Positions 1 to 64,000 of a DNA stretch of 64,000 nt are shown piece after piece. The position numbers and the translations under genes are program-made. The DNA is taken from positions 1,612,001-1,676,000 of the forward strand of contig OZ218957.1 in NCBI GenBank assembly GCA_965112735.1, written 5' to 3'. The notes beneath the pieces are model-generated. The model was not told the origin of the DNA. It did no database searches and worked only from the letters and a program-made list of their open reading frames with translations. Source of the stretch: Phaeosaccion multiseriatum (Eukaryota > Protista > Ochrophyta, other classes). Position 1 is the first letter of the stretch; each line of letters starts with the position of its first letter.

Positions 1-644
1 CTCGTTGGAGGTGATCTCTTGGCCTGCGAGCGTGTGGGCATAGGCCTCTACGATCTGTTGCCATCCAAGGGGGTAATCTCCTCCCCCATGTGGTCTTCCG
101 GGGGTGGTGGGGGGGCCTCCGCTCCTTAGAGCTTGTCTGAGGAGGGGCATATAGAAGTGCGAGTTGGTAGGCGGGAGCGCCGCGTCGCGCTGGTGGCGTA
201 TGGTGTTGCTCCATGTCGTTGGTGCGTGTCCATGCGTGTCTGTTTCGAGTGATGCTGTCTCTTCCTCGTGCGTCGTGGGGGGTGGTCGTACGAGGTCGGC
301 GATGGCCTCGGCCGTGTTGTGGTGGGTCAGTTCCGTCGCGGTGAGGTTTAGGCTTGCGAACTCAGCGCTGATGCGTCGGCTGGCGGATGCTGGCGCTTGT
401 TCGTTGAAGAAGAGGTTCGGGTGTTGCCGTATGGGGGTCGTGGCTGTGAGGTGGGTGTCTTCGTATTCGTCTTGGAGGATGGAGACGATTTGCTCTGTGA
501 TCCCGTGTGCGTTTCTGTGAGTTGACGCGTTGGTGGTTTGGGCTGGATCTGAGGCTCGGAAAGTGGCGGTTGGCCTTTCCGGGCTGCGTGCTCGGGGGGT
601 CCTGCTTCGTCCCCTTGGCCTCGTGGTTGGCTGCATGGGTGCTG
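1..644 (-). mobile_element. 5' part of a 5'-truncated copy (copy 0) of the CRE-like non-LTR retrotransposon; its 3' part lies left of the window
   Basis: 1-644 matches ~14580-15223 of the full-length copy. The match stops at ...catgggtgctg and host zinc-finger repeat sequence (agaagaagcag...) follows. Confidence 0.92.
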
Positions 645-722
645 AGAAGAAGCAGGTCCAAGGAGGATTGTGCACTAGGCACGGAGCTGTGAGAAAGACG
701 TGTACTGTGGAGGGGTGTGAGA

Positions 723-2635
723 TGTATATTAGAGCTTATGGGCTCAGTATTGGAGCGCTCGAGGTAAGTTGTAACCATGTGTAGATGCGTGTATGTGTGG
801 TATTGATGGAGCGTGAGGTGGAGGGGAAGAGGATGGTAAGGGTGGTAGAGTAGAGGATAATGGGGAATGGGAAGGGAGTGAAGGGGGGAGGAGGAGATGA
901 AGGGGTGTGGGAAGGAGTGAGGTGGTGGAGGTGATATGTGAACTAGCCTACTGTGGGTGGTGCGGGTGACAAGGCGTGACTAACTGTGGTTGCTATGCTG
1001 TGTGCTGATGGTCTCGCTGTCTGCTGGCTGGTGTACTCCTGCTCCTCAGGCGGCCGCTCCGTCGATGGCTCCCATGAGCCCCCAGTCGAGGGTTTCTGCT
1101 GCTTCGTGCTGCGTCATGGTGGCTCGAAGGAGGGTGCCATACCTGATCTCCCGCTGTGAGAGGGCGCGTTGAAGGGCGAGGGACAGTTGTTGGCGCAGGA
1201 GGCCCTTGATGGGGCCCGTGGCTGCCGCCGCTGCGGGGCCGAGCCCTCTTGATGCCTTGTGGATGGCCATCGCCTCGATGAGCTCGTCCGTTTGGTGGCC
1301 CAGTCTGCCGTACGTCTCGATTGCAATGCACTTCAGGGTTGAAGTCCCGGGCAGAAAACTGCCCAGGTAAACTGCCCAGGTAGTGGGTGCGCTTGCGTTC
1401 TTCGGCGGCGGCTGCTGCGTGGCCTGGCGTGGTGGAGGCCCGTCCCACGTGAGTGGGGGCGGTGGGGTTGGTGACGGTGATGTCGCAGAGGAGGTTTCTC
1501 CGCAGGGGTGCGTCCGCTCCCGGGAAGCTACCTGCGGGATAGGTCAGGTCCATGCGTAGGTCTCGGCCTGCTCGGGTGCCCGTGGGGCCGTCGAAGCAGG
1601 TCTGGTCCTCTACACGTGCTCCTCCAATGCCCACGCTGTGCATCATCCTCCCGAAGGCCTTGACGAGGAGGTGGTGTGTGTGGTTGTGGAGGCCGGTGCG
1701 GGGGCAGATGGTGGCGTGGGTAGTGCTTGCCGTGCGGGCGCAGCCTGTGCCAAGGCAGGGTGGGGGCGGGTCCGCGTATGGCGTGTTGACACCGAGGTTG
1801 CGACGAAGGGCCATGGTCCATTCTGCGGGGGCCATGGTGTTGTGGCCGTGGGGGAGCGCTCCGAGGAAGGCCATGGCGCCCCTTCCTCGCTGTGAGTGGA
1901 GTCGGGCTGTTGCCATTTCCTGTGTCTCCTCTCCCCTCTGTGCCTCTGCCGGTGTGACGTCGATGGTGGCGATGCTCTGCGTCAGCTCCTCATGGCGGCG
2001 TTTGTGGATGAAGGTGGTGAGGGCCTTCTGGACGCCGTGGGTCGGTTGACGGCCTGCCTGATGGCTCCTGCGCACGTTGCGTCGCGCTGTGTCCTGGGCT
2101 TGGTGGTCAGGCGGCTCGAGTACGCGTGAGCGGGCCTCGTCGAACTGTGCCTGACCCACTGCTTGGATGAGGGGGGCCTCAGGGACCCCCTCCTCGTGCA
2201 GGAGGTTGACGCTGTCGGCGACGCTCTTGAGGGCTCCGTTGGTGAACAGCTGGTCCGGTAGGGCGCTCTCTTGGGAGCCTTCCCGGCGTGCGGTGCGGCT
2301 GAGCAGGGGGGGGAGGGTGAGCATCTTGTTGCCAAGGTATGCTGCTGGGGCGATGTCGTGGAGGCTGGTGAGGCCGAGGCCGCCGAAGCGCCGTGCCGTA
2401 TGCATTTGTAGGCGCTGTGTCTCCGTCCATGGCTCCTCTTGTGCATCTGCGGCCTGCTCCAGAGGGGGGGCATCGGGGAGTCGCATGATGTGGGCCATTG
2501 TCGCTCTGTTGGTGCGGTCTGCCCTGCTGCCGAGGGCGCGTCGGAAGATGGAGGGGTCAATGGCTCTCGCCAGGTGTGTGAGCCTGGCTGGGAGGCATTG
2601 GAGGAGGACGTGGGTGGCCGCCTGGGTGTTGTCCC
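723..2635 (-). mobile_element. CRE-like non-LTR retrotransposon copy A, 5'-truncated (3' UTR, endonuclease, post-RT region), frameshifted
   Basis: Near-identical to copy B from 5513 onward. It starts right after GAGGGGTGTGAGA (710-722). A 13-bp duplication AAACTGCCCAGGT (1356-1368 and 1369-1381) shifts the frame. Confidence 0.95.
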
Positions 2636-2780
2636 GCAAAGCTTGTGCCCACAAAGAGGAGGGTGAAACGCCAGAGCCGTTGATCCCCCTCGGGGCGTGC
2701 CTAGGAAACCGACATTCTTATTATACCCCAGAATGTATGACCGGAAACCCTTAGGCAGGACAATCTACCACACTACCCCC
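2636..2780 (-). repeat. Polypurine tract (2773-2780) and start of the 3' LTR (TGTGGTAG.. from 2772)
   Basis: Minus strand reads GGGGGTAG|TGTGGTAGATTG about 40 nt after the pol stop. TATA-like TATAATAA at 2718-2725. No second LTR in the window to confirm. Confidence 0.6.
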
Positions 2781-2816
2781 AAGCGACAGTTCGAGTCGAC
2801 TCGGAAGCAAATGTGT

Positions 2817-5160
2817 CTATCCGGTGTTTGTCCTCTTGCGCGTGCGCGCAGGTCGCGCCGGAGCGCGGGCCGAAGAAGTGCGGCGATCGGCGCGCTGCTT
2901 CTGGGCTGCCTGTCGTGTCGCAAGGGTGCGGAGATAGGCTCGGACTGCGCTGACTAATTGCTTGTCCTGATGTTTCTGCAGGTAGGTCTCCAGTAAACGT
3001 GGAGTGTCCTCATGCAGTGTCTCGATGGGCTCCTCGCTATTCTCGAGGGCTTCAAAGCCACGCCACTTAACAATGACATGCCATGAACCATCTGCGTGCT
3101 TAACGAGGCCTTCAAAAGCCTCCACCACAAAGTCTTGGGTGTTGTATGAAATCTGCTGTAGTACGTCGGTGGTGACGTTCACGTGAGCACCGCAATAGTA
3201 TCGGAGGCGGCTGACATGTACCTCAGAAGTACGCTTCTTGCCTACCAGCTCTTCCACCTTGTATACGTGCTGCTCAAGGGCTTCAAGTACTCGGCAGGGT
3301 CCATGCCACTTGCCTAGTATCTTGCTTGTGGGCCCTACTGTTGCCACGAGCACATAGACTCCGACCTGAAACAGCGTCTCGCTGTTGAGCTGCTTAGCTC
3401 TGGCCAAGTCCTGACGATGCTCTGCACCACGTCTGCCGCTCATCAGCCTCTGGTTGATGCCATCTCGCTTGTGATCGCGGAGGGTGGTCAAATGACGCTC
3501 CGCTTCGGCGCGCTGCCCCTCCTTCCTCTGATGGAGTTGTGTTGCAAGGGTGTCTCTCTGCGCCGGGGTCAGCTGCAGTAGCCGAACCTTTTGCAGTCGA
3601 TCCGCATCGTGGATCAGAATCGTGTCGAGAGGCCGCTGTGGTATGTGACCGCTGTGCAGCTGGATGGGAGACATGCTAGACCGACTGCTCTTGTTGGAGC
3701 TGTTCTCAACAGCCTCCATCACTGGCAGTAGTTGCGGCCATGTCTCGGGCGGCTGTCGTAGCTCAGACATCATTGATCTCATGATCTTCTGCAATGTCTG
3801 TACACCACGCTCGCCCAATCCTCGACTATATGGGTTGTGTGCTACCACAAAGTGGTGGTTGCACCGCAAGAGCTGACTTAGCTCACGTATCACTTCATTT
3901 AAGAAATGACTGCCTCGGTCACTCTGCCATCTGGGCACTACGCCATGCTGTGCGAACCAGCGCAATAGACCGCGTGCACACACTCGTGCAGTAGCTTCCA
4001 AGCATGGCTCATACATTGACAATGACGAGAAGTCATCAAAGATGCACAGCACTTGCTTCACATGAAGCTTCATGAACCCTTCTGGGGACTCTGCCCATAT
4101 AACTCCATCGCCAATCTTGACGAAGTCAAACCAGATGAGCTGCTGGGGTCCAGTAGCGTGCCATTGAGCTAGCAGGGGGCGAGGCACTCTCTCGCCCTTG
4201 CCGTTGGTGAGGCAGTGGAGACAGTTCTGAACGAGGCTTCGCACGTCCTTGTCTAGCGAGTGCCAAATGAACTTCTCCTTAATAGCACTCAAGGTATTTG
4301 TCTCTCCCTGATGGCCCATCATACCCTGATGGCCAGTCACACACAGTCTCAGGTGCATGTCCTCCGCCTTGGCTCCCACCGAGGGAATCCAAATGCGGGT
4401 GCTGTCAGCGGGGTTGCTCGTCGGATGGCACGCTCGAATCAACCCGTCGTCGCCAACTGATGAAAGGAGCAGGCGGCGCCCGTTCTCTCCCACCTCCTTG
4501 CTAGCCTGCTGGAGCTCCTGAAGAGCGTCTGCCTGCAGACTGGCAATCTCAGTCTTGGAGGGCCAAGTGAAGTCGTCACACATAGTGTCAAACACTTGCA
4601 TGGGCCCAAACTTGCCCAAAGCGAGCACACTAGGGGTGAGGCTCACCGGTTGCGTGTACCGCCTGCTAATGGGGTCGGCCCAATCATGGAGATGACCAGG
4701 GAAGTGGACAATGACGTAGTCAAAGCTCTGAAGGCGCACGGCCTGACGCTGCAGCCTGTCCCTCATAGGCTTAGTCATGCCCGGGTACCTGCTGTCGTTG
4801 CTCATCATGAACGCCAGGTTGCGATGGTCGCAAAAGATGTGCACTTTCTGTGCCCCGACCAAGGCGTACTCGTTCTGGATCAAGCCTCGGAGTGTCGCGT
4901 CTCCTTCCTTGTCTATGGTGGCACGCCTCAGCTCTGCGCCTTCAAAAGCGCCTGAGCCGAAGGCCACCGGGATGTGGTTCATCTCATGTACCGGAAGGCA
5001 CAGCTCTTTGGGGTCGATGTATGTAATCATACATCCCCAGTAGAGGTCGCTAGCATCTGGGAATACCAGTGCCAGTTTGGTTGGGTCTGGGTGCGACAGC
5101 ACCGTGTTCTGTGCAAGGACGCGCTTAATCTGGAAGAAAGCGTCGTCGTGCTCTGTGGTC
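2817..5160 (-). CDS. pol: Partial gypsy Pol: RT connection, RNase H, integrase (HHCC, DDE, GPY/F-like), chromodomain
   Basis: Motifs DAFFQIK..LSHPD, FPDASDLYWG, DKE, FCDHRNL, ADPISR; GHQGMMGH..CLHC; WFDF, SDRGSHF, GLGER; WHGPCRV; VEAF..HVIVKWRGFEALENSEEP. Confidence 0.9.
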
Positions 5161-5162
5161 CC

Positions 5163-5486
5163 AGCCCACCCCCAGCAGCAGCAACCACAACCGATCTCAA
5201 CGACACGGCAACAACCAGCACCCGCCGCCAGGAGATCTACCACGCCCGCCAGCGAGACAACAGGCCCTACAACAGCACCACCCCCCACCGCGACCAGCCC
5301 AGCACCCATGCAGCCAACCACGAGGCCAAGGGGACGAAGCAGGACCCCCCGAGCACGCAGCCCGGAAAGGCCAACCGCCACTTTCCGAGCCTCAGATCCA
5401 GCCCAAACCACCAACGCGTCAACTCACAGAAACGCACACGGGATCACAGAGCAAATCGTCTCCATCCTCCAAGACGACACGAAGAC
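5163..5486 (+). mobile_element. Inverted fragment of the non-LTR element's 5' coding region
   Basis: Reverse complement of ~15036-15360 with a few substitutions (AHPQQQQPQPISTTRQQ...IVSILQD). Confidence 0.92.
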
Positions 5487-5512
5487 GTGGGAGACACATC
5501 GGGGGTGTGAGA

Positions 5513-8500
5513 TGTATATTAGAGCTTATGGGCTCAGTATTGGAGCGCTCGAGGTAAGTTGTAACCATGTGTAGATGCGTGTATGTGTGGTATTGATGGA
5601 GCGTGATGTGGAGGGGAAGAGGATGGTAAGGGTGGTAGAGTAGAGGATAATGGGGAATGGGAAGGGAGTGAGGGGGGGAGGAGGAGATGAAGGGGTGTGG
5701 GAAGGAGTGAGGTGGTGGAGGTGATATGTGAACTATCCTACTGTGGGTGGTGCGGGTGACAAGGCGTGACTAACTGTGGTTGCTATGCTGTGTGCTGATG
5801 GTCTCGCTGTCTGCTGGCTGGTGTACTCCTGCTCCTCAGGCGGCCGCTCCGTCGATGGCTCCCATGAGCCCCCAGTCGAGGGTTTCTGCTGCTTCGTGCT
5901 GCGTCATCGTGGCTCGAAGGAGGGTGCCATACCTGATCTCCCGCTGTGAGAGGGCGCGTTGAAGGGCGAGGGACAGTTGTTGGCGCAGGAGGCCCTTGAT
6001 GGGGCCCGTGGCTGCCGCCGCTGCGGGGCCGAGCCCTCTTGATGCCTTGTGGATGGCCATCGCCTCGATGAGCTCGTCCGTTTGGTGGCCCAGTCTGCCG
6101 TACGTCTCGATTGCAATGCACTTCAGGGTTGAAGTCCCGGGCAGAAAACTGCCCAGGTAGTGAATGCGCTTGCGCTCTTCGGCGGCGGCTGCTGCGTGGC
6201 CTGGCGTGGTGGAGGCCCGTCCCACGTGGGTGGGGGCGGTGGGGTTGGTGACGGTGATGTCGCAGAGGAGGTTTCTCCGCAGGGGTGCGTCCGCTCCCGG
6301 GAAGCTACCTGCGGGATAGGTCAGATCCATGCGTAGGTCTCGGCCTGCTCGGGTGCCCGTGGGGCCGTCGAAGCAGGTCTGGTCCTCTACACGTGCTCCT
6401 CCAATGCCCACGCTGTGCATCATCCTCCCGAAGGCCTTGACGAGGAGGTGGTGTGTGTGGTTGTGGAGGCCGGTGCGGGGGCAGATGGTGGCGTGGGTGG
6501 TGCTTGCCGTGCGGGCGCAGCCTGTGCCGAGGCAGGGTGGGGGCGGGTCCGCGTATGGCGTGTTGACACCGAGGTTGCGACGAAGGGCCATGGTCCATTC
6601 TGCGGGGGCCATGGTGTTGTGGCCGTGGGGGAGCGCTCCGAGGAAGGCCATGGCGCCCCTTCCTCGCTGTGAGTGGAGTCGGGCTGTTGCCATTTCCTGT
6701 GTCTCCTCTCCCCTCTGTGCCTCTGCCGGTGTGACGTCGATGGTGGCGATGCTCTGCGTCAGCTCCTCATGGCGGCGTTTGTGGATGAAGGTGGTGAGGG
6801 CCTTCTGGACGCCGTGGGTCGGTTGACGGCCTGCCTGATGGCTCCTGCGCACGTTGCGTCGCGCTGTGTCTTGGGCTTGGTGGTCAGGCGGCTCGAGTAC
6901 GCGTGAGCGGGCCTCGTTAAACTGTGCCTGACCCACTGCTTGGATGAGGGGGGCCTCAGGGACCCCCTCCTCGTGCAGGAGGTTGACGCTGTCGGCGACG
7001 CTCTTGAGGGCTCCGTTGGTGAACAGCTGGTCCGGTAGGGCGCTCTCTTGGGAGCCGTCCCGGCGTGCGGTGCGGCTGAGCAGGGGGGGGAGGGTGAGCA
7101 TCTTGTTGCCAAGGTATGCTGCTGGGGCGATGTCGTGGAGGCTGGTGAGGCCGAGGCCGCCGAAGCGCCGTGCCGTATGCATTTGTAGGCGCTGTGTCTC
7201 CGTCCATGGCTCCTCTTGTGCATCTGCGGCCTGCTCCAGAGGGGGGGCATCGGGGAGGCGCATGATGTGGGCCAGTGTCGCCCTGTTGGTGCGGTCTGCC
7301 CTGCTGCCGAGGGCGCGTCGGAAGATGGAGGGGTCAATGGCTCTCGCCAGGTGTGTGAGCCTGGCTGGGAGGCATTGGAGGAGGACGAGGGTGGCCGCCT
7401 GGGTGTTGTCCCACTCGCTGCAGTGTTTGGCGAGTTGGAGGTAGCCCCTGGGGTCTTCTTGGCCGAGGATGTTGCGGAGGTACTCTTCGATGTACTCCTC
7501 CGTGCCGACGGGGATGCCGGCTACCACGGTACCCTCGGTGGCAAGTGTGGCGCCCTGCCGTTGGGCGTGGTCCCTGTCAGCCTGTGTTGGCTGCTTGCCT
7601 TTGCCCATGAGGTAAACCGTTTTCCTCTCGTTGAACTCGAGGCCCAAGCCTCGGAATTGGGCTTGGAGATGGGCATGGCGTGGGGCGTAGGTCTGTAGGG
7701 GTGCGTCGGGTTCCAGCTGGTCCATGAGGTCGTCTGCGTAGGCGGAGATGGTGGGGCGGTTCGCTGCGGTGTCGGCTGTGTTCTGAACTTTCAGCACTGG
7801 GTGGATGGCGGCTGCGAACATGAGAGGCCCTTCTGGTGCTCCTTGGTTGACTCCGGAGCTCTGGTGGATGGTCTGGGTGCCGTCTGGTGTGAGGGCGTTG
7901 TGGGCGGAGGCGTGGGAGAGGCTGGCGATGGCGTAGTTGATGCCTGCTGGGTCGATGGTAGGGAGTGCGCCTGAGGCAAGGACGCCTCTGGCACGCGACA
8001 CGCGGGTGTAGGCCTTGGTGATGTCATGCAGCACGACGGTTTTGCCGGCATCGTGCGCTAGCTGGGCTGCTGCGGCGTGTGTTTCCCCTCCGCCTCTGAC
8101 CGCTACCGCTAGCTGTCCTGCGCTTCTGAGCTCTAGGCCCACCCTGTCCGCGATGAGCTTCATGTGACAGCTCTCCACGAGGCTGCGGTAGAGGTTGGGG
8201 GATGTCACAGGACGCGCTTTCTCGCCGAGGGCTGCGGCGCTGGTGCTGAACCACCGTTTGGCGAGCTGTGGAGGCAGTGGAGTGTCCCCCGTTCGGAGCA
8301 GCTCGTAGGTGTCAGTCAGAGCCTCCACGATTGCGTACTCCTGGGGGCTGTCCGGGGGGTACTTGACGTGGCTCGCCCTGCGCCCGTCTGCTCCTTGGCC
8401 CTTCCAGTAGTTGACCCTCCGGTAGGTCAGCAGCATGGCTGTGCTGATCTCCTCTCTGGTGACGTCGTTGCCATTCTCGGGGTGCTCCTGCACCTGGGTT

Positions 8501-8843
8501 CTGGCGTACTCCCTGGCTGCTGTTGCTGCTGTGTTGATCTCTTCGAGGCTCTCGTCGACGTGCGCTTGCTGGAGGCGTCGAAAGGTCTCGTGTGTGGGAG
8601 GGAGGTGGCCGTCTCTGCTCTTTGTGCTGAGCCTCGCCGCGGCCTTGTGCAGGCCTCCGGGTTTGGTGAGCAGGTGGGCGCAGGTTTCTCTCCGTCGCTC
8701 CTCTGTCTGTGCCTGTGCTGGGGGTGGTGGGCGGCGTGCGTGTGCTGTGGCTATCGCTGCTTGTGCGAGTGGGGCGATGTCGAGGTCGAGGACCATCTGT
8801 ATCCGCTGCTGGCGGCTGTAGGCTCCGTCTTTAGAGAAGAGCA
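5513..8843 (-). mobile_element. CRE-like non-LTR retrotransposon copy B, 5'-truncated, with intact RT and endonuclease frame (5836-8843)
   Basis: Flanked by GGGGTGTGAGA (5502-5512) and AGGGGTGTGAGA (8844-8855). Uninterrupted ~1000-aa frame. Confidence 0.95.
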
Positions 8844-9267
8844 AGGGGTGTGAGAAGCATCAGATCCAAGGAGGACTGTGCACTAGGCATGGAGCTGTGG
8901 TCAAGAGGTGTACTGTGGAGGGGTGTGAGATGAGGGGTGTGAGATGTATATTAGAGCTTATGGGCTCAGTATTGGAGCGCTCGAGGTAAGTTGTAACCAT
9001 GTGTAGATGCGTGTATGTGTGGTATTGATGGAGCGTGATGTGGAGGGGAAGAGGATGGTAAGGGTGGTAGAGTAGAGGATAATGGGGAATGGGAAGGGAG
9101 TGAGGGGGGGAGGAGGAGATGAAGGGGTGTGGGAAGGAGTGAGGTGGTGGAGGTGATATGTGAACTATCCTACTGGGGGTGGTGCGGGTGACAAGGCGTG
9201 ACTAACTGTGGTTGCTATGCTGTGTGCTGATGGTCTCGCTGTCTGCTGGCTGGTGTACTCCTGCTCC

Positions 9268-12200
9268 TCAGGCGGCCGCTCCGTCGATGGCTCCCATGAG
9301 CCCCCAGTCGAGGGTTTCTGCTGCTTCGTGCTGCGTCATCGTGGCTCGAAGGAGGGTGCCATACCTGATCTCCCGCTGTGAGAGGGCGCGTTGAAGGGCG
9401 AGGGACAGTTGTTGGCGCAGGAGGCCCTTGATGGGGCCCGTGGCTGCCGCCGCTGCGGGGCCGAGCCCTCTTGATGCCTTGTGGATGGCCATCGCCTCGA
9501 TGAGCTCGTCCGTTTGGTGGCCCAGTCTGCCGTACGTCTCGATTGCAATGCACTTCAGGGTTGAAGTCCCGGGCAGAAAACTGCCCAGGTAGTGAATGCG
9601 CTTGCGCTCTTCGGCGGCGGCTGCTGCGTGGCCTGGCGTGGTGGAGGCCCGTCCCACGTGGGTGGGGGTGGTGGGGTTGGTGACGGTGATGTCGCAGAGG
9701 AGGTTTCTCCGCAGGGGTGCGTCCGCTCCCGGGAAGCTACCTGCGGGATAGGTCAGATCCATGCGTAGGTCTCGGCCTGCTCGGGTGCCCGTGGGGCCGT
9801 CGAAGCAGGTCTGGTCCTCTACACGTGCTCCTCCAATGCCCACGCTGTGCATCATCCTCCCGAAGGCCTTGACGAGGAGGTGGTGTGTGTGGTTGTGGAG
9901 GCCGGTGCGGGGGCAGATGGTGGCGTGGGTGGTGCTTGCCGTGCGGGCGCAGCCTGTGCCGAGGCAGGGTGGGGGCGGGTCCGCGTATGGCGTGTTGACA
10001 CCGAGGTTGCGACGAAGGGCCATGGTCCATTCTGCGGGGGCCATGGTGTTGTGGCCGTGGGGGAGCGCTCCGAGGAAGGCCATGGCGCCCCTTCCTCGCT
10101 GTGAGTGGAGTCGGGCTGTTGCCATTTCCTGTGTCTCCTCTCCCCTCTGTGCCTCTGCCGGTGTGACGTCGATGGTGGCGATGCTCTGCGTCAGCTCCTC
10201 ATGGCGGCGTTTGTGGATGAAGGTGGTGAGGGCCTTCTGGACGCCGTGGGTCGGTTGACGGCCTGCCTGATGGCTCCTGCGCACGTTGCGTCGCGCTGTG
10301 TCTTGGGCTTGGTGGTCAGGCGGCTCGAGTACGCGTGAGCGGGCCTCGTCGAACTGTGCCTGACCCACTGCTTGGATGAGGGGGGCCTCAGGGACCCCCT
10401 CCTCGTGCAGGAGGTTGACGCTGTCGGCGACGCTCTTGAGGGCTCCGTTGGTGAACAGCTGGTCCGGTAGGGCGCTCTCTTGGGAGCCGTCCCGGCGTGC
10501 GGTGCGGCTGAGCAGGGGGGAGGGTGAGCATCTTGTTGCCAAGGTATGCTGCTGGGGCGATGTCGTGGAGGCTGGTGAGGCCGAGGCCGCCGAAGCGCCG
10601 TGCCGTATGCATTTGTAGGCGCTGTGTCTCCGTCCATGGCTCCTCTTGTGCATCTGCGGCCTGCTCCAGAGGGGGGCATCGGGGAGGCGCATGATGTGGG
10701 CCAGTGTCGCCCTGTTGGTGCGGTCTGCCCTGCTGCCGAGGGCGCGTCGGAAGATGGAGGGGTCAATGGCTCTCGCCAGGTGTGTGAGCCTGGCTGGGAG
10801 GCATTGGAGGAGGACGAGGGTGGCCGCCTGGGTGTTGTCCCACTCGCTGCAGTGTTTGGCGAGTTGGAGGTAGCCCCTGGGGTCTTCTTGGCCGAGGATG
10901 TTGCGGAGGTACTCTTCGATGTACTCCTCCGTGCCGACGGGGATGCCGGCTACCACGGTACCCTCGGTGGCAAGTGTGGCGCCCTGCCGTTGGGCGTGGT
11001 CCCTGTCAGCCTGTGTTGGCTGCTTGCCTTTGCCCATGAGGTAAACCGTTTTCCTCTCGTTGAACTCGAGGCCCAAGCCTCGGAATTGGGCTTGGAGATG
11101 GGCATGGCGTGGGGCGTAGGTCTCTAGGGGTGCGTCGGGTTCCAGCTGGTCCATGAGGTCGTCTGCGTAGGCGGAGATGGTGGGGCGGTTCGCTGCGGTG
11201 TCGGCTGTGTTCTGAACTTTCAGCACTGGGTGGATGGCGGCTGCGAACATGAGAGGCCCTTCTGGTGCTCCTTGGTTGACTCCGGAGCTCTGGTGGATGG
11301 TCTGGGTGCCGTCTGGTGTGAGGGCGTTGTGGGCGGAGGCGTGGGAGAGGCTGGCGATGGCGTAGTTGATGCCTGCTGGGTCGATGGTAGGGAGTGCGCC
11401 TGAGGCTAGGACGCCTCTGGCACGCGACACGCGGGTGTAGGCCTTGGTGATGTCATGCAGCACGACGGTTTTGCCGGCATCGTGCGCTAGCTGGGCTGCT
11501 GCGGCGTGTGTTTCCCCTCCGCCTCTGACCGCTACCGCTAGCTGTCCTGCGCTTCTGAGCTCTGGGCCCACCCTGTCCGCGATGAGCTTCATGTGACAGC
11601 TCTCCACGAGGCTGCGGTAGAGGTTGGGGGATGTCACAGGACGCGCTTTCTCGCCGAGGGCTGCGGCGCTGGTGCTGAACCACCGTTTGGCGAGCTGTGG
11701 AGGCAGTGGAGTGTCCCCCGTTCGGAGCAGCTCGTAGGTGTCAGTCAGAGCCTCCACGATTGCGTACTCCTGGGGGCTGTCCGGGGGGTACTTGACGTGG
11801 CTCGCCCTGCGCCCGTCTGCTCCTTGGCCCTTCCAGAAGTTGACCCTCCGGTAGGTCAGCAGCATGGCTGTGCTGATCTCCTCTCTGGTGACGTCGTTGC
11901 CATTCTCGGGGTGCTCCTGCACCTGGGTTCTGGCGTACTCCCTGGCTGCTGCTGCTGCTGTGTTGATCTCTTCGAGGCTCTCGTCGACGTGCGCTTGCTG
12001 GAGGCGTCTAAAGGTCTCGTGTGTGGGAGGGAGGTGGCCGTCTCTGCTCTTTGTGCTGAGCCTCGCGGCGGCCTTGTGCAGGCCTCCGGGTTTGGTGAGC
12101 AGGTGGGCGCAGGTTTCTCTCCGTCGCTCCTCTGTCTGTGCCTGTGCTGGGGGTGGTGGGCGGCGTGCGTGTGCTGTGGCTATCGCTGCTTGTGCGAGTG

Positions 12201-14427
12201 GGGCGATGTCGAGGTCGAGGACCATCTGTATCCGCTGCTGGCGGCTGTAGGCTCCGTCTTTAGAGAAGAGCATGGCAGGGAGGAGGTGGTGGAAGACATC
12301 CCATGCCAGAAGGGTGTGGAGGGTGGCGTCGGTGGGGCCGTTCTTGTGGGCCCTCAGCGCCCTGTTCCAGTTGTTGAGCGCTCTTTGCTGTAAGCTGATA
12401 ATCGAGCTGACGTGGCGGGGGTTGCACTGCGCTACTGTCTCAAACACGAGTGTTGAGAGGATGGTACCCTGCGGGTCCAGGGCCCCTAGGCGGAGGACGT
12501 TTGGGTGCTGCATGGGCCATCCTTCCTCGGGTGTATCGTCGTTGGCTGGCCCTTCTCCGTCCCCTCCGTCCCCGCCGCTACCTCCTTGGCCTCTGCTCCG
12601 TCCTCCTCCCCCTCGTCTCGCTGCTGCTGCTGTGGTTCCTTGCGTGCGTGTGCTATCTCCCCCTGCCCTTTCTCTCTGAGGTCCCCTCTCTGCTGCTGCT
12701 CCTTGTCCGTTTCCTTCCCCCCTCCCTCGTCCTCCTCTTCCTCCTTCTACTCCACTTGGCGCTGCTGCGATTGCGCCTCCTCCTCCTCCTCCTCCTTCTT
12801 CCGCGTGCCCTCGCCCTCCTCCTCTGCCCGTGGGGGTGGTGGGTTGGTACGGGTTGAGCCTGGCCGTTGCTGTCGTGTGCTGGGGCGTTGCCGTACGCGA
12901 CGGGTCCTCGTTTGGGTCTGGGCCTAGATAGGCGTTCTCGAGGTCGTTGAGGGGGCCTTGGTAGGCCGATGCTGCGTTGCCTTGGGTGAGGATGGTCCTG
13001 AGGGCGGGGATGGCTCGTTGAGCTTGGTAGCCAGCCATGCAGCCTTGCGCGGGGCAGGGGAGGTTGCCTGGTGGTATGACGGGCTGCTGGTTGGCTCTCC
13101 TCAGTGTGGCTTGGTCGTTCAGGTGGTGAAGGAGGCACGCGGGGTGAACGGTGTGTTGGCAGCGTCGGGTGCGTACTGGCCACTCCGTGGTTGGTGCGAT
13201 GAAAGGGGGGTCCGCGTCTGACATGCATATGCAGCATATCGGGGCTGGGGGGGCGGTAGGTTGGGGTGGGGGTGTGTGTCGGGTGGTGGGGGGTGGCTGG
13301 GACTGGCGGCGTCGCCCTTGGCTGGCCTGCGCGTGCTGCTGATGCGAGTCTCTGCGCTCCCTCGCTAGGCGATCCCTTGCGCGGCCCATAGCTCTCCCTC
13401 CTTGTGCTGTGATGGCCTGCTCGATCGTGTGCCGGTAGCAGGGGTTGCGGCAGTAGGGGCAGAGGTGGTCGTTGCGGTTGGGGTACGTGCTCATGACTCC
13501 CAATGCGCAGTGGTTGTGCACGTGATGTTCGTCTTCGTGCATGGCGACTTGTGCTTGGCCAGTGAGCGGTTCCATACACACCGGGCAGTTGGGTAGCTCC
13601 TCGTTGTTGGTGGGGTCGCCTCCTCCTTCTGCTTCGTCACCTCCTCCCTCTGCTTGCCCTTCCCCTCCTTCTGCCGCTGCTTCCCGTGCCAGTGCTGGGC
13701 GCTCTCCTCCGCCTCTGCTGTTTTCGCCCTCTCCCCCCCCTGCTACTACTCTTCCGTCGCGGTCTCCTCGTCCCCCTCCCCTGTGTCCCGCTCGCTCTCC
13801 TCTCCCTTCTCCCTCCGGGTCGTGCTCCCGTGTAGTGTCTGTCCCACCTGCTCTTGTCGGTGGGGGCATGCTGCGAGCTCGTGGTGGGATGGTTGACGAT
13901 GCCGGGAGGTGTGCTGCTTCGTATGCTCGTATGCATGTGTGGCATATGGGCTGCCGTAGGCCTGCTTGCGGGAAGCTTCTGAGGAGGGATCTGCCGGAGT
14001 TTCTGTGGGCCAGGTTGCCGCATCCACGTATACAGTCACGTAGCTGATACGTTCTGTTCTGTGGTCCGCTCTGTGGGCCGTTGGCGCGGTACCACAGGAT
14101 TGACGCGGCCTGGGGGTGGTGTTCGCGCATCCATCGTTCCCACTCTCGGCCGCGGTTGGGGTGGTGGCTCAACTGGTGCCTGTTGAGGCGGTCTCTGGAC
14201 CTGCCGACCGTGACGAAGGTGTCATTGCACTGTTCGAAGTTGCAGAGGACTCCCGTGGCGATGTAGTTGTTGTCAATGTTCCTGCGGTACGCTGTGGTGT
14301 TGTTGTGGGTGTCGTCCGTCTGTGGCGTGGTTGTGTCACTGTGGGTGGGGGTGTTGGCGGTCCTGGTGCGGTTCCCCGGGGGGCCTGCCTCGTGCGTAAG
14401 GCGAGGGCTTGCCCCGGCGCCCACCAC
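9268..14427 (-). CDS. Retrotransposon polyprotein: C2H2 finger, 2 RING fingers, reverse transcriptase, CCHC knuckle, restriction-like endonuclease
   Basis: RT: HDITKAYTRVSR, GVNQGAPEGPLMF, AYADDL, GLEFNERKT, GIPVG, RFGGLGL..PAAYLG. Endonuclease region: CLGTGC..HATIC, RMDL, CDITVTNP, EERKRIHY, AIETYGRLG. The start is uncertain: the frame is open from 14502 and the first ATG is at 14130. Confidence 0.92.
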   Translation of the reverse strand: MVGAGASPRLTHEAGPPGNRTRTANTPTHSDTTTPQTDDTHNNTTAYRRNIDNNYIATGVLCNFEQCNDTFVTVGRSRDRLNRHQLSHHPNRGREWERWMREHHPQAASILWYRANGPQSGPQNRTYQLRDCIRGCGNLAHRNSGRSLLRSFPQAGLRQPICHTCIRAYEAAHLPASSTIPPRARSMPPPTRAGGTDTTREHDPEGEGRGERAGHRGGGRGDRDGRVVAGGGEGENSRGGGERPALAREAAAEGGEGQAEGGGDEAEGGGDPTNNEELPNCPVCMEPLTGQAQVAMHEDEHHVHNHCALGVMSTYPNRNDHLCPYCRNPCYRHTIEQAITAQGGRAMGRARDRLARERRDSHQQHAQASQGRRRQSQPPPTTRHTPPPQPTAPPAPICCICMSDADPPFIAPTTEWPVRTRRCQHTVHPACLLHHLNDQATLRRANQQPVIPPGNLPCPAQGCMAGYQAQRAIPALRTILTQGNAASAYQGPLNDLENAYLGPDPNEDPSRTATPQHTTATARLNPYQPTTPTGRGGGRGHAEEGGGGGGGAIAAAPSGVEGGRGGRGRGEGNGQGAAAERGPQRERAGGDSTRTQGTTAAAARRGGGGRSRGQGGSGGDGGDGEGPANDDTPEEGWPMQHPNVLRLGALDPQGTILSTLVFETVAQCNPRHVSSIISLQQRALNNWNRALRAHKNGPTDATLHTLLAWDVFHHLLPAMLFSKDGAYSRQQRIQMVLDLDIAPLAQAAIATAHARRPPPPAQAQTEERRRETCAHLLTKPGGLHKAAARLSTKSRDGHLPPTHETFRRLQQAHVDESLEEINTAAAAAREYARTQVQEHPENGNDVTREEISTAMLLTYRRVNFWKGQGADGRRASHVKYPPDSPQEYAIVEALTDTYELLRTGDTPLPPQLAKRWFSTSAAALGEKARPVTSPNLYRSLVESCHMKLIADRVGPELRSAGQLAVAVRGGGETHAAAAQLAHDAGKTVVLHDITKAYTRVSRARGVLASGALPTIDPAGINYAIASLSHASAHNALTPDGTQTIHQSSGVNQGAPEGPLMFAAAIHPVLKVQNTADTAANRPTISAYADDLMDQLEPDAPLETYAPRHAHLQAQFRGLGLEFNERKTVYLMGKGKQPTQADRDHAQRQGATLATEGTVVAGIPVGTEEYIEEYLRNILGQEDPRGYLQLAKHCSEWDNTQAATLVLLQCLPARLTHLARAIDPSIFRRALGSRADRTNRATLAHIMRLPDAPLWSRPQMHKRSHGRRHSAYKCIRHGASAASASPASTTSPQQHTLATRCSPSPLLSRTARRDGSQESALPDQLFTNGALKSVADSVNLLHEEGVPEAPLIQAVGQAQFDEARSRVLEPPDHQAQDTARRNVRRSHQAGRQPTHGVQKALTTFIHKRRHEELTQSIATIDVTPAEAQRGEETQEMATARLHSQRGRGAMAFLGALPHGHNTMAPAEWTMALRRNLGVNTPYADPPPPCLGTGCARTASTTHATICPRTGLHNHTHHLLVKAFGRMMHSVGIGGARVEDQTCFDGPTGTRAGRDLRMDLTYPAGSFPGADAPLRRNLLCDITVTNPTTPTHVGRASTTPGHAAAAAEERKRIHYLGSFLPGTSTLKCIAIETYGRLGHQTDELIEAMAIHKASRGLGPAAAAATGPIKGLLRQQLSLALQRALSQREIRYGTLLRATMTQHEAAETLDWGLMGAIDGAAA

Positions 14428-15641
14428 GGTGTGGCCATGGTGTTGGCGAAGGGGGAGGTGGTGGTGTTGTTGGTGTGGTCGCGTAGGGCGTGGCCGTAGC
14501 GCTCAACGATGGCTTGGACGTCGGGTAATACCGCGATGAGTTCCTCCTGTCGTGAGGCGGTGATGTAGTCGTTGACCAACTCGTTGGAGGTGATCTCTTG
14601 GCCTGCGAGCGTGTGGGCATAGGCCTCTACGATCTGTTGCCATCCAAGGGGGTAATCTCCTCCCCCATGTGGTCTTCCGGGGGTGGTGGGGGGGCCTCCG
14701 CTCCTTAGAGCTTGTCTGAGGAGGGGCATATAGAAGTGCGAGTTGGTAGGCGGGAGCGCCGCGTCGCGCTGGTGGCGTATGGTGTTGCTCCATGTCGTTG
14801 GTGCGTGTCCATGCGTGTCTGTTTCGAGTGATGCTGTCTCTTCCTCGTGCGTCGTGGGGGGTGGTCGTACGAGGTCGGCGATGGCCTCGGCCGTGTTGTG
14901 GTGGGTCAGTTCCGTCGCGGTGAGGTTTAGGCTTGCGAACTCAGCGCTGATGCGTCGGCTGGCGGATGCTGGCGCTTGTTCGTTGAAGAAGAGGTTCGGG
15001 TGTTGCCGTATGGGGGTCGTGGCTGTGAGGTGGGTGTCTTCGTATTCGTCTTGGAGGATGGAGACGATTTGCTCTGTGATCCCGTGTGCGTTTCTGTGAG
15101 TTGACGCGTTGGTGGTTTGGGCTGGATCTGAGGCTCGGAAAGTGGCGGTTGGCCTTTCCGGGCTGCGTGCTCGGGGGGTCCTGCTTCGTCCCCTTGGCCT
15201 CGTGGTTGGCTGCATGGGTGCTGGGCTGGTCGCTGTGGGGGGTGGTGCTGTTGTAGGGCCTGTTGTCTCGCTGGCGGGCGTGGTAGATCTCCTGGCGGCT
15301 GGTGCTGTTTGTTGCCGTGTCGTTGAGATCGGTTGTGGTTGCTGCTGCTGGGGGTGGGCTTCCGCTGCTGTTGCTGTGGGTTCCGTGAGTGCTGGTGGGA
15401 GCTGTGGGTCCTGCGGGAGGGTGTTGCGGGGTGCTGCGGCCGCTGGTGGAGCCGTGATGGGGGTGGGCACGCCTTCCCGTGCTGGTGTTTGGCGAATTGC
15501 TGCTGCCGCTGCCCGTCTCTCCCTTCTTTCGAGCCGCTGCTGATCGCGGCTCATAGGTGGCTCCTGCTGGGTTGCTGTGAGGTTTGCTGGTGTCTCCTGG
15601 GCTCCGGGGGGCCGCGTGGCCCCCCTGTCGTCCCCTTCCAT
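14169..15641 (-). CDS. Retrotransposon upstream ORF (Pro/Thr/Ala-rich); possibly the N-terminus of one continuous ORF
   Basis: 490-aa ORF with GCCACCATGG start context, overlapping the RT ORF, which lies in the -1 frame. Confidence 0.7.
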   Translation of the reverse strand: MEGDDRGATRPPGAQETPANLTATQQEPPMSRDQQRLERRERRAAAAAIRQTPAREGVPTPITAPPAAAAPRNTLPQDPQLPPALTEPTATAAEAHPQQQQPQPISTTRQQTAPAARRSTTPASETTGPTTAPPPTATSPAPMQPTTRPRGRSRTPRARSPERPTATFRASDPAQTTNASTHRNAHGITEQIVSILQDEYEDTHLTATTPIRQHPNLFFNEQAPASASRRISAEFASLNLTATELTHHNTAEAIADLVRPPPTTHEEETASLETDTHGHAPTTWSNTIRHQRDAALPPTNSHFYMPLLRQALRSGGPPTTPGRPHGGGDYPLGWQQIVEAYAHTLAGQEITSNELVNDYITASRQEELIAVLPDVQAIVERYGHALRDHTNNTTTSPFANTMATPWWAPGQALALRTRQAPRGTAPGPPTPPPTVTQPRHRRTTPTTTPQRTAGTLTTTTSPRESSATSNSAMTPSSRSAGPETASTGTS

Positions 15642-15763
15642 GGTGGCCCTGTCTTAAGCAGAAAAAAAGATGGGGTGTGTGTGAGAAGCAGCGGGTCCGA
15701 GGAGGATTGTGCACTAGGCATGGAGCTGTGGTCAAGAGGTGTACTGTGGAGGGGTGTGAGAAG

Positions 15764-15820
15764 TATATTAGAGCTTATGGGCTCAGTATTGGAGCGCTCG
15801 AGGTAAGTTGTAACCATGTG
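15764..15820 (-). mobile_element. 57-bp extreme 3'-end insertion of the same retrotransposon
   Basis: tatattagagc...taaccatgtg is identical to the element's 3' terminus and is flanked by AGGGGTGTGAGAAG at 15750-15763 and 15821-15834. Confidence 0.93.
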
Positions 15821-16834
15821 AGGGGTGTGAGAAGCATCCGATCCAAGGAGGATTATGCATTAGGCATGGAGCTGTGGTCAAGATGTGTACTGTGGAGGGG
15901 TGTGAGAAGCAAGCAAGAGGTGGATGTGATGGAATGTGTTGGCGTCATGCTCGAATGAAAGGGGAGGGAGCGGAGCAGACGGGGAAGATAACCCAGGGCA
16001 CGCCTAAACCCAAGCGAGGAGCTGCCACCGACATCGATACGAGAGGAAGGAAGAGGGCGAAGTTCCCCCCTTCAGTTGAGGGAGGGGAGAGGCAGCAGGA
16101 AGAGAAGGCAGCAGCGGAGGAGGATGGGGATGGAGTAGGTTTGCTTGCGAGGCTGGGGCTTCATGTCGGGGATGAGATTCAGCTTCCCAATGGTCTGTGG
16201 AGAGAGCTGGAAGATGCTGCTGCCGACGCTGCCATAGCCTGCTGGGGCCACCGGGATAGGCAGCTGTCGAATGGCGTGGTGGTGTCTGTGGGCCAGAGTA
16301 AGGTGTTGCTGCTGCCCCATTACGCTGTGCGCACCAAGAGGAAGGGGACCAGCCTGGAGAGCACGATTCGAGGCTTTGTGTCTGCCTACCAGCGCTATCG
16401 CTCAGGAGGAGGAGGGGGTGACGAGGATGACGAGAAGCAGCAGGACGAGTGGGAGGTGCTGGAGGAGAGCATGGTGGCGGCGAGTGAGAAGAAGAGGCGG
16501 GGACGGAAGGCGCTGCGAGCGTGCGTGCGTGTGGGGCGCGTGGCAGGGGCTTGTGCTGGTGCTGATACCTCGGGACTGGGGATGTAGTGACGCGAAGCCG
16601 TCCGCCTCATCGCCTGTCTTTCGGGGCCTGCCGACGGAGCTTGTGGCTCTCGGGGCCCGTACTTACGGAGCTTTTGCGAGGGTCGACGACCGACCGGCGG
16701 AAGAGGAAAAAGGAAGAGGAAGAGGAAGAGGAAGAGGAAGCGGAAGAAGCAGGGCTACCGCCATACGGGCATACGGGCAGTGTGCTTTGACTGTCCCTTT
16801 CCCTTCTCTGCGGGGCTACTGGAGCGACCACCGC

Positions 16835-16876
16835 ACCACACCACACCACACCACACCACACCACACCACACCACAC
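16835..16876. repeat. (CCACA)n microsatellite
   Basis: Directly visible. Confidence 0.9.
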
Positions 16877-17991
16877 TGCACCTTCCCTCACTCCACTTGC
16901 TTGCTCAAGGCGCATCCGTGGCTCGGCTCATTATTGCTCTGCGGAAGGGCGTGAAGGTGAGGATGAGGGCGCTCTTTTGCTCCTTTCCTTGCGAAGGCAG
17001 CGGATGTCGAGTATGTAACGTACATGTCGTGAGTGAGTTGAGTTCCTTTGGAGAGGAGAGGAGAGAAGAGGAGTACAAGGGGATAAGAGGACAGGCCTTG
17101 TCAAGCTCTTGTCATGCGTTTGTCAAGCAAGTGCCAAGCAAGTGTCAAGCGCGACGGACGGATTGGGTTGAGAAGGCACCCCCACCCACCTGAAGCGGGG
17201 AGGCACCCAAGCCAAGACAGCAGATGGGGGAATCCACGCACGCACGCACGCACGTCGAGAGTGGGAAGGTGAAGGAATCAAGGAAGGAAGGAAGGAAGGA
17301 AGGAAGGAGGGCGGGCGAACGAGGAACGGTCGTCCCTCGAAAGGGACAGGAGGGGCAGCGAAGGGAAGGGAAGGGTCACGCAGATGTCCTCACCCTGATT
17401 GGTTGATGATTGTAATTCGCTGGTGGCTCTGCTGGGATTTACTTTCAGTCTCAGCTTATAAAGCTGAGCCGGTCAACTCCAAGGGCCGCCCCTGTCGCGC
17501 CAGAGCCATTGGACGGTCCTGGTTGCTTATCAGGGTTGGCGTTACAGACTGAAACGGAATGGCCCTTCGCCTCACCGTAACTGTATACCCGTAAGCGAGT
17601 AGAGAGAGCTTGGAGTTGGAAGCAGTTACAAAGAGCTTGAAAGCAGCAGCATACTGGTACATGTACACAAAGTGGAACGGGAGGTGAGACTCTCGCCTGT
17701 TTTTGTGAATCCAGGATAGTCTACACTATCCTTATTCTTAATGTACTGAGAGCCATTGGTGATCTTTTTTTACACGACTTACAAGGCCACAGGGGGGAGG
17801 GGGGGTGTTGCAAGTCGGCCCGACTCGCCTACAGCTCTCTTGCCTCTTGCCGTAGTGGCACAATTGTTTCCTCCCGCCCTTGAGTGAGAGAGCAAAGTGC
17901 TGTCTTTACACTACCTGGCTGCCAATTCCCTGCAGTTCTGCAGTGAACCCCCGCGCCCCCGTGTTCTCCCAAAGATGAAAGCGAAGGAACG

Positions 17992-18153
17992 AAGGAAGGA
18001 AGGAAGGAAGGAAGGGAGGAGGGAAGGAAGGAAGGAAGGAAGGAAGGAGGGAAGGAAGGAAGGAAGGAAGGAAGGAAGGAAGGAAGGAAGGAAGGAAGGA
18101 AGGAAGGAAGGAAGGAAGGAAGGAAGGAAGGAAGGAAGGAAGGAAGGAAGGAA
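17992..18153. repeat. (GGAA)n microsatellite
   Basis: Directly visible. Confidence 0.95.
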
Positions 18154-18289
18154 GGGCAGCCCGCAGGGCCGAAGAGAACCTCACGGTCAAGCCGAAGCTG
18201 AAGCTGAAGGAAGGCGCCTCTCCTCTCCTCCTCTCGTCCCCTTCCTTAAGTCCTTCGCCCCTAGTCCTTATGACTTCAAGCAAAAGTGA

Positions 18290-19234
18290 CCAGCGCTTGC
18301 TTTGGGTCTGTAGCCGAAGACCCTCATCTTGACCGCTTTGGGTCTGTAGCCAAAGACCCTCATCTTGACCGCTTTGGGTCTGTAGCCGAAGACCCTCATC
18401 TTGACCGCTTTGGGCCCGTAGCCGAAGACCCTCGTCTTGACCGCTTTGGGTCTGCAGCCGAAGACCCTCATCTTGACCGCTTTGGGTCTGTAGCCGAAGA
18501 CCCTCATCTTGACCGCTGTGAGTCAGAAGCCGAAGACCCTCATCTTGACCGCTTTGAGTCTGTACCCGAAGACGCTCATCTTGACCGCTTTGAGTCAGAA
18601 GCCGAAGACCCTCATCTTGCCCGCTTTGAGTGTGTAGCCGAAGACGCTCATCTTGACCGCTTTGAGTCAGAAGCCGAAGACCCTCATCTTGCCCGCTTTG
18701 AGTCTGTAGCCGAAGACCCTCATCTTGACCGCTTTGGGTCTGTAGCCGAAGACCCTCATCTTGACCGCTGTGAGTCAGAAGCCGAAGACCCTCATCTTGA
18801 CCGCTTTGAGTCTGTACCCGAAGACCCTCATCTTGACCGCTTTGAGTCAGAAGCCGAAGACCCTCATCTTGCCCGCTTTGAGTGTGTAGCCGAAGACGCT
18901 CATCTTGACCGCTTTGAGTCAGAAGCCGAAGACCCTCATCTTGCCCGCTTTGAGTCTGTAGCCGAAGACCCTCATCTTGACCGCTTTGAGTCTGTAGCCG
19001 AAGACCCTCATCTTGACCGCTTTGAGTCAGAAGCCGAAGACCCTCATCTTGACCGCTTTGAGTCTGTAGCCGAAGACCCTCATCTTGACCGCTGTGAGTC
19101 AGAAGCCGAAGACCCTCATCTTGCCCGCTTTGAGTCTGTGGCCGAAGACCCTCATCTTGACCGCTTTGAGTCAGAAGCCGAAGACCCTCATCTTGACCGC
19201 TCTGAATCAGAAGCCGAAGACCCTCATCTTGACC
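18290..19234. repeat. 36-bp minisatellite, ~26 units
   Basis: Unit GCCGAAGACCCTCATCTTGACCGCTTTGAGTCTGTA with variants and a 7-unit higher-order duplication. Confidence 0.95.
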
Positions 19235-21451
19235 GTATCGGTGTCCTCCTCCCCACAGTGCAGCGTGAAGAGCCCCCTGCTGCCCTTGAGCTCGTCCATC
19301 TCCCACTCGCCGCAGAAGCTGTCTCCGTTGGGCCGCGTCACCTGGCCAGGCCCGTGCTTGCGGCCTTTGCACAGAGGAAGTCAGCGGGATGGGTGGGTGA
19401 TGTGGGTGGGTGGGTGGGTGGGTGGATGGGTGGGTGGATGGGTGGGTGGATGGGTGGGTGAGTCAAGGCGAAGCGAAAGGTGCAGAGTTTGCACTCATCG
19501 ATGGGGGCCATAGATGTCACCCCATACCCACCCACGCACCCACGCACTCATCCACGCACCCACTCACGCACCCACCCATGCACGCACCCATGCACACACC
19601 CACGCACCTACGCACGCACGCACGCACGCACGCACGCACCAGTACCCGCTTACCTCTGAGGAAGAGGCCTGACCAGATCTCCCCATCGGGGCCAACGAGT
19701 GTGCCCTTGCCGTGCTGCACATTGTCCGCCCACTCTCCATAATACTGAGAGCCGTCCTGGTGTGCGTGTGGGGAGGGAGGGATGAACGAATGTGTAAGTC
19801 CCTTCTCATGTTCCCCTTCCCCTCCCTTCCCCTCCCCTCCCCTCCCTCCTCACCTTCCAGCGAATGATGCCTCTCCCGTGCTTCCTCTCCTTATTGAAGT
19901 CTCCCTTGTAGAGTGATCCGTCCTTCATCCTGAGTATCCCCTGACCGTGGCGAATGCCGTCTTCCCAGCGTCCTTCATAGACCATTCCCCCCTCCCCGGA
20001 GGACGGCTGGCGGTACCAGTAAGTGCCTTGGCCCTGGCGGATACCTTTGGAGGGAGGGGAGCGAGCGAGGGAGGGAGGGAGGGAGAGGCAGATAGAGAGA
20101 GAGGGGAACGTCAAGGAGAAGAGAACGAAGCGAATGTGATGGAGGCAGTCACAGGGGTGATGTGCGTGTGTACAGACGTTGAGTGGCCACAAGTGCGCAA
20201 GGGGGATGAATGAGAGAGAGAGAGAGAGAGAGAGAGAGGAAGGCATTGGACCGAATGACAGGTAGAGAGAGAGGAAGGCAATGGATGAAGTGAGCGAATA
20301 CTTGATGCTTCATGCTTGATGCTTGATGGTTAATGGTTAATGTTAATGGTTAATGAGGTCTCCCGCTCACATCACACCTCCATCCCCATCCCGACGCCCT
20401 CACCCTCTTACCATTGACCCACTCCCCCTCGTACACCTCTGTGAGCAAGGGCAAGTCGGGAGCAATCTGCAGCCTGCCGAAGCCGTTGATGCGATCGTCC
20501 ACCCAGTGCCCTGCAAAAGGAGGGGAGGGGAGGAGGAGCGGCCCTTTGAGTTGGAAGAGCAAAATGCAAGGACAAAAGAGCAAAAGGACGAGGACGGGAC
20601 GACCAAATCTTGTCTGTCTCCCCTTCTCCTCCCTCCCTCCTCTCTCCCTCTCTTTCTCTCCCTCCCTCCCTCTTACCTGTGTATATGTTGCCATCGTTAT
20701 ACCAGAAGGTCCCCTGCCCATTCCTCCTCCCTTGAACGAAGCTTCCCACGTAGCGTTCCCCACTGCGGTAAGTGAATGCTCCTTTGCCTTCAATGGCTCC
20801 GAGAACAAAGTCTCCCATGTACTCGTCTCCGGTGATCCAGGTGTACTTGCCTACATCATTGGGGGGGGGGGGGGGAGGGAGGGAGGGAGGGAGAGAGAGG
20901 AGGGAGGGAGGGAGAGAGAGAGAGGAGGGAGGGAGAGAGGGGGGGAGTGAGGGAGGGAGGGAGAGAGGGAGGGAGGGAGGGAGGGAGGGAGGGAGAGAGG
21001 GAGGGAGGGGGGGAGGGAGAGAAAGAGCGAACGAGTGAGTGAGTGAGTGAAGAAGAAAGAGGAAGAGAGCGAGGCACGTGCCGTCCTCCATACCTTTCCC
21101 ATGCTTGGTATTGGTCTTGAACTGTCCCACGTATTTGTCTCCCCCCTTGTAGTGCAGCACACCCTTGCCGTGTGCTTGTCCTGCCTCCCACATGCCGTCA
21201 AGCTTTGCTCCAGAGGGCCACACGAAAACGCCACGACCGTGCATCATGTCGCCCTTCCATGACCCTGTGGGGAGGAGAGGGAGGGAGGGAGGGAGGGAGG
21301 GAGGGAGGGAGGGAGGGAGGGAGGGAGGGAGGGCGGGTGGGGAGGGAGACGGAGGGAGGGGGGGAGACGGAGGGAGGGAGAGGAGCACGAAGACGGCGTC
21401 GGCGAAACCCGGAGCAAACCACACAGAGAACACACACCCAAAACACACACA

Positions 21452-21493
<42 letters not shown>

Positions 21494-22830
21494 CACACAC
21501 AACACACACACACATACACACACACACACAACACACACACAACATACAACACACAGAGCCTTCCTTTGCCGTACCTGCGTAGGAGAAACCCCTGCACTTG
21601 CTGCGGTACACGCCCTGCCCGTGCGCCTTGTTGTGTTGGAAGTCTCCATCGTACACGTCCCCACCGGGGAAGTAGTAGCGCCCTGCACGGATGGATAGCA
21701 GGGGATGACAAGGGATGGCAATGGATGGCAAGGGATGACAGGGGATGGCAATGGATGGCAAGTGATGGCAGAGAATGGTCGAAGATATCGGTGGATATGG
21801 GAAGGAAGGCAGTGGATGAGGGAAGGAAGGCAGTGGGTGGCAGTGGATGAGGTTCGGATGAGATTGGGGTCGGGTTGCCTCGAACGACAAGCGAGAGCTT
21901 TTGATTCAAGCCCCCCCTCCCCTCCCCACTCACCTCCCTCCCTCCCTCTCTCCCCTCTCGCCCTCCCTCTCTCGCTCCCTCCCTTCCTCCCTTCCTTCCT
22001 CCCTCCCTCTCTCCCTCCCCGCCTTCCTCACTCACTTACTCACTCACCGTATCCGTGCTTCTCGCCGCACCTCCACATGCCTGCATATCTGTCCTGGCCC
22101 ATGAGGAACACCCCAAAGCCGTGGTGCATGTCCCTGAGCCACTGGCCCGCGAAACGGCTGCCGTTGGTGTAGGCGCACACTCCTCGTCCACAACGCATGT
22201 CAGCTTCAAAGTATCCTTTGTACTTCTCGCCTGTTATATGAGAGAGGGGAGAAGGGAGGGGAGGGGAGGGGAGGGGGGCGAGGGGAGGAGAGGGTCAAGA
22301 CTAGCGCACACACATACACATACACACATACATACATACACACACACACATACACACATACACACACGCACACACGTGCTGCACATGCACATAAGCACGC
22401 ACGCACCGAGGGGAGGGGAGGGGGGCGAGGGGAGGAGAGGTCAAGACTAGCGCACACACATACACATACACACATACATACATACACACACACACATACA
22501 CACACACGCACACACGTGCTGCACATGCACATAAGCACGCACGCACCGTTTGCGTAGGCCACGACCCCGAGGCCCTGTGCTTGGCCCCTCAGAGTGTGAC
22601 CGAGGAACTTGTCGCCGTTCTTGCGGCTGTACAGCCCCAGGCCTGGCCAGGGGATGGCAGTACGTGGATGGCAGTAGATGGATGGCAGTGGATGGATGAC
22701 AGGGGGTGGGGTGGGATGGGATGTCAATTGATGGATGGGAGGGGAGGGGAGGGGAGGGGAGGGGAGGGGCGGATGGCAGTGGATGGCAGTGTAGGGCAGG
22801 GGAATGGGGAAGGCCCCATCCACACACCAT

Positions 22831-22865
<35 letters not shown>

Positions 22866-23364
22866 CGGACGCACACCCCCACCCACCTTCCGGCCTCCCC
22901 TGGTGGAAGCCCCCCTCATAAGCATCTCCATTCTCGCTCGTGAGTCTGCCCACGCCGTGCTGCCTCCCCTCTCTCCACTGTCCCACATAGCTCTCTCCGT
23001 TGGGGTGCGTGAGGACGCCGAGCCCCTCCCTTGGTAATTAGAGGCGTATGGGGAGGGTTAGAGCAGGTTAGAGGCCTATGGGGAAGCTTAGAGGCGGGTT
23101 AGCGGCATATGGGGCACTTGTGTGTTGTTTTTACCTCTTGTTGTCTCTCCACTCGCCGATGTATTCCCTCCCGTTCCAGCTGCAGAAGATGCCCATGCCC
23201 TCCCTGATTGAGCGATTGATTGATTGATTGATTGATTGAGATATAATATGTATATACAGAGAGGGACAGATGGATGGATGGATGGATGGATGGATAGATA
23301 GATAGATAGATAGATAGATGGATAGATAGATAGGTAGATAGATAGATAGATGGATAGATAGATG

Positions 23365-23456
<92 letters not shown>

Positions 23457-23800
23457 CATACGTACATATATGGATGGATGGATGGATAGAAAATGAGATG
23501 GAGGACGTGTGTGGAGAAAGGAAGGGGGCATTGCTGCCTAGGCAACTCCTCGAAGCTGCTGCTAGTGTATCACCAACTGCTGCTGTGCTGTGTCGGGAAA
23601 ACCCAAATTGCCTCTGTATCTCTCTCTCTCTTTATCTCTCTTTTTTTCACACACACTTACCGTTTGTTGTCGTGCCAGCCCCCACTGTAAGTGTCTCCCC
23701 TGGGCCAAGTGAGCGTGCCCTGTCCATTGAATCTCCCATTGACGAAGGCGCCCCTCTGAGCGGCCCCACTCGGGTATTTCTTGCGCCGTACGCCGTCGGT
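19207..23800 (-). CDS. MORN-repeat protein, multi-exon 3' part
   Basis: Exons with [70 protein letters not shown] etc. The last exon ends [13 protein letters not shown] (19207-19209). Confidence 0.88.
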
Positions 23801-23806
23801 CTACGG

Positions 23807-23914
<108 letters not shown>

Positions 23915-24106
23915 GTGTGTGTGTGTGTTGGTGGGTGGGTGGGTAGGTGGGTGGACGAGTGGGTAGGTGAATCGTGATCGTACAAACTGAAACGTGAGTT
24001 GAAACATGACCCAATTATATACCCCAAGCACCCCCTTACACCCGAACCCCTCAGATCCAGGGCACCACCCAACGACACCCAATGACACCCAATGACACCC
24101 ACACAC

Positions 24107-27100
24107 CTTGGGATAGAGCCTCTCGATGATGTCGTGAGTGGAGGGGCGGACGTAAACGTGGTACATGGGGCACAGCTCTCCCTCACTGCAGCCCTCAGAC
24201 GAGCAGCCCAGAGTGGGGGAGGAGGGGGAAGAGGAGGAGGAGGAGTGGGACAGAGCTGCCGCCAGGGCAGAGGGGCACACGACCACTTCGAACATGGAGC
24301 GAGAGGCCTTAGGGTGCCATCCATGGATGAGTTGCAGCCAGGAGGGGAGGGGAAGGGAAGGGGAAGGGGAAGGGGTGGGGAGAGAGGGGTTGGGGGGGGG
24401 GGTGGGAGTTCAAACACGCTAACAGGATTGGCGGAGGGTAAGTGAGCAAAGATGTAACGCATTCGCGCGCACTCTATCCCTCCTTCCTTCCCTCCCTCCC
24501 TCCCTCCCTCCCTCCCTCCCTCCCTCCCTCCCTCCCTCCCTCCCTCCCTCCCTCCCTCCCTCCCTCCCTCCCTCCCTCCCTCCCTCCCTCCCTCCCTCCC
24601 TCCCTCCCTCCCTCCCTCCCTCCCTCCCTCCCTCCCTCCCTTCCTTCCTCCCTTCCTCCCCCACTCACTCACTCATTCCCTTTCTCACCCCTTCAATCCT
24701 TGTGGGAACGGCCTTGTCCCTTATGCCGGGGTGTGCAAGAGGGCATGTGGTCAGAGTGCACGTGCCTTCGGTGAAGCGGTGGCACACACGCAGCTTGCCT
24801 CCTGGGGGAGGAGGAGGGGGAGAGGGGGAGAGAGGGGGGGGGTGGGAGGGAAGTATGAGCGGATGAAACGCCAAAACCACTGCTTCTTCACTGCCTCACA
24901 ATCTACCTACCCACCTGGCACGAGTGGCGGACGCTTTGACGCATGAGAAGCTTGGGCAAGGGTGAGTGTGTCCCCACTGCTCACGCCGTTGCTGTCCGAC
25001 GACGATGAGGAGGACATGTGGAGGGACAGCTGTTGATGTTGGCGTTTGGTGATCGAACGGAAGGAAAAGGAAGGGAAGGGAAAGGAAGAGAAGGGAAGGG
25101 AAGGGAAGGGAAGGGAAAGGAAGCAAAGGGAAGGGAAAGGAAGGGAAGGGAGCAGGAGGAGGAGCGAAGAAGACGGAGTCGCGGAGGGAAGGAGGGGAGG
25201 AGGGGCACGTGAGAGCATATTTAGCAGCGATACAAAGAAGGAGAGGAGAGGAGGTGAGAGAGGAGAGGAGGTGAGAGAGGAGAGGAGGTGAGAGAGGAGA
25301 GGAGAGGAGAGGAGAGGAGAGGAGAGGAGACGCTTCGCTACTGTCCCGAGCGATCTCCATGCTCACGCACGCACTCACAGTGGCGTGTCCCCGGGGCGGC
25401 TTCTTCATCTTCCCGAGGCGAGTTCTGAGGAGGGAGGGAGGAAGGAAGTGAGGACACCAGCTGAGTTAACCTCGCAGTAACTAGCACCGCGGGCAGCGTG
25501 TGTATCCCGAGGTGGCCTTCCTTCCTTCCTTCTCTCTCTCTCTTAAGGTAGACTTCTTCCCTTCGTGAATGCACAACTTCCCATGCTGGTGACGGTTTCG
25601 CCCCATTCCACGCCCCATTGAATGCTCCCTCTTCCTCCCTCTCTCCGCCACTCACTCACTCTCCTGGTCTCTCTTGCTCTCTGTCTTTCTTTCTCTCTCT
25701 CTGTCTCAGTGTCTGTGTTTCTTTCATTCTCTCTCTCTCGTTGTCTTCCCGTTCCTCCGTCTCTCTGTCTCTCTCCCACTCATCCTAACACACTCACTCA
25801 CACAAACACACACACAAGACACACACATACACACACCTCTTGCTCAAGCCTTCCTCCCCGCTCTGCAAGCACTGCCCGCCAGCACCGCCCCCGCTGCTGC
25901 CCTTCCCCTCCTCCTCCCACTCGTCCTGCTGCCCCCACTCCGCCTCGTCTTCGTCTTCACTCCGTCCTCCATCCTCCTTTTCCTCCTCTACCGCCTTCCC
26001 CATTGAATTGCACTTGAACTCCCCAAGCGAGAACTGCGAGGGGTGCCATTATGTGGGAGGGAGGGAGGGAGGGAGGGAGGGAGGGAGGGAGGGAGGCAGG
26101 CAGGGAGGGAGAAGGGTCAGAGCCAGAGTCAGGGTCAGGGTCAGGATCAGGGTCAAGGTCAGGGTCAGGGTCAGGGTCAGGGTCAGGGTCAGGGTCAGGG
26201 TCAGGGTCAGGGTCAGGGTCAGGGTCAAGGTCAGGGTCAGGGTCAGAGTCAGGGTCAGGTTCAGCGCCAGCGTCAGAGTAAAGGTCAGGGGCCAAAGTCG
26301 CGGCCGGGATCAGGGTTCGGAAAGGATGTGTTACCTGGAATGGAACGCCAGGATCTTCCTCTTCCTCTTCCTCTTCCTCTTCCTCCTCGTCCCCCTCCTC
26401 CGCCTCGTCCGCTCCCACCCCCTCCTCCGCCCTGCGCCGCCGCTCCTCCCTCCGTTCCTCCCTCCGCTCCTCCCTCCTCCTCTCCCTCGCCTCCTCTGCC
26501 TCGCTCCTAAGCCTTGCTTGCATAAGCATACTCTTGAGACGGGACTGGAGAATGTCTTGGAGCTTTTCTCCCCCTGGGCCCAGCTGTCATGAGGATGGCA
26601 GGGGATGGCAGGGGATGGCAGGGGATGGTCATCAGGGGATGGCAGGGGATGGTCATCAGAGGATGGCAGGGGATGGTCATCAGGGGATGGCAGGGGACGG
26701 TCATCAGGGGATGGCAGGGGATGGTCATCAGAGGATGCCAGGGGATGGTCATCAAGGGATGCCAGGGGATGGTCACCAGAGGATGCCAGGGGATGGTCAT
26801 CAAAGGATGGCAGGGGATGGGAGGGATGCGATGAGGGATACAGGGGTGCGTGGGTGCGTGCGTGGAGTGACAAACGCACCTGATTATCGCAGACGGGGCA
26901 CTGGGGGAAGGTCATGGCGGCGTTTTTGGCCTCACAGGCAGGGCAGTACCATGGGTGGGCAATCAGGCGGTGCGTCTAACAGGGGGCGGAGGGGGAGGGG
27001 AGGGAGAGTCAGAGAGTTAACGAGAATTAGACATCAGGGCTCTCCATATACCGTGATGCACTCACCCACGCACCCACGCACCCACGCACCCCCGCCCCAC

Positions 27101-28549
27101 GCACCCACGCACGCACCCACGCACGCACGCACATATACCCACACCCACGCACCCACACTGCACCTGAAACTCCGCCCGAGATTTGAAGGCTTTGCGACAC
27201 GGCTTGTCGGAAGGGCTGGTGAACGGGTGGGGCCACGGGTCCCACAGGCAGGTGAGCGAGGCGGCGAAGGGGGGGGGCGGCTGCCACAACGTGTGCTTCG
27301 AGCTCTCTTCTAGGTACCTAGGGAGTGAGGGGGGGAGGGAGGGTGGGTGGGGGGGTGAGAGTCAATGGCACACTTAAGGTTTGAGAATCGCTCCATGGCG
27401 TCTAGCTCTCTCCCTCACTCTACGTTTCTCTCTCTCTCTCTCTCCCTCTTCCCTCGTGCTCTCTCCCTTTCCCTCTCTCCCTCCCACTCCCTCTCTCTCA
27501 AGCATGATGTCCCCCCCCCTCCCCCTCCCCTCCCTTCGCCTCTTCGCTTGCTGATGCGGGTCCTACCAGAAGCTGTTTGTGTCCGGGTCGAACAGTTCTG
27601 TCCAGCCTCCCTGAGGAGGAGAGGGACGACAGTGGATTGGGGGGGGGGGGGGGCTTGCTTTTGGTTTATGCTCACTCCAATGGGCATGATAGAACACACA
27701 CAGAGCGAGAGAGAAACAGACAGAACCATATGGGGAGACAACACATAGGCATGTGGGACACACACACACTCACATACAGACAGGCAGACAGACAGACAGA
27801 CAGACACGCACACACACACACACACTCACACCAACTACACACACACCCATACCCACGCACACACACACACACACACACACACAACCGGCCCCGATCCAAC
27901 CCTTGGCTCTACCTGCGTGTCCACGACCCTGGATCGCTCCTTCATGAGTCTCAGTCCGTAGAGGCTCGGCACCACACGCAGACGGTCCCAGCGCCGGTCT
28001 CGCGCTCGAGCCCTCCCCATCAGTCCACGAAGGTGCCGCTGGATGACGGTGGCGGCCAGCATCTGGGCCCGCCTGGGGGGGGGAGGCGGGAGGGGCAGGG
28101 AGAGGGGGCGGGGGGGGGGGGGAGGGGTTGAGGGTTCTTTCTCTCTCTCTCTCTCTCTCTGTTGTGGAAGTGACAGGTCCTCCAAGAGTGAGCCTGGTCC
28201 AAGAGTTTGTTTTTTTGTTTGTGGAGGAGGGAGGGAGGGTGGGAGGGTACAGGGAGAAGACGCCCAAAAAGAGGCCAAAACGCACGCTCTCCTCCCCCAC
28301 GCATACACCCACCCACACGCGCCCACACACGCACCCACAACCCCTACCTGTCGGCGGCGATCTGCCTCCCAACCCATCCGCGGAACACTGCTTGGATATG
28401 CACGGCAGCGTCTTGCTTTCGCTTCTCTTCGGCCGCCTTGAGATACCCGATGAATTGCATCTGCGAGGAGTGGGAAGGACGGGAAGCAAAGGAGTATTGC
28501 CCGACGGGAGGAGGAGGTGTTCCAGGTACAGGTAAGGAGTGACGATCAT
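24107..28549 (-). CDS. Upstream exons with IQ motif and CCCH zinc finger, probably the 5' part of the MORN gene
   Basis: AATVIQRHLRGLMGR (IQ, ~28015-28060); CHRFTEGTCTLTTCPLAH (CCCH, ~24730-24785); coiled coil EEARERRREE. Same strand as the MORN exons. Linkage is inferred. Confidence 0.55.
26114..26260. repeat. (TCAGGG)n intronic hexamer repeat
   Basis: Directly visible. Confidence 0.9.
26592..26822. repeat. 24-bp intronic minisatellite (GGCAGGGGATGGTCATCAGAGGAT-like)
   Basis: Directly visible, about 8-9 units. Confidence 0.85.
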
Positions 28550-29454
28550 AAATGCTGCGTCAAGCCAATGTGAGGCAGTCAGCCAGTCAGTCTATCCTCT
28601 CGGCAAGGAAAGCGTCATGAATCGAGATGCATTCGGCGTCGTGGCCTGGGCGAAGGATGGCAGCGCCATTGCATCTACAGCCACCTAGTTCCTAGCCACC
28701 TAGTTCCTCCACTCTTTCTCCAAATGCCTCCGAGAGCCCCACAGGGGCACGTCAACTACTTGTACGGTCCACTTTTACAGCGCCTTCGTCACATCCTCTG
28801 CCCCGTACCTACCTTCTCAGTGCCTTCATCCTCAATCCACTGCCGCACTTCCCGCAGCCTCTGATCTGCTCTGATGACAACATCCTTTCTCGCAACGTAC
28901 AGCTCCATGCCGTACTAGCGAGAGTCCGCTCTCCACTTCTCTACTCCCTCTTGCTCAATTCCTTTCACCCTTCTCGCCTACTTTGGATTGACCTCGACTC
29001 ATTGCTGAGCATTTCTGCGGGCTTAAAATCGCCCTCAGCAGCTCAGCAGTCTCTGGGCATGTTCACAAGTAGGATCAAGGCCAAGAGAACAGCAGAGCAG
29101 AAGCAAAAAAAAAGAGCGCAGGCTCGCAGGGCGATACAGTTACAGTTTGAGTTCCCGCTGATTGCCTAAAATCGAGTACCTCTACTTGAAATTTAGAGGC
29201 CGTTCCTCGTTTCGAGCAGAAGGTATGTAAAACTTTCAGGGGAATAATTAAAGCTTTTTGAGCCCAGCAACACAGCAGTAGAGAGTAAATTGAGTGCTCA
29301 CCTCGCTCTCCTCCACCACCTTCTTCTCTTCTCAATTGATGCTGGTTTCTTCTCCCTCTCTCTGAGCTTTTCTGCCGACGTGGTGTTTTCCCCTTCTTCT
29401 TCGCTCGCTCTCTCCAAGGTTTACATGTAGGCTGCCTGCCGGGCTGTTAGAGGG

Positions 29455-32400
29455 ATGGTGATCGCTTCCTCCTCATTAAAGCAGAGTGGTAGTGCGGGAG
29501 GGATCAACCCAGCTTCTGTAGCTGGGGCACAGCCGCCACAGCAGCCGCAGCAAGCAGTATGGAGCCTGCAGGCAACGAGTGGGCTCCTAGAGGACATGAG
29601 ATCGCAGGCAACCAAGCTCGAGGAGGAATTTGGAAGCGACATAGAGGGGCTACTGGATGGGTTGGGGCTGGAAGAGGCAGGGGCATCCATGTCTACAAAG
29701 GAAATCGACGATCTCTTTGAAGACTTGGTCGATGGCTTGCACAATTGGAGACAGCAAGAGGAGGGGGACGAGGACGAGGAGCGGCAAGAGGAGGAGGAGC
29801 AGCAGCAGCCACCGCTGCCGCTATCTTTTAGTGAAGAAGTGGGGGGTTGGCTCGATGAGGGTGGGTGGCAGGGGAGCAGAGAGGACAGCGGAGAGCTGAG
29901 CTTAGACTGGGGCGGTGCCTCTCAAGACCAGGAAGATGAGAGGCAGCAGCAGCAACAAGGGGAGGGGGGGGAGCGAGGGCCAGAAGCCGGCGTTGGCTGG
30001 GCCGGCAATTCCTCCCCGCATGGAGCCGAACTTGACAAAGACGATGGGCGGTACACTGTTCAGGTTTTTGGGGCCGAAGAGCGACGGGGCACTACTCTGC
30101 AGACCATCGCCGCTGCTGCTAGCGACGCGATTGAGTCTGTGCCGACCGCAGCAGCTGACCAGGACATGAAGCAAGGAGGGTGGGTGGAGGAGGCAAATGG
30201 GGCGAGTGGGCTTGAGCCCGTACAGGCGTACCAGCCACAGGAGATGGTGATACAGCAACAGGAGGACCAAGAGCTCTCGCCAGGTGGTGACTGAGTGGGG
30301 TGGGGGCAGGGGCTGTGTTTTTTTGCAGTGAAGGGAGTAAGCGCTTCTTTCTGTGGGGACCCTCGGCATCTCTCTGTGTGTGTGCGTGCGTGCGTGTGTG
30401 TGTGTGTGTGTGTCAAAGGCTCGCTTCTGGTGGTGAACAAGCAAGATGCAGGCCAATCTGACGTACTGTGTGTGCGTGTGTGCGTGTGTGCGTGTGCTTG
30501 TATGTGTAACTGCCACGAACTCCATCGCAAGCAGGTGCAGAGTCCGAACAAGAGGGCGACGTCGACGGCGGCACAACGAACAAAGCTGACACAACAGCAA
30601 CGACGATGATGCTTGAGCTGGGCACAGCAGAGGTGGTGCTCCGGGGGGAGGGGGAGGAGTCGCAGCTTGGGACAGCAGGAGGGCAGGAGGAGGATAACGA
30701 GGGGAGCTCTCTTCCCCATGTCTCATCTGAAGTCAGCGAAGCGTTGGTGCCGGGGGAGGAGGACGTGCCGCTGGAGAGGGGCTCCCAAGAAGAAGGGCAA
30801 GAGGGGGGCGTAAGCTTCTCATCGTCGTCTACGCTACCTCCTTCTGCTGCTGCTGCTGGTGCTGCTGTTGCGTCAGCTGTATCACCAACTGGTGCTAGAG
30901 AGGCGGCCCCCCCGTCGATCAGTGCCGATGTCGGCCAGGATGGACAGGGGAGGGCCACCGCCCCCGCCGCGCGGTTTGAGGTGCCGGAGCAGGGAGAGGG
31001 AGAGAGAGGGGATGATTCGACTGCTGCTTTCGACCCAGAGGAGGGAGGAGAGACAGAGGTTCGCCTCACTGCTTCCTCTGCCTCCGCCTCAGTCTCCGCG
31101 GTGAGCACCATTGGCTCGTCACCGGCCATTATAGCAGCACAAGCACAGGAAGAAGGAGGGCTAGGCGATGTTACTGCTACTTCTACTGCCACCATTCCTA
31201 CCATCACCAGCACCCCGAAAGACGAAGGTGGACAACCAACAGCACCAGTGACAGCGGCAGTGGAAGGGGAAGTGAAGGTGGGAGGGGAAGTGGAGGAGGA
31301 AGTGGAAGAGGGTGAGGGTGTTAAGGATGCTGTCGACGCAGCAGTACGCCGGAGAAGGCCTGTGATGGACCTGACTAAGAAGGAGGAGAAGCGACGGAGA
31401 AGGGTGGAAGCTGCGATGACGGCGGCAGGAACGAACACGGGGACGAGTGTGAGACGACGCAAGAAGAAGAAGAAGCGGCGAAGGGCGAAGCTGGGAGGGA
31501 GGAGAGGAGGAGAGGAAGAAGGAGAAGGGGGGGAGGAGGAAGAAGAAGAAGAAGAGGACATGGTAAGAGTGAGTGGATTAGAGGAGGAGGAGAAGGAGGA
31601 GGAGGAGGAGGAGGAGGGGGAGGAGGATCTGACGCCTGCTTCAGATCCTGTGGTTGTGGCTGTGGCTGTGCGAAAGAGTGAGGCTGACAAGAGCGCCAAG
31701 GAGGGCGCGGGGGGGGGCAAGGCAGCACGAAAACGAAAGAAGAAGGCCCGAGCAAAGGCAGCTGGAGGAGGCGGAGGCTCAGTCACTTCAGTCGCTTCCG
31801 CCGCCGCTGCTGCTGCTGCAGCACCAACTGCTGCGGCTGCGGCGGCACGACTGTTCTCGGGCTCGTCCCTGCTGTCGAAGGGAGTCGAGGCCGGCAGCGA
31901 AACGTGTCTCTTTGTAGCGTTGAGTGCCGCGGGATGGCTGATTGCCTGTGCGCATCAGCTGGGCATCTGGAAAGACCTTCCGTCCTCCACACGCACCCTC
32001 TTGCTCCTACTGTGCCCGGCGCTGGTGCTGTGGAGCTATAACAGAGACCAAATGGCGAGGGTATTCATCATTCAGAAGCTCGCGGTGGAGACGTGGAAGA
32101 GGCCGCCCTCTCTGGTCCGCTATCAGGTGCGTGCGTGCGTGCGTGTGTGTAAAGGTGTGAAGATGGTGTATGTATGTGGGTGTGTGGCGTGTGTGTGTGG
32201 GGGGGGGGGGGGTGTATGTGTGCGTATGGTGTACGCGTCTTTAGGTGTGCGCGTGTGTATGTGGGTGTGTGGGTGTGGTGTGGGGTGTGTGGGTGCGTGG
32301 GTGGGTGTGTATATGTGTGCGTGTCGTACCGTATGCACTGGTTTGGGTGCCGGTTTGGAGGGTTGCAAGCAACCCTTCTTTGCTACCCACATCTGTGCCC

Positions 32401-33720
32401 CATTTTCGACCCAGGCTAGCTCTTTCTCTCTCTCTCTCTCTCTGTCAGTCTGTCTTCTCTGTGTCTCTTCTTACTCTCACTCCTTTCGTACTCCTTCCCT
32501 CTCTTCTCTTTCGCCCATCCCCTCTCTCCCCTTCCTCCCTCTCTCCCTCAATCTCCCTCTCTCCTTCCCTCCCTCCCCCAACAGACCTTCATCCACCGAC
32601 TGTCAGTGACGGCGGGTGTCAGCGCCCTCGCCCTCTCCTTCGCCCTTGCGTGGAGGTACCCGTTGATCATGTTCTGCACGGCGGTGCTGTGCCTGCCCAT
32701 AACCCTCATGTACTCCACACCGGTGGTCAAGTTTAGAGGACGCTCCATCCCTCTAAAGGTCAGGCGAGCAAGTGAATGTGAACACGGAGGAGGGAGGAAG
32801 GCGGAGGAGGAGGAGGAGGAGGAGGAGGAGGAGGAGGAGGAGGAGGAGAACGGGGGGGGGGGGGGAGAGGGAGGAGGAGAGGAGGAGCAGAAGAGCGTTT
32901 CCGAGGAGAGAATGATGTTGTGGGGGGCTGAGGGTATTCGACCCTTCATGACAGACAAACAGTACGGCATGCGAGGTGGAGCGACCAACCTACAGAAGAT
33001 TGTCCCTCCGCCCCCTCACCACCACCCCCCTCCCCCCCCATCCCTGCCATCCACTGCCATCCACCCATCCCTCAGGCGCTGCCCATGGCGAAGGTCCTCG
33101 TTTGTGCGCTGTGGGCCTTCAACTCCGCCGTGCTGCCTGTCTTCATCGCCGCAGCCAGCTCCAGCCGCAGAGCAACAGTTGGCGACGGCATGATGGAGCA
33201 GATGGGGCTCAAGAACAAGAAGGCGAAGCACCAACCGCTTGTGCGTCTCTTGAGAGCCCTCCTCGGTTGGTTTGGTGACGACGTCCACCAAGAGCCTGGG
33301 GGTCTAGCAGCAGCAGCAGCGGCGGCGGCGGCGGCCGGAGGAACCGTGGGGGCAGGAGCGGGAGGAGGCATCAGAGTGGGCAAACGGTCGCTATTGTTGC
33401 TATCTGTCGGGGTGGCGTTGTGTGTCAATGCGCTTCAGACCATTGAAGACATTCGTAACGTACGCTTCGATCGCATGCAAGGCTACCTCACCGCCCCCGT
33501 CCTACTCGGTCCGGGCGGGGCAAGGCTCTTCGCTCTCGTGGCTGCCTTCTCTTCCTTCCTGGCCTTCTACTGGGCGGGGTGCACACTTGGATTTTCTCTG
33601 TGTGCCTCTGGCTTTGGAGTGGGATTGGCGCTGCTCTATAGACAGGAAAGGGACCTGACGTGGAGGCTTGCGGAACTGCAGGGAGTCTTTATGGCGCTGG
33701 CGTCGGTTGCCATCTCGTAG
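29455..33720 (+). CDS. UbiA-family prenyltransferase-like membrane protein with long acidic low-complexity N-terminus (multi-exon; start uncertain)
   Basis: C-terminal hydrophobic helices, LMYSTP..PLK|ALPMAKV, and [22 protein letters not shown] resembling UbiA DxxDxxxDxxxGxxTxP. Exons ~29455-30287, 30535-32126, 32585-32758, 33076-33720. Confidence 0.65.
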
Positions 33721-33936
33721 ACCGGAGAAGTGGGGGGGGGGGGGGGTGATTGGGGGTGGAGAAGGAGGGGGAGGAGGGGAGCCACACGGTGGAGGTGACT
33801 TACAGTTTTTCAGTAACAGGTTTAAAAAAAAATCTAGACTCTTTGTTAGCGCTTGTGATAGCCCATTGGCTAAGTGTTTTCTTGTGCCATAGGCGTTGGT
33901 GAATACCGTCTGGAGGAGCTTGTGTGTTTTTTAAGG

Positions 33937-33937
<1 letters not shown>

Positions 33938-33988
<51 letters not shown>
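33938..33988. repeat. (TA)n microsatellite
   Basis: Directly visible. Confidence 0.9.
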
Positions 33989-33990
<2 letters not shown>

Positions 33991-34016
33991 CACCCTTAAG
34001 TGCCACAGGAAGGATC

Positions 34017-34673
34017 GGCCCCATGCATGCCTAGCGGCCTAGGCCTATTTGGGAAAATTGCCCGGCCTAGCGAGGGCCGTAGGCCCTCGGCCTATTTTTA
34101 TGCCGCCGCCTAGGCGGCCCAAGCGGGGCGGAGGCCCGCGCGGCCTAGGGCAGACGCCAGCCAACTAGTCGACCCCTGATACACTATCGCCACATTCTCG
34201 ATAGCGCGCTATCGGGCCCCGGCGATAGCGGATAGCACGCCGGCTGGCGGATAGCACGCCCCAACAACCCCCCCCCCCCCCAAAGCCGGCTGGCGCCGGC
34301 GATAGCGGATAGCGGATAGTGTATCAGGGGTCGAAACTAGGCGGACGGTGGGAGTGCCCAGAGTGCAAAGAGTAGTCAGTTTCATTGCATGGGATTGGAA
34401 GTGAGGAGTAGACTTCGTTCGTGTTGTCTCTTCCGCCTCGCTGGCCCTACGAGGAGTGCAGACCTACAGGTGTGCTGCTACCCACTGGCTGGGCGGCACC
34501 ACGCACGCGCCCACGGTCACTGGGAGGCTGCCTAGAGGCGGGCTATGTAGGCCGCCTAGGACTGAAAAGTGAGCGGCCTAGAGCGGACGGAGGCCGCCGG
34601 CCTAGGCCTATATCGGCCGAAGGCCGAGCGGCCTAGCGGCCTAGAGCAAAAACCGCTAGGCGTGCGTGGGGGC
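34017..34673. mobile_element. Outer MITE-like element with imperfect 21-bp TIRs and many CCTAG(G) repeats
   Basis: GGCCCCATGCATGCCTAGCGG (34017-34037) versus the reverse complement of 34653-34673, GCCCCCACGCACGCCTAGCGG (18/21). No clear TSD. Confidence 0.6.
34169..34334. mobile_element. 166-bp MITE with perfect 20-bp TIRs and 6-bp flanking direct repeat
   Basis: TCGACCCCTGATACACTATC (34169-34188) and GATAGTGTATCAGGGGTCGA (34315-34334); AACTAG at 34163-34168 and 34335-34340; internal GATAGC repeats. Confidence 0.85.
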
Positions 34674-34774
34674 AAGAAGGAGAAAGGCCCTTTCACAGAT
34701 GGCCCATACCGGATTCGAAGAGAGCATGCTGCTGACATTTGTCAGGACGCACGGAAAATCAACAAAAACAACAA

Positions 34775-36148
34775 ATGGACGTGCTATCCTTCGTGAAAGG
34801 TTTCCTTTTGAAAGAATGGTCGGGGTCGAGCGAAGTGTGCTGGGCCATGCTGTCCATCGTCGCGATCCTCTATGAGAAGCAGCGGGATCGAAAAACAGGA
34901 GTGGTCTATACGCATTGGCTGGAGAGCATGGGCAAGAGCTTCCTCAACGCCTTTGGTGGGGACATCCTGGCATCGCTTCTCCTACGGGAAGTCCCCTATC
35001 CTCTGAAGCAGGACGCCTTGTTCCCCATCTTTATCCTCTGCTGGCTCTTGCTGCAGCGCAAGGCGGTGGAAGACTGGTTCATGGCCTCGCCGGGGTTGTT
35101 TCGGAGTATCTTGGCGGTGGCAGCGATATCCAAAGCCAACGCCATTTGCATGTTTGTGAACAAGGCTAATGCCACCTTGGCGCCCAGCCCTCACTACCCC
35201 ATGGCGCTCATTGGGCCCGTCATTGTGGGCACTATGCGCGGCGCGGGCTCGCTTTTCCTGCCCTTCTCGCTCGGAGTCTCCGCAGTCAACAATGAGGCGC
35301 CCTGGAAGCTGCAGGTATCCGCGTGGGCAGCGGTTGCCTACCATATCCTCGCCAATGACACGTTCATCCTGGGAGGGCTGGGGAGGGGAATGCTTGGCTT
35401 GACCATGGACGCCAGGCAGGTGCGTCTGGTGGTAGTGATAGGCTTTTCGGCCTTCACTCTCCTCCGAACCTTCAAAGGGTGGGAGACCTTCAACCCCTTC
35501 TCGCCTGCGCACTCTCTCATGTACGCGGCGACGGGCTTCCGTAGACCTCGGCCGCCTGCTTCTGCTGCGGCTGGTGCGGCCGCCCAAGATGGGGCCAGCG
35601 GGCTGTACGACTTGGTAGCGCGTCGGAGGCAAGAGCGAGTCTTTGACCTGGTGCGGGCGGGTGCATGCGTGGCAGCAATCACCGCCTTCCTGGCCTCGAG
35701 AGACATGGCCGATAGTCAGAGCCGACTTTCGTCCTTCACCCCCGGGCAAAAGCTGGCGCCGGGTCAGCAGCTCGGTACCTGCCTCTCGCCTGTGAGCAGG
35801 TTGCTCCACGGTTGCCAGGCGGAGTATGTGAAGCTCAACAACGATGGCAGCTTGGTGCTCTTTAGAGGGCAAACAGGGGAGGAGGAAGAAGTGTTGTGGA
35901 GCACCCCGCGCCCTGCGGCCAAGAAGCGTGGGGACACGGAAGAGGTGGGTGTGGCCCTGTCGCTGGGAGAGGATGGAGCGCTCTTCATCGCCACGCAGGA
36001 CGAGAAACCCAAGGTGCTATGGAGTACCAAGGCCAGCAAGGGGAAGGGGAAGGGGAAAGGCTCATCTGGAGGAGCGATGGCGGTGGTGGAGGGGGGCGCG
36101 CTGAGGGTGTACAAAGGTGGGGAGGAAGTGTGGACATCGTCGAGCTGA
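34775..36148 (+). CDS. TRIC/TMEM38-like cation channel fused to a C-terminal bulb-type lectin-like domain; intronless
   Basis: FGGDILASLLLREVP and GTMRGAGS glycine-kink helices; then LAPGQQL, LNNDGSLVLF..VLWST, LGEDGALFI..VLWST, EGGALRVY..VWTS. Confidence 0.7.
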   Translation: MDVLSFVKGFLLKEWSGSSEVCWAMLSIVAILYEKQRDRKTGVVYTHWLESMGKSFLNAFGGDILASLLLREVPYPLKQDALFPIFILCWLLLQRKAVEDWFMASPGLFRSILAVAAISKANAICMFVNKANATLAPSPHYPMALIGPVIVGTMRGAGSLFLPFSLGVSAVNNEAPWKLQVSAWAAVAYHILANDTFILGGLGRGMLGLTMDARQVRLVVVIGFSAFTLLRTFKGWETFNPFSPAHSLMYAATGFRRPRPPASAAAGAAAQDGASGLYDLVARRRQERVFDLVRAGACVAAITAFLASRDMADSQSRLSSFTPGQKLAPGQQLGTCLSPVSRLLHGCQAEYVKLNNDGSLVLFRGQTGEEEEVLWSTPRPAAKKRGDTEEVGVALSLGEDGALFIATQDEKPKVLWSTKASKGKGKGKGSSGGAMAVVEGGALRVYKGGEEVWTSSS

Positions 36149-36381
36149 GAGGTCTCAGAGAGGTCTCAGAAAGGTCTCAGAAAGGTCTGAGAGAGAGAGA
36201 TGTAGAGATGCGATGTCATCGTTCACGGCTCAGTAAGCTTGGAATGGGGTTTTTCTTGCTTCTTGCATGTACTACTCTTCGCTTTACAAACAAAGAAAAA
36301 TCAAATCACGCACACTTTAAAGTCCCCCTGCCCTCGGCAAAGAAAGCCCAAAGCGTGTGCGGGCTTGTGTGCTTGCTTGCT

Positions 36382-38467
36382 TCAGCCCTCCTTCTTGCTC
36401 TGCTCCTGCTGCTCCTTCTGCTGCTCCTTCTGCTCCTTCTGCTGCTGCTGCTGCTGCTCCTGCTGCTGCTGCTGAGGAGACACAGCGTCCCAACTATCCG
36501 AAAGAGAGAGCGCCTGTGACTTGCCCAGCTTTCTCCTGGGATGGGGCTGCGACTTGGGGGACTGGCGAGGGCTGGATGGGGCATCGAAGACCAGGCCTTC
36601 TTCATCCTCCGGGGGATTGTTGGCGGGAGATAGAGCCGCGGCGGCTGCTGCATAGGCCGTGGCAGCCCAGTCTACCGCCGCCGCCTTGCTGTCTTTCTTC
36701 TCCTCTTCCCCCTCTTGTCCTCCTCCTCCTGCTTCTTCTTTTTTATCTCCGCCATCTAAGTCTAGGGCGATGCTAAGCGGGGTATCTCTACCGCTGCTTG
36801 TGGAGGTCTTGCCTCTGGTGCCGCTACCTCCACCGCTGCCGCTCTCCCTTCCCCTTCTGCGGTGCCCTTCTTCTTGCCCCCCTTCCCCTTCCCCGCCTTC
36901 CCACCCCCCCTTGGGTGGAGGCGGCGTGTTGGCTGGTGTCAGGTCCATGCATGGTATCAGCAACGCCTCCTCCGGCCTACGCTGGACCCCCACTCCCACC
37001 TCTCCTCCATCGCCGTACACATCGCTATCGTAAGCGTCGTATCCGACTTGTTGGCCGCTGCCCCTGCCCCTGTCCCTTCCGCTGCCTCTGCCGCTGCCTG
37101 ACCTCCTCTTAGTGTGCCAGCCAATATCTCCTCCTCCTCCCCCTCCGCCTTCTCCTTCTCCTCCCTCCTCCAGCTGAAGGTCAACAGCGACGAGCTCTCC
37201 CTCTCCCTCCTCCCCGAACCCCGACAATGAACCCCCCCCCCCTCCTCCTCCTTCCAGCAGCCGCTTGGAGCTCTCCTGGTTGGCACTGTTGGGGTCTGAG
37301 TGCCCAATACACTTGGTGATCATTTCAGTGTTCGAGTCCCTTGGATTATAGCACAGCAGCAGGCAGGAGAGCACTAGCAGCAGCGACTCCGTCGCCAGCG
37401 TGAGGTACAGCCCCACGCCGAGAGGGCTGCGCGAGGGGGGGGGGGGTATGTGGGCGTGTGGGGGTGTGTGCGTGCGTGGGTGAGTACGTGGGTGGGGAGT
37501 GGTGTGAAGTTTCCGACGGCAGGCAGCAGCGGCGACAACGAAGGACAGAGAGGGGGAGAGAGAGAGAGAGAGAGGGAGAGGGAGAGGGAGAGGGAGAGGG
37601 AGAGGGAGAGGGAGAGGGAGAGAGAGAGAGAGGGAAAGAGAGGGGCGGGCGGGGTCAGAATAGACCAGGGAGGGAGGAGCTGACACTTGGTTGGACACGA
37701 AGACACAAGCAAAGAACCAAAGCTCTCCACAAAAGCCGACACGATAAACTTGAAGAATAAAAACTGAAACGGAAACCCGACCTGAGCGAGTCGGCCATAT
37801 ACTCGAGCAGCTCCGGGCGGCACCGGTCGTAGGGGCACGCCAGCGAGATGGTCCCGTTGGCCTGCGAACAGAGACTTGAGCTGGGGCAGCACTGCGAGGG
37901 GTCGTAGAGAGAGCCTGCTGAAGGACCCCCTGGAGAGTCTGGGTCCTCCCGAGCGTCCGGGCAGTCGAAAGCGCCGCCGGAGCACTCACATCTGGCGCTG
38001 GACATGGAGGTTTCGCAGTTGTCGTCCACGAGGTCCCACAGCCATGCGTCTGTTTGTGTGTGTATGTTAAGTGGTTGAGAGTAGTGGAAAGGGTAGGCAG
38101 GGGAGGGGGGACGCGGGGGGTGGGTGGGTGGGTGGGGTGGGTTGGGGTTGAGTTGGTGAGTGGGGAAGAGGTGAGAGGTGAGAGCGACCACGCGTGGGTT
38201 GGAGTGGAGGCAAATGGATAGGCAGACAAGCAGGTAGTATTTGGGCAAGCAGGCGGGCTGACAGACAGGCAAGCAGGCAGAGACAGACAGTCAGACCGGC
38301 AGGCAGAGGCAGACAGGCAGGCTGACACAGGCAGTCAGGCTGACAGACAGGCAGGCAGGCAGACAGGGGCAGACAGGAGGCAAGCAGGCCGGCAGACAGG
38401 CAGGCCGAGGCAGGCGGGCAGACAGGCAGGCGGGCAGACAGGCAGGCAGGCAGGCAGGCAGGCAGGA

Positions 38468-38505
<38 letters not shown>

Positions 38506-39528
38506 ACGGGCTAAGGCTAGTCGAGTGGCGAATGCACACACAGGCAACTCTCTGTAGAGCTGCATCCCACCACCTCCTCCACCACTTGCAACTTCATCCC
38601 CCCCCCTCAAGAGCCAGGAGCTGTGTCCATATGCAGTCTTATGGCCACCCCCACCCACCCGATATGCCGCAGTCAGTGCTCTCAAAGTAGTGAGTGTTGA
38701 AGGTCTCTCGGTATGTGACCTCTACGCCCGCGAAGGTGTTTGGTAACTCCGTCTCGGCCAGGCTCAAGCTCCCCTCTGTAAGACGAGATGTGGAAAGGGG
38801 GGGAGTCATAGGTAACAAGGGGTACGGAGAGAAACGAGGGGGGCTTCTTGTTTACTCACTGACTCACTCACTCCATTCCCCTTCTACGCTCCTCACAAAG
38901 GAGTAGGCTGCAACAATGCGACGGACGCTCCGGTCATTGCCTCTGTGTCTCTCGTTTTTGGAATGGGTGTGGCTATATGCAAGTGCAAGGTCCTTCCCCT
39001 CCGTGCCGTACCTGTGAGGTACAGCCACACAGCGACCAGGCTCTGCAGTACGATGAGCACGGTCAGGGAGGAGTTGTAGAAAGAGAGTACTCGCCGGCCT
39101 CCAATCTTTCCGCGGTCAATCTGGACAGGAGGAGGGAGCGGCAGCCAGAGCACGTGGGGTGTAAGACGGATTTCTCGAGAGCGATATTATATTGGCAGCG
39201 GATGGAGCAAGAACGACCACTTCTCTTTTCCCTCGTCTCGCATGTCATGCCATGAATCAGCGTTATCATCAAACGCCTTGTGATAGTTTGTTTAGCTTGG
39301 ACTCACCTGATTACACACGCCGTAGCATCCGATGACCGGTAGGGCGATCAGCGACAAGCCGAACATGAAGAGTTTGAAGAGGCGAGCCCCAAGCATGTCT
39401 CGCACCAGCTCCACATCGTAGTTGGCCTTGAGGTAGAGGCACAGGCCCAGCAGTACGCCCCCCCACACCAGCAGGAGGCAGTTGCAGTTCAGTGCCGTGA
39501 ACTTTAAGATGTCATTCAGTCGTCCCAT
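36382..39528 (-). CDS. Tetraspanin-like protein with long low-complexity C-tail (multi-exon)
   Basis: TM1-2 with IGCYG, TM3 (VLSFYNSSLTVLIVLQSLVAVWLY), Cys-rich loop (..CCPSSS..CPYDRCRPELLEY), TM4 (GVGLYLTLATESLLLVLSCLLLCY). Confidence 0.72.
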
Positions 39529-39649
39529 GGTCGGGCACGGCGTTTTGTGGCACTTTTGATCTTAACTCTCGCCGTTTCGTTTTACTGACTTATTATTCTT
39601 CCCATTCTCCCCTCATCCCTCAGGATATCAACTCAGAGTGATAAGGGTG

Positions 39650-40335
39650 ATGGGTTTAGTTCGGGCAAAGGAGCCTTCGCCACCGTCGCAGCAGCAGGAT
39701 GAGCTTGACTGGCGGGAGATGTTCGAGTCGTTCCATGCGACAAGCGCCCCAAGTCCGGCCACAACAAAGAGAAGGCTGCGGCTCCAGAAGCAGCAGCAGC
39801 GGCTGCGCCGGAAGAAGGAGAAGGTCGACGGTCTTTCAGGTGGTGGTGTGCTAGCTCCTTCAGCTGCCCTGCTGAAGCACGCGGGCAGTACACAACGACC
39901 GAGCGCGGCACCTTCGTCTCAAGGAGAAGCAAACACTGGGGGTCAGCCACGGTTACCCTCGCTTCCCAAAGGCTCTCGACCAAGGCGACCCGAAAACTAT
40001 CGGCGGCGGCGGCAACCGCCGCAACAGCAGCAACAGCAGCAGAAGGGGAAAGACAATCAGCTTGTATCGGAAGCAGAGGAGACGAACGGGGGGAAGGATG
40101 ACGCCGACAGCATTGCGAAAGCCATTGCCAGCATGCCCAGGAAGCAGAAGCGGAAGCTCTTCAGTCAGATCAAGTCTCTGTTCGAAGATATCGACGCCGT
40201 CTGGGAAGGGTTGGGGGCCGATGGTAGTAGTAGACGTAGTAGAAGAAGGGATTTCCCAGAGGAGGGCATTGTTCCCGGAGGGTGCAGAGTGGATCAGCGC
40301 TCAGAGCGGCCCGAGCAGCAAGAGGAGGATGAGGG

Positions 40336-40370
<35 letters not shown>

Positions 40371-40603
40371 TACAGCCGCAGCGGCCGCCAGAAGGAGGTG
40401 GAGGGCAGCATGACCAGCAGCGGAAGAAGTGCCACCCCCGAGACTATCGGCGGTTGAGTAAGGAGTGGCACCAGCGGCGCTTGGAGCAGCAGCCGCCCCT
40501 TTGCTTGAGGAAAAGCACCAGGTTGGCCTACACCCTCCCCCTGCCCAAGCCCTGGATAGACGGTAGAGCAGACAGGGCAGCGTCGCGCAAAGGGGGCGCT
40601 TAG
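39650..40603 (+). CDS. Hypothetical Gln/Arg-rich protein
   Basis: ~320-aa open frame divergent from the tetraspanin gene; no recognisable domain. Confidence 0.5.
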
Positions 40604-41112
40604 AGACGCCATCATCGATGAGGGACGGCAGAAGATACATATAGGGGGGGGGGGGGAGCGAGAGAGAGAGGGAGAGAGATACATCTAGACAAGTCCGAAC
40701 ACATCACACTGGCGTCAGGGACGACAGTACCGCCGCTGCACCGAGAGGTCAGCGACTACTCACTTCACTGCTGAGCACTGCTGAGTGCTACGAGTAGGCA
40801 GACAGGCAAGGCAGACCAAAAAACCTCCTTCCTTTTGTCCCATCAAACTAAAGAAAAAGCCAAAGATTGTTGCTTCATAGAAAACCAAAGTTCCAACATT
40901 ATTAGAAGAAGGAGAGAGAGAAGAACTGTCTTAAAATCACTTTTGCTGCCTCCTTGTGGTAAGCGCAGCCCCGCCTTCAAAGCCCCTTGTGCTGCCTCCT
41001 TGTGAGGGTTCACAGCCCCGCTCCTGTGCTCCTCCTGCTGCTGCTACTGACCTACCCTGCCCGCCCTGCCCGCCCTGCGCGGCCGGCCCGCTCAGCACTA
41101 CCGCCCTCAGCC

Positions 41113-45590
<4,478 letters not shown>

Positions 45591-45808
45591 GATTGAAGAA
45601 GGGGCAAGAGGTGCAATGTTTTTCAGGGGAGCAGGGGCAAGTCCCTAAACTCCTTACAACCCGTCTTTGTGCATGTACACACCCCTGTTTACGATTTGAT
45701 CGTTTGGATGGATTGATTCGAGCAGATGGCAATGGATGGTCGGTAGGAACAAAGTCGCGCCGGCTGATATCGCCGGCTCCCTCCGAGTTCTCTTTCTCTC
45801 ATCCCGCT

Positions 45809-46575
45809 ATGTCCTATATCTATCACGAGAAGCAGGTGCGTTGGGGGAGAGCTACCAACACTATCGCAGCGGCAGTAGTAACAGCAGCAGCAGGAGAGGG
45901 ACAAGCAACAGCAGCAGAAGGACTCGGGCAGTTGATGTAGTTGCTGCTCCTCCCTCTTCCCAGGCCCCTCCGGATGACGCCCACCCCCCCTTATCCCTTA
46001 TTCGTACCGCAGGAGGCGAGTCTGTGTGGACAGCATGCACTCAACAACCTCTGCCAGCAGGGCATGGTCTTTTCCGCCATGGTAAAGTAAAGCACCAACT
46101 AAACTCTCCATCTTTGATAGCTACGTCACCGCTTGTCCTCCTTCTGCTCTCTCTCTCTATCTCTATCTCCCTCTTTCCCTCTCTCCATCTACCTACCTTA
46201 ACGTCAGGGTCTCGCTGAAATCGCGCACGAGGTGAGGGCTTCTGTTGTGTGGGCTTCCTTCGTTTTCACCTGTCCAAGTCCTCACTCGCAGTTCATTTCA
46301 AAAGTCTGCCTGCATGGGGGCCTGTACTGATTCTCCTCCTCCTCCTCCTCCTCTTCCGCCACTCCGGCCTCCACACCCAATACCCCTCACACCCCCCTTC
46401 TTCCGCCCGCTACAACCGCTCCTACTCGTAACACACACCTCTCTCCCACCCCTTGCAGCTCGACGAGAAGGAGCGCAAGGTGATGCTGGAGATGGGTCAC
46501 AACACTGCTGATGCTGCCAAGTTCCTGGCAGAGGAATCGGGAAACGTCGACGCGGCGGGAAACTTCAGTATCTCC

Positions 46576-46647
<72 letters not shown>

Positions 46648-49534
46648 GTGTGTGTGTGTTTGGCTTGGGTGGGTAAGCGGGTGCGGGTGTGAATGTGGGT
46701 GTGTGGATGAACGAATGGGTGGGTGGGTAGGTGTGTGGGTGGGTGGTCAGTCAGTCTCACTCGGCGTGTACTGAACTACAGATGACCCTTCGCCCACGCC
46801 CTGTGCCTCCTCCTCTCCTGTTTCGCAAAGGTGTTATCGGAGGCGATGAAGAGGAGATACCGTAAGTGCTCATATGTGACCAACCACAGAAGAAAATGGT
46901 TCGTTTCATACTGTAGTCTCCCCTTTCCAGGAGGTGTTCCGATGTTTTGGTCTTTTTTCTTTTTTGTTGTCATTTTCTCATCGACTCATCCATCGCTGTT
47001 GACTTCACACGGACGCCCCCCTTGCGATCCTTGTCTCGCGTTGTGTTCCAGAGGTGTTGTGTTGTCAGTCAACTTAGCTCTTTCACTCCCTTTCTCACCC
47101 TTGTGTTGGATGTGCAGAGGTGTTATCAGTCAACTCACTACTAACCACTCCATTATACGGCCTTTGTCTTACAGTTTTCAGCTTTCAATTCATATGACCT
47201 TTATCAATATCGAACACCATTAATGACTTACAGAGGTGACGCTGGTCAACTCGGAGAACGAAGAGGTGAAGGGCAAGCTCACCACCACAGGCTACGCGCG
47301 AGAGGAGGGCTTCGTCCTCAATCGGTGAGGGAGGGAGGAGGGATTCGCGGAGTGAGAGTGGAGAGGTCACCAGTGAGGAAGGAGGAGGGTACAGACTAGA
47401 GAAGAGGGAGGCCATCGGTGAGGCAGGCACAGACAGAGTAGAGCGGCGAGGTGAGCACGCAAGAGGAGAGAGGAAAGGGGGGCACACAAGCGTAGAGAGG
47501 AGAGGAGAGGAGAGGAGAGGTGGGCACAAAAGAGCTGCCCCATGTCCCATGTGAGTGAGGGGATGTTTTGAGCAATGGAAGTGGAGAGCAGAATTGCCTA
47601 AAACGTGCGCCTCTCCCTCTCCCTGTCTCATCGTCTCTCTCTCTCGCTCCTCCTATTCCTCCTCCTGCTCCTCCTCCTCCTCCTCCTTCTCCTCCTCCTT
47701 CTCCTCCTCCTCCTCCTCCTCCTTCTACTCCTCCTCCCACTTGCCTCTTCTGTGGCTTGCCAGACACTCTCACTGGCTGGCTGTGCGGCGCATCAGGGAC
47801 AAGTACTGGAACCTCAACAGCACGGAGGACGAACCCTCAACCGTCGGAGAGTTCGCCTTGGAGGTAACCTACCCTCACTCACTCACTCCATCACTTAACT
47901 CGCGCACGCACACACGCACGCACCCAATCACTCACTCACTCGCGTACACACTCACTCACTCACGCATCTCCACCTCCTCGTCCTCCTCCTCCCCGATCAA
48001 AAGGCCACGCTAGCCCAATATGTAAAGGACGGTTACAACGTCTTTGTGGTGCGGGGCATCACTAGCAACAACAAGCTGCCCCCCCCCGTGTCCGATAGCG
48101 CCGTTGAGTTAATGCACCTAGATGGCCCTGAGGCTCCCTCATGGAGAATGGAGGCAGACATTGGAAGGGGTGGCAGCGGCAAGCGAGCAGCGGAGGGAGA
48201 GCCGTCGAGTGGGGGTGGATCGGTGTATTCGGGGGGTGGGAGTGAGGCGAGCAAGAAGCCACACTCATGGGCAGAGTCAGGTCCTGGGCGGTGAGTGGAG
48301 TGGAGGAGGGGTGGAGAAGGCGACGGGATGTGGGAGTGTGGGGGACTGGAGGAGGAGGAGGAGGAGGAGGAGGAGGAGGAGGAGGAGGAGGAGGAGGAGG
48401 AGGAGTGGGGGCGTGCAGAGAGAAGAGAGGGGCGTGTGTGTGTGCGTGTGTCTGCGTGTGGGTGCGACTCTAGCGTACTTCGGGTCGTTCGGCCTCAACG
48501 ATATGCTTTGCCGCACCCACACTCGCCCTTCGCCTTTGGCTGTGGCTGTGGCTGTATAACCAACTGCTATGGCTATGGCTGGGGCTTCTGAGCTGCCAGG
48601 AGAGTTCTCTTTAGTGTTGTAGACTTGCGGTGTCTTAGGATACTGTCATGCATTGAATGTTCTCGTACCCTCACTCATTGCCTCCTCCCCCGCCTCTTCC
48701 CCTTTCCCACCCCGTCCGCCCCGCCCCCACACCCCTGCTGTGGGTTGGTTTGCCTCGGTCCATTGTCCTTCCTTCCTCTCTTCCTTCCTTCTTTCCTTCC
48801 TTCCTTCCTTCCTTCCTTCCTTCCTTCCTTCCTTCCTTCCTTCCTGTCCTTTCTTTTTTCCTCTCTTCCTTCCTCACGACACACGCGACGTACACATACC
48901 ACCACGACTCAACTCGCTCAGGCGACTCGACGGTGGCAGCGGTAGTGCTGACAGTAACAATAGAGATAGAGATAGCAGTTCAAGAGGAGGCTTGAGTCCT
49001 CCTCGTCCGCCTCCGGAGTTTATGAGTGAGGACGAGCAGATGGCGGCCGCTATAGCCGCGTCGCTTGGAGAGGAGGCAGTTGGTCCTACAGATTCGACGA
49101 CTGCGGGGGGAGGGGGGGGCTGGGTGCCTGTTTGTCCTCCAGAGGAGCCGGCGAACCTTCCCGGAGAGACAGTGACGGTACAGGTAAGAGAATAGAAAGG
49201 AAGAGAAGAGCAGAGAGGAGAGGAGAAGAAGGAGAGTTTTTAGGTTCGGTATATCCGACCCCCCTCATTGCTTTGCCTCACTTTGCCTCGCCTTGCGGAT
49301 GGATGGATGGATGGGTGGGTGCGTCTTGCAGGTAAAGCTGCCCGGGAGGAGAGTGAGGCGGAGGTTTCCGAAGAGCGATAACACGGTACGTGCCACGTGC
49401 GGCTGATCACCACTCACGCACCGACCTCTCTCAGTCGTGCTTTGTTTACATATGTGCTTCTGGTAGCCCCGCTTGGACGCTCGCCACCGACCCACCCACC
49501 CCACATCAACCCTTCTTGGATGTTCACACACATG

Positions 49535-49577
<43 letters not shown>

Positions 49578-49994
49578 ACACCCCGAACCGACTCCCCCAC
49601 CCACCCACCCACCCCAATCACCACTCACCACTCTGTGACAGTCTGTCCTATTCGATTTCGTGGCGTTTGAGCTGGCCAAGGCGGATGGGAAGGGGTCTGC
49701 GAGCAGCGCGTTTCAGACCAACTTTGGTGAGTGAGAGGTGGTCGTGGATGGGGCTAGACGCCGCCGAGTTGTCTGTGTGTTGTCAGAGACTCGCCTTATG
49801 CTCCGCCCCTGTCCTGATACTCATGCCCCTATCCGTATCCTGACACCTGACACATCTATCCTGACATCCTGTCCTGGACCGATCGCCGCACCCTCTGACA
49901 TCCTCTCCCTTTTGCTTGTCTCTTTGTCTGTCTGTCTGTCTGTCTTGTCTGCCTGTCTGCCTGTCTGTCTATCTTGTCTTTGTCTATCTGTCTG

Positions 49995-50030
<36 letters not shown>

Positions 50031-50048
50031 TGTCTGTCTGTCTGTCTG

Positions 50049-50096
<48 letters not shown>

Positions 50097-50317
50097 TGTC
50101 TATCTTGTCTTGTCTATCTTGTCTTGTCTATCTGTCTGCCCGTCTGCCCGCCCACATGCCTGCCTGCCTGTTTGCCTGCTTGTGTGCTCCTGTCTCTCTC
50201 TCTGTGTGTGTAATAGAGCTGGTAGCCCCAGGTGGCAAGAAGCTTGCGCGAGAAGAGGCCGGCAGCCTACAAGAAGAGGGCCTGGGGGGAGCGAGCGTCA
50301 TGGTCCTCCTACGGTAG
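45809..50317 (+). CDS. ATXN3: Ataxin-3-like Josephin deubiquitinase with UIM and C-terminal UBX-like domain (multi-exon)
   Basis: MSYIYHEKQ|EASLCGQHALNNL, SGNVDAAGNFSIS|VL, HWLAVRRI..YWNLNS; UIM SEDEQMAAAIAASL; PPEEP..VQ|VKLPGERVRRRF..SLQEEGL. Confidence 0.85.
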
Positions 50318-51194
50318 GGAAGCAGCAACAGCAGCAGTTGGTGATACAGCAGCAGCAGCGGCGGCGGCTGTCTGAAGGGCGTTGGGTGGGTGGGGAGGGT
50401 GGAGGAGGGCAGGGGAGGCAAGGGGCAGTCGCTATCCGCAATCCCCTTGGCCAGCACCCTCACTTGCCCACGTCAGGGAGCCCTAAAAAACACACAAAAA
50501 AACTTTTTTTTTTCATTTGAACGATCTTCGTATCTTAGCTCTCTCTCTCTATACGATGTAGCAGTTCAGCAGTAGCATCAGACACCGGCAAAGAAGGGAA
50601 TGAGACACATGTCCTCAGAATGGAGATTGGGAGTCGGAAATGAAATGAAGCCTTCCAATTATTATTTACGCCGCTCGAATGGCATGGGCACACTTCAGTG
50701 CGTTTCAAGTCAGCATGACGGCCCCTGGCCCTCATCCACTCAAACACTCAAACACACACAATTCATTGCTGCTGCTGCTGCTGCTGCTGCTTTGCTGCTG
50801 CTGCTGCTGCTGCTGCTGCCGGGGCGACTTCTCGCTTGGTCTTTGGTTTCTCAAAGACGCCAACCAAAGACGCCCTGACAATTAACTTGTGGCTCTGCGT
50901 CGCCTCAGTGGCTGCTGCTACGGCTCCCTGGGCCCCCTCCTCGGCCGGCAGGGGGTGGAACGGGGCAGACAACATGTGATGTCAGCCAGGACGACAACAC
51001 ATACACTCCCTAACACCCTCGTCTCTCCGGCAAGAAAACGCCCTCACGCACACGCCCGCGTAGTCTTGACTCGTGTGCTTGCCTGCTCCTGCTGTACCAC
51101 CAGCTGCAGTTGCTCTCCTTGCTGCTTCCCCTCCCTGCTGCTGGGCTGCTGCTGCTCCTGCTGCTTGCCCTCGCTGCTGCGGCTTCCCCCCCCG

Positions 51195-54100
51195 TTAGTG
51201 TTTATGTGTACAGCGCATCCCGCTGACGACATCGTCAATCCTCAGAATCAGGCATGCCGCCTCCACCGCGGTCTGAAGGAAGGGAAGGGAAGGGAAGGGA
51301 AGGGAAGGAAGGAGAGAGTGCGTTTGCGTGCAGTTGTGCGCGTGTGCGTGTGCGTGCGTGTTTATGTGTGTATCGAGGGTTGAGCCACACGGACAGAGGG
51401 AGGGAGGAAGGGAGGGAGGGAGCGGAGGAAGGGAGGGAGGGAGCGGTTGGAATTCAGGAGACACTAAACTAAGCCCGAGGCAGACTTAAGCAAGAGCAGC
51501 AAGAGCAATGAACCACACCCACCCACACACACACACCGTGCTTTACCTTTAGCGTCTGCTCTTTGACGGAGAGAGGCTCCCAAATGCCGAGCTCATTCAT
51601 GTCGGCGAGCACTCCCGTGGAGCCGTTGATGCCGAAGGTGGTGTTTTGGCAGTTGGCGTGCTTGGCTCTTAGCTGTAGGTAGGTAGGTAGGCAGGTAGGT
51701 AGGCAGGTAGGTGGGGAGTGAGGGAGGGAGGTATGTTGGGAGGTATGTTGGGAGGTAGGTGGGTATAGGTAGGTAGGTAGGTAGGTAGGTAGGTAGGTAG
51801 GTAGGTAGGTGGGTAGGTAGGTAGGTAGGTAGGTAGGTAGGTAGGTAGGTAGGCAGATGGGTAGGTAGGTAGGTAGATGGGGAGATAGGTAGGTAGGTAG
51901 GTAGGTAGGCAGGTAGGTAGGTAGGTAGGTGGTTAGGCCGTGTAGGTAGGTAGAAAGGTACAGATAATGCAGAAGTAGCGTGGTACAAGGAGTGAGGGAG
52001 GGGCGCTGGGGCGTTGGGACGTTGGCACCAAGAGAGAATGCCCCTACCATTTACGTAAGTACGCACGTGTCCATACGTGTATGCGCTTCTTCGCCTTCAA
52101 CCCTTGCCTTCCCTTCCCTTCCCTCCCTCCTCCCTCCCTCTACCTCCAATTGGCGACGCACCTGTGTCAACACGCGCACCACGTTGGCCCCGCAATTTTG
52201 CGCTAATGTGCGTGGGATGATCTCCAGTGCCTGCACGAGGAAGAAAACGGCAGAGGAGGAGAAGGCATGGGGACGAGCGTAATCGGAAATGGGAGGAGAA
52301 GGAGGAGGAGGAGGAGGAGGAGGAGGAGGAGGAGGAGGAGGAGAAGGAGGAGAAGGAGAAGGAGGAGGAGGAGGAGGAGGAGGAGGAGGAGGAGGAGGAG
52401 GAGGAGGAGGATGAGGAGGAGGAGGAGGAGGAGGGAGTGGTGAGCGCCTGCGAAGGGGAAGCCTGTGTGTGTGTTTGTGTGTGCGTGCGTGTGCATTCCA
52501 TCTCCAGTATCTCCCCTCCTCCTTTCCCCGCCCTCGCTCACCTTGGCCACCCCCTGGAAGGGAAGCTTCTGCACCCCCTCGATGCTGTGCGACTTGTCCA
52601 TAATGGCAGCTGCGAGGGCCATCTCAGTGGCGCCCCCCCCGGGGACAAGCTTGGGCTCAAACACCACGTTACGCACCACCTGGGCAGGGCAGAGCAGAAG
52701 GGATGGATGGCAATGATGGGCAAGGTAGAGGGTAGAGGGCAGGGCAGGGCGTCGTCCGAGAGTTCCAGATTCAGTTTCAGTTGGGGAGTCAATGGTATCA
52801 CATGCTTCTGTAGGTAGATGGCTCAGTTCGAATCAAGAGAGATAAAAGAAAAAGAGAGGGTATCGATGGCATGCTGTGTTGTGTGTACCTATATCGCGTG
52901 TGTGTTTGACCAACTGCCTCACTGCCTCACTGACTCAATGCCTCCACTGACTCTCCATTGCCTTCATGTATCGATGGCATGTATCGAGAATGAATGAATG
53001 AATGACCAACTGGCGCCTCACTGACTTACTGACCTGCATGGCGTCTTGGAGGTTCCTCTCCACCTCGTTGAGCACGTCCTTACTGCCACCCCTCAGCAAC
53101 ACCGTACACGCCTTGGGATCCGAGCACTGCTCCAAGTACGTAAAGTACCTAAAGAAGAAAGGCAAGTAGAGTAGAAGAGGGCACAGAGGGGATGTGTGTG
53201 TGGGGCGGGGGGGGGGGGGGGGGGTGAGTGAGCGAGACAAGCCTAACGTAGACTAGCCCTGATCCCTGCCAGCCGCGCCACCGCACAGCTGCACTACTCA
53301 CTCGTCTCCGATCTGGCGCACTTCGAACAAGCCGCAGCCTGTGCCAATGTCTGCCTCCTGAATCTCATCAGGCCTGGAGACGATGGTCGCCCCCACTGCG
53401 CGTGCGACTCGGTTGTTGTCGGACTTCTTCAGGCGACGGAAGGCCGTGATATTGGCCTGAGGGAGGGAGGGAGGGAGGGAGGGAGGGAGGGAGGGAGGGA
53501 GGGAGGCAGGCAGGCAGGCAGGGAGGGAGAGAGGGAGGGGAGGGGTGGGCAGGAGGAAGAAGAGAGTCAGCGCGCGGGGTGGCGGAGGGGGGGACGGGAG
53601 ACGACAAAAGGACATCAGAGAGAGAGATGGCACCCACCCACCCACCCTTCACCTCACACACCCATTGACATACGATATCCACACCCATTGACTTACTACA
53701 CACCCACCTTGAGGAAGTAGTGCTGCGCCAAGTCAGACACGCCCTTCTCCGTGATAACAATGTCGGGCTTGAAGGCGATGATCTGTGCACACGTGTTCTC
53801 AATGTACTCCTCCTCCATCTGCAGCAGCGTATTCCAGTCCTCCTCCTTCGTCACCTCCACGTTGGTCTGTTGGTTGGAGTTGGAGAGATGCGTAGATTGG
53901 GGAGGGAGGAGTGGGAAGGGGGTGAGTGAGTGAGGAGGTGAGGGAGCTTGGAAACCAACACATGAGAGCTTACGCCCGCACGCGTATACACACCTGACTC
54001 TCGCCCTTCTTGTACTCTAAGGGGCAGTCCAGCAGCAGGATACGCGGGTTCTCCACTCTTCGCCTGTCCAGTCCAGCGGCCGAAGGAAGGAGAGCACACG

Positions 54101-55972
54101 AGGATGATGGATTGAGTGTGAGTGTGTGTTGCCACTTGGAGACCCAACAGCAGCAGCAGCAGCAGTAAGAACAAACGCTCCTTCCACCGTGTGCTTCCCT
54201 CCCTCCTTCCACCCCTCACCTCATCCCCCATCCACTGCCATCCCCTGCCACCTATCCACTGCCATCCCTCCCTCCTGTAATCCACTACCATCCACTGCCA
54301 TCCCCTGGCTGACCTCATTTTGGAGTGGGTGACGTCCTTGTTGAACATGACCCCGTCCAACACGGTGCAGTCGTCCAGCTCCCCCCCGGGGATCTTCTCC
54401 ACCCTGGATTAATCCCATCCATTCATTCATTCAGACCGACAGACCGGCAGACACATAGAGAGATGGGCAGACAGGACGCGGGCCGACAGAAACACGCACA
54501 GAAACACGCGCACGCACACATATACACACAGAGAGAGAGAGAAAGAGAGAAGAGAGGCAGACAGACAGACAGACAGGCAGAGAGACAGACAGACAGGCAG
54601 ACCCACCGGAAGACAGAGATAGACAGCAGGAAGTGGGGAAGTGAGGAAGCGGTGAGTCAGGTGAGCTTCCGGCATGGGATCGCCCCGGGTGTGGGTGTGG
54701 ATATGGGTGTGGGTGTTTCCTTCTCCTCCTCTTTGCCCCCTCGACCCACACACCTCGCGAAGCGCTTGACGTCCACCTCCTTCTTGCCGTCGGCGTCAGT
54801 GCTGGCAACCTTCTTGACAGCGTCAATGGACATGTCGACAATCTTCTCGCCCCAGCGAGAGGAGAATTTGGTGCCGATGCACGCTCCCACCAGACCCTTA
54901 ATGCGCTCCTGTTGTGCATAGAGATGGCAGTCCATGGCAGTTAGTACATGGCAGGAGATGGCAGGAGAAGGCAAAGACAAGCAAGGATAAGAGGGGAGGG
55001 GAAGGGAGGGGGGGACTACTTCTGGGCGACCGTGGGACGGCCTCTCTCTCTTCTCTCTTCTCTCTGTCGAGACCTCTGTCCTCTATCGACAGCCTCCCTG
55101 CTCGCCTCTAACAGTATCTCTGTTCTCCCTGCCCGCCTCTGACAGTATCTCTGTTCCTCGCTGCCCGCCTCTACCTCACCTTATCGTCTATGTCCACCTC
55201 CACAGCGAGCTCCCTAAGGGCCGTGAGCGCTGTTTGAAGGGCGTACGAGTAGCCCTGCACGATCTGCGTGGGGTGGATGTTGTTCTTGGTCAAGAACGGC
55301 TCTGCCACCCCAAGCATCTCGCCGGCTGTGTTGTTATGAGGTGAGTGGTACGGGCGGACACGGGCGGACGGGTTGGCGGGTGGGGATGGTGTGAGGGATA
55401 GACGGGAGCGGGGAGCGCGCGAGGGGGGTGGATAGAAGCCTCGGCGATTCATCAACTCGTCAGTAAACTGGGAAGTTTAATCAAGGCGGTAGCTGAGCCG
55501 GGGAAGGGTAAGTTTGGGCGGGGCAGGTCCCACCCTTCCACCCCCGGCCCCACACCGGCCCCACAGTCCGTCTCGTCTCCTGCCCCTTCCAACCCTTGCA
55601 CCGCCGCAGCAAAAAGGAAAAACGAGCAGCAGCCTTCACGCGCGAGTGGACCCCGCCCCACTTACTCAGGATGATGACCGAAGTGGTGCCGTCGCCCACC
55701 TCCTCGTCCTGTGCGCGGCTAAGTTCGATCATGCTCTTGGCTGCCGGGTGGCTCACGTCCACCTCTCGCAGAATACAGTTCCCATCATTGGTGATAACGA
55801 TGCCCCCCATTGGGTCCAGCAGCATCTTCAGCATGGATCGGGGCCCGAGCGTTGTCCTAATGATATCTGCCACCGCCTTGGCTGCAACGATGTTCCCTAT
55901 CTGCGCCGTCCGCCCTGTTTCTCGCTGTGTGTTTACAGGCAGCACCATGACGGGTGCCTGAGGAGCCTGCAT
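51195..55972 (-). CDS. CCT3: T-complex protein 1 subunit gamma (multi-exon; exact 3' end uncertain)
   Basis: [120 protein letters not shown]. Confidence 0.96.
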
Positions 55973-56295
55973 GGTTGACTAAGGAGCTTTCTGTCTCTGT
56001 GTGCTTGCTTAAGGTTCTGTGTCTGCGCTTGATGGAGAAGGAAGACGGCACGGAGATGCAAGGGGAGGCTGATTTGCCACCCGCCATCGCGGGTGAGATT
56101 CCACAAAAACTGAAACTCACGCATCCAATTCTCTCTCTCCCAAGACCCAATTATCCTTGCGCCTAACATACACATAGATAGCAGAGCACCCACCCTTCCT
56201 CCACCAGAAGGATCAGGAGGAGGAGTAGGAGGAGCAGCAGGAGCAGCAGGAGGGGCGGAAGGAGCAGAAGCAACAGCTGCGAGAGGCCTTCAGCC

Positions 56296-57232
56296 ATGCC
56301 ACCCTCGAAGGCGGTCACCAGCAGCAATGCCAAGCCGAAGAAGGGCAGCAGTAACGAGGAGAACAATGTAGTGCAGGAGCTGATAGATCTAGGAAGAGGC
56401 CTTGTCAAGAAGTATCGGACGACTACGCCCACGAAGCTCAAGATCCTCGACGCCTTCCTCGTCTACGCCCTGGCGACGGCCCTCCTGGTGGTAAGAGCCT
56501 GTACTACACTACCTTTGCTCTTCTCAAGTGGGGATGCGAGCGCGAAGACGAAGGGGGGGCACGTTATCTTAAGAGACTGCCTTGCAGTTGCCCTCAGCGA
56601 GAGGGAGAAGAGGTTTTCCGGACGAGAGAGAGGGTGACGAACTTCCGTCCCCTACTCCGTCAAACACTGACCCCTCCTCCCCCTTGTCTCCTTCCCCTCC
56701 GCTGTCCTCCTGGCCCAGTGTATATACTGCTTTCTGGTGGGGTCATTTCCCTTCAACTCCTTCCTGGCAGGGCTGCTATGTCAAATAGGCGTGTTTGTGC
56801 TCACAGGTGAGATTCATAGAGACGGCGTTCTACCCACAGAGGGCCTTTCGCACAGAGCAGCAGCACATGTCTCCTCGTACTACGAAGGACGAAGGAGTGT
56901 GCGTATATCGCAGCCTACCATCCATCCCCGTCGGTCGGCTCCGTCTGGTGACAGAGAGCACCTCCCTTCCTTTCCGTTCCCTGACCTAAACTAATCCCAC
57001 TTCCCAACTGCCCTGCCTACTCTCCCTCCTACCCGGCTTGCCATGCTTGCCCACGCCCACTCCGCTCCGCCGTACACACATACACACACACACGCACACA
57101 CACACATAAGTGTCGCTGCGGTTCCAGCAAGTAACAGAATCGCATGAGGGGCGCTCAGTGGAGAGGGCCTTCGTGGACTACATTGCCTGCGTGCTCATCC
57201 TCTTCCTTGTGGTCATTAACTTCATGGGTTGA
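56296..57232 (+). CDS. DAD1: Oligosaccharyltransferase subunit DAD1/Ost2 (3 exons)
   Basis: TPTKLKILDAFL, YCFLVGSFPFNSFLAG, SLRFQ..SVERAFVDY..LVVINFMG-stop. Confidence 0.95.
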
Positions 57233-58390
57233 AAGAGAGGCTTCTCTACTCTATTCGACGAGAGTCGGGCGCGAGACGGCAGGGAGGGATCGCCGGGAGC
57301 TTTGCTAAGGACATGTTCTCTCCTCCGTGTATATATTTCCAACAACAGATGCTCATCTTTACGAACTTTTTCCTCCTTTCTTCTTAGAGCCTCTTCCTTG
57401 CAAGCGGCGTCGTGGAATGGCTCACGTGAGGAGGGAGGGGAGGGCGGGAGGGTAGGGGTGTGCTGCACGGGAAGCAGGTCCCTGACACGGCTCGCCACAG
57501 CTTAACATTTTTTCTCTTTCTTCTCCTGCATAAGCCCGCCCACTCAGCAACTTTCATCGTGGTTTCTCACAAGGACCCCCATGCAACATGTGTGTGAGAG
57601 CTCTGGTTCAAAACTCAATGGCAGGCGGGGCATGCGATGGCAATACATGCGTCCGTTGGGCTCTACCCTCTACCCTGCCAGCGCAAGGGAAAATCTGTAC
57701 ACCAAACTTTTTATTCACATTTACACACAACCCACCCACCCCCTCACTCACTTGGCTAAGACCGTGTCTCCCAACGATGAGTCTCTCCTCGCTCCCCAGA
57801 CGACCATAAGCCCTCACGCTCGAATCCGACGCCGGCGGGCATACGGGCAGATGAGGCTGATCGCATGGACAGACACACAGAGATGCTTCTTTCAACCTCA
57901 AGCCTCTACCCCCCCTCGCCTCCCTCTCTCCCCCTCCCCCCTCTCCCTTTCCTGTCTCCCTCCCTCCCTTCGTACACCATATCGTTTCCAAAGTCGCTCT
58001 CCATCCCCACGCTTCCTTCCTCCCTCCTCCCTACCCCAGAGACGCCGCTACTGGCGCTCGACTTTCTCGTTTTTGTTCTTTTTTTATAGAAAAAAAATCA
58101 ACACTAATGTACACCGACCGTGGAGCTGTCGGGATGTGATGACGAGTAGGGTCTGCCGAAATAGTCAACAATCCAATCTGATCTCTCTTCCACACTCGGC
58201 GATCTTTGATTCGGTACGGTAGCTCCTGGCCGGCCTTCAACCGTAACATGAGGTAGAAGTACAGTGAGCTGACACGTGACCTCGCAAAGATCCCCAAGCG
58301 TCCAAGACGTGGTTCAGGTTGGGTCCAATTTTAGCCAGATCCCAATCGTGATCACTTCCCAGCAGAAGCCCGCCCCCTAGCCCCGACCGC

Positions 58391-59177
58391 TTAGGCTTCT
58401 CCTGCCACGATGTTGGACTCAATCCCGCAGTGGTTTGAGCCGCGAAGGATCCTGAACAGCCCGCCCTCGCCCCAGGACTGCGGCCATCAGTCCGACAGTT
58501 ACAGATACAGAAAGGGAGAGAGAGAGAGAAAGAGAGAGAGAGGAGAGAGAAAAAGGGAGAGAGGGGGCGAAAGGGACAACGAGACAGAGACATAGAGAGA
58601 AAGAGTGAGACAAGAGACACAAGAGGAGACGGAGGCAGAGGCAAAGACAGAGACGGCACGTTGCTGCCTGCCTGCCTGGCTGGCGCACTGACCTCGTTCC
58701 AGCTGTTGACAATGAGCCAGTAGTCCTTGCCGCTCTCCTCATCAGTGCCCCAGCCGATGACTTTGACGGCATGCCCCCCCATGCTGCTCCCCTCCACGTG
58801 CTCGTACACACCACCAGCGTACAGAATGAAGTCTGGAGGATGGCAGTGGGTGGTGGAGGGTGGCAGTGGATGGTAGGGGGGTGGTAGGGGGGTTAGTGGT
58901 ACAGGAGAAGCAAGCGGGTTGTCGTCAGGTGTGAGGCCTCAGAAATATGGTTGGCGAGGGAGGTTCGTGGTTGTCCGGAGGTGGAGAATTTCCTAAATAT
59001 GCGACGACACACAGCACAGTACACAATCTCAGCAGGCCCGCTCTCGTTCTCTCTCTCTCGCCCGACAAATCAGTCATTTCAATCATTTCTGGCACCCGCC
59101 TGTCGCAAACACACACACACAACCGCACACACACACACACACACACACACGCACGCATGCACACACACACACACAAC

Positions 59178-59270
<93 letters not shown>

Positions 59271-62205
59271 ACACCCCACCCACACGCACCCGCGTAGACG
59301 GTAAAGGCCGCCGTGGCCGAGCCGAAGGTCATGATGTCACGCTGAATGTCCTCCACAGAGCGCAGGCTGTACGACGCGGTGGCGAAGTGTTTGTCCTCCG
59401 GGTAGGGAGTAGCGTACTCCGCTTCTGAGCACTCCTTCACACATGTAGGAGAGGGGTATTCGGCTGTGAGGCGAGGGAGGGGAGGGGAGGGAGGGCGGGA
59501 GGGTGTGTGCGAGGGAGGAGAGGGAGGGAGGGAGAATGGCAAGGCGTGAGAACAGCTCGGCACAACAGAGAGAGGTAGGGAGAGAGTAGAGGCAGAGAGG
59601 GAGGAGGGAACGAGGCAGACAGGAGAGGAGAGGAGGGAGGGAAGGAGGGAGGGAGAGAGACGGTAGAGACCGAGGGAGGAACGAGACAGACAGGAGAGAG
59701 GAAGGAGGGAGGGAAGGAGGGAGGGAAGGAGGGAGGGATGAGGGTCGCTTACAGTCAGGGCACGCTGGGTAGACCCCGGCGGGCACATGGTGGGCACAGG
59801 GCATAAATTCGTAGGGCTTGCAGGTGATGCCCGTCCCGATCTGTGGACAGCAAAGGAGAGGAGAGGAGAGGAGAGGACAGGAGAGCAGTTGGTGATACAG
59901 AAGAGAGCAGAGCAAAGGATTGGGAATGGAAAGGGGAAGGGAAGGGTGCCAAAGACCGACCAGAGAAGAGAAGCACAAAAGGGAAAGGGGCGAGGAGCAC
60001 GAGGAACAAGGCAACGGGCGAGGGGCGTGGGGCGAGGGGCGAGGCCAATCCACACATCGAATCATCACGTATGCACCAGACCAGAAACACACCACACACA
60101 AAAGAAATAAGAACAAGACACGTACATTGTCGTACTCGCCGCCTGTGACGACCCCGTGATTCTTGAACCACTTCCAGGCGGAGCCGGGCTGCCCCCCGTT
60201 GCAGCCCATGCTGAGCCCGCAGAACAGTCCACGGCAGCACGCAGTTGTGTCCTCTGTTGGGAGCGAAGGATTGGTTGGAGGAAGAGAGAACGAGAGATGG
60301 CAGAAACGTGAATAAAACAGAGAGAGAGAGAGCGAGACGGGAATGGAAGACAGAAAGAGAAATAAAGGCACGCAGGGGCAGAGAGGGAGAGAGAGAGAGA
60401 GGGGGGGTGAGGGAGAGAGAGAGAGAAAGAGAGAGAGAAGAAAGAGAAACATTCGTACCTGCGCTGAGCTCCGTGAGGTCGGGTCCTCCGTCGCTGTCGA
60501 TGGACTTAATGCAGTGCCGATCGTTGAACGCCTCCGTGCTGGCGAAGGCCCAGCAGCTGAACAACCAACACGTGAGGCAAGGCAGGGCAGGGCAGGGAAA
60601 GGCAAGGCAAAGTACAAGCAACGCAAAGCAAAGCAGAGTCGCAATCAGCGGTGTCAGCAGTTAGGGTACGGGTGTCAGGACAGGACATGCCCTCATCAAG
60701 CGCATTCACGGCCAAGACTGAGAAGAAGCGTCCTCCATCCTCCGTCTTCCAGCAGCATGAAGCGAAGCCCTACACCATGGTCAAACGCCTCCCTCTCTCC
60801 GCCCCCTTCCCCAGGTTGCCTCTCCTTACGCCCTTTCTCTCTCCCTCTTCCTCTTCCTCTTCCTGTGTACCTAGACTCCCCATCCACTGCCATCCATTCC
60901 TCCCACGCACCATACCCCACTGTCTGACTGACTCACTGACCTGCCGCAGTCGGACTGATCCCTCGCGTGGCCGATGAGGGCCGCGCACTCGGGCCATGCC
61001 GAGCGAGCGTCAAACGAGTCGGGAATAGGGTCATCCTGCTGTATCACCAACTCCTGCTGCTGCTGCTGCTCCTGCTTCGGAAGCAGTCCATTGGCCCACT
61101 CTTCGAAGCGAGGAGCCCCGCCTCCCACACCCGTCCACACGGCATCGGCGGTCACTGCTGCCGCTCTGACTGATGAGGCGAGGGCGAGCGGGGCCGACCA
61201 CACCGGAGTCGAGACTTCCTCCTCCTCTTCCTGCTGCTGCTGCTGTAGATGGTAGTGGTGGTGGGAGTGGTGGAGGATGAGGCAGCGAGGCAGGCATGGT
61301 AAGCCGTATGGCAGTAGATGGGGGGGGTACTGTAGGGATGGCAGTAGATGAGGCAAAAGATAAAAGATAAAGGCAACCCTCGCCCACTCACTACCACTCC
61401 ACTCACCGCAGCGCTGGCGCTTTGGTAAGTCCTCACGGGGAGGTCTTCAAAGCCGGGATGACCCCTCAGTATCGCCCCGTCCGTCAGGGCTCGAGCCTGC
61501 CTCTCTGAGTAGCCTTCAAAGCGAGGAGACATTTCGGCGTGCCAGTGCACCTGCCGCTCTGAGAACCGAGTGTTGACGAGCGCGGCGAGGGGCTCAGACA
61601 TCGCAGCCAGTCCACCGTGCCCCGTAGCCAACTCCTCCTCTCGCTGCCACTGCTGTCGGAGTTGGTGTTGCTGAGCGCCCAACGAGAGGCGTCGATCGGA
61701 CTCGTCTCCGTGAATCTGCAGGGGGGGGAGGGAGAGGGGAAGAGTGTGATTGAGTGGGTGGATGAGTGGTTGCTTGGTGCTTGGTTGGCTGGTTGATGGA
61801 AGGAAGGAAGGAAGGAAGGAAGGAAGGATGGATGGACGATGGTGAGGATGATGGACCAACGCGATGGAGTGGAGTGGACAAAGGTGGATTGGGACGAGAT
61901 TCGAGACAGATATTGAACATGTGTTGCCTGGGGGTTCTGAGCAAGCAGTCAATGACAGCCGGCACGCTAAGACCGGAGGAACACGTCTGTCTGAGTCATC
62001 CACCCCTAAGCCCCTCTACTGCTCCACTCCCACCATACTCCTCTAACTGCTTGTCCTGGCACCAGAGCCTCACCTTGACATCTGTTTCCAGGCAAGAGTA
62101 CTTGACACCCCCTCCCTCCATCTGCAGCTCGGCCTGGGCAGAGAGAAACAGCAGCAGCCGGATACACAACACGTCGAGGAGAGCATGATGCACACGTTAG
62201 TTCGC

Positions 62206-62237
<32 letters not shown>

Positions 62238-62921
62238 CGATAGCAGCCGCAGCAATTGTTTTATGCAGCAACAGCAGCACCGACATCATCCACCAAGTCT
62301 TGACCCGTAAGAAGGGGGAGGAGGACTCACGCAGCGTACAAGAGTGTTCTCAAGCTCTCAAGTAGTCACCTGCACAGTCACTCCGCTCGGCGCCTTGTCC
62401 GGAATCGGGTACGTGACGGTGGCTGTGAAGGGCTCCCCTGCCTGCAGAGGACACACCACCCCCTCAACATCCTCCCCATTGCACAAGTCGAACTTCTCCT
62501 TGGTGAGATGAATGCCGTAGAAAGAGATGGCCACTTTGAGCTGCACGCCAGTGTCGGACGGTATAGTGACTGACGGCGTACCCTCGAGGGTCACCTGTGG
62601 AGCAGCAGGGGGGGAGCAGGGGGGTTGAGGTGGGGTCGACCAATTTGCAGGACAAGCGGGGGAAGGGTTTCAATCCATAAAGCTTCTCAGCTGCCCCGCA
62701 TCTTAGCCAAGCAGGAGGAGAGGGGGTTTGCGGGTCTCTCAGCTACTTACCCTCAGGTTATCTCCTCGTTCGACCGGGTATGGGCTGAGCCGAACAGCGG
62801 AGACTCCTAACAAGTCCTTCGTGGATTCCTTGCACAGCTCCCACTGCCCAGCATCATCTGCGCAACTGCCTCCCACAAAGAGCGTCCATGCCAACCCAGT
62901 CAACCCTACGACGCCTCTCAT
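58391..62921 (-). CDS. Cathepsin B-like cysteine protease preceded by a signal peptide and an ML (MD-2/NPC2-like) domain (multi-exon)
   Basis: [21 protein letters not shown]|SCWAF, GCNGG, occluding-loop [31 protein letters not shown]-terminal [29 protein letters not shown]. Confidence 0.85.
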
Positions 62922-63669
62922 CCCTCTTCTGATGAGTGATAAAAGGATTTTGGAAGGAGTATGTAATCCCCTAATGATCTACTTTTAATGTCGAGATCGA
63001 AACCACCTAACTCACCCCAGGGGGGCTCTCGTAATATGCCCACCAGAGCGACGATTGCAGAAGAGGATGGCGTCCGTGTGCCGCGTAGCTGCTGCTTCCA
63101 AGGTAAATGGCTGTGTAGAAGGAGCGATGCTTGCTTTTTCCCGGGCGCTTTCAGAGGCCCAAGCGGCGCAGCAGCAGCTCAGCAAAGTGATTCAGCGAGA
63201 GATGGAAAGAGGAGAGGGGGAGGGGGAGGAGAAGGACTATGAAAGCAGAGAGGGAGCAGTGGGCAGTCGCGTGGGAGTTGCAACAGGGCACTGCATGCGG
63301 CTGCCGTGCCTCCAATTGTATAAGGGGGGCAGGCGGTAGCACGGATGGGGGCCACGAGATGTAGAGCTGTATTCGCTGGGTGCAACGACGACAGAGGAGG
63401 CGGGCGATAGTCAGGAGCCTGGCGCTTGTCCGAGTGACTGCAGCTGGAGCTCCTACAGAGGCATGAAGGGCTCTGCGCAGAGTCGTCGGCCGTTTCCATT
63501 GTGCTTTGAAGTGAAGGGTCGCCAGTGACGTCTGGCAAAAAAGGGAAGGGAACATGAACCTCGGCTGTCAGCTCGTCGATTGAATGCAGTAGCCACGAGT
63601 GCAGCAACCGAGGCCGAGCAAATGGGTACCCCACCAGATCACTCAGGCTCGCTCCCACTGGCAATAATA

Positions 63670-63866
63670 ATGCCCCTTCTCTCTCAAGTGAGAAAGTTAA
63701 ACACCCCTCCCTTCCCTTTCCTCTTCCATTTCACCTCCATACTGCTCTTGCTGCCGCAGGGTGCTGTGGCGAGAGTGGGGGCCCGCAGCGGTCTTCGCTT
63801 GCTGTCCAGCCGCCCTGACCCTGTTCTGAACGCCCCCGAGAGCCACGTCACTAAGCTCAGCAACGG
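63670..63866 (+). CDS. First exons of a probable mitochondrial processing peptidase beta / M16 peptidase (continues beyond window)
   Basis: MPLLSQ|GAVARVGARSGLRLLSS presequence-like segment, then VLNAPESHVTKLSNG|gtgag. Confidence 0.65.
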
Positions 63867-64000
63867 TGAGTGAGTGAGTGAGGGACAGCGAACAGAATCG
63901 CCTGCTCTCTCTCTCTCCGGGATTTATGGATAGGACAAGAACGAAAGGAAAGAGATCAGAGTAGGGGGGATAGATGCATTTGGGAGGAAAGACCAGGGGG

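Follow-up and report, generated by a model that had tools for sequence, protein, structure and literature searches.

Site-specific non-LTR retrotransposons are thought to persist through the use of multicopy, largely dispensable non-coding targets. Co-transcription with the target gene is the strategy of R2, which is specific to 28S rDNA and is represented by Bombyx R2Bm and by avian or turtle R2. The element that we describe here, from the genome of Phaeosaccion multiseriatum, shares with R2 the order of its domains, in which a reverse transcriptase (RT) is followed by a linker, a CCHC knuckle and a restriction-like endonuclease (RLE). It also shares the use of one fixed site in a multicopy tandem target, a precise 3' junction, a variable 5' junction, frequent 5' truncation and the lack of a poly(A) tail, and R2 is its best structural match. 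CRE1/CRE2, SLACS and CZAR of trypanosomatids, and NeSL-1, are likewise RLE-type elements with N-terminal zinc fingers, each confined to a single position within a multicopy tandem gene. Their targets are small RNA genes, namely spliced-leader exons (PMC4640811). An RLE-type site-specific lineage is also known from stramenopiles, namely Utopia of oomycetes, in which the strength of specificity is variable and an RNase H domain lies upstream of the RT (PMC4640811). Targets described to date comprise the genes for rRNA, spliced leaders, snRNA and tRNA, as well as microsatellites, telomeres and other transposons (PMC4640811). Homing endonuclease genes and mobile group II introns do, like our element, home to conserved protein-coding sequence, and their sites stay constant because of coding constraint. 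However, their enzymology is unrelated, they are spliced from the host transcript or protein, and their target genes are single-copy.

The element is very probably an autonomous non-LTR retrotransposon of an early-branching, RLE-carrying type, with a target that is a fixed site in the DNA for a tandem Zf_WRKY19-type repeat (...K-R/T-C-T-V-E-G-C-E/D-K...) of a multigene family. This target sets it apart from the systems above. R2 enters 28S rDNA in the sense orientation, CRE elements enter spliced-leader genes, NeSL enters SL1 and Utopia enters the U2 snRNA gene, whereas the target here is a protein-coding finger repeat (Zf_WRKY19 coding units) that is entered in antisense. Because of this orientation, R2-style co-transcription with the target is unavailable. 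In contrast to homing endonuclease genes and group II introns, insertion here appears, judging by sequence, to truncate the host protein. An earlier note on this DNA did not recognize the target as a described one; consistent with this, our literature search turned up no protein-coding repeat among the targets reported for such elements.

The window analyzed is a 64,000-nt stretch of the P. multiseriatum genome. A 23-nt word at the 3' terminus of the element occurs four times in it (exactly at 723, 5513 and 8945, and with one mismatch at 15762), compared to none expected from shuffles, and each of these termini is directly preceded by GGGGTGTGAGA (712-722, 5502-5512, 8934-8944 and 15751-15761). 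The layout below was obtained by BLAST of a full-length copy against positions 1-17000 of the window.

1-644, minus strand: E0, a 5'-truncated element copy (element nt 439-1082), with its 3' part left of the window (BLAST 100% over 644 nt)
645-722, plus strand: host finger unit 1, with the target GAGGGGTGTGAGA at its end (710-722); the host frame reads ...GGLCTRHGAVRKTCTVEGCE
723-2635, minus strand: E1, the 3'-terminal part of the element, 1.9 kb (nt 4821-6716) (BLAST and terminus match)
2636-5162, minus strand: 2.5-kb Ty3/gypsy pol fragment of foreign origin, with RNase H, integrase and chromodomain, joined to E1 at its truncated end (Pfam RT_RNaseH, Integrase_H2C2, rve and Chromo on ORF 2817-5414; BLAST junctions)
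5163-5486, plus strand: inverted element piece (nt 302-626, sense on the plus strand) (BLAST)
5502-5512, plus strand: target 11-mer before E2
5513-8843, minus strand: E2, a 5'-truncated copy of 3.33 kb (nt 3390-6716) (BLAST and terminus match)
8844-8930, plus strand: host finger unit 2, with a duplicated target at its start (8845-8855) and a target at its end (8920-8930)
8931-8944, plus strand: 14-bp tandem duplication, the target plus 1-3 nt (TRF period 14, 2.1 copies, 100%)
8945-15661, minus strand: E3, a full-length element of 6,716 nt (BLAST)
15672-15761, plus strand: host finger unit 3, with a lengthened target copy GGGGTGTGTGTGAGA at its start
15762-15820, minus strand: E4, a 58-59-nt fragment of the element 3' end (BLAST and terminus match)
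15821-15907, plus strand: host finger unit 4, with an empty target at 15897-15907, then AGCA
15908-16587, plus strand: last, degenerate finger, then the host gene's C-terminal tail (about 200 aa), to the stop codon (ORF 15874-16587; Zf_WRKY19 E 2e-4; tail 64-97% identical in paralogs on contigs C8, C1 and C2)

Duplicated target copies stand at two 5' junctions (8845-8855 and 15822-15832), and the 14-bp duplication at 8931-8944 is read as an abortive, near-empty insertion. This layout agrees with the earlier claim of six events in four repeat units with the last site empty. Of the four junctions that the earlier note had placed at the same motif, those at 722/723, 5512/5513 and 8944/8945 stood, and the fourth moves from 15763/15764 to 15761/15762 or 15762/15763, where there is an A in place of the T of other copies. 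The junction at 5512/5513 does retain the 11-12-nt motif, but it lies behind the inverted element fragment and not in a full finger unit.

The anatomy of the element is given below for E3; the element has no terminal repeats and no poly(A) tail.

8945-9267, minus strand: 3' UTR of 323 nt, pyrimidine-rich and weakly structured, ending ...TAATATACA; a target-like GGGGTGTGGGA lies inside it (plus strand, 9124-9134)
9268-14427, minus strand: second reading frame, 1,719 codons, with fingers, RT and endonuclease
9589-9966, minus strand: CCHC zinc knuckle (9913-9966) and RLE motifs RMD (9757-9768), LLCDITV (9682-9702) and ERKRIHY (9589-9609) (C, H, C, H, D and K columns in A1 and A2; AlphaFold pLDDT 91; Foldseek)
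11035-11550, minus strand: RT core, with YADD at 11158-11169 (Pfam RVT_1; family profile)
13039-13587, minus strand: two RING-like cysteine/histidine clusters (zf-RING_2 E 0.005, below cut-off; motifs located)
14161-14244, minus strand: C2H2-like finger, C-x4-C-x16-H-x4-H (motif)
14169-15641, minus strand: first reading frame, which opens with the ATG at 15641 and has 490 codons, without a Pfam match; overlaps the second frame at 14169-14427
15642-15671, minus strand: 5' leader, with CTGCTTAAGACAGGGCCACC ahead of the ATG and a T run and ATC before that

None of the six full-length copies has one uninterrupted frame. The breaks fall at different places, and some of them may be homopolymer errors in the assembly. 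Searches of Rfam gave no ribozyme or rRNA family in or beside the element, including any HDV-like ribozyme, and a search for a structured 3' end gave a z-score of only -1.5 for the 3' UTR.

Several comparisons place the enzyme. The second frame matches Pfam RVT_1 with an E value of 8e-7, just under the cut-off. When a profile of 19 family members was compared with the PDB, L1 ORF2p (E 6e-16) and R2 proteins (E 1e-14 to 5e-10) scored best, with group II and retron RTs well behind. The C, H, C, H, D and K columns are invariant or near-invariant across the family alignment. The structural model of the C-terminal 331 aa (pLDDT 91) retrieved R2 proteins from the PDB at Foldseek ranks 1-7, with probabilities of 0.90-1.00, followed by Prp8 and cap-snatching PD-(D/E)XK nucleases. 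In this model, the C-terminal region has a fold like that of the linker, zinc knuckle and RLE of R2, as expected from the earlier assignment of the element to the RLE type. An apurinic/apyrimidinic-type endonuclease (Exo_endo_phos) was found on neither frame (Pfam, E up to 0.01-0.1). The copies also carry the footprints of TPRT, namely a common 3' end, 5' truncations, no terminal repeats and a short, variable target duplication (0-13 nt).

R2 has one or more zinc fingers plus Myb at its N-terminus, in contrast to the C2H2-like finger and two RING-like clusters found here, with no Myb detected by Pfam. Pfam likewise detected neither the RNase H of Utopia nor the Ulp1-like protease that is a feature of NeSL (PMC4640811). 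With a single protein as query, phmmer found nothing significant in the PDB, where identity to R2 is too low outside the RT. Word-index searches and a cluster look-up with the element protein gave no named relatives, and an Atlas search gave only 'RVT_1 hypothetical' clusters. An exhaustive search recovered 667 distant relatives, at best 28-31% identical and none of them named. The finger motif was not seen beside the gene in the contigs of three relatives (L051-L053), which are single copies with undefined element ends.

Host ORFs match Pfam Zf_WRKY19 (PF24906) with E values of 1e-28 to 1e-36 (96.7 and 122.1 bits over 6-7 stretches, against a cut-off of 27), and the repeat consists of C-x3-G-C-x7-11-G-x-C-x2-H-G units of about 24-25 aa. 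Across the genome there are 909 candidate finger units, the open frames around them ranging from about 80 to 1,125 aa, and all 150 of the genomic matches that were scored exceed the Pfam cut-off. A non-repeat C-terminal tail is conserved, with dN/dS of 0.3-0.7 between paralogs; a search for this tail domain outside the P. multiseriatum genome gave no match. The motif is therefore common to a multigene family, as the earlier note had supposed. Its further speculation that the fingers act as transposon repressors gained no support from our data. As far as can be read from the DNA, an insertion would truncate the host protein 20 codons past the junction.

Genome-wide (67 Mb), we counted 125 occurrences of the word that ends the element at its 3' side. 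We read 84 of these junctions base by base; the remaining 41 lie on contigs C2, C3, C5, C11, C12 and C13, and several of them fit the exact flank pattern in a pattern search, which found 77 occurrences of the exact flank-plus-terminus word genome-wide. Among the junctions read, GGGGTGYGA(G/C)A adjoins the element 3' end exactly in 65 of 84, and 80 of 84 are within two mismatches of GGGGTGYGAGA. A recognizable Zf_WRKY19-type finger unit is present at 62, with 54 distinct 52-nt finger flanks, and degenerate fingers are present at about six more. A further 15 follow a second copy of the element, beside a duplicated target, and one has an unrelated flank. These counts bear out the proposal that the element uses a fixed site in a tandem zinc-finger coding motif, and the tabulation of the 84 junctions did not place most copies in unrelated flanks or microsatellites. 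The element 3' end (...TAATATACA) abuts ...GAGGGGTGYGA(G/C)A on the coding strand, joined after base 1 of the codon that follows Glu/Asp. For this reason the element is antisense to the finger frame in every case with a finger flank, as had been claimed for all insertions.

Copies range from 33 nt to 6,716 nt and share the same 3' end. Within their 3' 900 nt, copies on C1 as well as on C8 are 98.2-100% alike (98.1-100% between full-length copies), compared to host flanks that are only 66-76% alike and that encode the same Cys with TGC on C1 and TGT on C8. This difference indicates recent, independent insertions. The 5' junctions are variable, with 0-13 nt of target repeated there, and re-use of the duplicated target has led to head-to-tail arrays. 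In the C8 cluster, about half of the canonical sites carry an insertion.

Could this specificity be illusory, the product of one or a few old finger-gene insertions multiplied by segmental duplication and gene conversion of tandem arrays? Segmental duplicates do exist among the copies: in a 4.1-kb tandem array (C1:680-693 kb), the flank of 24 codons (72 nt) is identical at seven junctions, and the junction pair C8:1587861/1588422 is repeated at C8:1731608/1732171. However, we consider duplication a highly improbable source of the pattern given the 54 distinct flanks, the different copy lengths at different sites, the divergence of flanks and Cys codon around near-identical copies, and the C8-type target bases at the 5' end of C1 copies. 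It is still less credible, to the point of being extremely improbable, that the 75-bp units belong to the element itself, as a terminal repeat or transduced flank. The 8-11 target-derived bases at the 5' end of full-length copies and the target-like GGGGTGTGGGA in the 3' UTR could be taken to suggest this, but the units beside different copies are highly divergent and run into long open frames with the conserved C-terminal tail, at least 230 units have no adjacent element, and finger units occur on many contigs without a listed terminus. The possibility that the units are part of the element's own transcript was thus not borne out, and the divergence of flanks relative to copies identifies them as host sequence.

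The extent of the recognized site bears on another explanation, namely a short, loose preference for a GT/GA-rich 7-11-mer, perhaps through annealing of the RNA 3' end, with a word that is simply abundant in finger genes. A few junctions retain only TGTGAGA or TGTGAAA (C8:1587861, C8:1526766 and C8:2661266), and microhomology at the 5' joins is also in keeping with such a preference. Nevertheless, it is very unlikely to account for the data. The exact 11-mer occurs 521 times in the genome, compared to 222 for the reversed control, which suggests that about 220 of the 521 are background; about 43% of exact-11-mer junctions would be expected at such places if all were equally used, yet none of the 59 exact GGGGTGYGAGA junctions lies outside a finger or element context. 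The failure to use about 200 background 11-mers outside finger genes suggests that the recognized site is longer than 11 nt. The sequence profiles of occupied and empty units were the same and give no finer definition of it.

Under the preferred reading of a site-specific retrotransposon, the protein would recognize this longer site and nick the coding strand between GAGA and AGCA, and a staggered second cut would follow; both steps are suggested by the junctions. The 5' end would then be joined through microhomology. The RNA probably begins a few bases upstream of the element, inside the flanking target copy, because full-length copies on C1 carry the C8-type GGGGTGTG before the local GGGGTGCGAGA.

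We also considered whether the host may splice out full-length antisense insertions, which could explain their tolerance. On the host-sense strand, the element has AG|GTAAGT, which fits the 5' splice site consensus and lies 41 nt in from the 3' end, and a pyrimidine-rich tract ending in CAG at the element 5' end. In principle, an intron of about 6.66 kb could therefore be removed from host pre-mRNA, and the scar between two fingers would measure about 60-70 nt. For the window copy the predicted scar is 66 nt and in frame, and the junction length of other copies gives other frames. Across 14 full-length 5' junctions the length from acceptor to host frame is not constant, so splicing would give no consistent frame, and we regard this possibility as unlikely. 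The four public runs with the stretch (X1-X4) are contig sets that are DNA-like, with even coverage and joints matching other genomic copies, and no GT..AG joints were found in them. The junction in one subfamily also gives rise to an ATG that shares the frame of the downstream fingers.

What appears to be new here is the target, namely the coding DNA for a protein domain that recurs both in tandem and among the members of a gene family. Such a target would widen the range of possible 'safe harbours' for site-specific elements. R2-type proteins are now under development for targeted gene insertion, and the element provides an RLE/RT enzyme whose DNA target is new and well defined. For P. multiseriatum, the element would represent a natural case of a transposon eroding one gene family, and it prompts one to ask whether there is an interaction between the finger family and the element.

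The 3' ends of the element share one target motif across the genome. A search of the 67-Mb, 22-contig Phaeosaccion multiseriatum assembly found its terminus word 125 times, in clusters on contigs C1 (0.09-0.78 Mb), C8 (1.43-2.66 Mb) and C13 and as scattered copies elsewhere, and 84 of the 125 junctions were read base by base. Exact GGGGTGYGA(G/C)A adjoined the terminus in 65 of these 84, and 80 lay within two mismatches of GGGGTGYGAGA. The flank was a recognisable finger unit, the host's 75-bp zinc-finger coding repeat, at 62 of the 84 (54 distinct 52-nt flanks), a degenerate finger at about six more, another element copy at 15, with the target motif between both copies, and unrelated DNA at one (C8:2661266). 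The exact word GGTGYGANA(A/T) followed by the terminus occurred 77 times genome-wide. Among the 84 junctions, the element was antisense wherever the flank was a finger, the finger frame lying on its reverse complement, and its insertion point fell one base into the codon following ...C-T-V-E-G-C-E/D. These flanks bear out the proposal of an earlier note that the element enters a fixed site, always antisense. The exact 11-mer GGGGTGYGAGA was found 521 times genome-wide, compared to 222 for a reversed control, so roughly 200 of its copies are background lying elsewhere than in finger genes. All 59 junctions that have this exact 11-mer sat in finger or element context, and the recognised site is probably longer than the 11-mer. 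Occupied and empty units showed no difference in sequence profile, a comparison confounded by protein constraint.

Host ORFs matched Pfam Zf_WRKY19 (PF24906) with E values of 6e-28 and 7e-36 and 6-7 units each. A genome scan yielded 909 candidate units, distributed over many contigs in open reading frames about 80 to 1,125 aa long, and all 150 that were scored exceeded the curated cut-off. The fingers are followed by a non-repeat tail conserved among paralogs (94-97% inside the C8 cluster, 70-75% on C1 and 64% on C2), for which a word-index search found no relatives outside this genome. The dN/dS of the tail, 0.3-0.7, indicates coding constraint, although relaxed. Together, the Pfam matches, the number of candidate units and the conserved tail support the suggestion that the target is a protein-coding repeat of a multigene family. 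At least 203-230 canonical sites carry no insertion. On C8, 41 occupied sites compare with 44 exact empty-type sites, some of the latter being the target copy duplicated at a 5' junction; sites on C1 are mostly empty.

Within the window, which spans C8:1612001-1676000, the proposed 23-nt 3' terminus word occurs four times (exactly at 723, 5513 and 8945, and with one mismatch at 15762) and was absent from shuffles. GGGGTGTGAGA immediately precedes all four occurrences. Aligned by BLAST to the first 17 kb of the window, the full-length copy gave the following layout, read on the host-sense (+) strand.

1-644: 5'-truncated element copy, running off the left edge (BLAST)
645-722, +: finger unit, host sense
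723-2635, -: 1.9-kb 3' part of the element, element nt 4821-6716 (BLAST)
2636-5162: 2.5-kb Ty3/gypsy pol fragment, joined to the 1.9-kb part
5163-5486: inverted 324-nt piece from the element 5' region (BLAST)
5513-8843: 3.33-kb element copy (BLAST)
8844-8930, +: finger unit, host sense
8931-8944: 14-bp target duplication
8945-15661, -: full-length element copy (BLAST)
15672-15761, +: finger unit, host sense
15762-15820: 58-59-nt element copy (BLAST)
15821-15907, +: finger unit with an empty target, host sense
ending at a stop, 16587: final degenerate finger and tail of about 200 aa

The order of parts previously read by eye agrees with BLAST; the fourth junction had been placed 1-2 nt off. At 2635/2636 the 1.9-kb part meets Ty3/gypsy pol (RNase H, integrase and chromodomain) in the same orientation, followed by the inverted piece and then the target motif. 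The 723-5512 chimera looks like the product of template switching in reverse transcription plus inversion, all within one target site. Ahead of the full-length copy, at 8918-8946, the 14-bp unit GAGGGGTGTGAGAT stands twice without mismatch; our reading is that an insertion aborted here, leaving just the target duplication and 1-3 nt. Comparably tiny inserts were seen at C8:1688313 and in another analysed stretch, L040. A 36-bp tandem array at 18299-19235 (26 copies, 91% matches), with long (GAAG)n and other short-period repeats alongside, is unrelated to the element.

Sequence comparison indicates that the insertions are independent, recent events. The 3' 900 nt of C1 and C8 copies match the window copy at 98.2-100% identity, and the 62-nt host flanks share about 66% identity when C1 is compared with C8 and about 75% inside each contig. 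The target Cys codon is TGC in C1 units and TGT in C8 units. Copies measure from 33, 58, 74 and 109 nt up to 6,716 nt, and their 5' joins to host DNA vary, with 0-13 nt of target repeated, often via microhomology. Six full-length copies, 98.1-100% alike, form two subfamilies. Part of the junctions are segmental duplicates, which were entered once in the distinct counts. For example, at C1:680000-694000 (stretches L018-L025) a 4.1-kb unit, in which a finger-gene fragment holds two insertions of 948 nt and >1.5 kb, is repeated in tandem at least four times, and occupied genes have therefore themselves been amplified by segmental duplication. Several truncated copies end at 148-200 nt, and a near-copy of the target, GGGGTGTGGGA, lies in the 3' UTR about 180-190 nt from the 3' end (window 902-912, 5692-5702 and 9124-9134), suggesting a preferred truncation point set by microhomology with the target.

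On the host-sense strand, the 5' end of 14 full-length copies reads ...CTTAAGCAG, then a run of 7-12 A (13 of the 14 have 7 or 8), in most cases GA(A/T), and then GGG(G)TGTG... and local host sequence. Three of four full-length C1 copies carry C8-type TGTG ahead of the local TGCGAGA, which suggests that these bases travelled with the element RNA. The simplest reading would be that the transcript begins slightly upstream, by a few bases, within the target copy flanking a donor in a C8-type unit. At 15662-15676 and other subfamily-B 5' junctions, AAAAAAAG-ATG-GGG-TGT-GAG supplies an ATG whose frame is that of the host fingers downstream; this ATG is not conserved because subfamily A has GAA where subfamily B has GAT.

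The full-length copy encodes the following features.

leader: 20 nt, strong Kozak context
first frame: 490 codons, no Pfam match
second frame: 1,719 codons, overlapping the first by 259 nt
second frame: C2H2-like finger (motif)
13039-13587, -: two RING-like Cys/His clusters upstream of the reverse transcriptase (zf-RING_2, E 0.005, below cut-off)
second frame: Gly/Arg-rich stretch
second frame: reverse transcriptase with YADD
second frame: CCHC knuckle (motif)
second frame: motifs RMD, LLCDITV and ERKRIHY

An exhaustive HMMER search returned 667 distant relatives, at best 28-31% identical, from metagenomes or draft genomes. None of six scanned had a RING match, and the RING-like clusters may be specific to the lineage of the window element. 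A profile of 19 relatives matched L1 ORF2p and R2 reverse transcriptases in the PDB (E 6e-16 to 5e-10), and the C, H, C, H, D and K columns are fully or almost fully conserved. The C-terminal 331 residues were modelled with AlphaFold (33-sequence input; pLDDT 91), and the seven PDB entries ranked highest for this model by Foldseek were all R2 retrotransposon proteins, with probability 0.90-1.00 over 250-290 aligned columns; Prp8 and PD-(D/E)XK cap-snatching nucleases came next. Pfam searches of the element frames were negative for apurinic-type endonuclease, RNase H, Myb and Ulp1 domains. The profile matches, conserved columns, R2-like predicted fold and lack of an apurinic-type endonuclease argue for a restriction-like endonuclease (RLE) element, as originally proposed, with placement stopping above the clade (CRE, R2, R4, NeSL/Utopia, Hero or a new one). 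A comparison with Rfam gave neither a ribozyme nor any other RNA family, and computed 3' UTR structure is weak.

Both long frames break at differing places among six full-length copies; the first spans 494 codons in the window copy (490 from its ATG) compared to 1,059 at C8:1565224. In four public runs (X1-X4; contig sets with DNA-like behaviour), an extra G after position 14346, inside the 259-nt overlap, is present in all contigs of X2 and X4 and at about a tenth of contig depth in the other two. This G reflects a homopolymer error of the assembly or else copies that differ from one another. The breaks and the extra G are compatible with a single long progenitor frame and homopolymer assembly errors.

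The mechanism is one already known from R2, CRE, NeSL and Utopia. A 2026 review of R2 diversity added no protein-coding target (PMC13580325), and a full-text literature search found no element homing to a protein-coding repeat. As far as we found, a target of this kind is new, and so is an orientation obligately antisense to an mRNA gene. The sequences show a fixed site, a fixed orientation, target-primed reverse transcription footprints and the enzyme domains. Following the R2 paradigm, its protein would bind finger-unit DNA and its RLE would nick the coding strand after ...GAGA, the nicked end priming cDNA synthesis at the RNA 3' end. The other strand would be cut about 11-13 nt upstream, duplicating GGGGTGYGAGA, and the 5' end would be joined via microhomology or following premature termination. 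The duplicated site can be reused, which generates head-to-tail arrays. The host frame enters the element for 20 codons before a stop, so that each insertion would cut the downstream fingers and tail off the host protein.

Follow-up and report, generated by a model that had tools for sequence, protein, structure and literature searches.

Target-specific elements and the locus

Near its start, the window (64,000 nucleotides of Phaeosaccion multiseriatum DNA) carries successive insertions of a non-LTR retrotransposon (Table 1). The first of these, copy Z, extends past the window start, with its 3' part in L031:6369-10000. The target is an 87-bp repeat whose + strand codes for a Zf_WRKY19 zinc finger (Pfam PF24906 on + strand ORFs). 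In all of the ~44 insertions that we surveyed on contigs C8 and C1, the insertion site fell within this repeat, after (G)GGGTGTGAGA or its C1 variant.

Several comparisons bear on the type of enzyme encoded by the element. Its reverse-transcriptase domain matched Pfam RVT_1, and a profile of 19 relatives matched structures of L1 ORF2p and R2 with E values of 1e-16 to 1e-10; a single-sequence query matched R2 at E 0.25, which indicates a remote relationship. Downstream of this domain, a CCHC motif and a PD-(D/E)xK nuclease contained invariant H, C, H, D, and D residues and near-invariant K and E residues in two alignments (A1 and A2). An AlphaFold model of the C-terminal region had a pLDDT of 87, and its best seven PDB matches were all R2 proteins (probability 0.99-1.00, TM ~0.4-0.5). 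The element had no Pfam match to an N-terminal APE nuclease. Judged by sequence and predicted structure, the element is an R2-type site-specific non-LTR retrotransposon with an R2-like reverse transcriptase and a restriction-like endonuclease. It works like R2, yet we rejected membership in the rDNA-specific R2 clade proper because the target is a protein-coding repeat rather than rDNA, the element has two overlapping ORFs, and its sequence similarity is remote. Its clade may be CRE-like or NeSL-like.

Table 1. Features of the composite insertion and neighboring copies (window coordinates).
Feature	Position	Strand	Remarks
Copy Z, non-LTR, 5'-truncated at element position 440	1-644	-	100% identical to 14580-15223 of copy C
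Target repeat unit, one of 87 bp, ending in left TSD	645-722	+	Matches units 8844-8930 and 15821-15907
Left TSD, GGGGTGTGAGA	712-722	+	11 nt; pairs with right copy
Non-LTR element, 3'-terminal 1,913 nt (element positions 4822-6718)	723-2635	-	BLAST against copy C, 98.2% identity
Gypsy 3' LTR, nt 1-137 of 248	2636-2772	-	100% identical to both LTRs of L021 and L022
Gypsy internal region, 3' part of pol	2773-5157	-	Pfam RT_RNaseH, Integrase_H2C2, rve, Chromo; collinear with L021:~4886-7270
Joint 2 filler, GTCCC (5 nt)	5158-5162		Matches neither gypsy nor element parent (three-way comparison with the chimera)
Inverted fragment of the element's own 5' region (positions 303-627, within ORF1)	5163-5486	+	98.5% identical to reverse complement of 15036-15360
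Unassigned 14-15 nt, GTGGGAGACACATC plus G	5487-5501		Between inverted fragment and right TSD
Right TSD, GGGGTGTGAGA	5502-5512	+	3' end of next copy follows directly
Copy B, plain 5'-truncated insertion (element positions 3388-6718)	5513-8843	-	Used as control
Copy C, full-length, 6,718 nt	8945-15662	-	Reference element
Copy C ORF2, 1,719 aa	9268-14427	-	RING-like fingers, RT, CCHC, R2-like endonuclease
Copy C ORF1	14169-15641	-	Overlaps ORF2

Anatomy of a composite insertion

A sequence-only reading of this DNA had proposed a four-part composite at 723-5512, between two copies of the target motif. Comparisons with the window and the genome confirmed this observation overall: all parts were present, and the coordinates required slight correction (left TSD at 712-722, gypsy end at 5157). 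The element part of the composite took in the final stretch of the RT region, the CCHC/endonuclease domain, and the 3' UTR; its terminus (...TATACA) abutted GGGGTGTGAGA, as it does in all other copies. This part shared lineage variants with copy a of L024 and had one private change, a 13-nt tandem duplication. The gypsy part encoded RNase H, integrase (H2C2 and core), and a chromodomain, followed by a stop codon; between this codon and the LTR lie a spacer and a polypurine-like tract rich in G. A single TSD flanked the whole composite; the right copy of this duplication is also the target of neighboring copy B, and the two flanks are thus less independent of each other than those of an isolated insertion. 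The short unassigned segment at 5487-5500/5501 had no second exact copy in the window or genome, and its sole near-match elsewhere in the genome had two mismatches.

At joint 1 (2635/2636), the two parents abutted with zero filler letters, and we found no A-tract, no other RNA-specific mark (intron loss or CCA), and no splice signals (GC/AT on the gypsy side, GT/GG on the element side). At joint 2, the filler was accompanied by an imperfect CCACCCC microhomology common to both parents. Joints 1 and 2 each occurred once in the 67-Mb assembly, with no second copy of either. Spanning reads had been suggested as a check on these joints, and this check succeeded in part. Contigs from two runs (X1 and X2) of one sample bridged 5449-5531, which includes joint 3, at about single-copy depth. 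Among the contigs listed, none bridged joint 1, and position 5164 was covered by one depth-5 contig of X2 with one mismatch and by none of X1 or X3; filtered records leave holes in this set, and such gaps prove nothing.

The gypsy passenger and its intact relatives

The passenger, a 2,522-nt piece (2636-5157) of a Ty3/gypsy chromovirus, is oriented like the non-LTR element (minus-strand sense). Its family has the RNase H-integrase-chromodomain order, TG..CA LTRs, and short TSD of chromoviruses. A full-length gypsy element (L021:1602-7518) differed from the passenger at just one of 2,522 nucleotides, at position 2968. The LTRs of this element are 248 nt (TGTGG...GCACA) and identical at both ends, its TSD is the 4-bp sequence CCGA, and the intact copy contains a 1,755-aa ORF. 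As the full LTR is 248 nt, the passenger keeps only LTR nucleotides 1-137. It also lacks a 5' LTR, a complete 3' LTR, and a 4-bp TSD of its own, all three of which are present in L021. This comparison bears out the earlier proposal that the gypsy piece starts ~137 nt into the LTR and stops within pol without a 5' LTR or TSD; the complete LTR at 2772-2644 that would have counted against template jumping is absent, with 137 of 248 nt in place. Among the scored gypsy matches, no other copy ended at LTR nucleotide 137.

The LTR itself contains a TATA-like box at nucleotides 47-55, the position of which would allow R to extend from about nucleotide 75 to 137 and the gypsy RNA to end there, although C137/A138 could equally be an initiator. 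A comparison of complementarity between the primer-binding site and LTR gave 10 matches in 12 positions without covariation. The gypsy family is young, and it is probably active.

Discontinuous and inverted copies in the element family

Six of the ~44 insertions surveyed were discontinuous or inverted. L024:6975-7357 is a classic twin-priming copy. Same-sense internal jumps were found in L034 (6680 to 6128 and 6713 to 2227) and in L029 (6340 to 5031 and 6547 to 859), the latter of which also contains a snap-back palindrome. Inverted pieces in the family invariably lay against the TSD. In the composite, position 627 of the inverted fragment, the 3'-most RNA position, faces the TSD, and the direct part (4822-6718) lies downstream in the RNA; L024:6975-7357, L029, and L034 have the same geometry. 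The sequence-only reading had left the inverted fragment unexplained; its twin-priming geometry was recognized here.

Foreign DNA cargo was present in just one of the ~44 insertions, the composite itself, and a survey for non-self cargo in other copies, as the same reading had recommended, recovered no further case. Its description of the locus as natural site-specific delivery of cargo thus over-reads a single dead-on-arrival by-product.

Origin of the composite

The anatomy, the truncated LTR, the near-identity to active relatives, the R2-like character of the enzyme, and the tendency of the family to insert in discontinuous or inverted form are all observed. The explanation that we favor, at roughly even confidence for the full reading, is one aberrant target-primed insertion, in which a template switch onto gypsy RNA was followed by closure of the 5' end through twin priming. 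The target + strand would be nicked after GGGGTGTGAGA, and the 3'-OH would prime cDNA synthesis on the element RNA from its 3' terminus to position 4822. The nascent cDNA would then leave the element RNA, enter a gypsy transcript at LTR nucleotide 137, and be extended upstream for 2.5 kb, as far as the part of pol that encodes RNase H. After a second-strand nick 11 nt away, the new 3'-OH would gain about 14 untemplated nucleotides and prime a second cDNA on the element RNA from 627 to 303. Finally, the 3' ends of both cDNAs would be joined at the imperfect CCACCCC microhomology with the 5-nt filler, and gap filling would leave the 11-nt duplication on either side. We infer an RNA template for the gypsy part, a common origin of all joints in a single event, and this order of steps.

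Multiple observations support this account. The single TSD, normal 3' terminus, and normal target argue for one event and, with a same-sense passenger and two nearly undiverged parts, support the earlier claim of a single insertion by an R2-type element. Further support comes from the seamless joint 1, the R2-like enzyme, the six discontinuous or inverted insertions in the family, and the template jumps documented in vivo for R2, L1, and MGL. The same-sense gypsy piece without a 5' LTR and with its LTR cut at 137 of 248 nt argues for a template switch, as genuine gypsy integrations carry two 248-nt LTRs and a 4-bp TSD. The composite shares several features with template-switch chimeras: a truncated non-LTR 3' part, a same-sense foreign 5' part, one TSD, and no marks of gypsy integration. 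The gypsy breakpoint lies within the 3' LTR, which makes up ~4% of gypsy length, and this position fits an RNA-derived copy, which would be expected to start there. The event is recent, because 1 difference in 2,522 nt separates the passenger from an intact gypsy with identical LTRs and, apart from the 13-nt duplication, the element variants are all shared with a sister lineage.

Other observations count against the template-switch reading. The octamer CAGCGAGT adjoins both parental breakpoints but is missing from the chimera (chance about 0.002), a pattern that a simple template switch does not explain. The element RNA was left at internal position 4822 rather than at its 5' end, which speaks against an end-to-end jump of the R2 type. 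Joint 1 carries no A-tract or other mark that would point to an RNA origin of the gypsy piece. Foreign cargo that occurs just once in the ~44 insertions, the sharing of the right TSD with copy B, and, among the contigs listed, independent bridging of joint 3 only also weigh against it.

Alternative explanations

Gypsy sequence could also have entered as DNA, if the gap between the cDNA ends of a twin-primed insertion had been bridged by end joining that trapped a gypsy fragment, with no RNA switch; this fragment could have been extrachromosomal or an incomplete cDNA, trimmed at both ends. The filler and imperfect microhomology at joint 2 are typical of end joining, the lack of an A-tract at joint 1 is compatible with it, and resection of 111 nt from a linear gypsy cDNA would likewise leave an end inside the LTR. 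Such cDNA should exist, as this is a young gypsy family that is probably active, and yeast Ty1 provides an established case of retrotransposon cDNA captured at breaks. By contrast, joint 1 is seamless, the orientation agrees with the prediction of a template switch (a 50% coincidence under capture), and discontinuities elsewhere in the family are same-sense jumps of the element on its own RNA, which point to reverse transcriptase rather than repair. We regard capture as doubtful. Nested insertion, in which a complete gypsy integrated into an earlier twin-primed copy and two deletions or ectopic recombination then removed the 5' 3.3 kb of gypsy, the last 111 nt of the 3' LTR, and flanking element sequence, is less probable still. 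Copies in this array do receive LTR elements by normal integration; 8 kb upstream, 6.3 kb of foreign sequence (L030/L031) interrupts an element copy at positions 2110-2117. Tandem arrays are also prone to rearrange. However, at least three events would be needed in a history that left one substitution in 2.5 kb of gypsy sequence, both gypsy termini and the TSD are missing, and neither joint recurs in the assembly, which also lacks any intermediate form.

A gypsy RNA fragment might have been joined to the 3' part of the element RNA before an otherwise ordinary target-primed insertion, either through ligation of cleaved RNAs, as with U6/L1, or through aberrant processing. The end product of this route would look like that of a template switch, with the same orientation and a seamless joint; RNA ligation ahead of L1 retrotransposition is documented (PMC6789731), and the octamer beside both breakpoints might point to a context for cleavage or pairing that the two RNAs share. 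The absence of splice signals at joint 1 and of a second copy, which repeated production of the RNA would predict, counts against this origin, which we consider distinctly improbable. We consider mis-joined reads in this repeat-rich array to be very improbable. Although the array repeats are 98-100% identical, and among the contigs listed only joint 3 was bridged and position 5164 was covered by the depth-5 X2 contig alone, joint 3 was bridged in two runs at about single-copy depth, single long reads can cover the 4.8 kb in which all three joints fall, holes are expected from filtered records, and the TSD, twin-priming geometry, and microhomology make coherent biology.

Comparison with known systems

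Template-switch chimeras are already known for L1, MGL, and R2, and the passage of gypsy sequence into the algal element is most likely ascribed to the copying enzyme changing templates during insertion. A passenger of 2.5 kb is rare among the template-switch insertions of other jumping genes. Drosophila R2 jumps in vivo onto U12 snRNA and tRNAs (Eickbush and Eickbush, 2012, PMC3414825), and the two cases share a non-LTR element that is site-specific and has a restriction-like endonuclease, a same-sense foreign copy on the 5' side of the element, and a normal target. R2 cargo, however, consists of 80-150 nt of small RNA with a true 3' end bearing CCA, attached to full-length R2 (PMC3414825), whereas the algal composite has a 2.5-kb LTR-retrotransposon cargo without an RNA-end mark on an internally truncated copy, an additional 5' inversion, an algal host, and a protein-coding repeat rather than rDNA as its target. 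Moreover, R2 jumps end-to-end in vitro, whereas the algal element RNA was left internally at 4822. The head-to-tail copies with only duplicated target between them resemble tandem R1 arrays, in which copies are separated by the TSD alone (PMC3414825).

L1 forms chimeric retrogenes and recombines with diverse RNAs, as catalogued in 2026 (PMC13174262), and the MGL/WEIRD/Mg-SINE elements of Magnaporthe form bi- and tripartite chimeras (PMC2104539). Like these, the composite has a 5'-truncated LINE on the 3' side, another transcript in sense on the 5' side, one TSD, and, on the favored reading, multiple switches per event, and the same rule of thumb applies, in which sense segments reflect a switch or ligation and antisense segments reflect twin priming. 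L1 and MGL are non-specific elements (with an APE-type endonuclease in L1) whose acceptors are mostly short non-coding RNAs, whereas in the alga one insertion by a site-specific R2-type enzyme unites foreign sequence in sense with self sequence in antisense. The inversion itself resembles L1 5' inversions made by twin priming (Ostertag and Kazazian, 2001), as these are outlined in PMC13174262: it lies at the 5' end against the TSD, derives from RNA upstream of the direct segment, has the 3'-most RNA position at its target-side end, and has filler or microhomology at the inversion joint. Relative to that outline, the algal case differs in that twin priming is seen repeatedly in an element whose nuclease is R2-like and whose staggered cut spans 11 bp and in that 2.5 kb of foreign sequence separates the two arms of the composite.

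HERV-W processed pseudogenes made by L1 (PMC5016936, PMC5537654) arise through copying of LTR-element RNA by non-LTR machinery, as proposed for the algal gypsy piece, and also have a truncated 3' LTR (U3-R only in HERV-W). These pseudogenes are stand-alone insertions with a mapped R end and a poly(A) tail on which L1 primes, whereas the algal gypsy piece is an internal passenger without an A-tract; we rejected a HERV-W-type pseudogene because the piece has no A-tract, has its 5' end inside pol, and is embedded in a non-LTR insertion. In PRINT, an engineered R2-based system for transgene insertion (PMC11371274), an R2-type protein likewise inserts several kb of heterologous sequence at the specific site that it targets. 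The PRINT cargo RNA carries the R2 3' UTR in cis, whereas in the algal composite, a single accidental event, the link between cargo and 3' module would arise during copying.

Structure of the composite insertion

The 4.8-kb insertion that we call chimera A lies between two copies of an 11-nt target-site duplication (TSD) and consists of the 3' part of a non-LTR retrotransposon, a gypsy fragment in the same orientation, and an inverted piece of the non-LTR element. Full-length copies of this gypsy element, found at two other loci (L021, at C3:4,748,101-4,754,017, and L022), are 5.9 kb long and have 248-nt LTRs, which are identical to each other in L021 and nearly identical in L022; the L021 copy is also flanked by a 4-bp TSD and retains its 1,755-aa ORF intact, and an exact-protein look-up of the gypsy polyprotein returned no record. 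The fragment in chimera A differs from L021 at only 1 position in 2,522 nt. Because the LTRs of the full-length copies span 248 nt, the fragment stops at nt 137 of its 3' LTR. This comparison bears out the sequence-only reading, which had placed the end of the gypsy piece inside the 3' LTR, and rules out a complete LTR at 2772-2644, the finding that would have favored ordinary integration.

Features of the array, of chimera A, and of discontinuous insertions elsewhere in the family. Components of chimera A are read on the element sense (minus) strand; positions are those of the window unless prefixed by L, which marks other genomic segments
Feature	Position	Strand	Description
Copy Z	1-644	-	truncated at element position 440
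Chimera A	723-5501	-	composite insertion; non-simple
Copy B	5513-8843	-	truncated at position 3388
Near-empty insertion	8931-8933		
Copy C	8945-15662	-	full length, 6,718 nt
Micro-copy	15763-15820		58 nt
A: right TSD	5512-5502	-	
A: unassigned	5501-5487	-	14-15 nt
A: inverted piece	5486-5163	-	antisense copy of element positions 627 to 303
A: filler	5162-5158	-	5 nt, GTCCC
A: gypsy, sense	5157-2636	-	pol RNase H region, integrase, chromodomain, stop, G-rich tract, part of 3' LTR
A: element 3' part	2635-723	-	element positions 4822-6718
A: left TSD	722-712	-	
L024b	L024:6975-7357		twin priming
Non-simple insertion	L029:3761-5261		snap-back palindrome, 12-nt loop, and jump 6340 to 5031
Non-simple insertion	L029:6935-8227		four segments, two inverted
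Non-simple insertion	L034:4867-7295		terminal TATACA only, jump to 2227 (4.5 kb upstream), on to 5' end, plus inverted piece
Non-simple insertion	L034:7385-8381		39 nt of 3' end, then jump to position 6128

The junction between element and gypsy (joint 1) and that between gypsy and inverted piece (joint 2) each occur once in the genome, no exact second copy of the 14-15 unplaced nt at the junction with the right TSD (joint 3) was found there, and a scan of metagenomes for joint 1 gave no match. None of the other gypsy LTR copies scored ended at nt 137. Recurrent ends at LTR nt 190, considered as a possible RNA end, proved to be sites where another element had inserted. Gypsy LTRs of different subfamilies at L010:334-1447 and L018:1-742 (contig C14) are both broken at nt 190 by an insert of ~1.1 kb, with LTR nt 185-190 duplicated at the insert in L010, a pattern suggesting that yet another mobile element prefers this site.

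Read support was judged from contig-level data. In runs X1 and X2, from one sample, 83-nt contigs span 5449-5531, exactly the words unique to joint 3, at depths of 55 and 98. For contigs specific to the three-copy gypsy lineage the values are 217-259 and 380-509, which puts joint 3 at approximately single-copy depth. Among the contigs listed (a few dozen of ~9,800 pieces), none bridged joint 1 and a single one, of depth 5 and with a mismatch, covered joint 2; the read-contig records are filtered and have holes, so a missing contig at either joint is no evidence of absence. In a second sample carrying the same organism label (run X5), this gypsy lineage was almost missing over window positions 2771-5108 and the non-LTR element was deep, a scarcity that may reflect a strain difference or a shallow run.

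Array and target repeat

The assembly comprises 67 Mb in 22 contigs, with a G+C content of 54-66% in 2-kb windows. The first 16 kb of the window hold minus-strand copies of a single non-LTR retrotransposon arrayed head to tail, which are spaced by one 87-bp repeat unit or by the 11-nt motif GGGGTGTGAGA alone, which is the TSD of the element. The 87-bp units encode, on the plus strand, Zf_WRKY19 zinc fingers (PF24906) of a tandemly repeated host gene family. This target family is present on at least two contigs, C8, which carries the window at 1,612,001-1,676,000, and C1 (window 15584-16587, L029:666-2495, L036, and L037); the unit has diverged in the C1 paralogues (TCTCGCACCCC...) and still serves as a target.

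Several insertions in these repeats are extremely short. At 8920-8944, two GGGGTGTGAGA copies have only TGA between them, and this near-empty insertion looks like an aborted round of target-primed reverse transcription (TPRT), as its TG matches the two letters with which the end of the element begins. Micro-copies reduced to the 3'-terminal 39-75 nt of the element occupy regular target sites (15763-15820; L031:6239-6290; L027:6047-6121 and 6199-6251; L034:7385-7423), and their lengths show that first-strand synthesis ended very early. Elsewhere on the same contig (C8:1,597,734-1,604,041 of the assembly, G000), a full-length copy is interrupted at positions 2110-2117, with an 8-bp overlap, by ~6.3 kb of foreign sequence (L030:7735-10000 plus L031:1-4041).

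The non-LTR enzyme is R2-like

ORF2 of the non-LTR element encodes 1,719 aa with RING-like fingers and a reverse transcriptase (RT) domain. An RT profile built from 19 distant relatives matched human L1 ORF2p and R2 proteins with E values of 1e-16 to 1e-10. In alignments of relatives, the last 270 residues contain invariant H, C, H, D, and D and near-invariant K and E residues; the predicted fold of this region (pLDDT 87) had R2 retrotransposon proteins as all of its top seven PDB matches, followed by viral PD-(D/E)xK cap-snatching nucleases and Prp8, and no APE nuclease was detectable among the Pfam domains of the element. The enzyme is therefore R2-like in architecture and site-specific. The element itself is outside R2 proper, given its different target, its two ORFs, and merely remote sequence similarity. 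A word-based protein search with the RT and endonuclease as query gave no matches, and an exhaustive HMMER search recovered 667 unnamed relatives, with at most 31% identity among the closest hits. Across the genome, this young family has left at least 108 candidate 3' ends. In the endonuclease-coding region of chimera A, at about 1358-1383, there is a 13-nt tandem duplication (AACTGCCCAGGTA) present in this copy only among six compared.

The inverted piece has twin-priming geometry

Antisense 5' segments are by consensus attributed to twin priming, which, to our knowledge, has hardly been described for this endonuclease class. The inverted piece of chimera A has the geometry of this process. 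Its source, RNA positions 303-627, is upstream of that of the direct part (4822-6718), to which it is antisense; its TSD-facing end is position 627, the 3'-most; and it begins right after the minus-strand TSD copy, the site at which an 11-bp staggered cut, through its second nick, exposes a 3'-OH. Controls come from the family itself: a textbook case at L024:6975-7357 combines a direct segment (6396-6718) with an inverted one (6240-6309) that starts 3 nt past the TSD, and the additional inverted pieces in L029 and L034 in every case abut the TSD.

Origin of the chimera

We give an even chance to chimera A being the product of one aberrant TPRT event that combined a switch to gypsy RNA with a twin-primed second cDNA. 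First-strand synthesis would have copied element RNA up to position 4822 and continued along gypsy RNA from LTR nt 137 back into pol, the other nick would have primed a second cDNA on element positions 627 to 303, and the two 3' ends would have been joined through an imperfect microhomology, CCACCCC, plus the filler GTCCC. Multiple features argue for this reading. The insertion has a single TSD, a normal 3' end, parts in the same orientation, and a seamless joint 1; all marks of integrase-mediated entry are lost, and both parts show near-zero divergence. The break falls within the 3' LTR, ~4% of the gypsy length, where an RNA-derived copy is expected to start. Finally, this enzyme class jumps in vivo (PMC3414825), and jumps occur elsewhere in the non-LTR family. 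The donor RNA was left at an internal site (4822), as in the other jumps within the family, whereas R2 jumps end to end in vitro.

The sequence-only reading would make LTR nt 137 the 3' end of the gypsy RNA. No A-tract is present at joint 1; HERV-W RNA copies made by L1, in contrast, terminate in U3-R followed by poly(A) (PMC5016936). An R region from about nt 75 to 137 would be consistent with a TATA-like box at LTR nt 47-55, but C137/A138 also resembles an initiator dinucleotide. The LTR divergence pattern gave no clean step to mark the U3/R boundary. Tf1-like self-priming was rejected as a marker of the start of R, as the 10/12 match between primer-binding site and LTR (nt 141-152) is altered without compensation in a sister family.

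If end joining captured gypsy cDNA or DNA as the twin-primed ends were resolved, the filler in joint 2 and the lack of an A-tract would both be accounted for, but the seamless, sense-oriented joint 1 would not, and we regard this route as unlikely. Ordinary gypsy integration followed by two deletions has a precedent in the nested LTR insertions of the array (L030/L031) and yet requires at least three events despite almost no divergence; no intermediate exists, and we find this history quite unlikely. A chimeric RNA ligated before TPRT, of the type reported in PMC6789731, would yield a structure identical to and here indistinguishable from that left by a template switch, and seems very unlikely to us. 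That joint 3 is the only joint bridged among the read contigs listed speaks for an assembly artefact, an explanation that we judge highly improbable.

A shared octamer at the breakpoints

The element carries the octamer CAGCGAGU right on the 5' side of the donor breakpoint, and the gypsy LTR has it 2 nt to the 3' side of the entry point; the chimera keeps neither copy of CAGCGAGT (window 2621-2650, L021:7400-7420, and window 10842-10860). A plain microhomology switch would retain one copy and does not explain this pattern. Pairs of random breakpoints shared an 8-nt match within 15 nt in 0.17% of trials (a chance of about 0.002), and none of four jumps within the family had a comparable match. 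The octamer also forms the 3' arm of a predicted 6-bp local hairpin in element RNA that ends exactly at the breakpoint; a hairpin as the cause of the break was rejected because the region folds no better than shuffled sequences (z = 0.35). Two further candidates failed. With an element lineage without AGCGAGT as parent, joint 1 would reduce to a simple TGC microhomology, but all copies examined read CTGCAGCGAGTGGGAC; and of three substitutions near joint 1 that seemed private among 6 copies, suggesting hypermutation, at least two (2498 and 2505) are common genomic letters by read depth.

The shared octamer may be a coincidence, a contact used for docking, or a common cleavage context. We consider it rather improbable that chimera A records a genuine in vivo RNA-to-RNA switch by an R2-type enzyme with the acceptor chosen by sequence guidance. 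If it did, short common motifs would dock foreign RNA at a paused TPRT complex, and the enzyme could bring multi-kb RNA lacking its 3' UTR to a defined 11-bp site.

Discontinuous copying across the family

We surveyed ~44 of the at least 108 candidate copies, on contigs C8 and C1. Six of these insertions, about one in seven, are not simple: they show internal jumps, snap-back, or twin-primed inversion. In every internal jump the sense orientation is kept, as predicted for a template-changing polymerase and not for random DNA rearrangement. Non-self cargo, for which the sequence-only reading had pointed to other copies, was found in none of the surveyed insertions but chimera A; five others are discontinuous. 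Candidate cargo at L029:666-2495 and in the 83-85-nt gaps of L037 proved to consist of host gene flanks and divergent target units.

Comparison with known systems

Copying of the gypsy piece from RNA, if it occurred, would be a natural record of an R2-type, site-specific enzyme quitting its own transcript mid-copy and writing kilobases of unrelated RNA into its target. Such copying would bear on the origin of chimeric retroelements and new non-autonomous elements and on the by-products to be expected in targeted gene insertion with these enzymes. The non-LTR family may be more useful than chimera A alone; being young, with at least 108 candidate 3' ends and roughly one-seventh of surveyed insertions discontinuous, it offers a natural library of TPRT failure modes, and as a lead this family-wide record of accidents outweighs chimera A.

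This kind of mechanism has precedents in L1, MGL, and R2, and as a single-locus finding chimera A is modest. LINE enzymes are well documented to produce sense-oriented chimeras: examples come from L1 (PMC13174262), from MGL of Magnaporthe, where they include double switches within one TSD (PMC2104539), and from Drosophila R2, with U12 and tRNA cargo (PMC3414825). Compared to these chimeras, the present one differs in enzyme class and host, in having a coding repeat as its target, in carrying 2.5 kb of LTR retrotransposon sequence as passenger, and in combining a sense foreign segment with an antisense self segment in one insertion.
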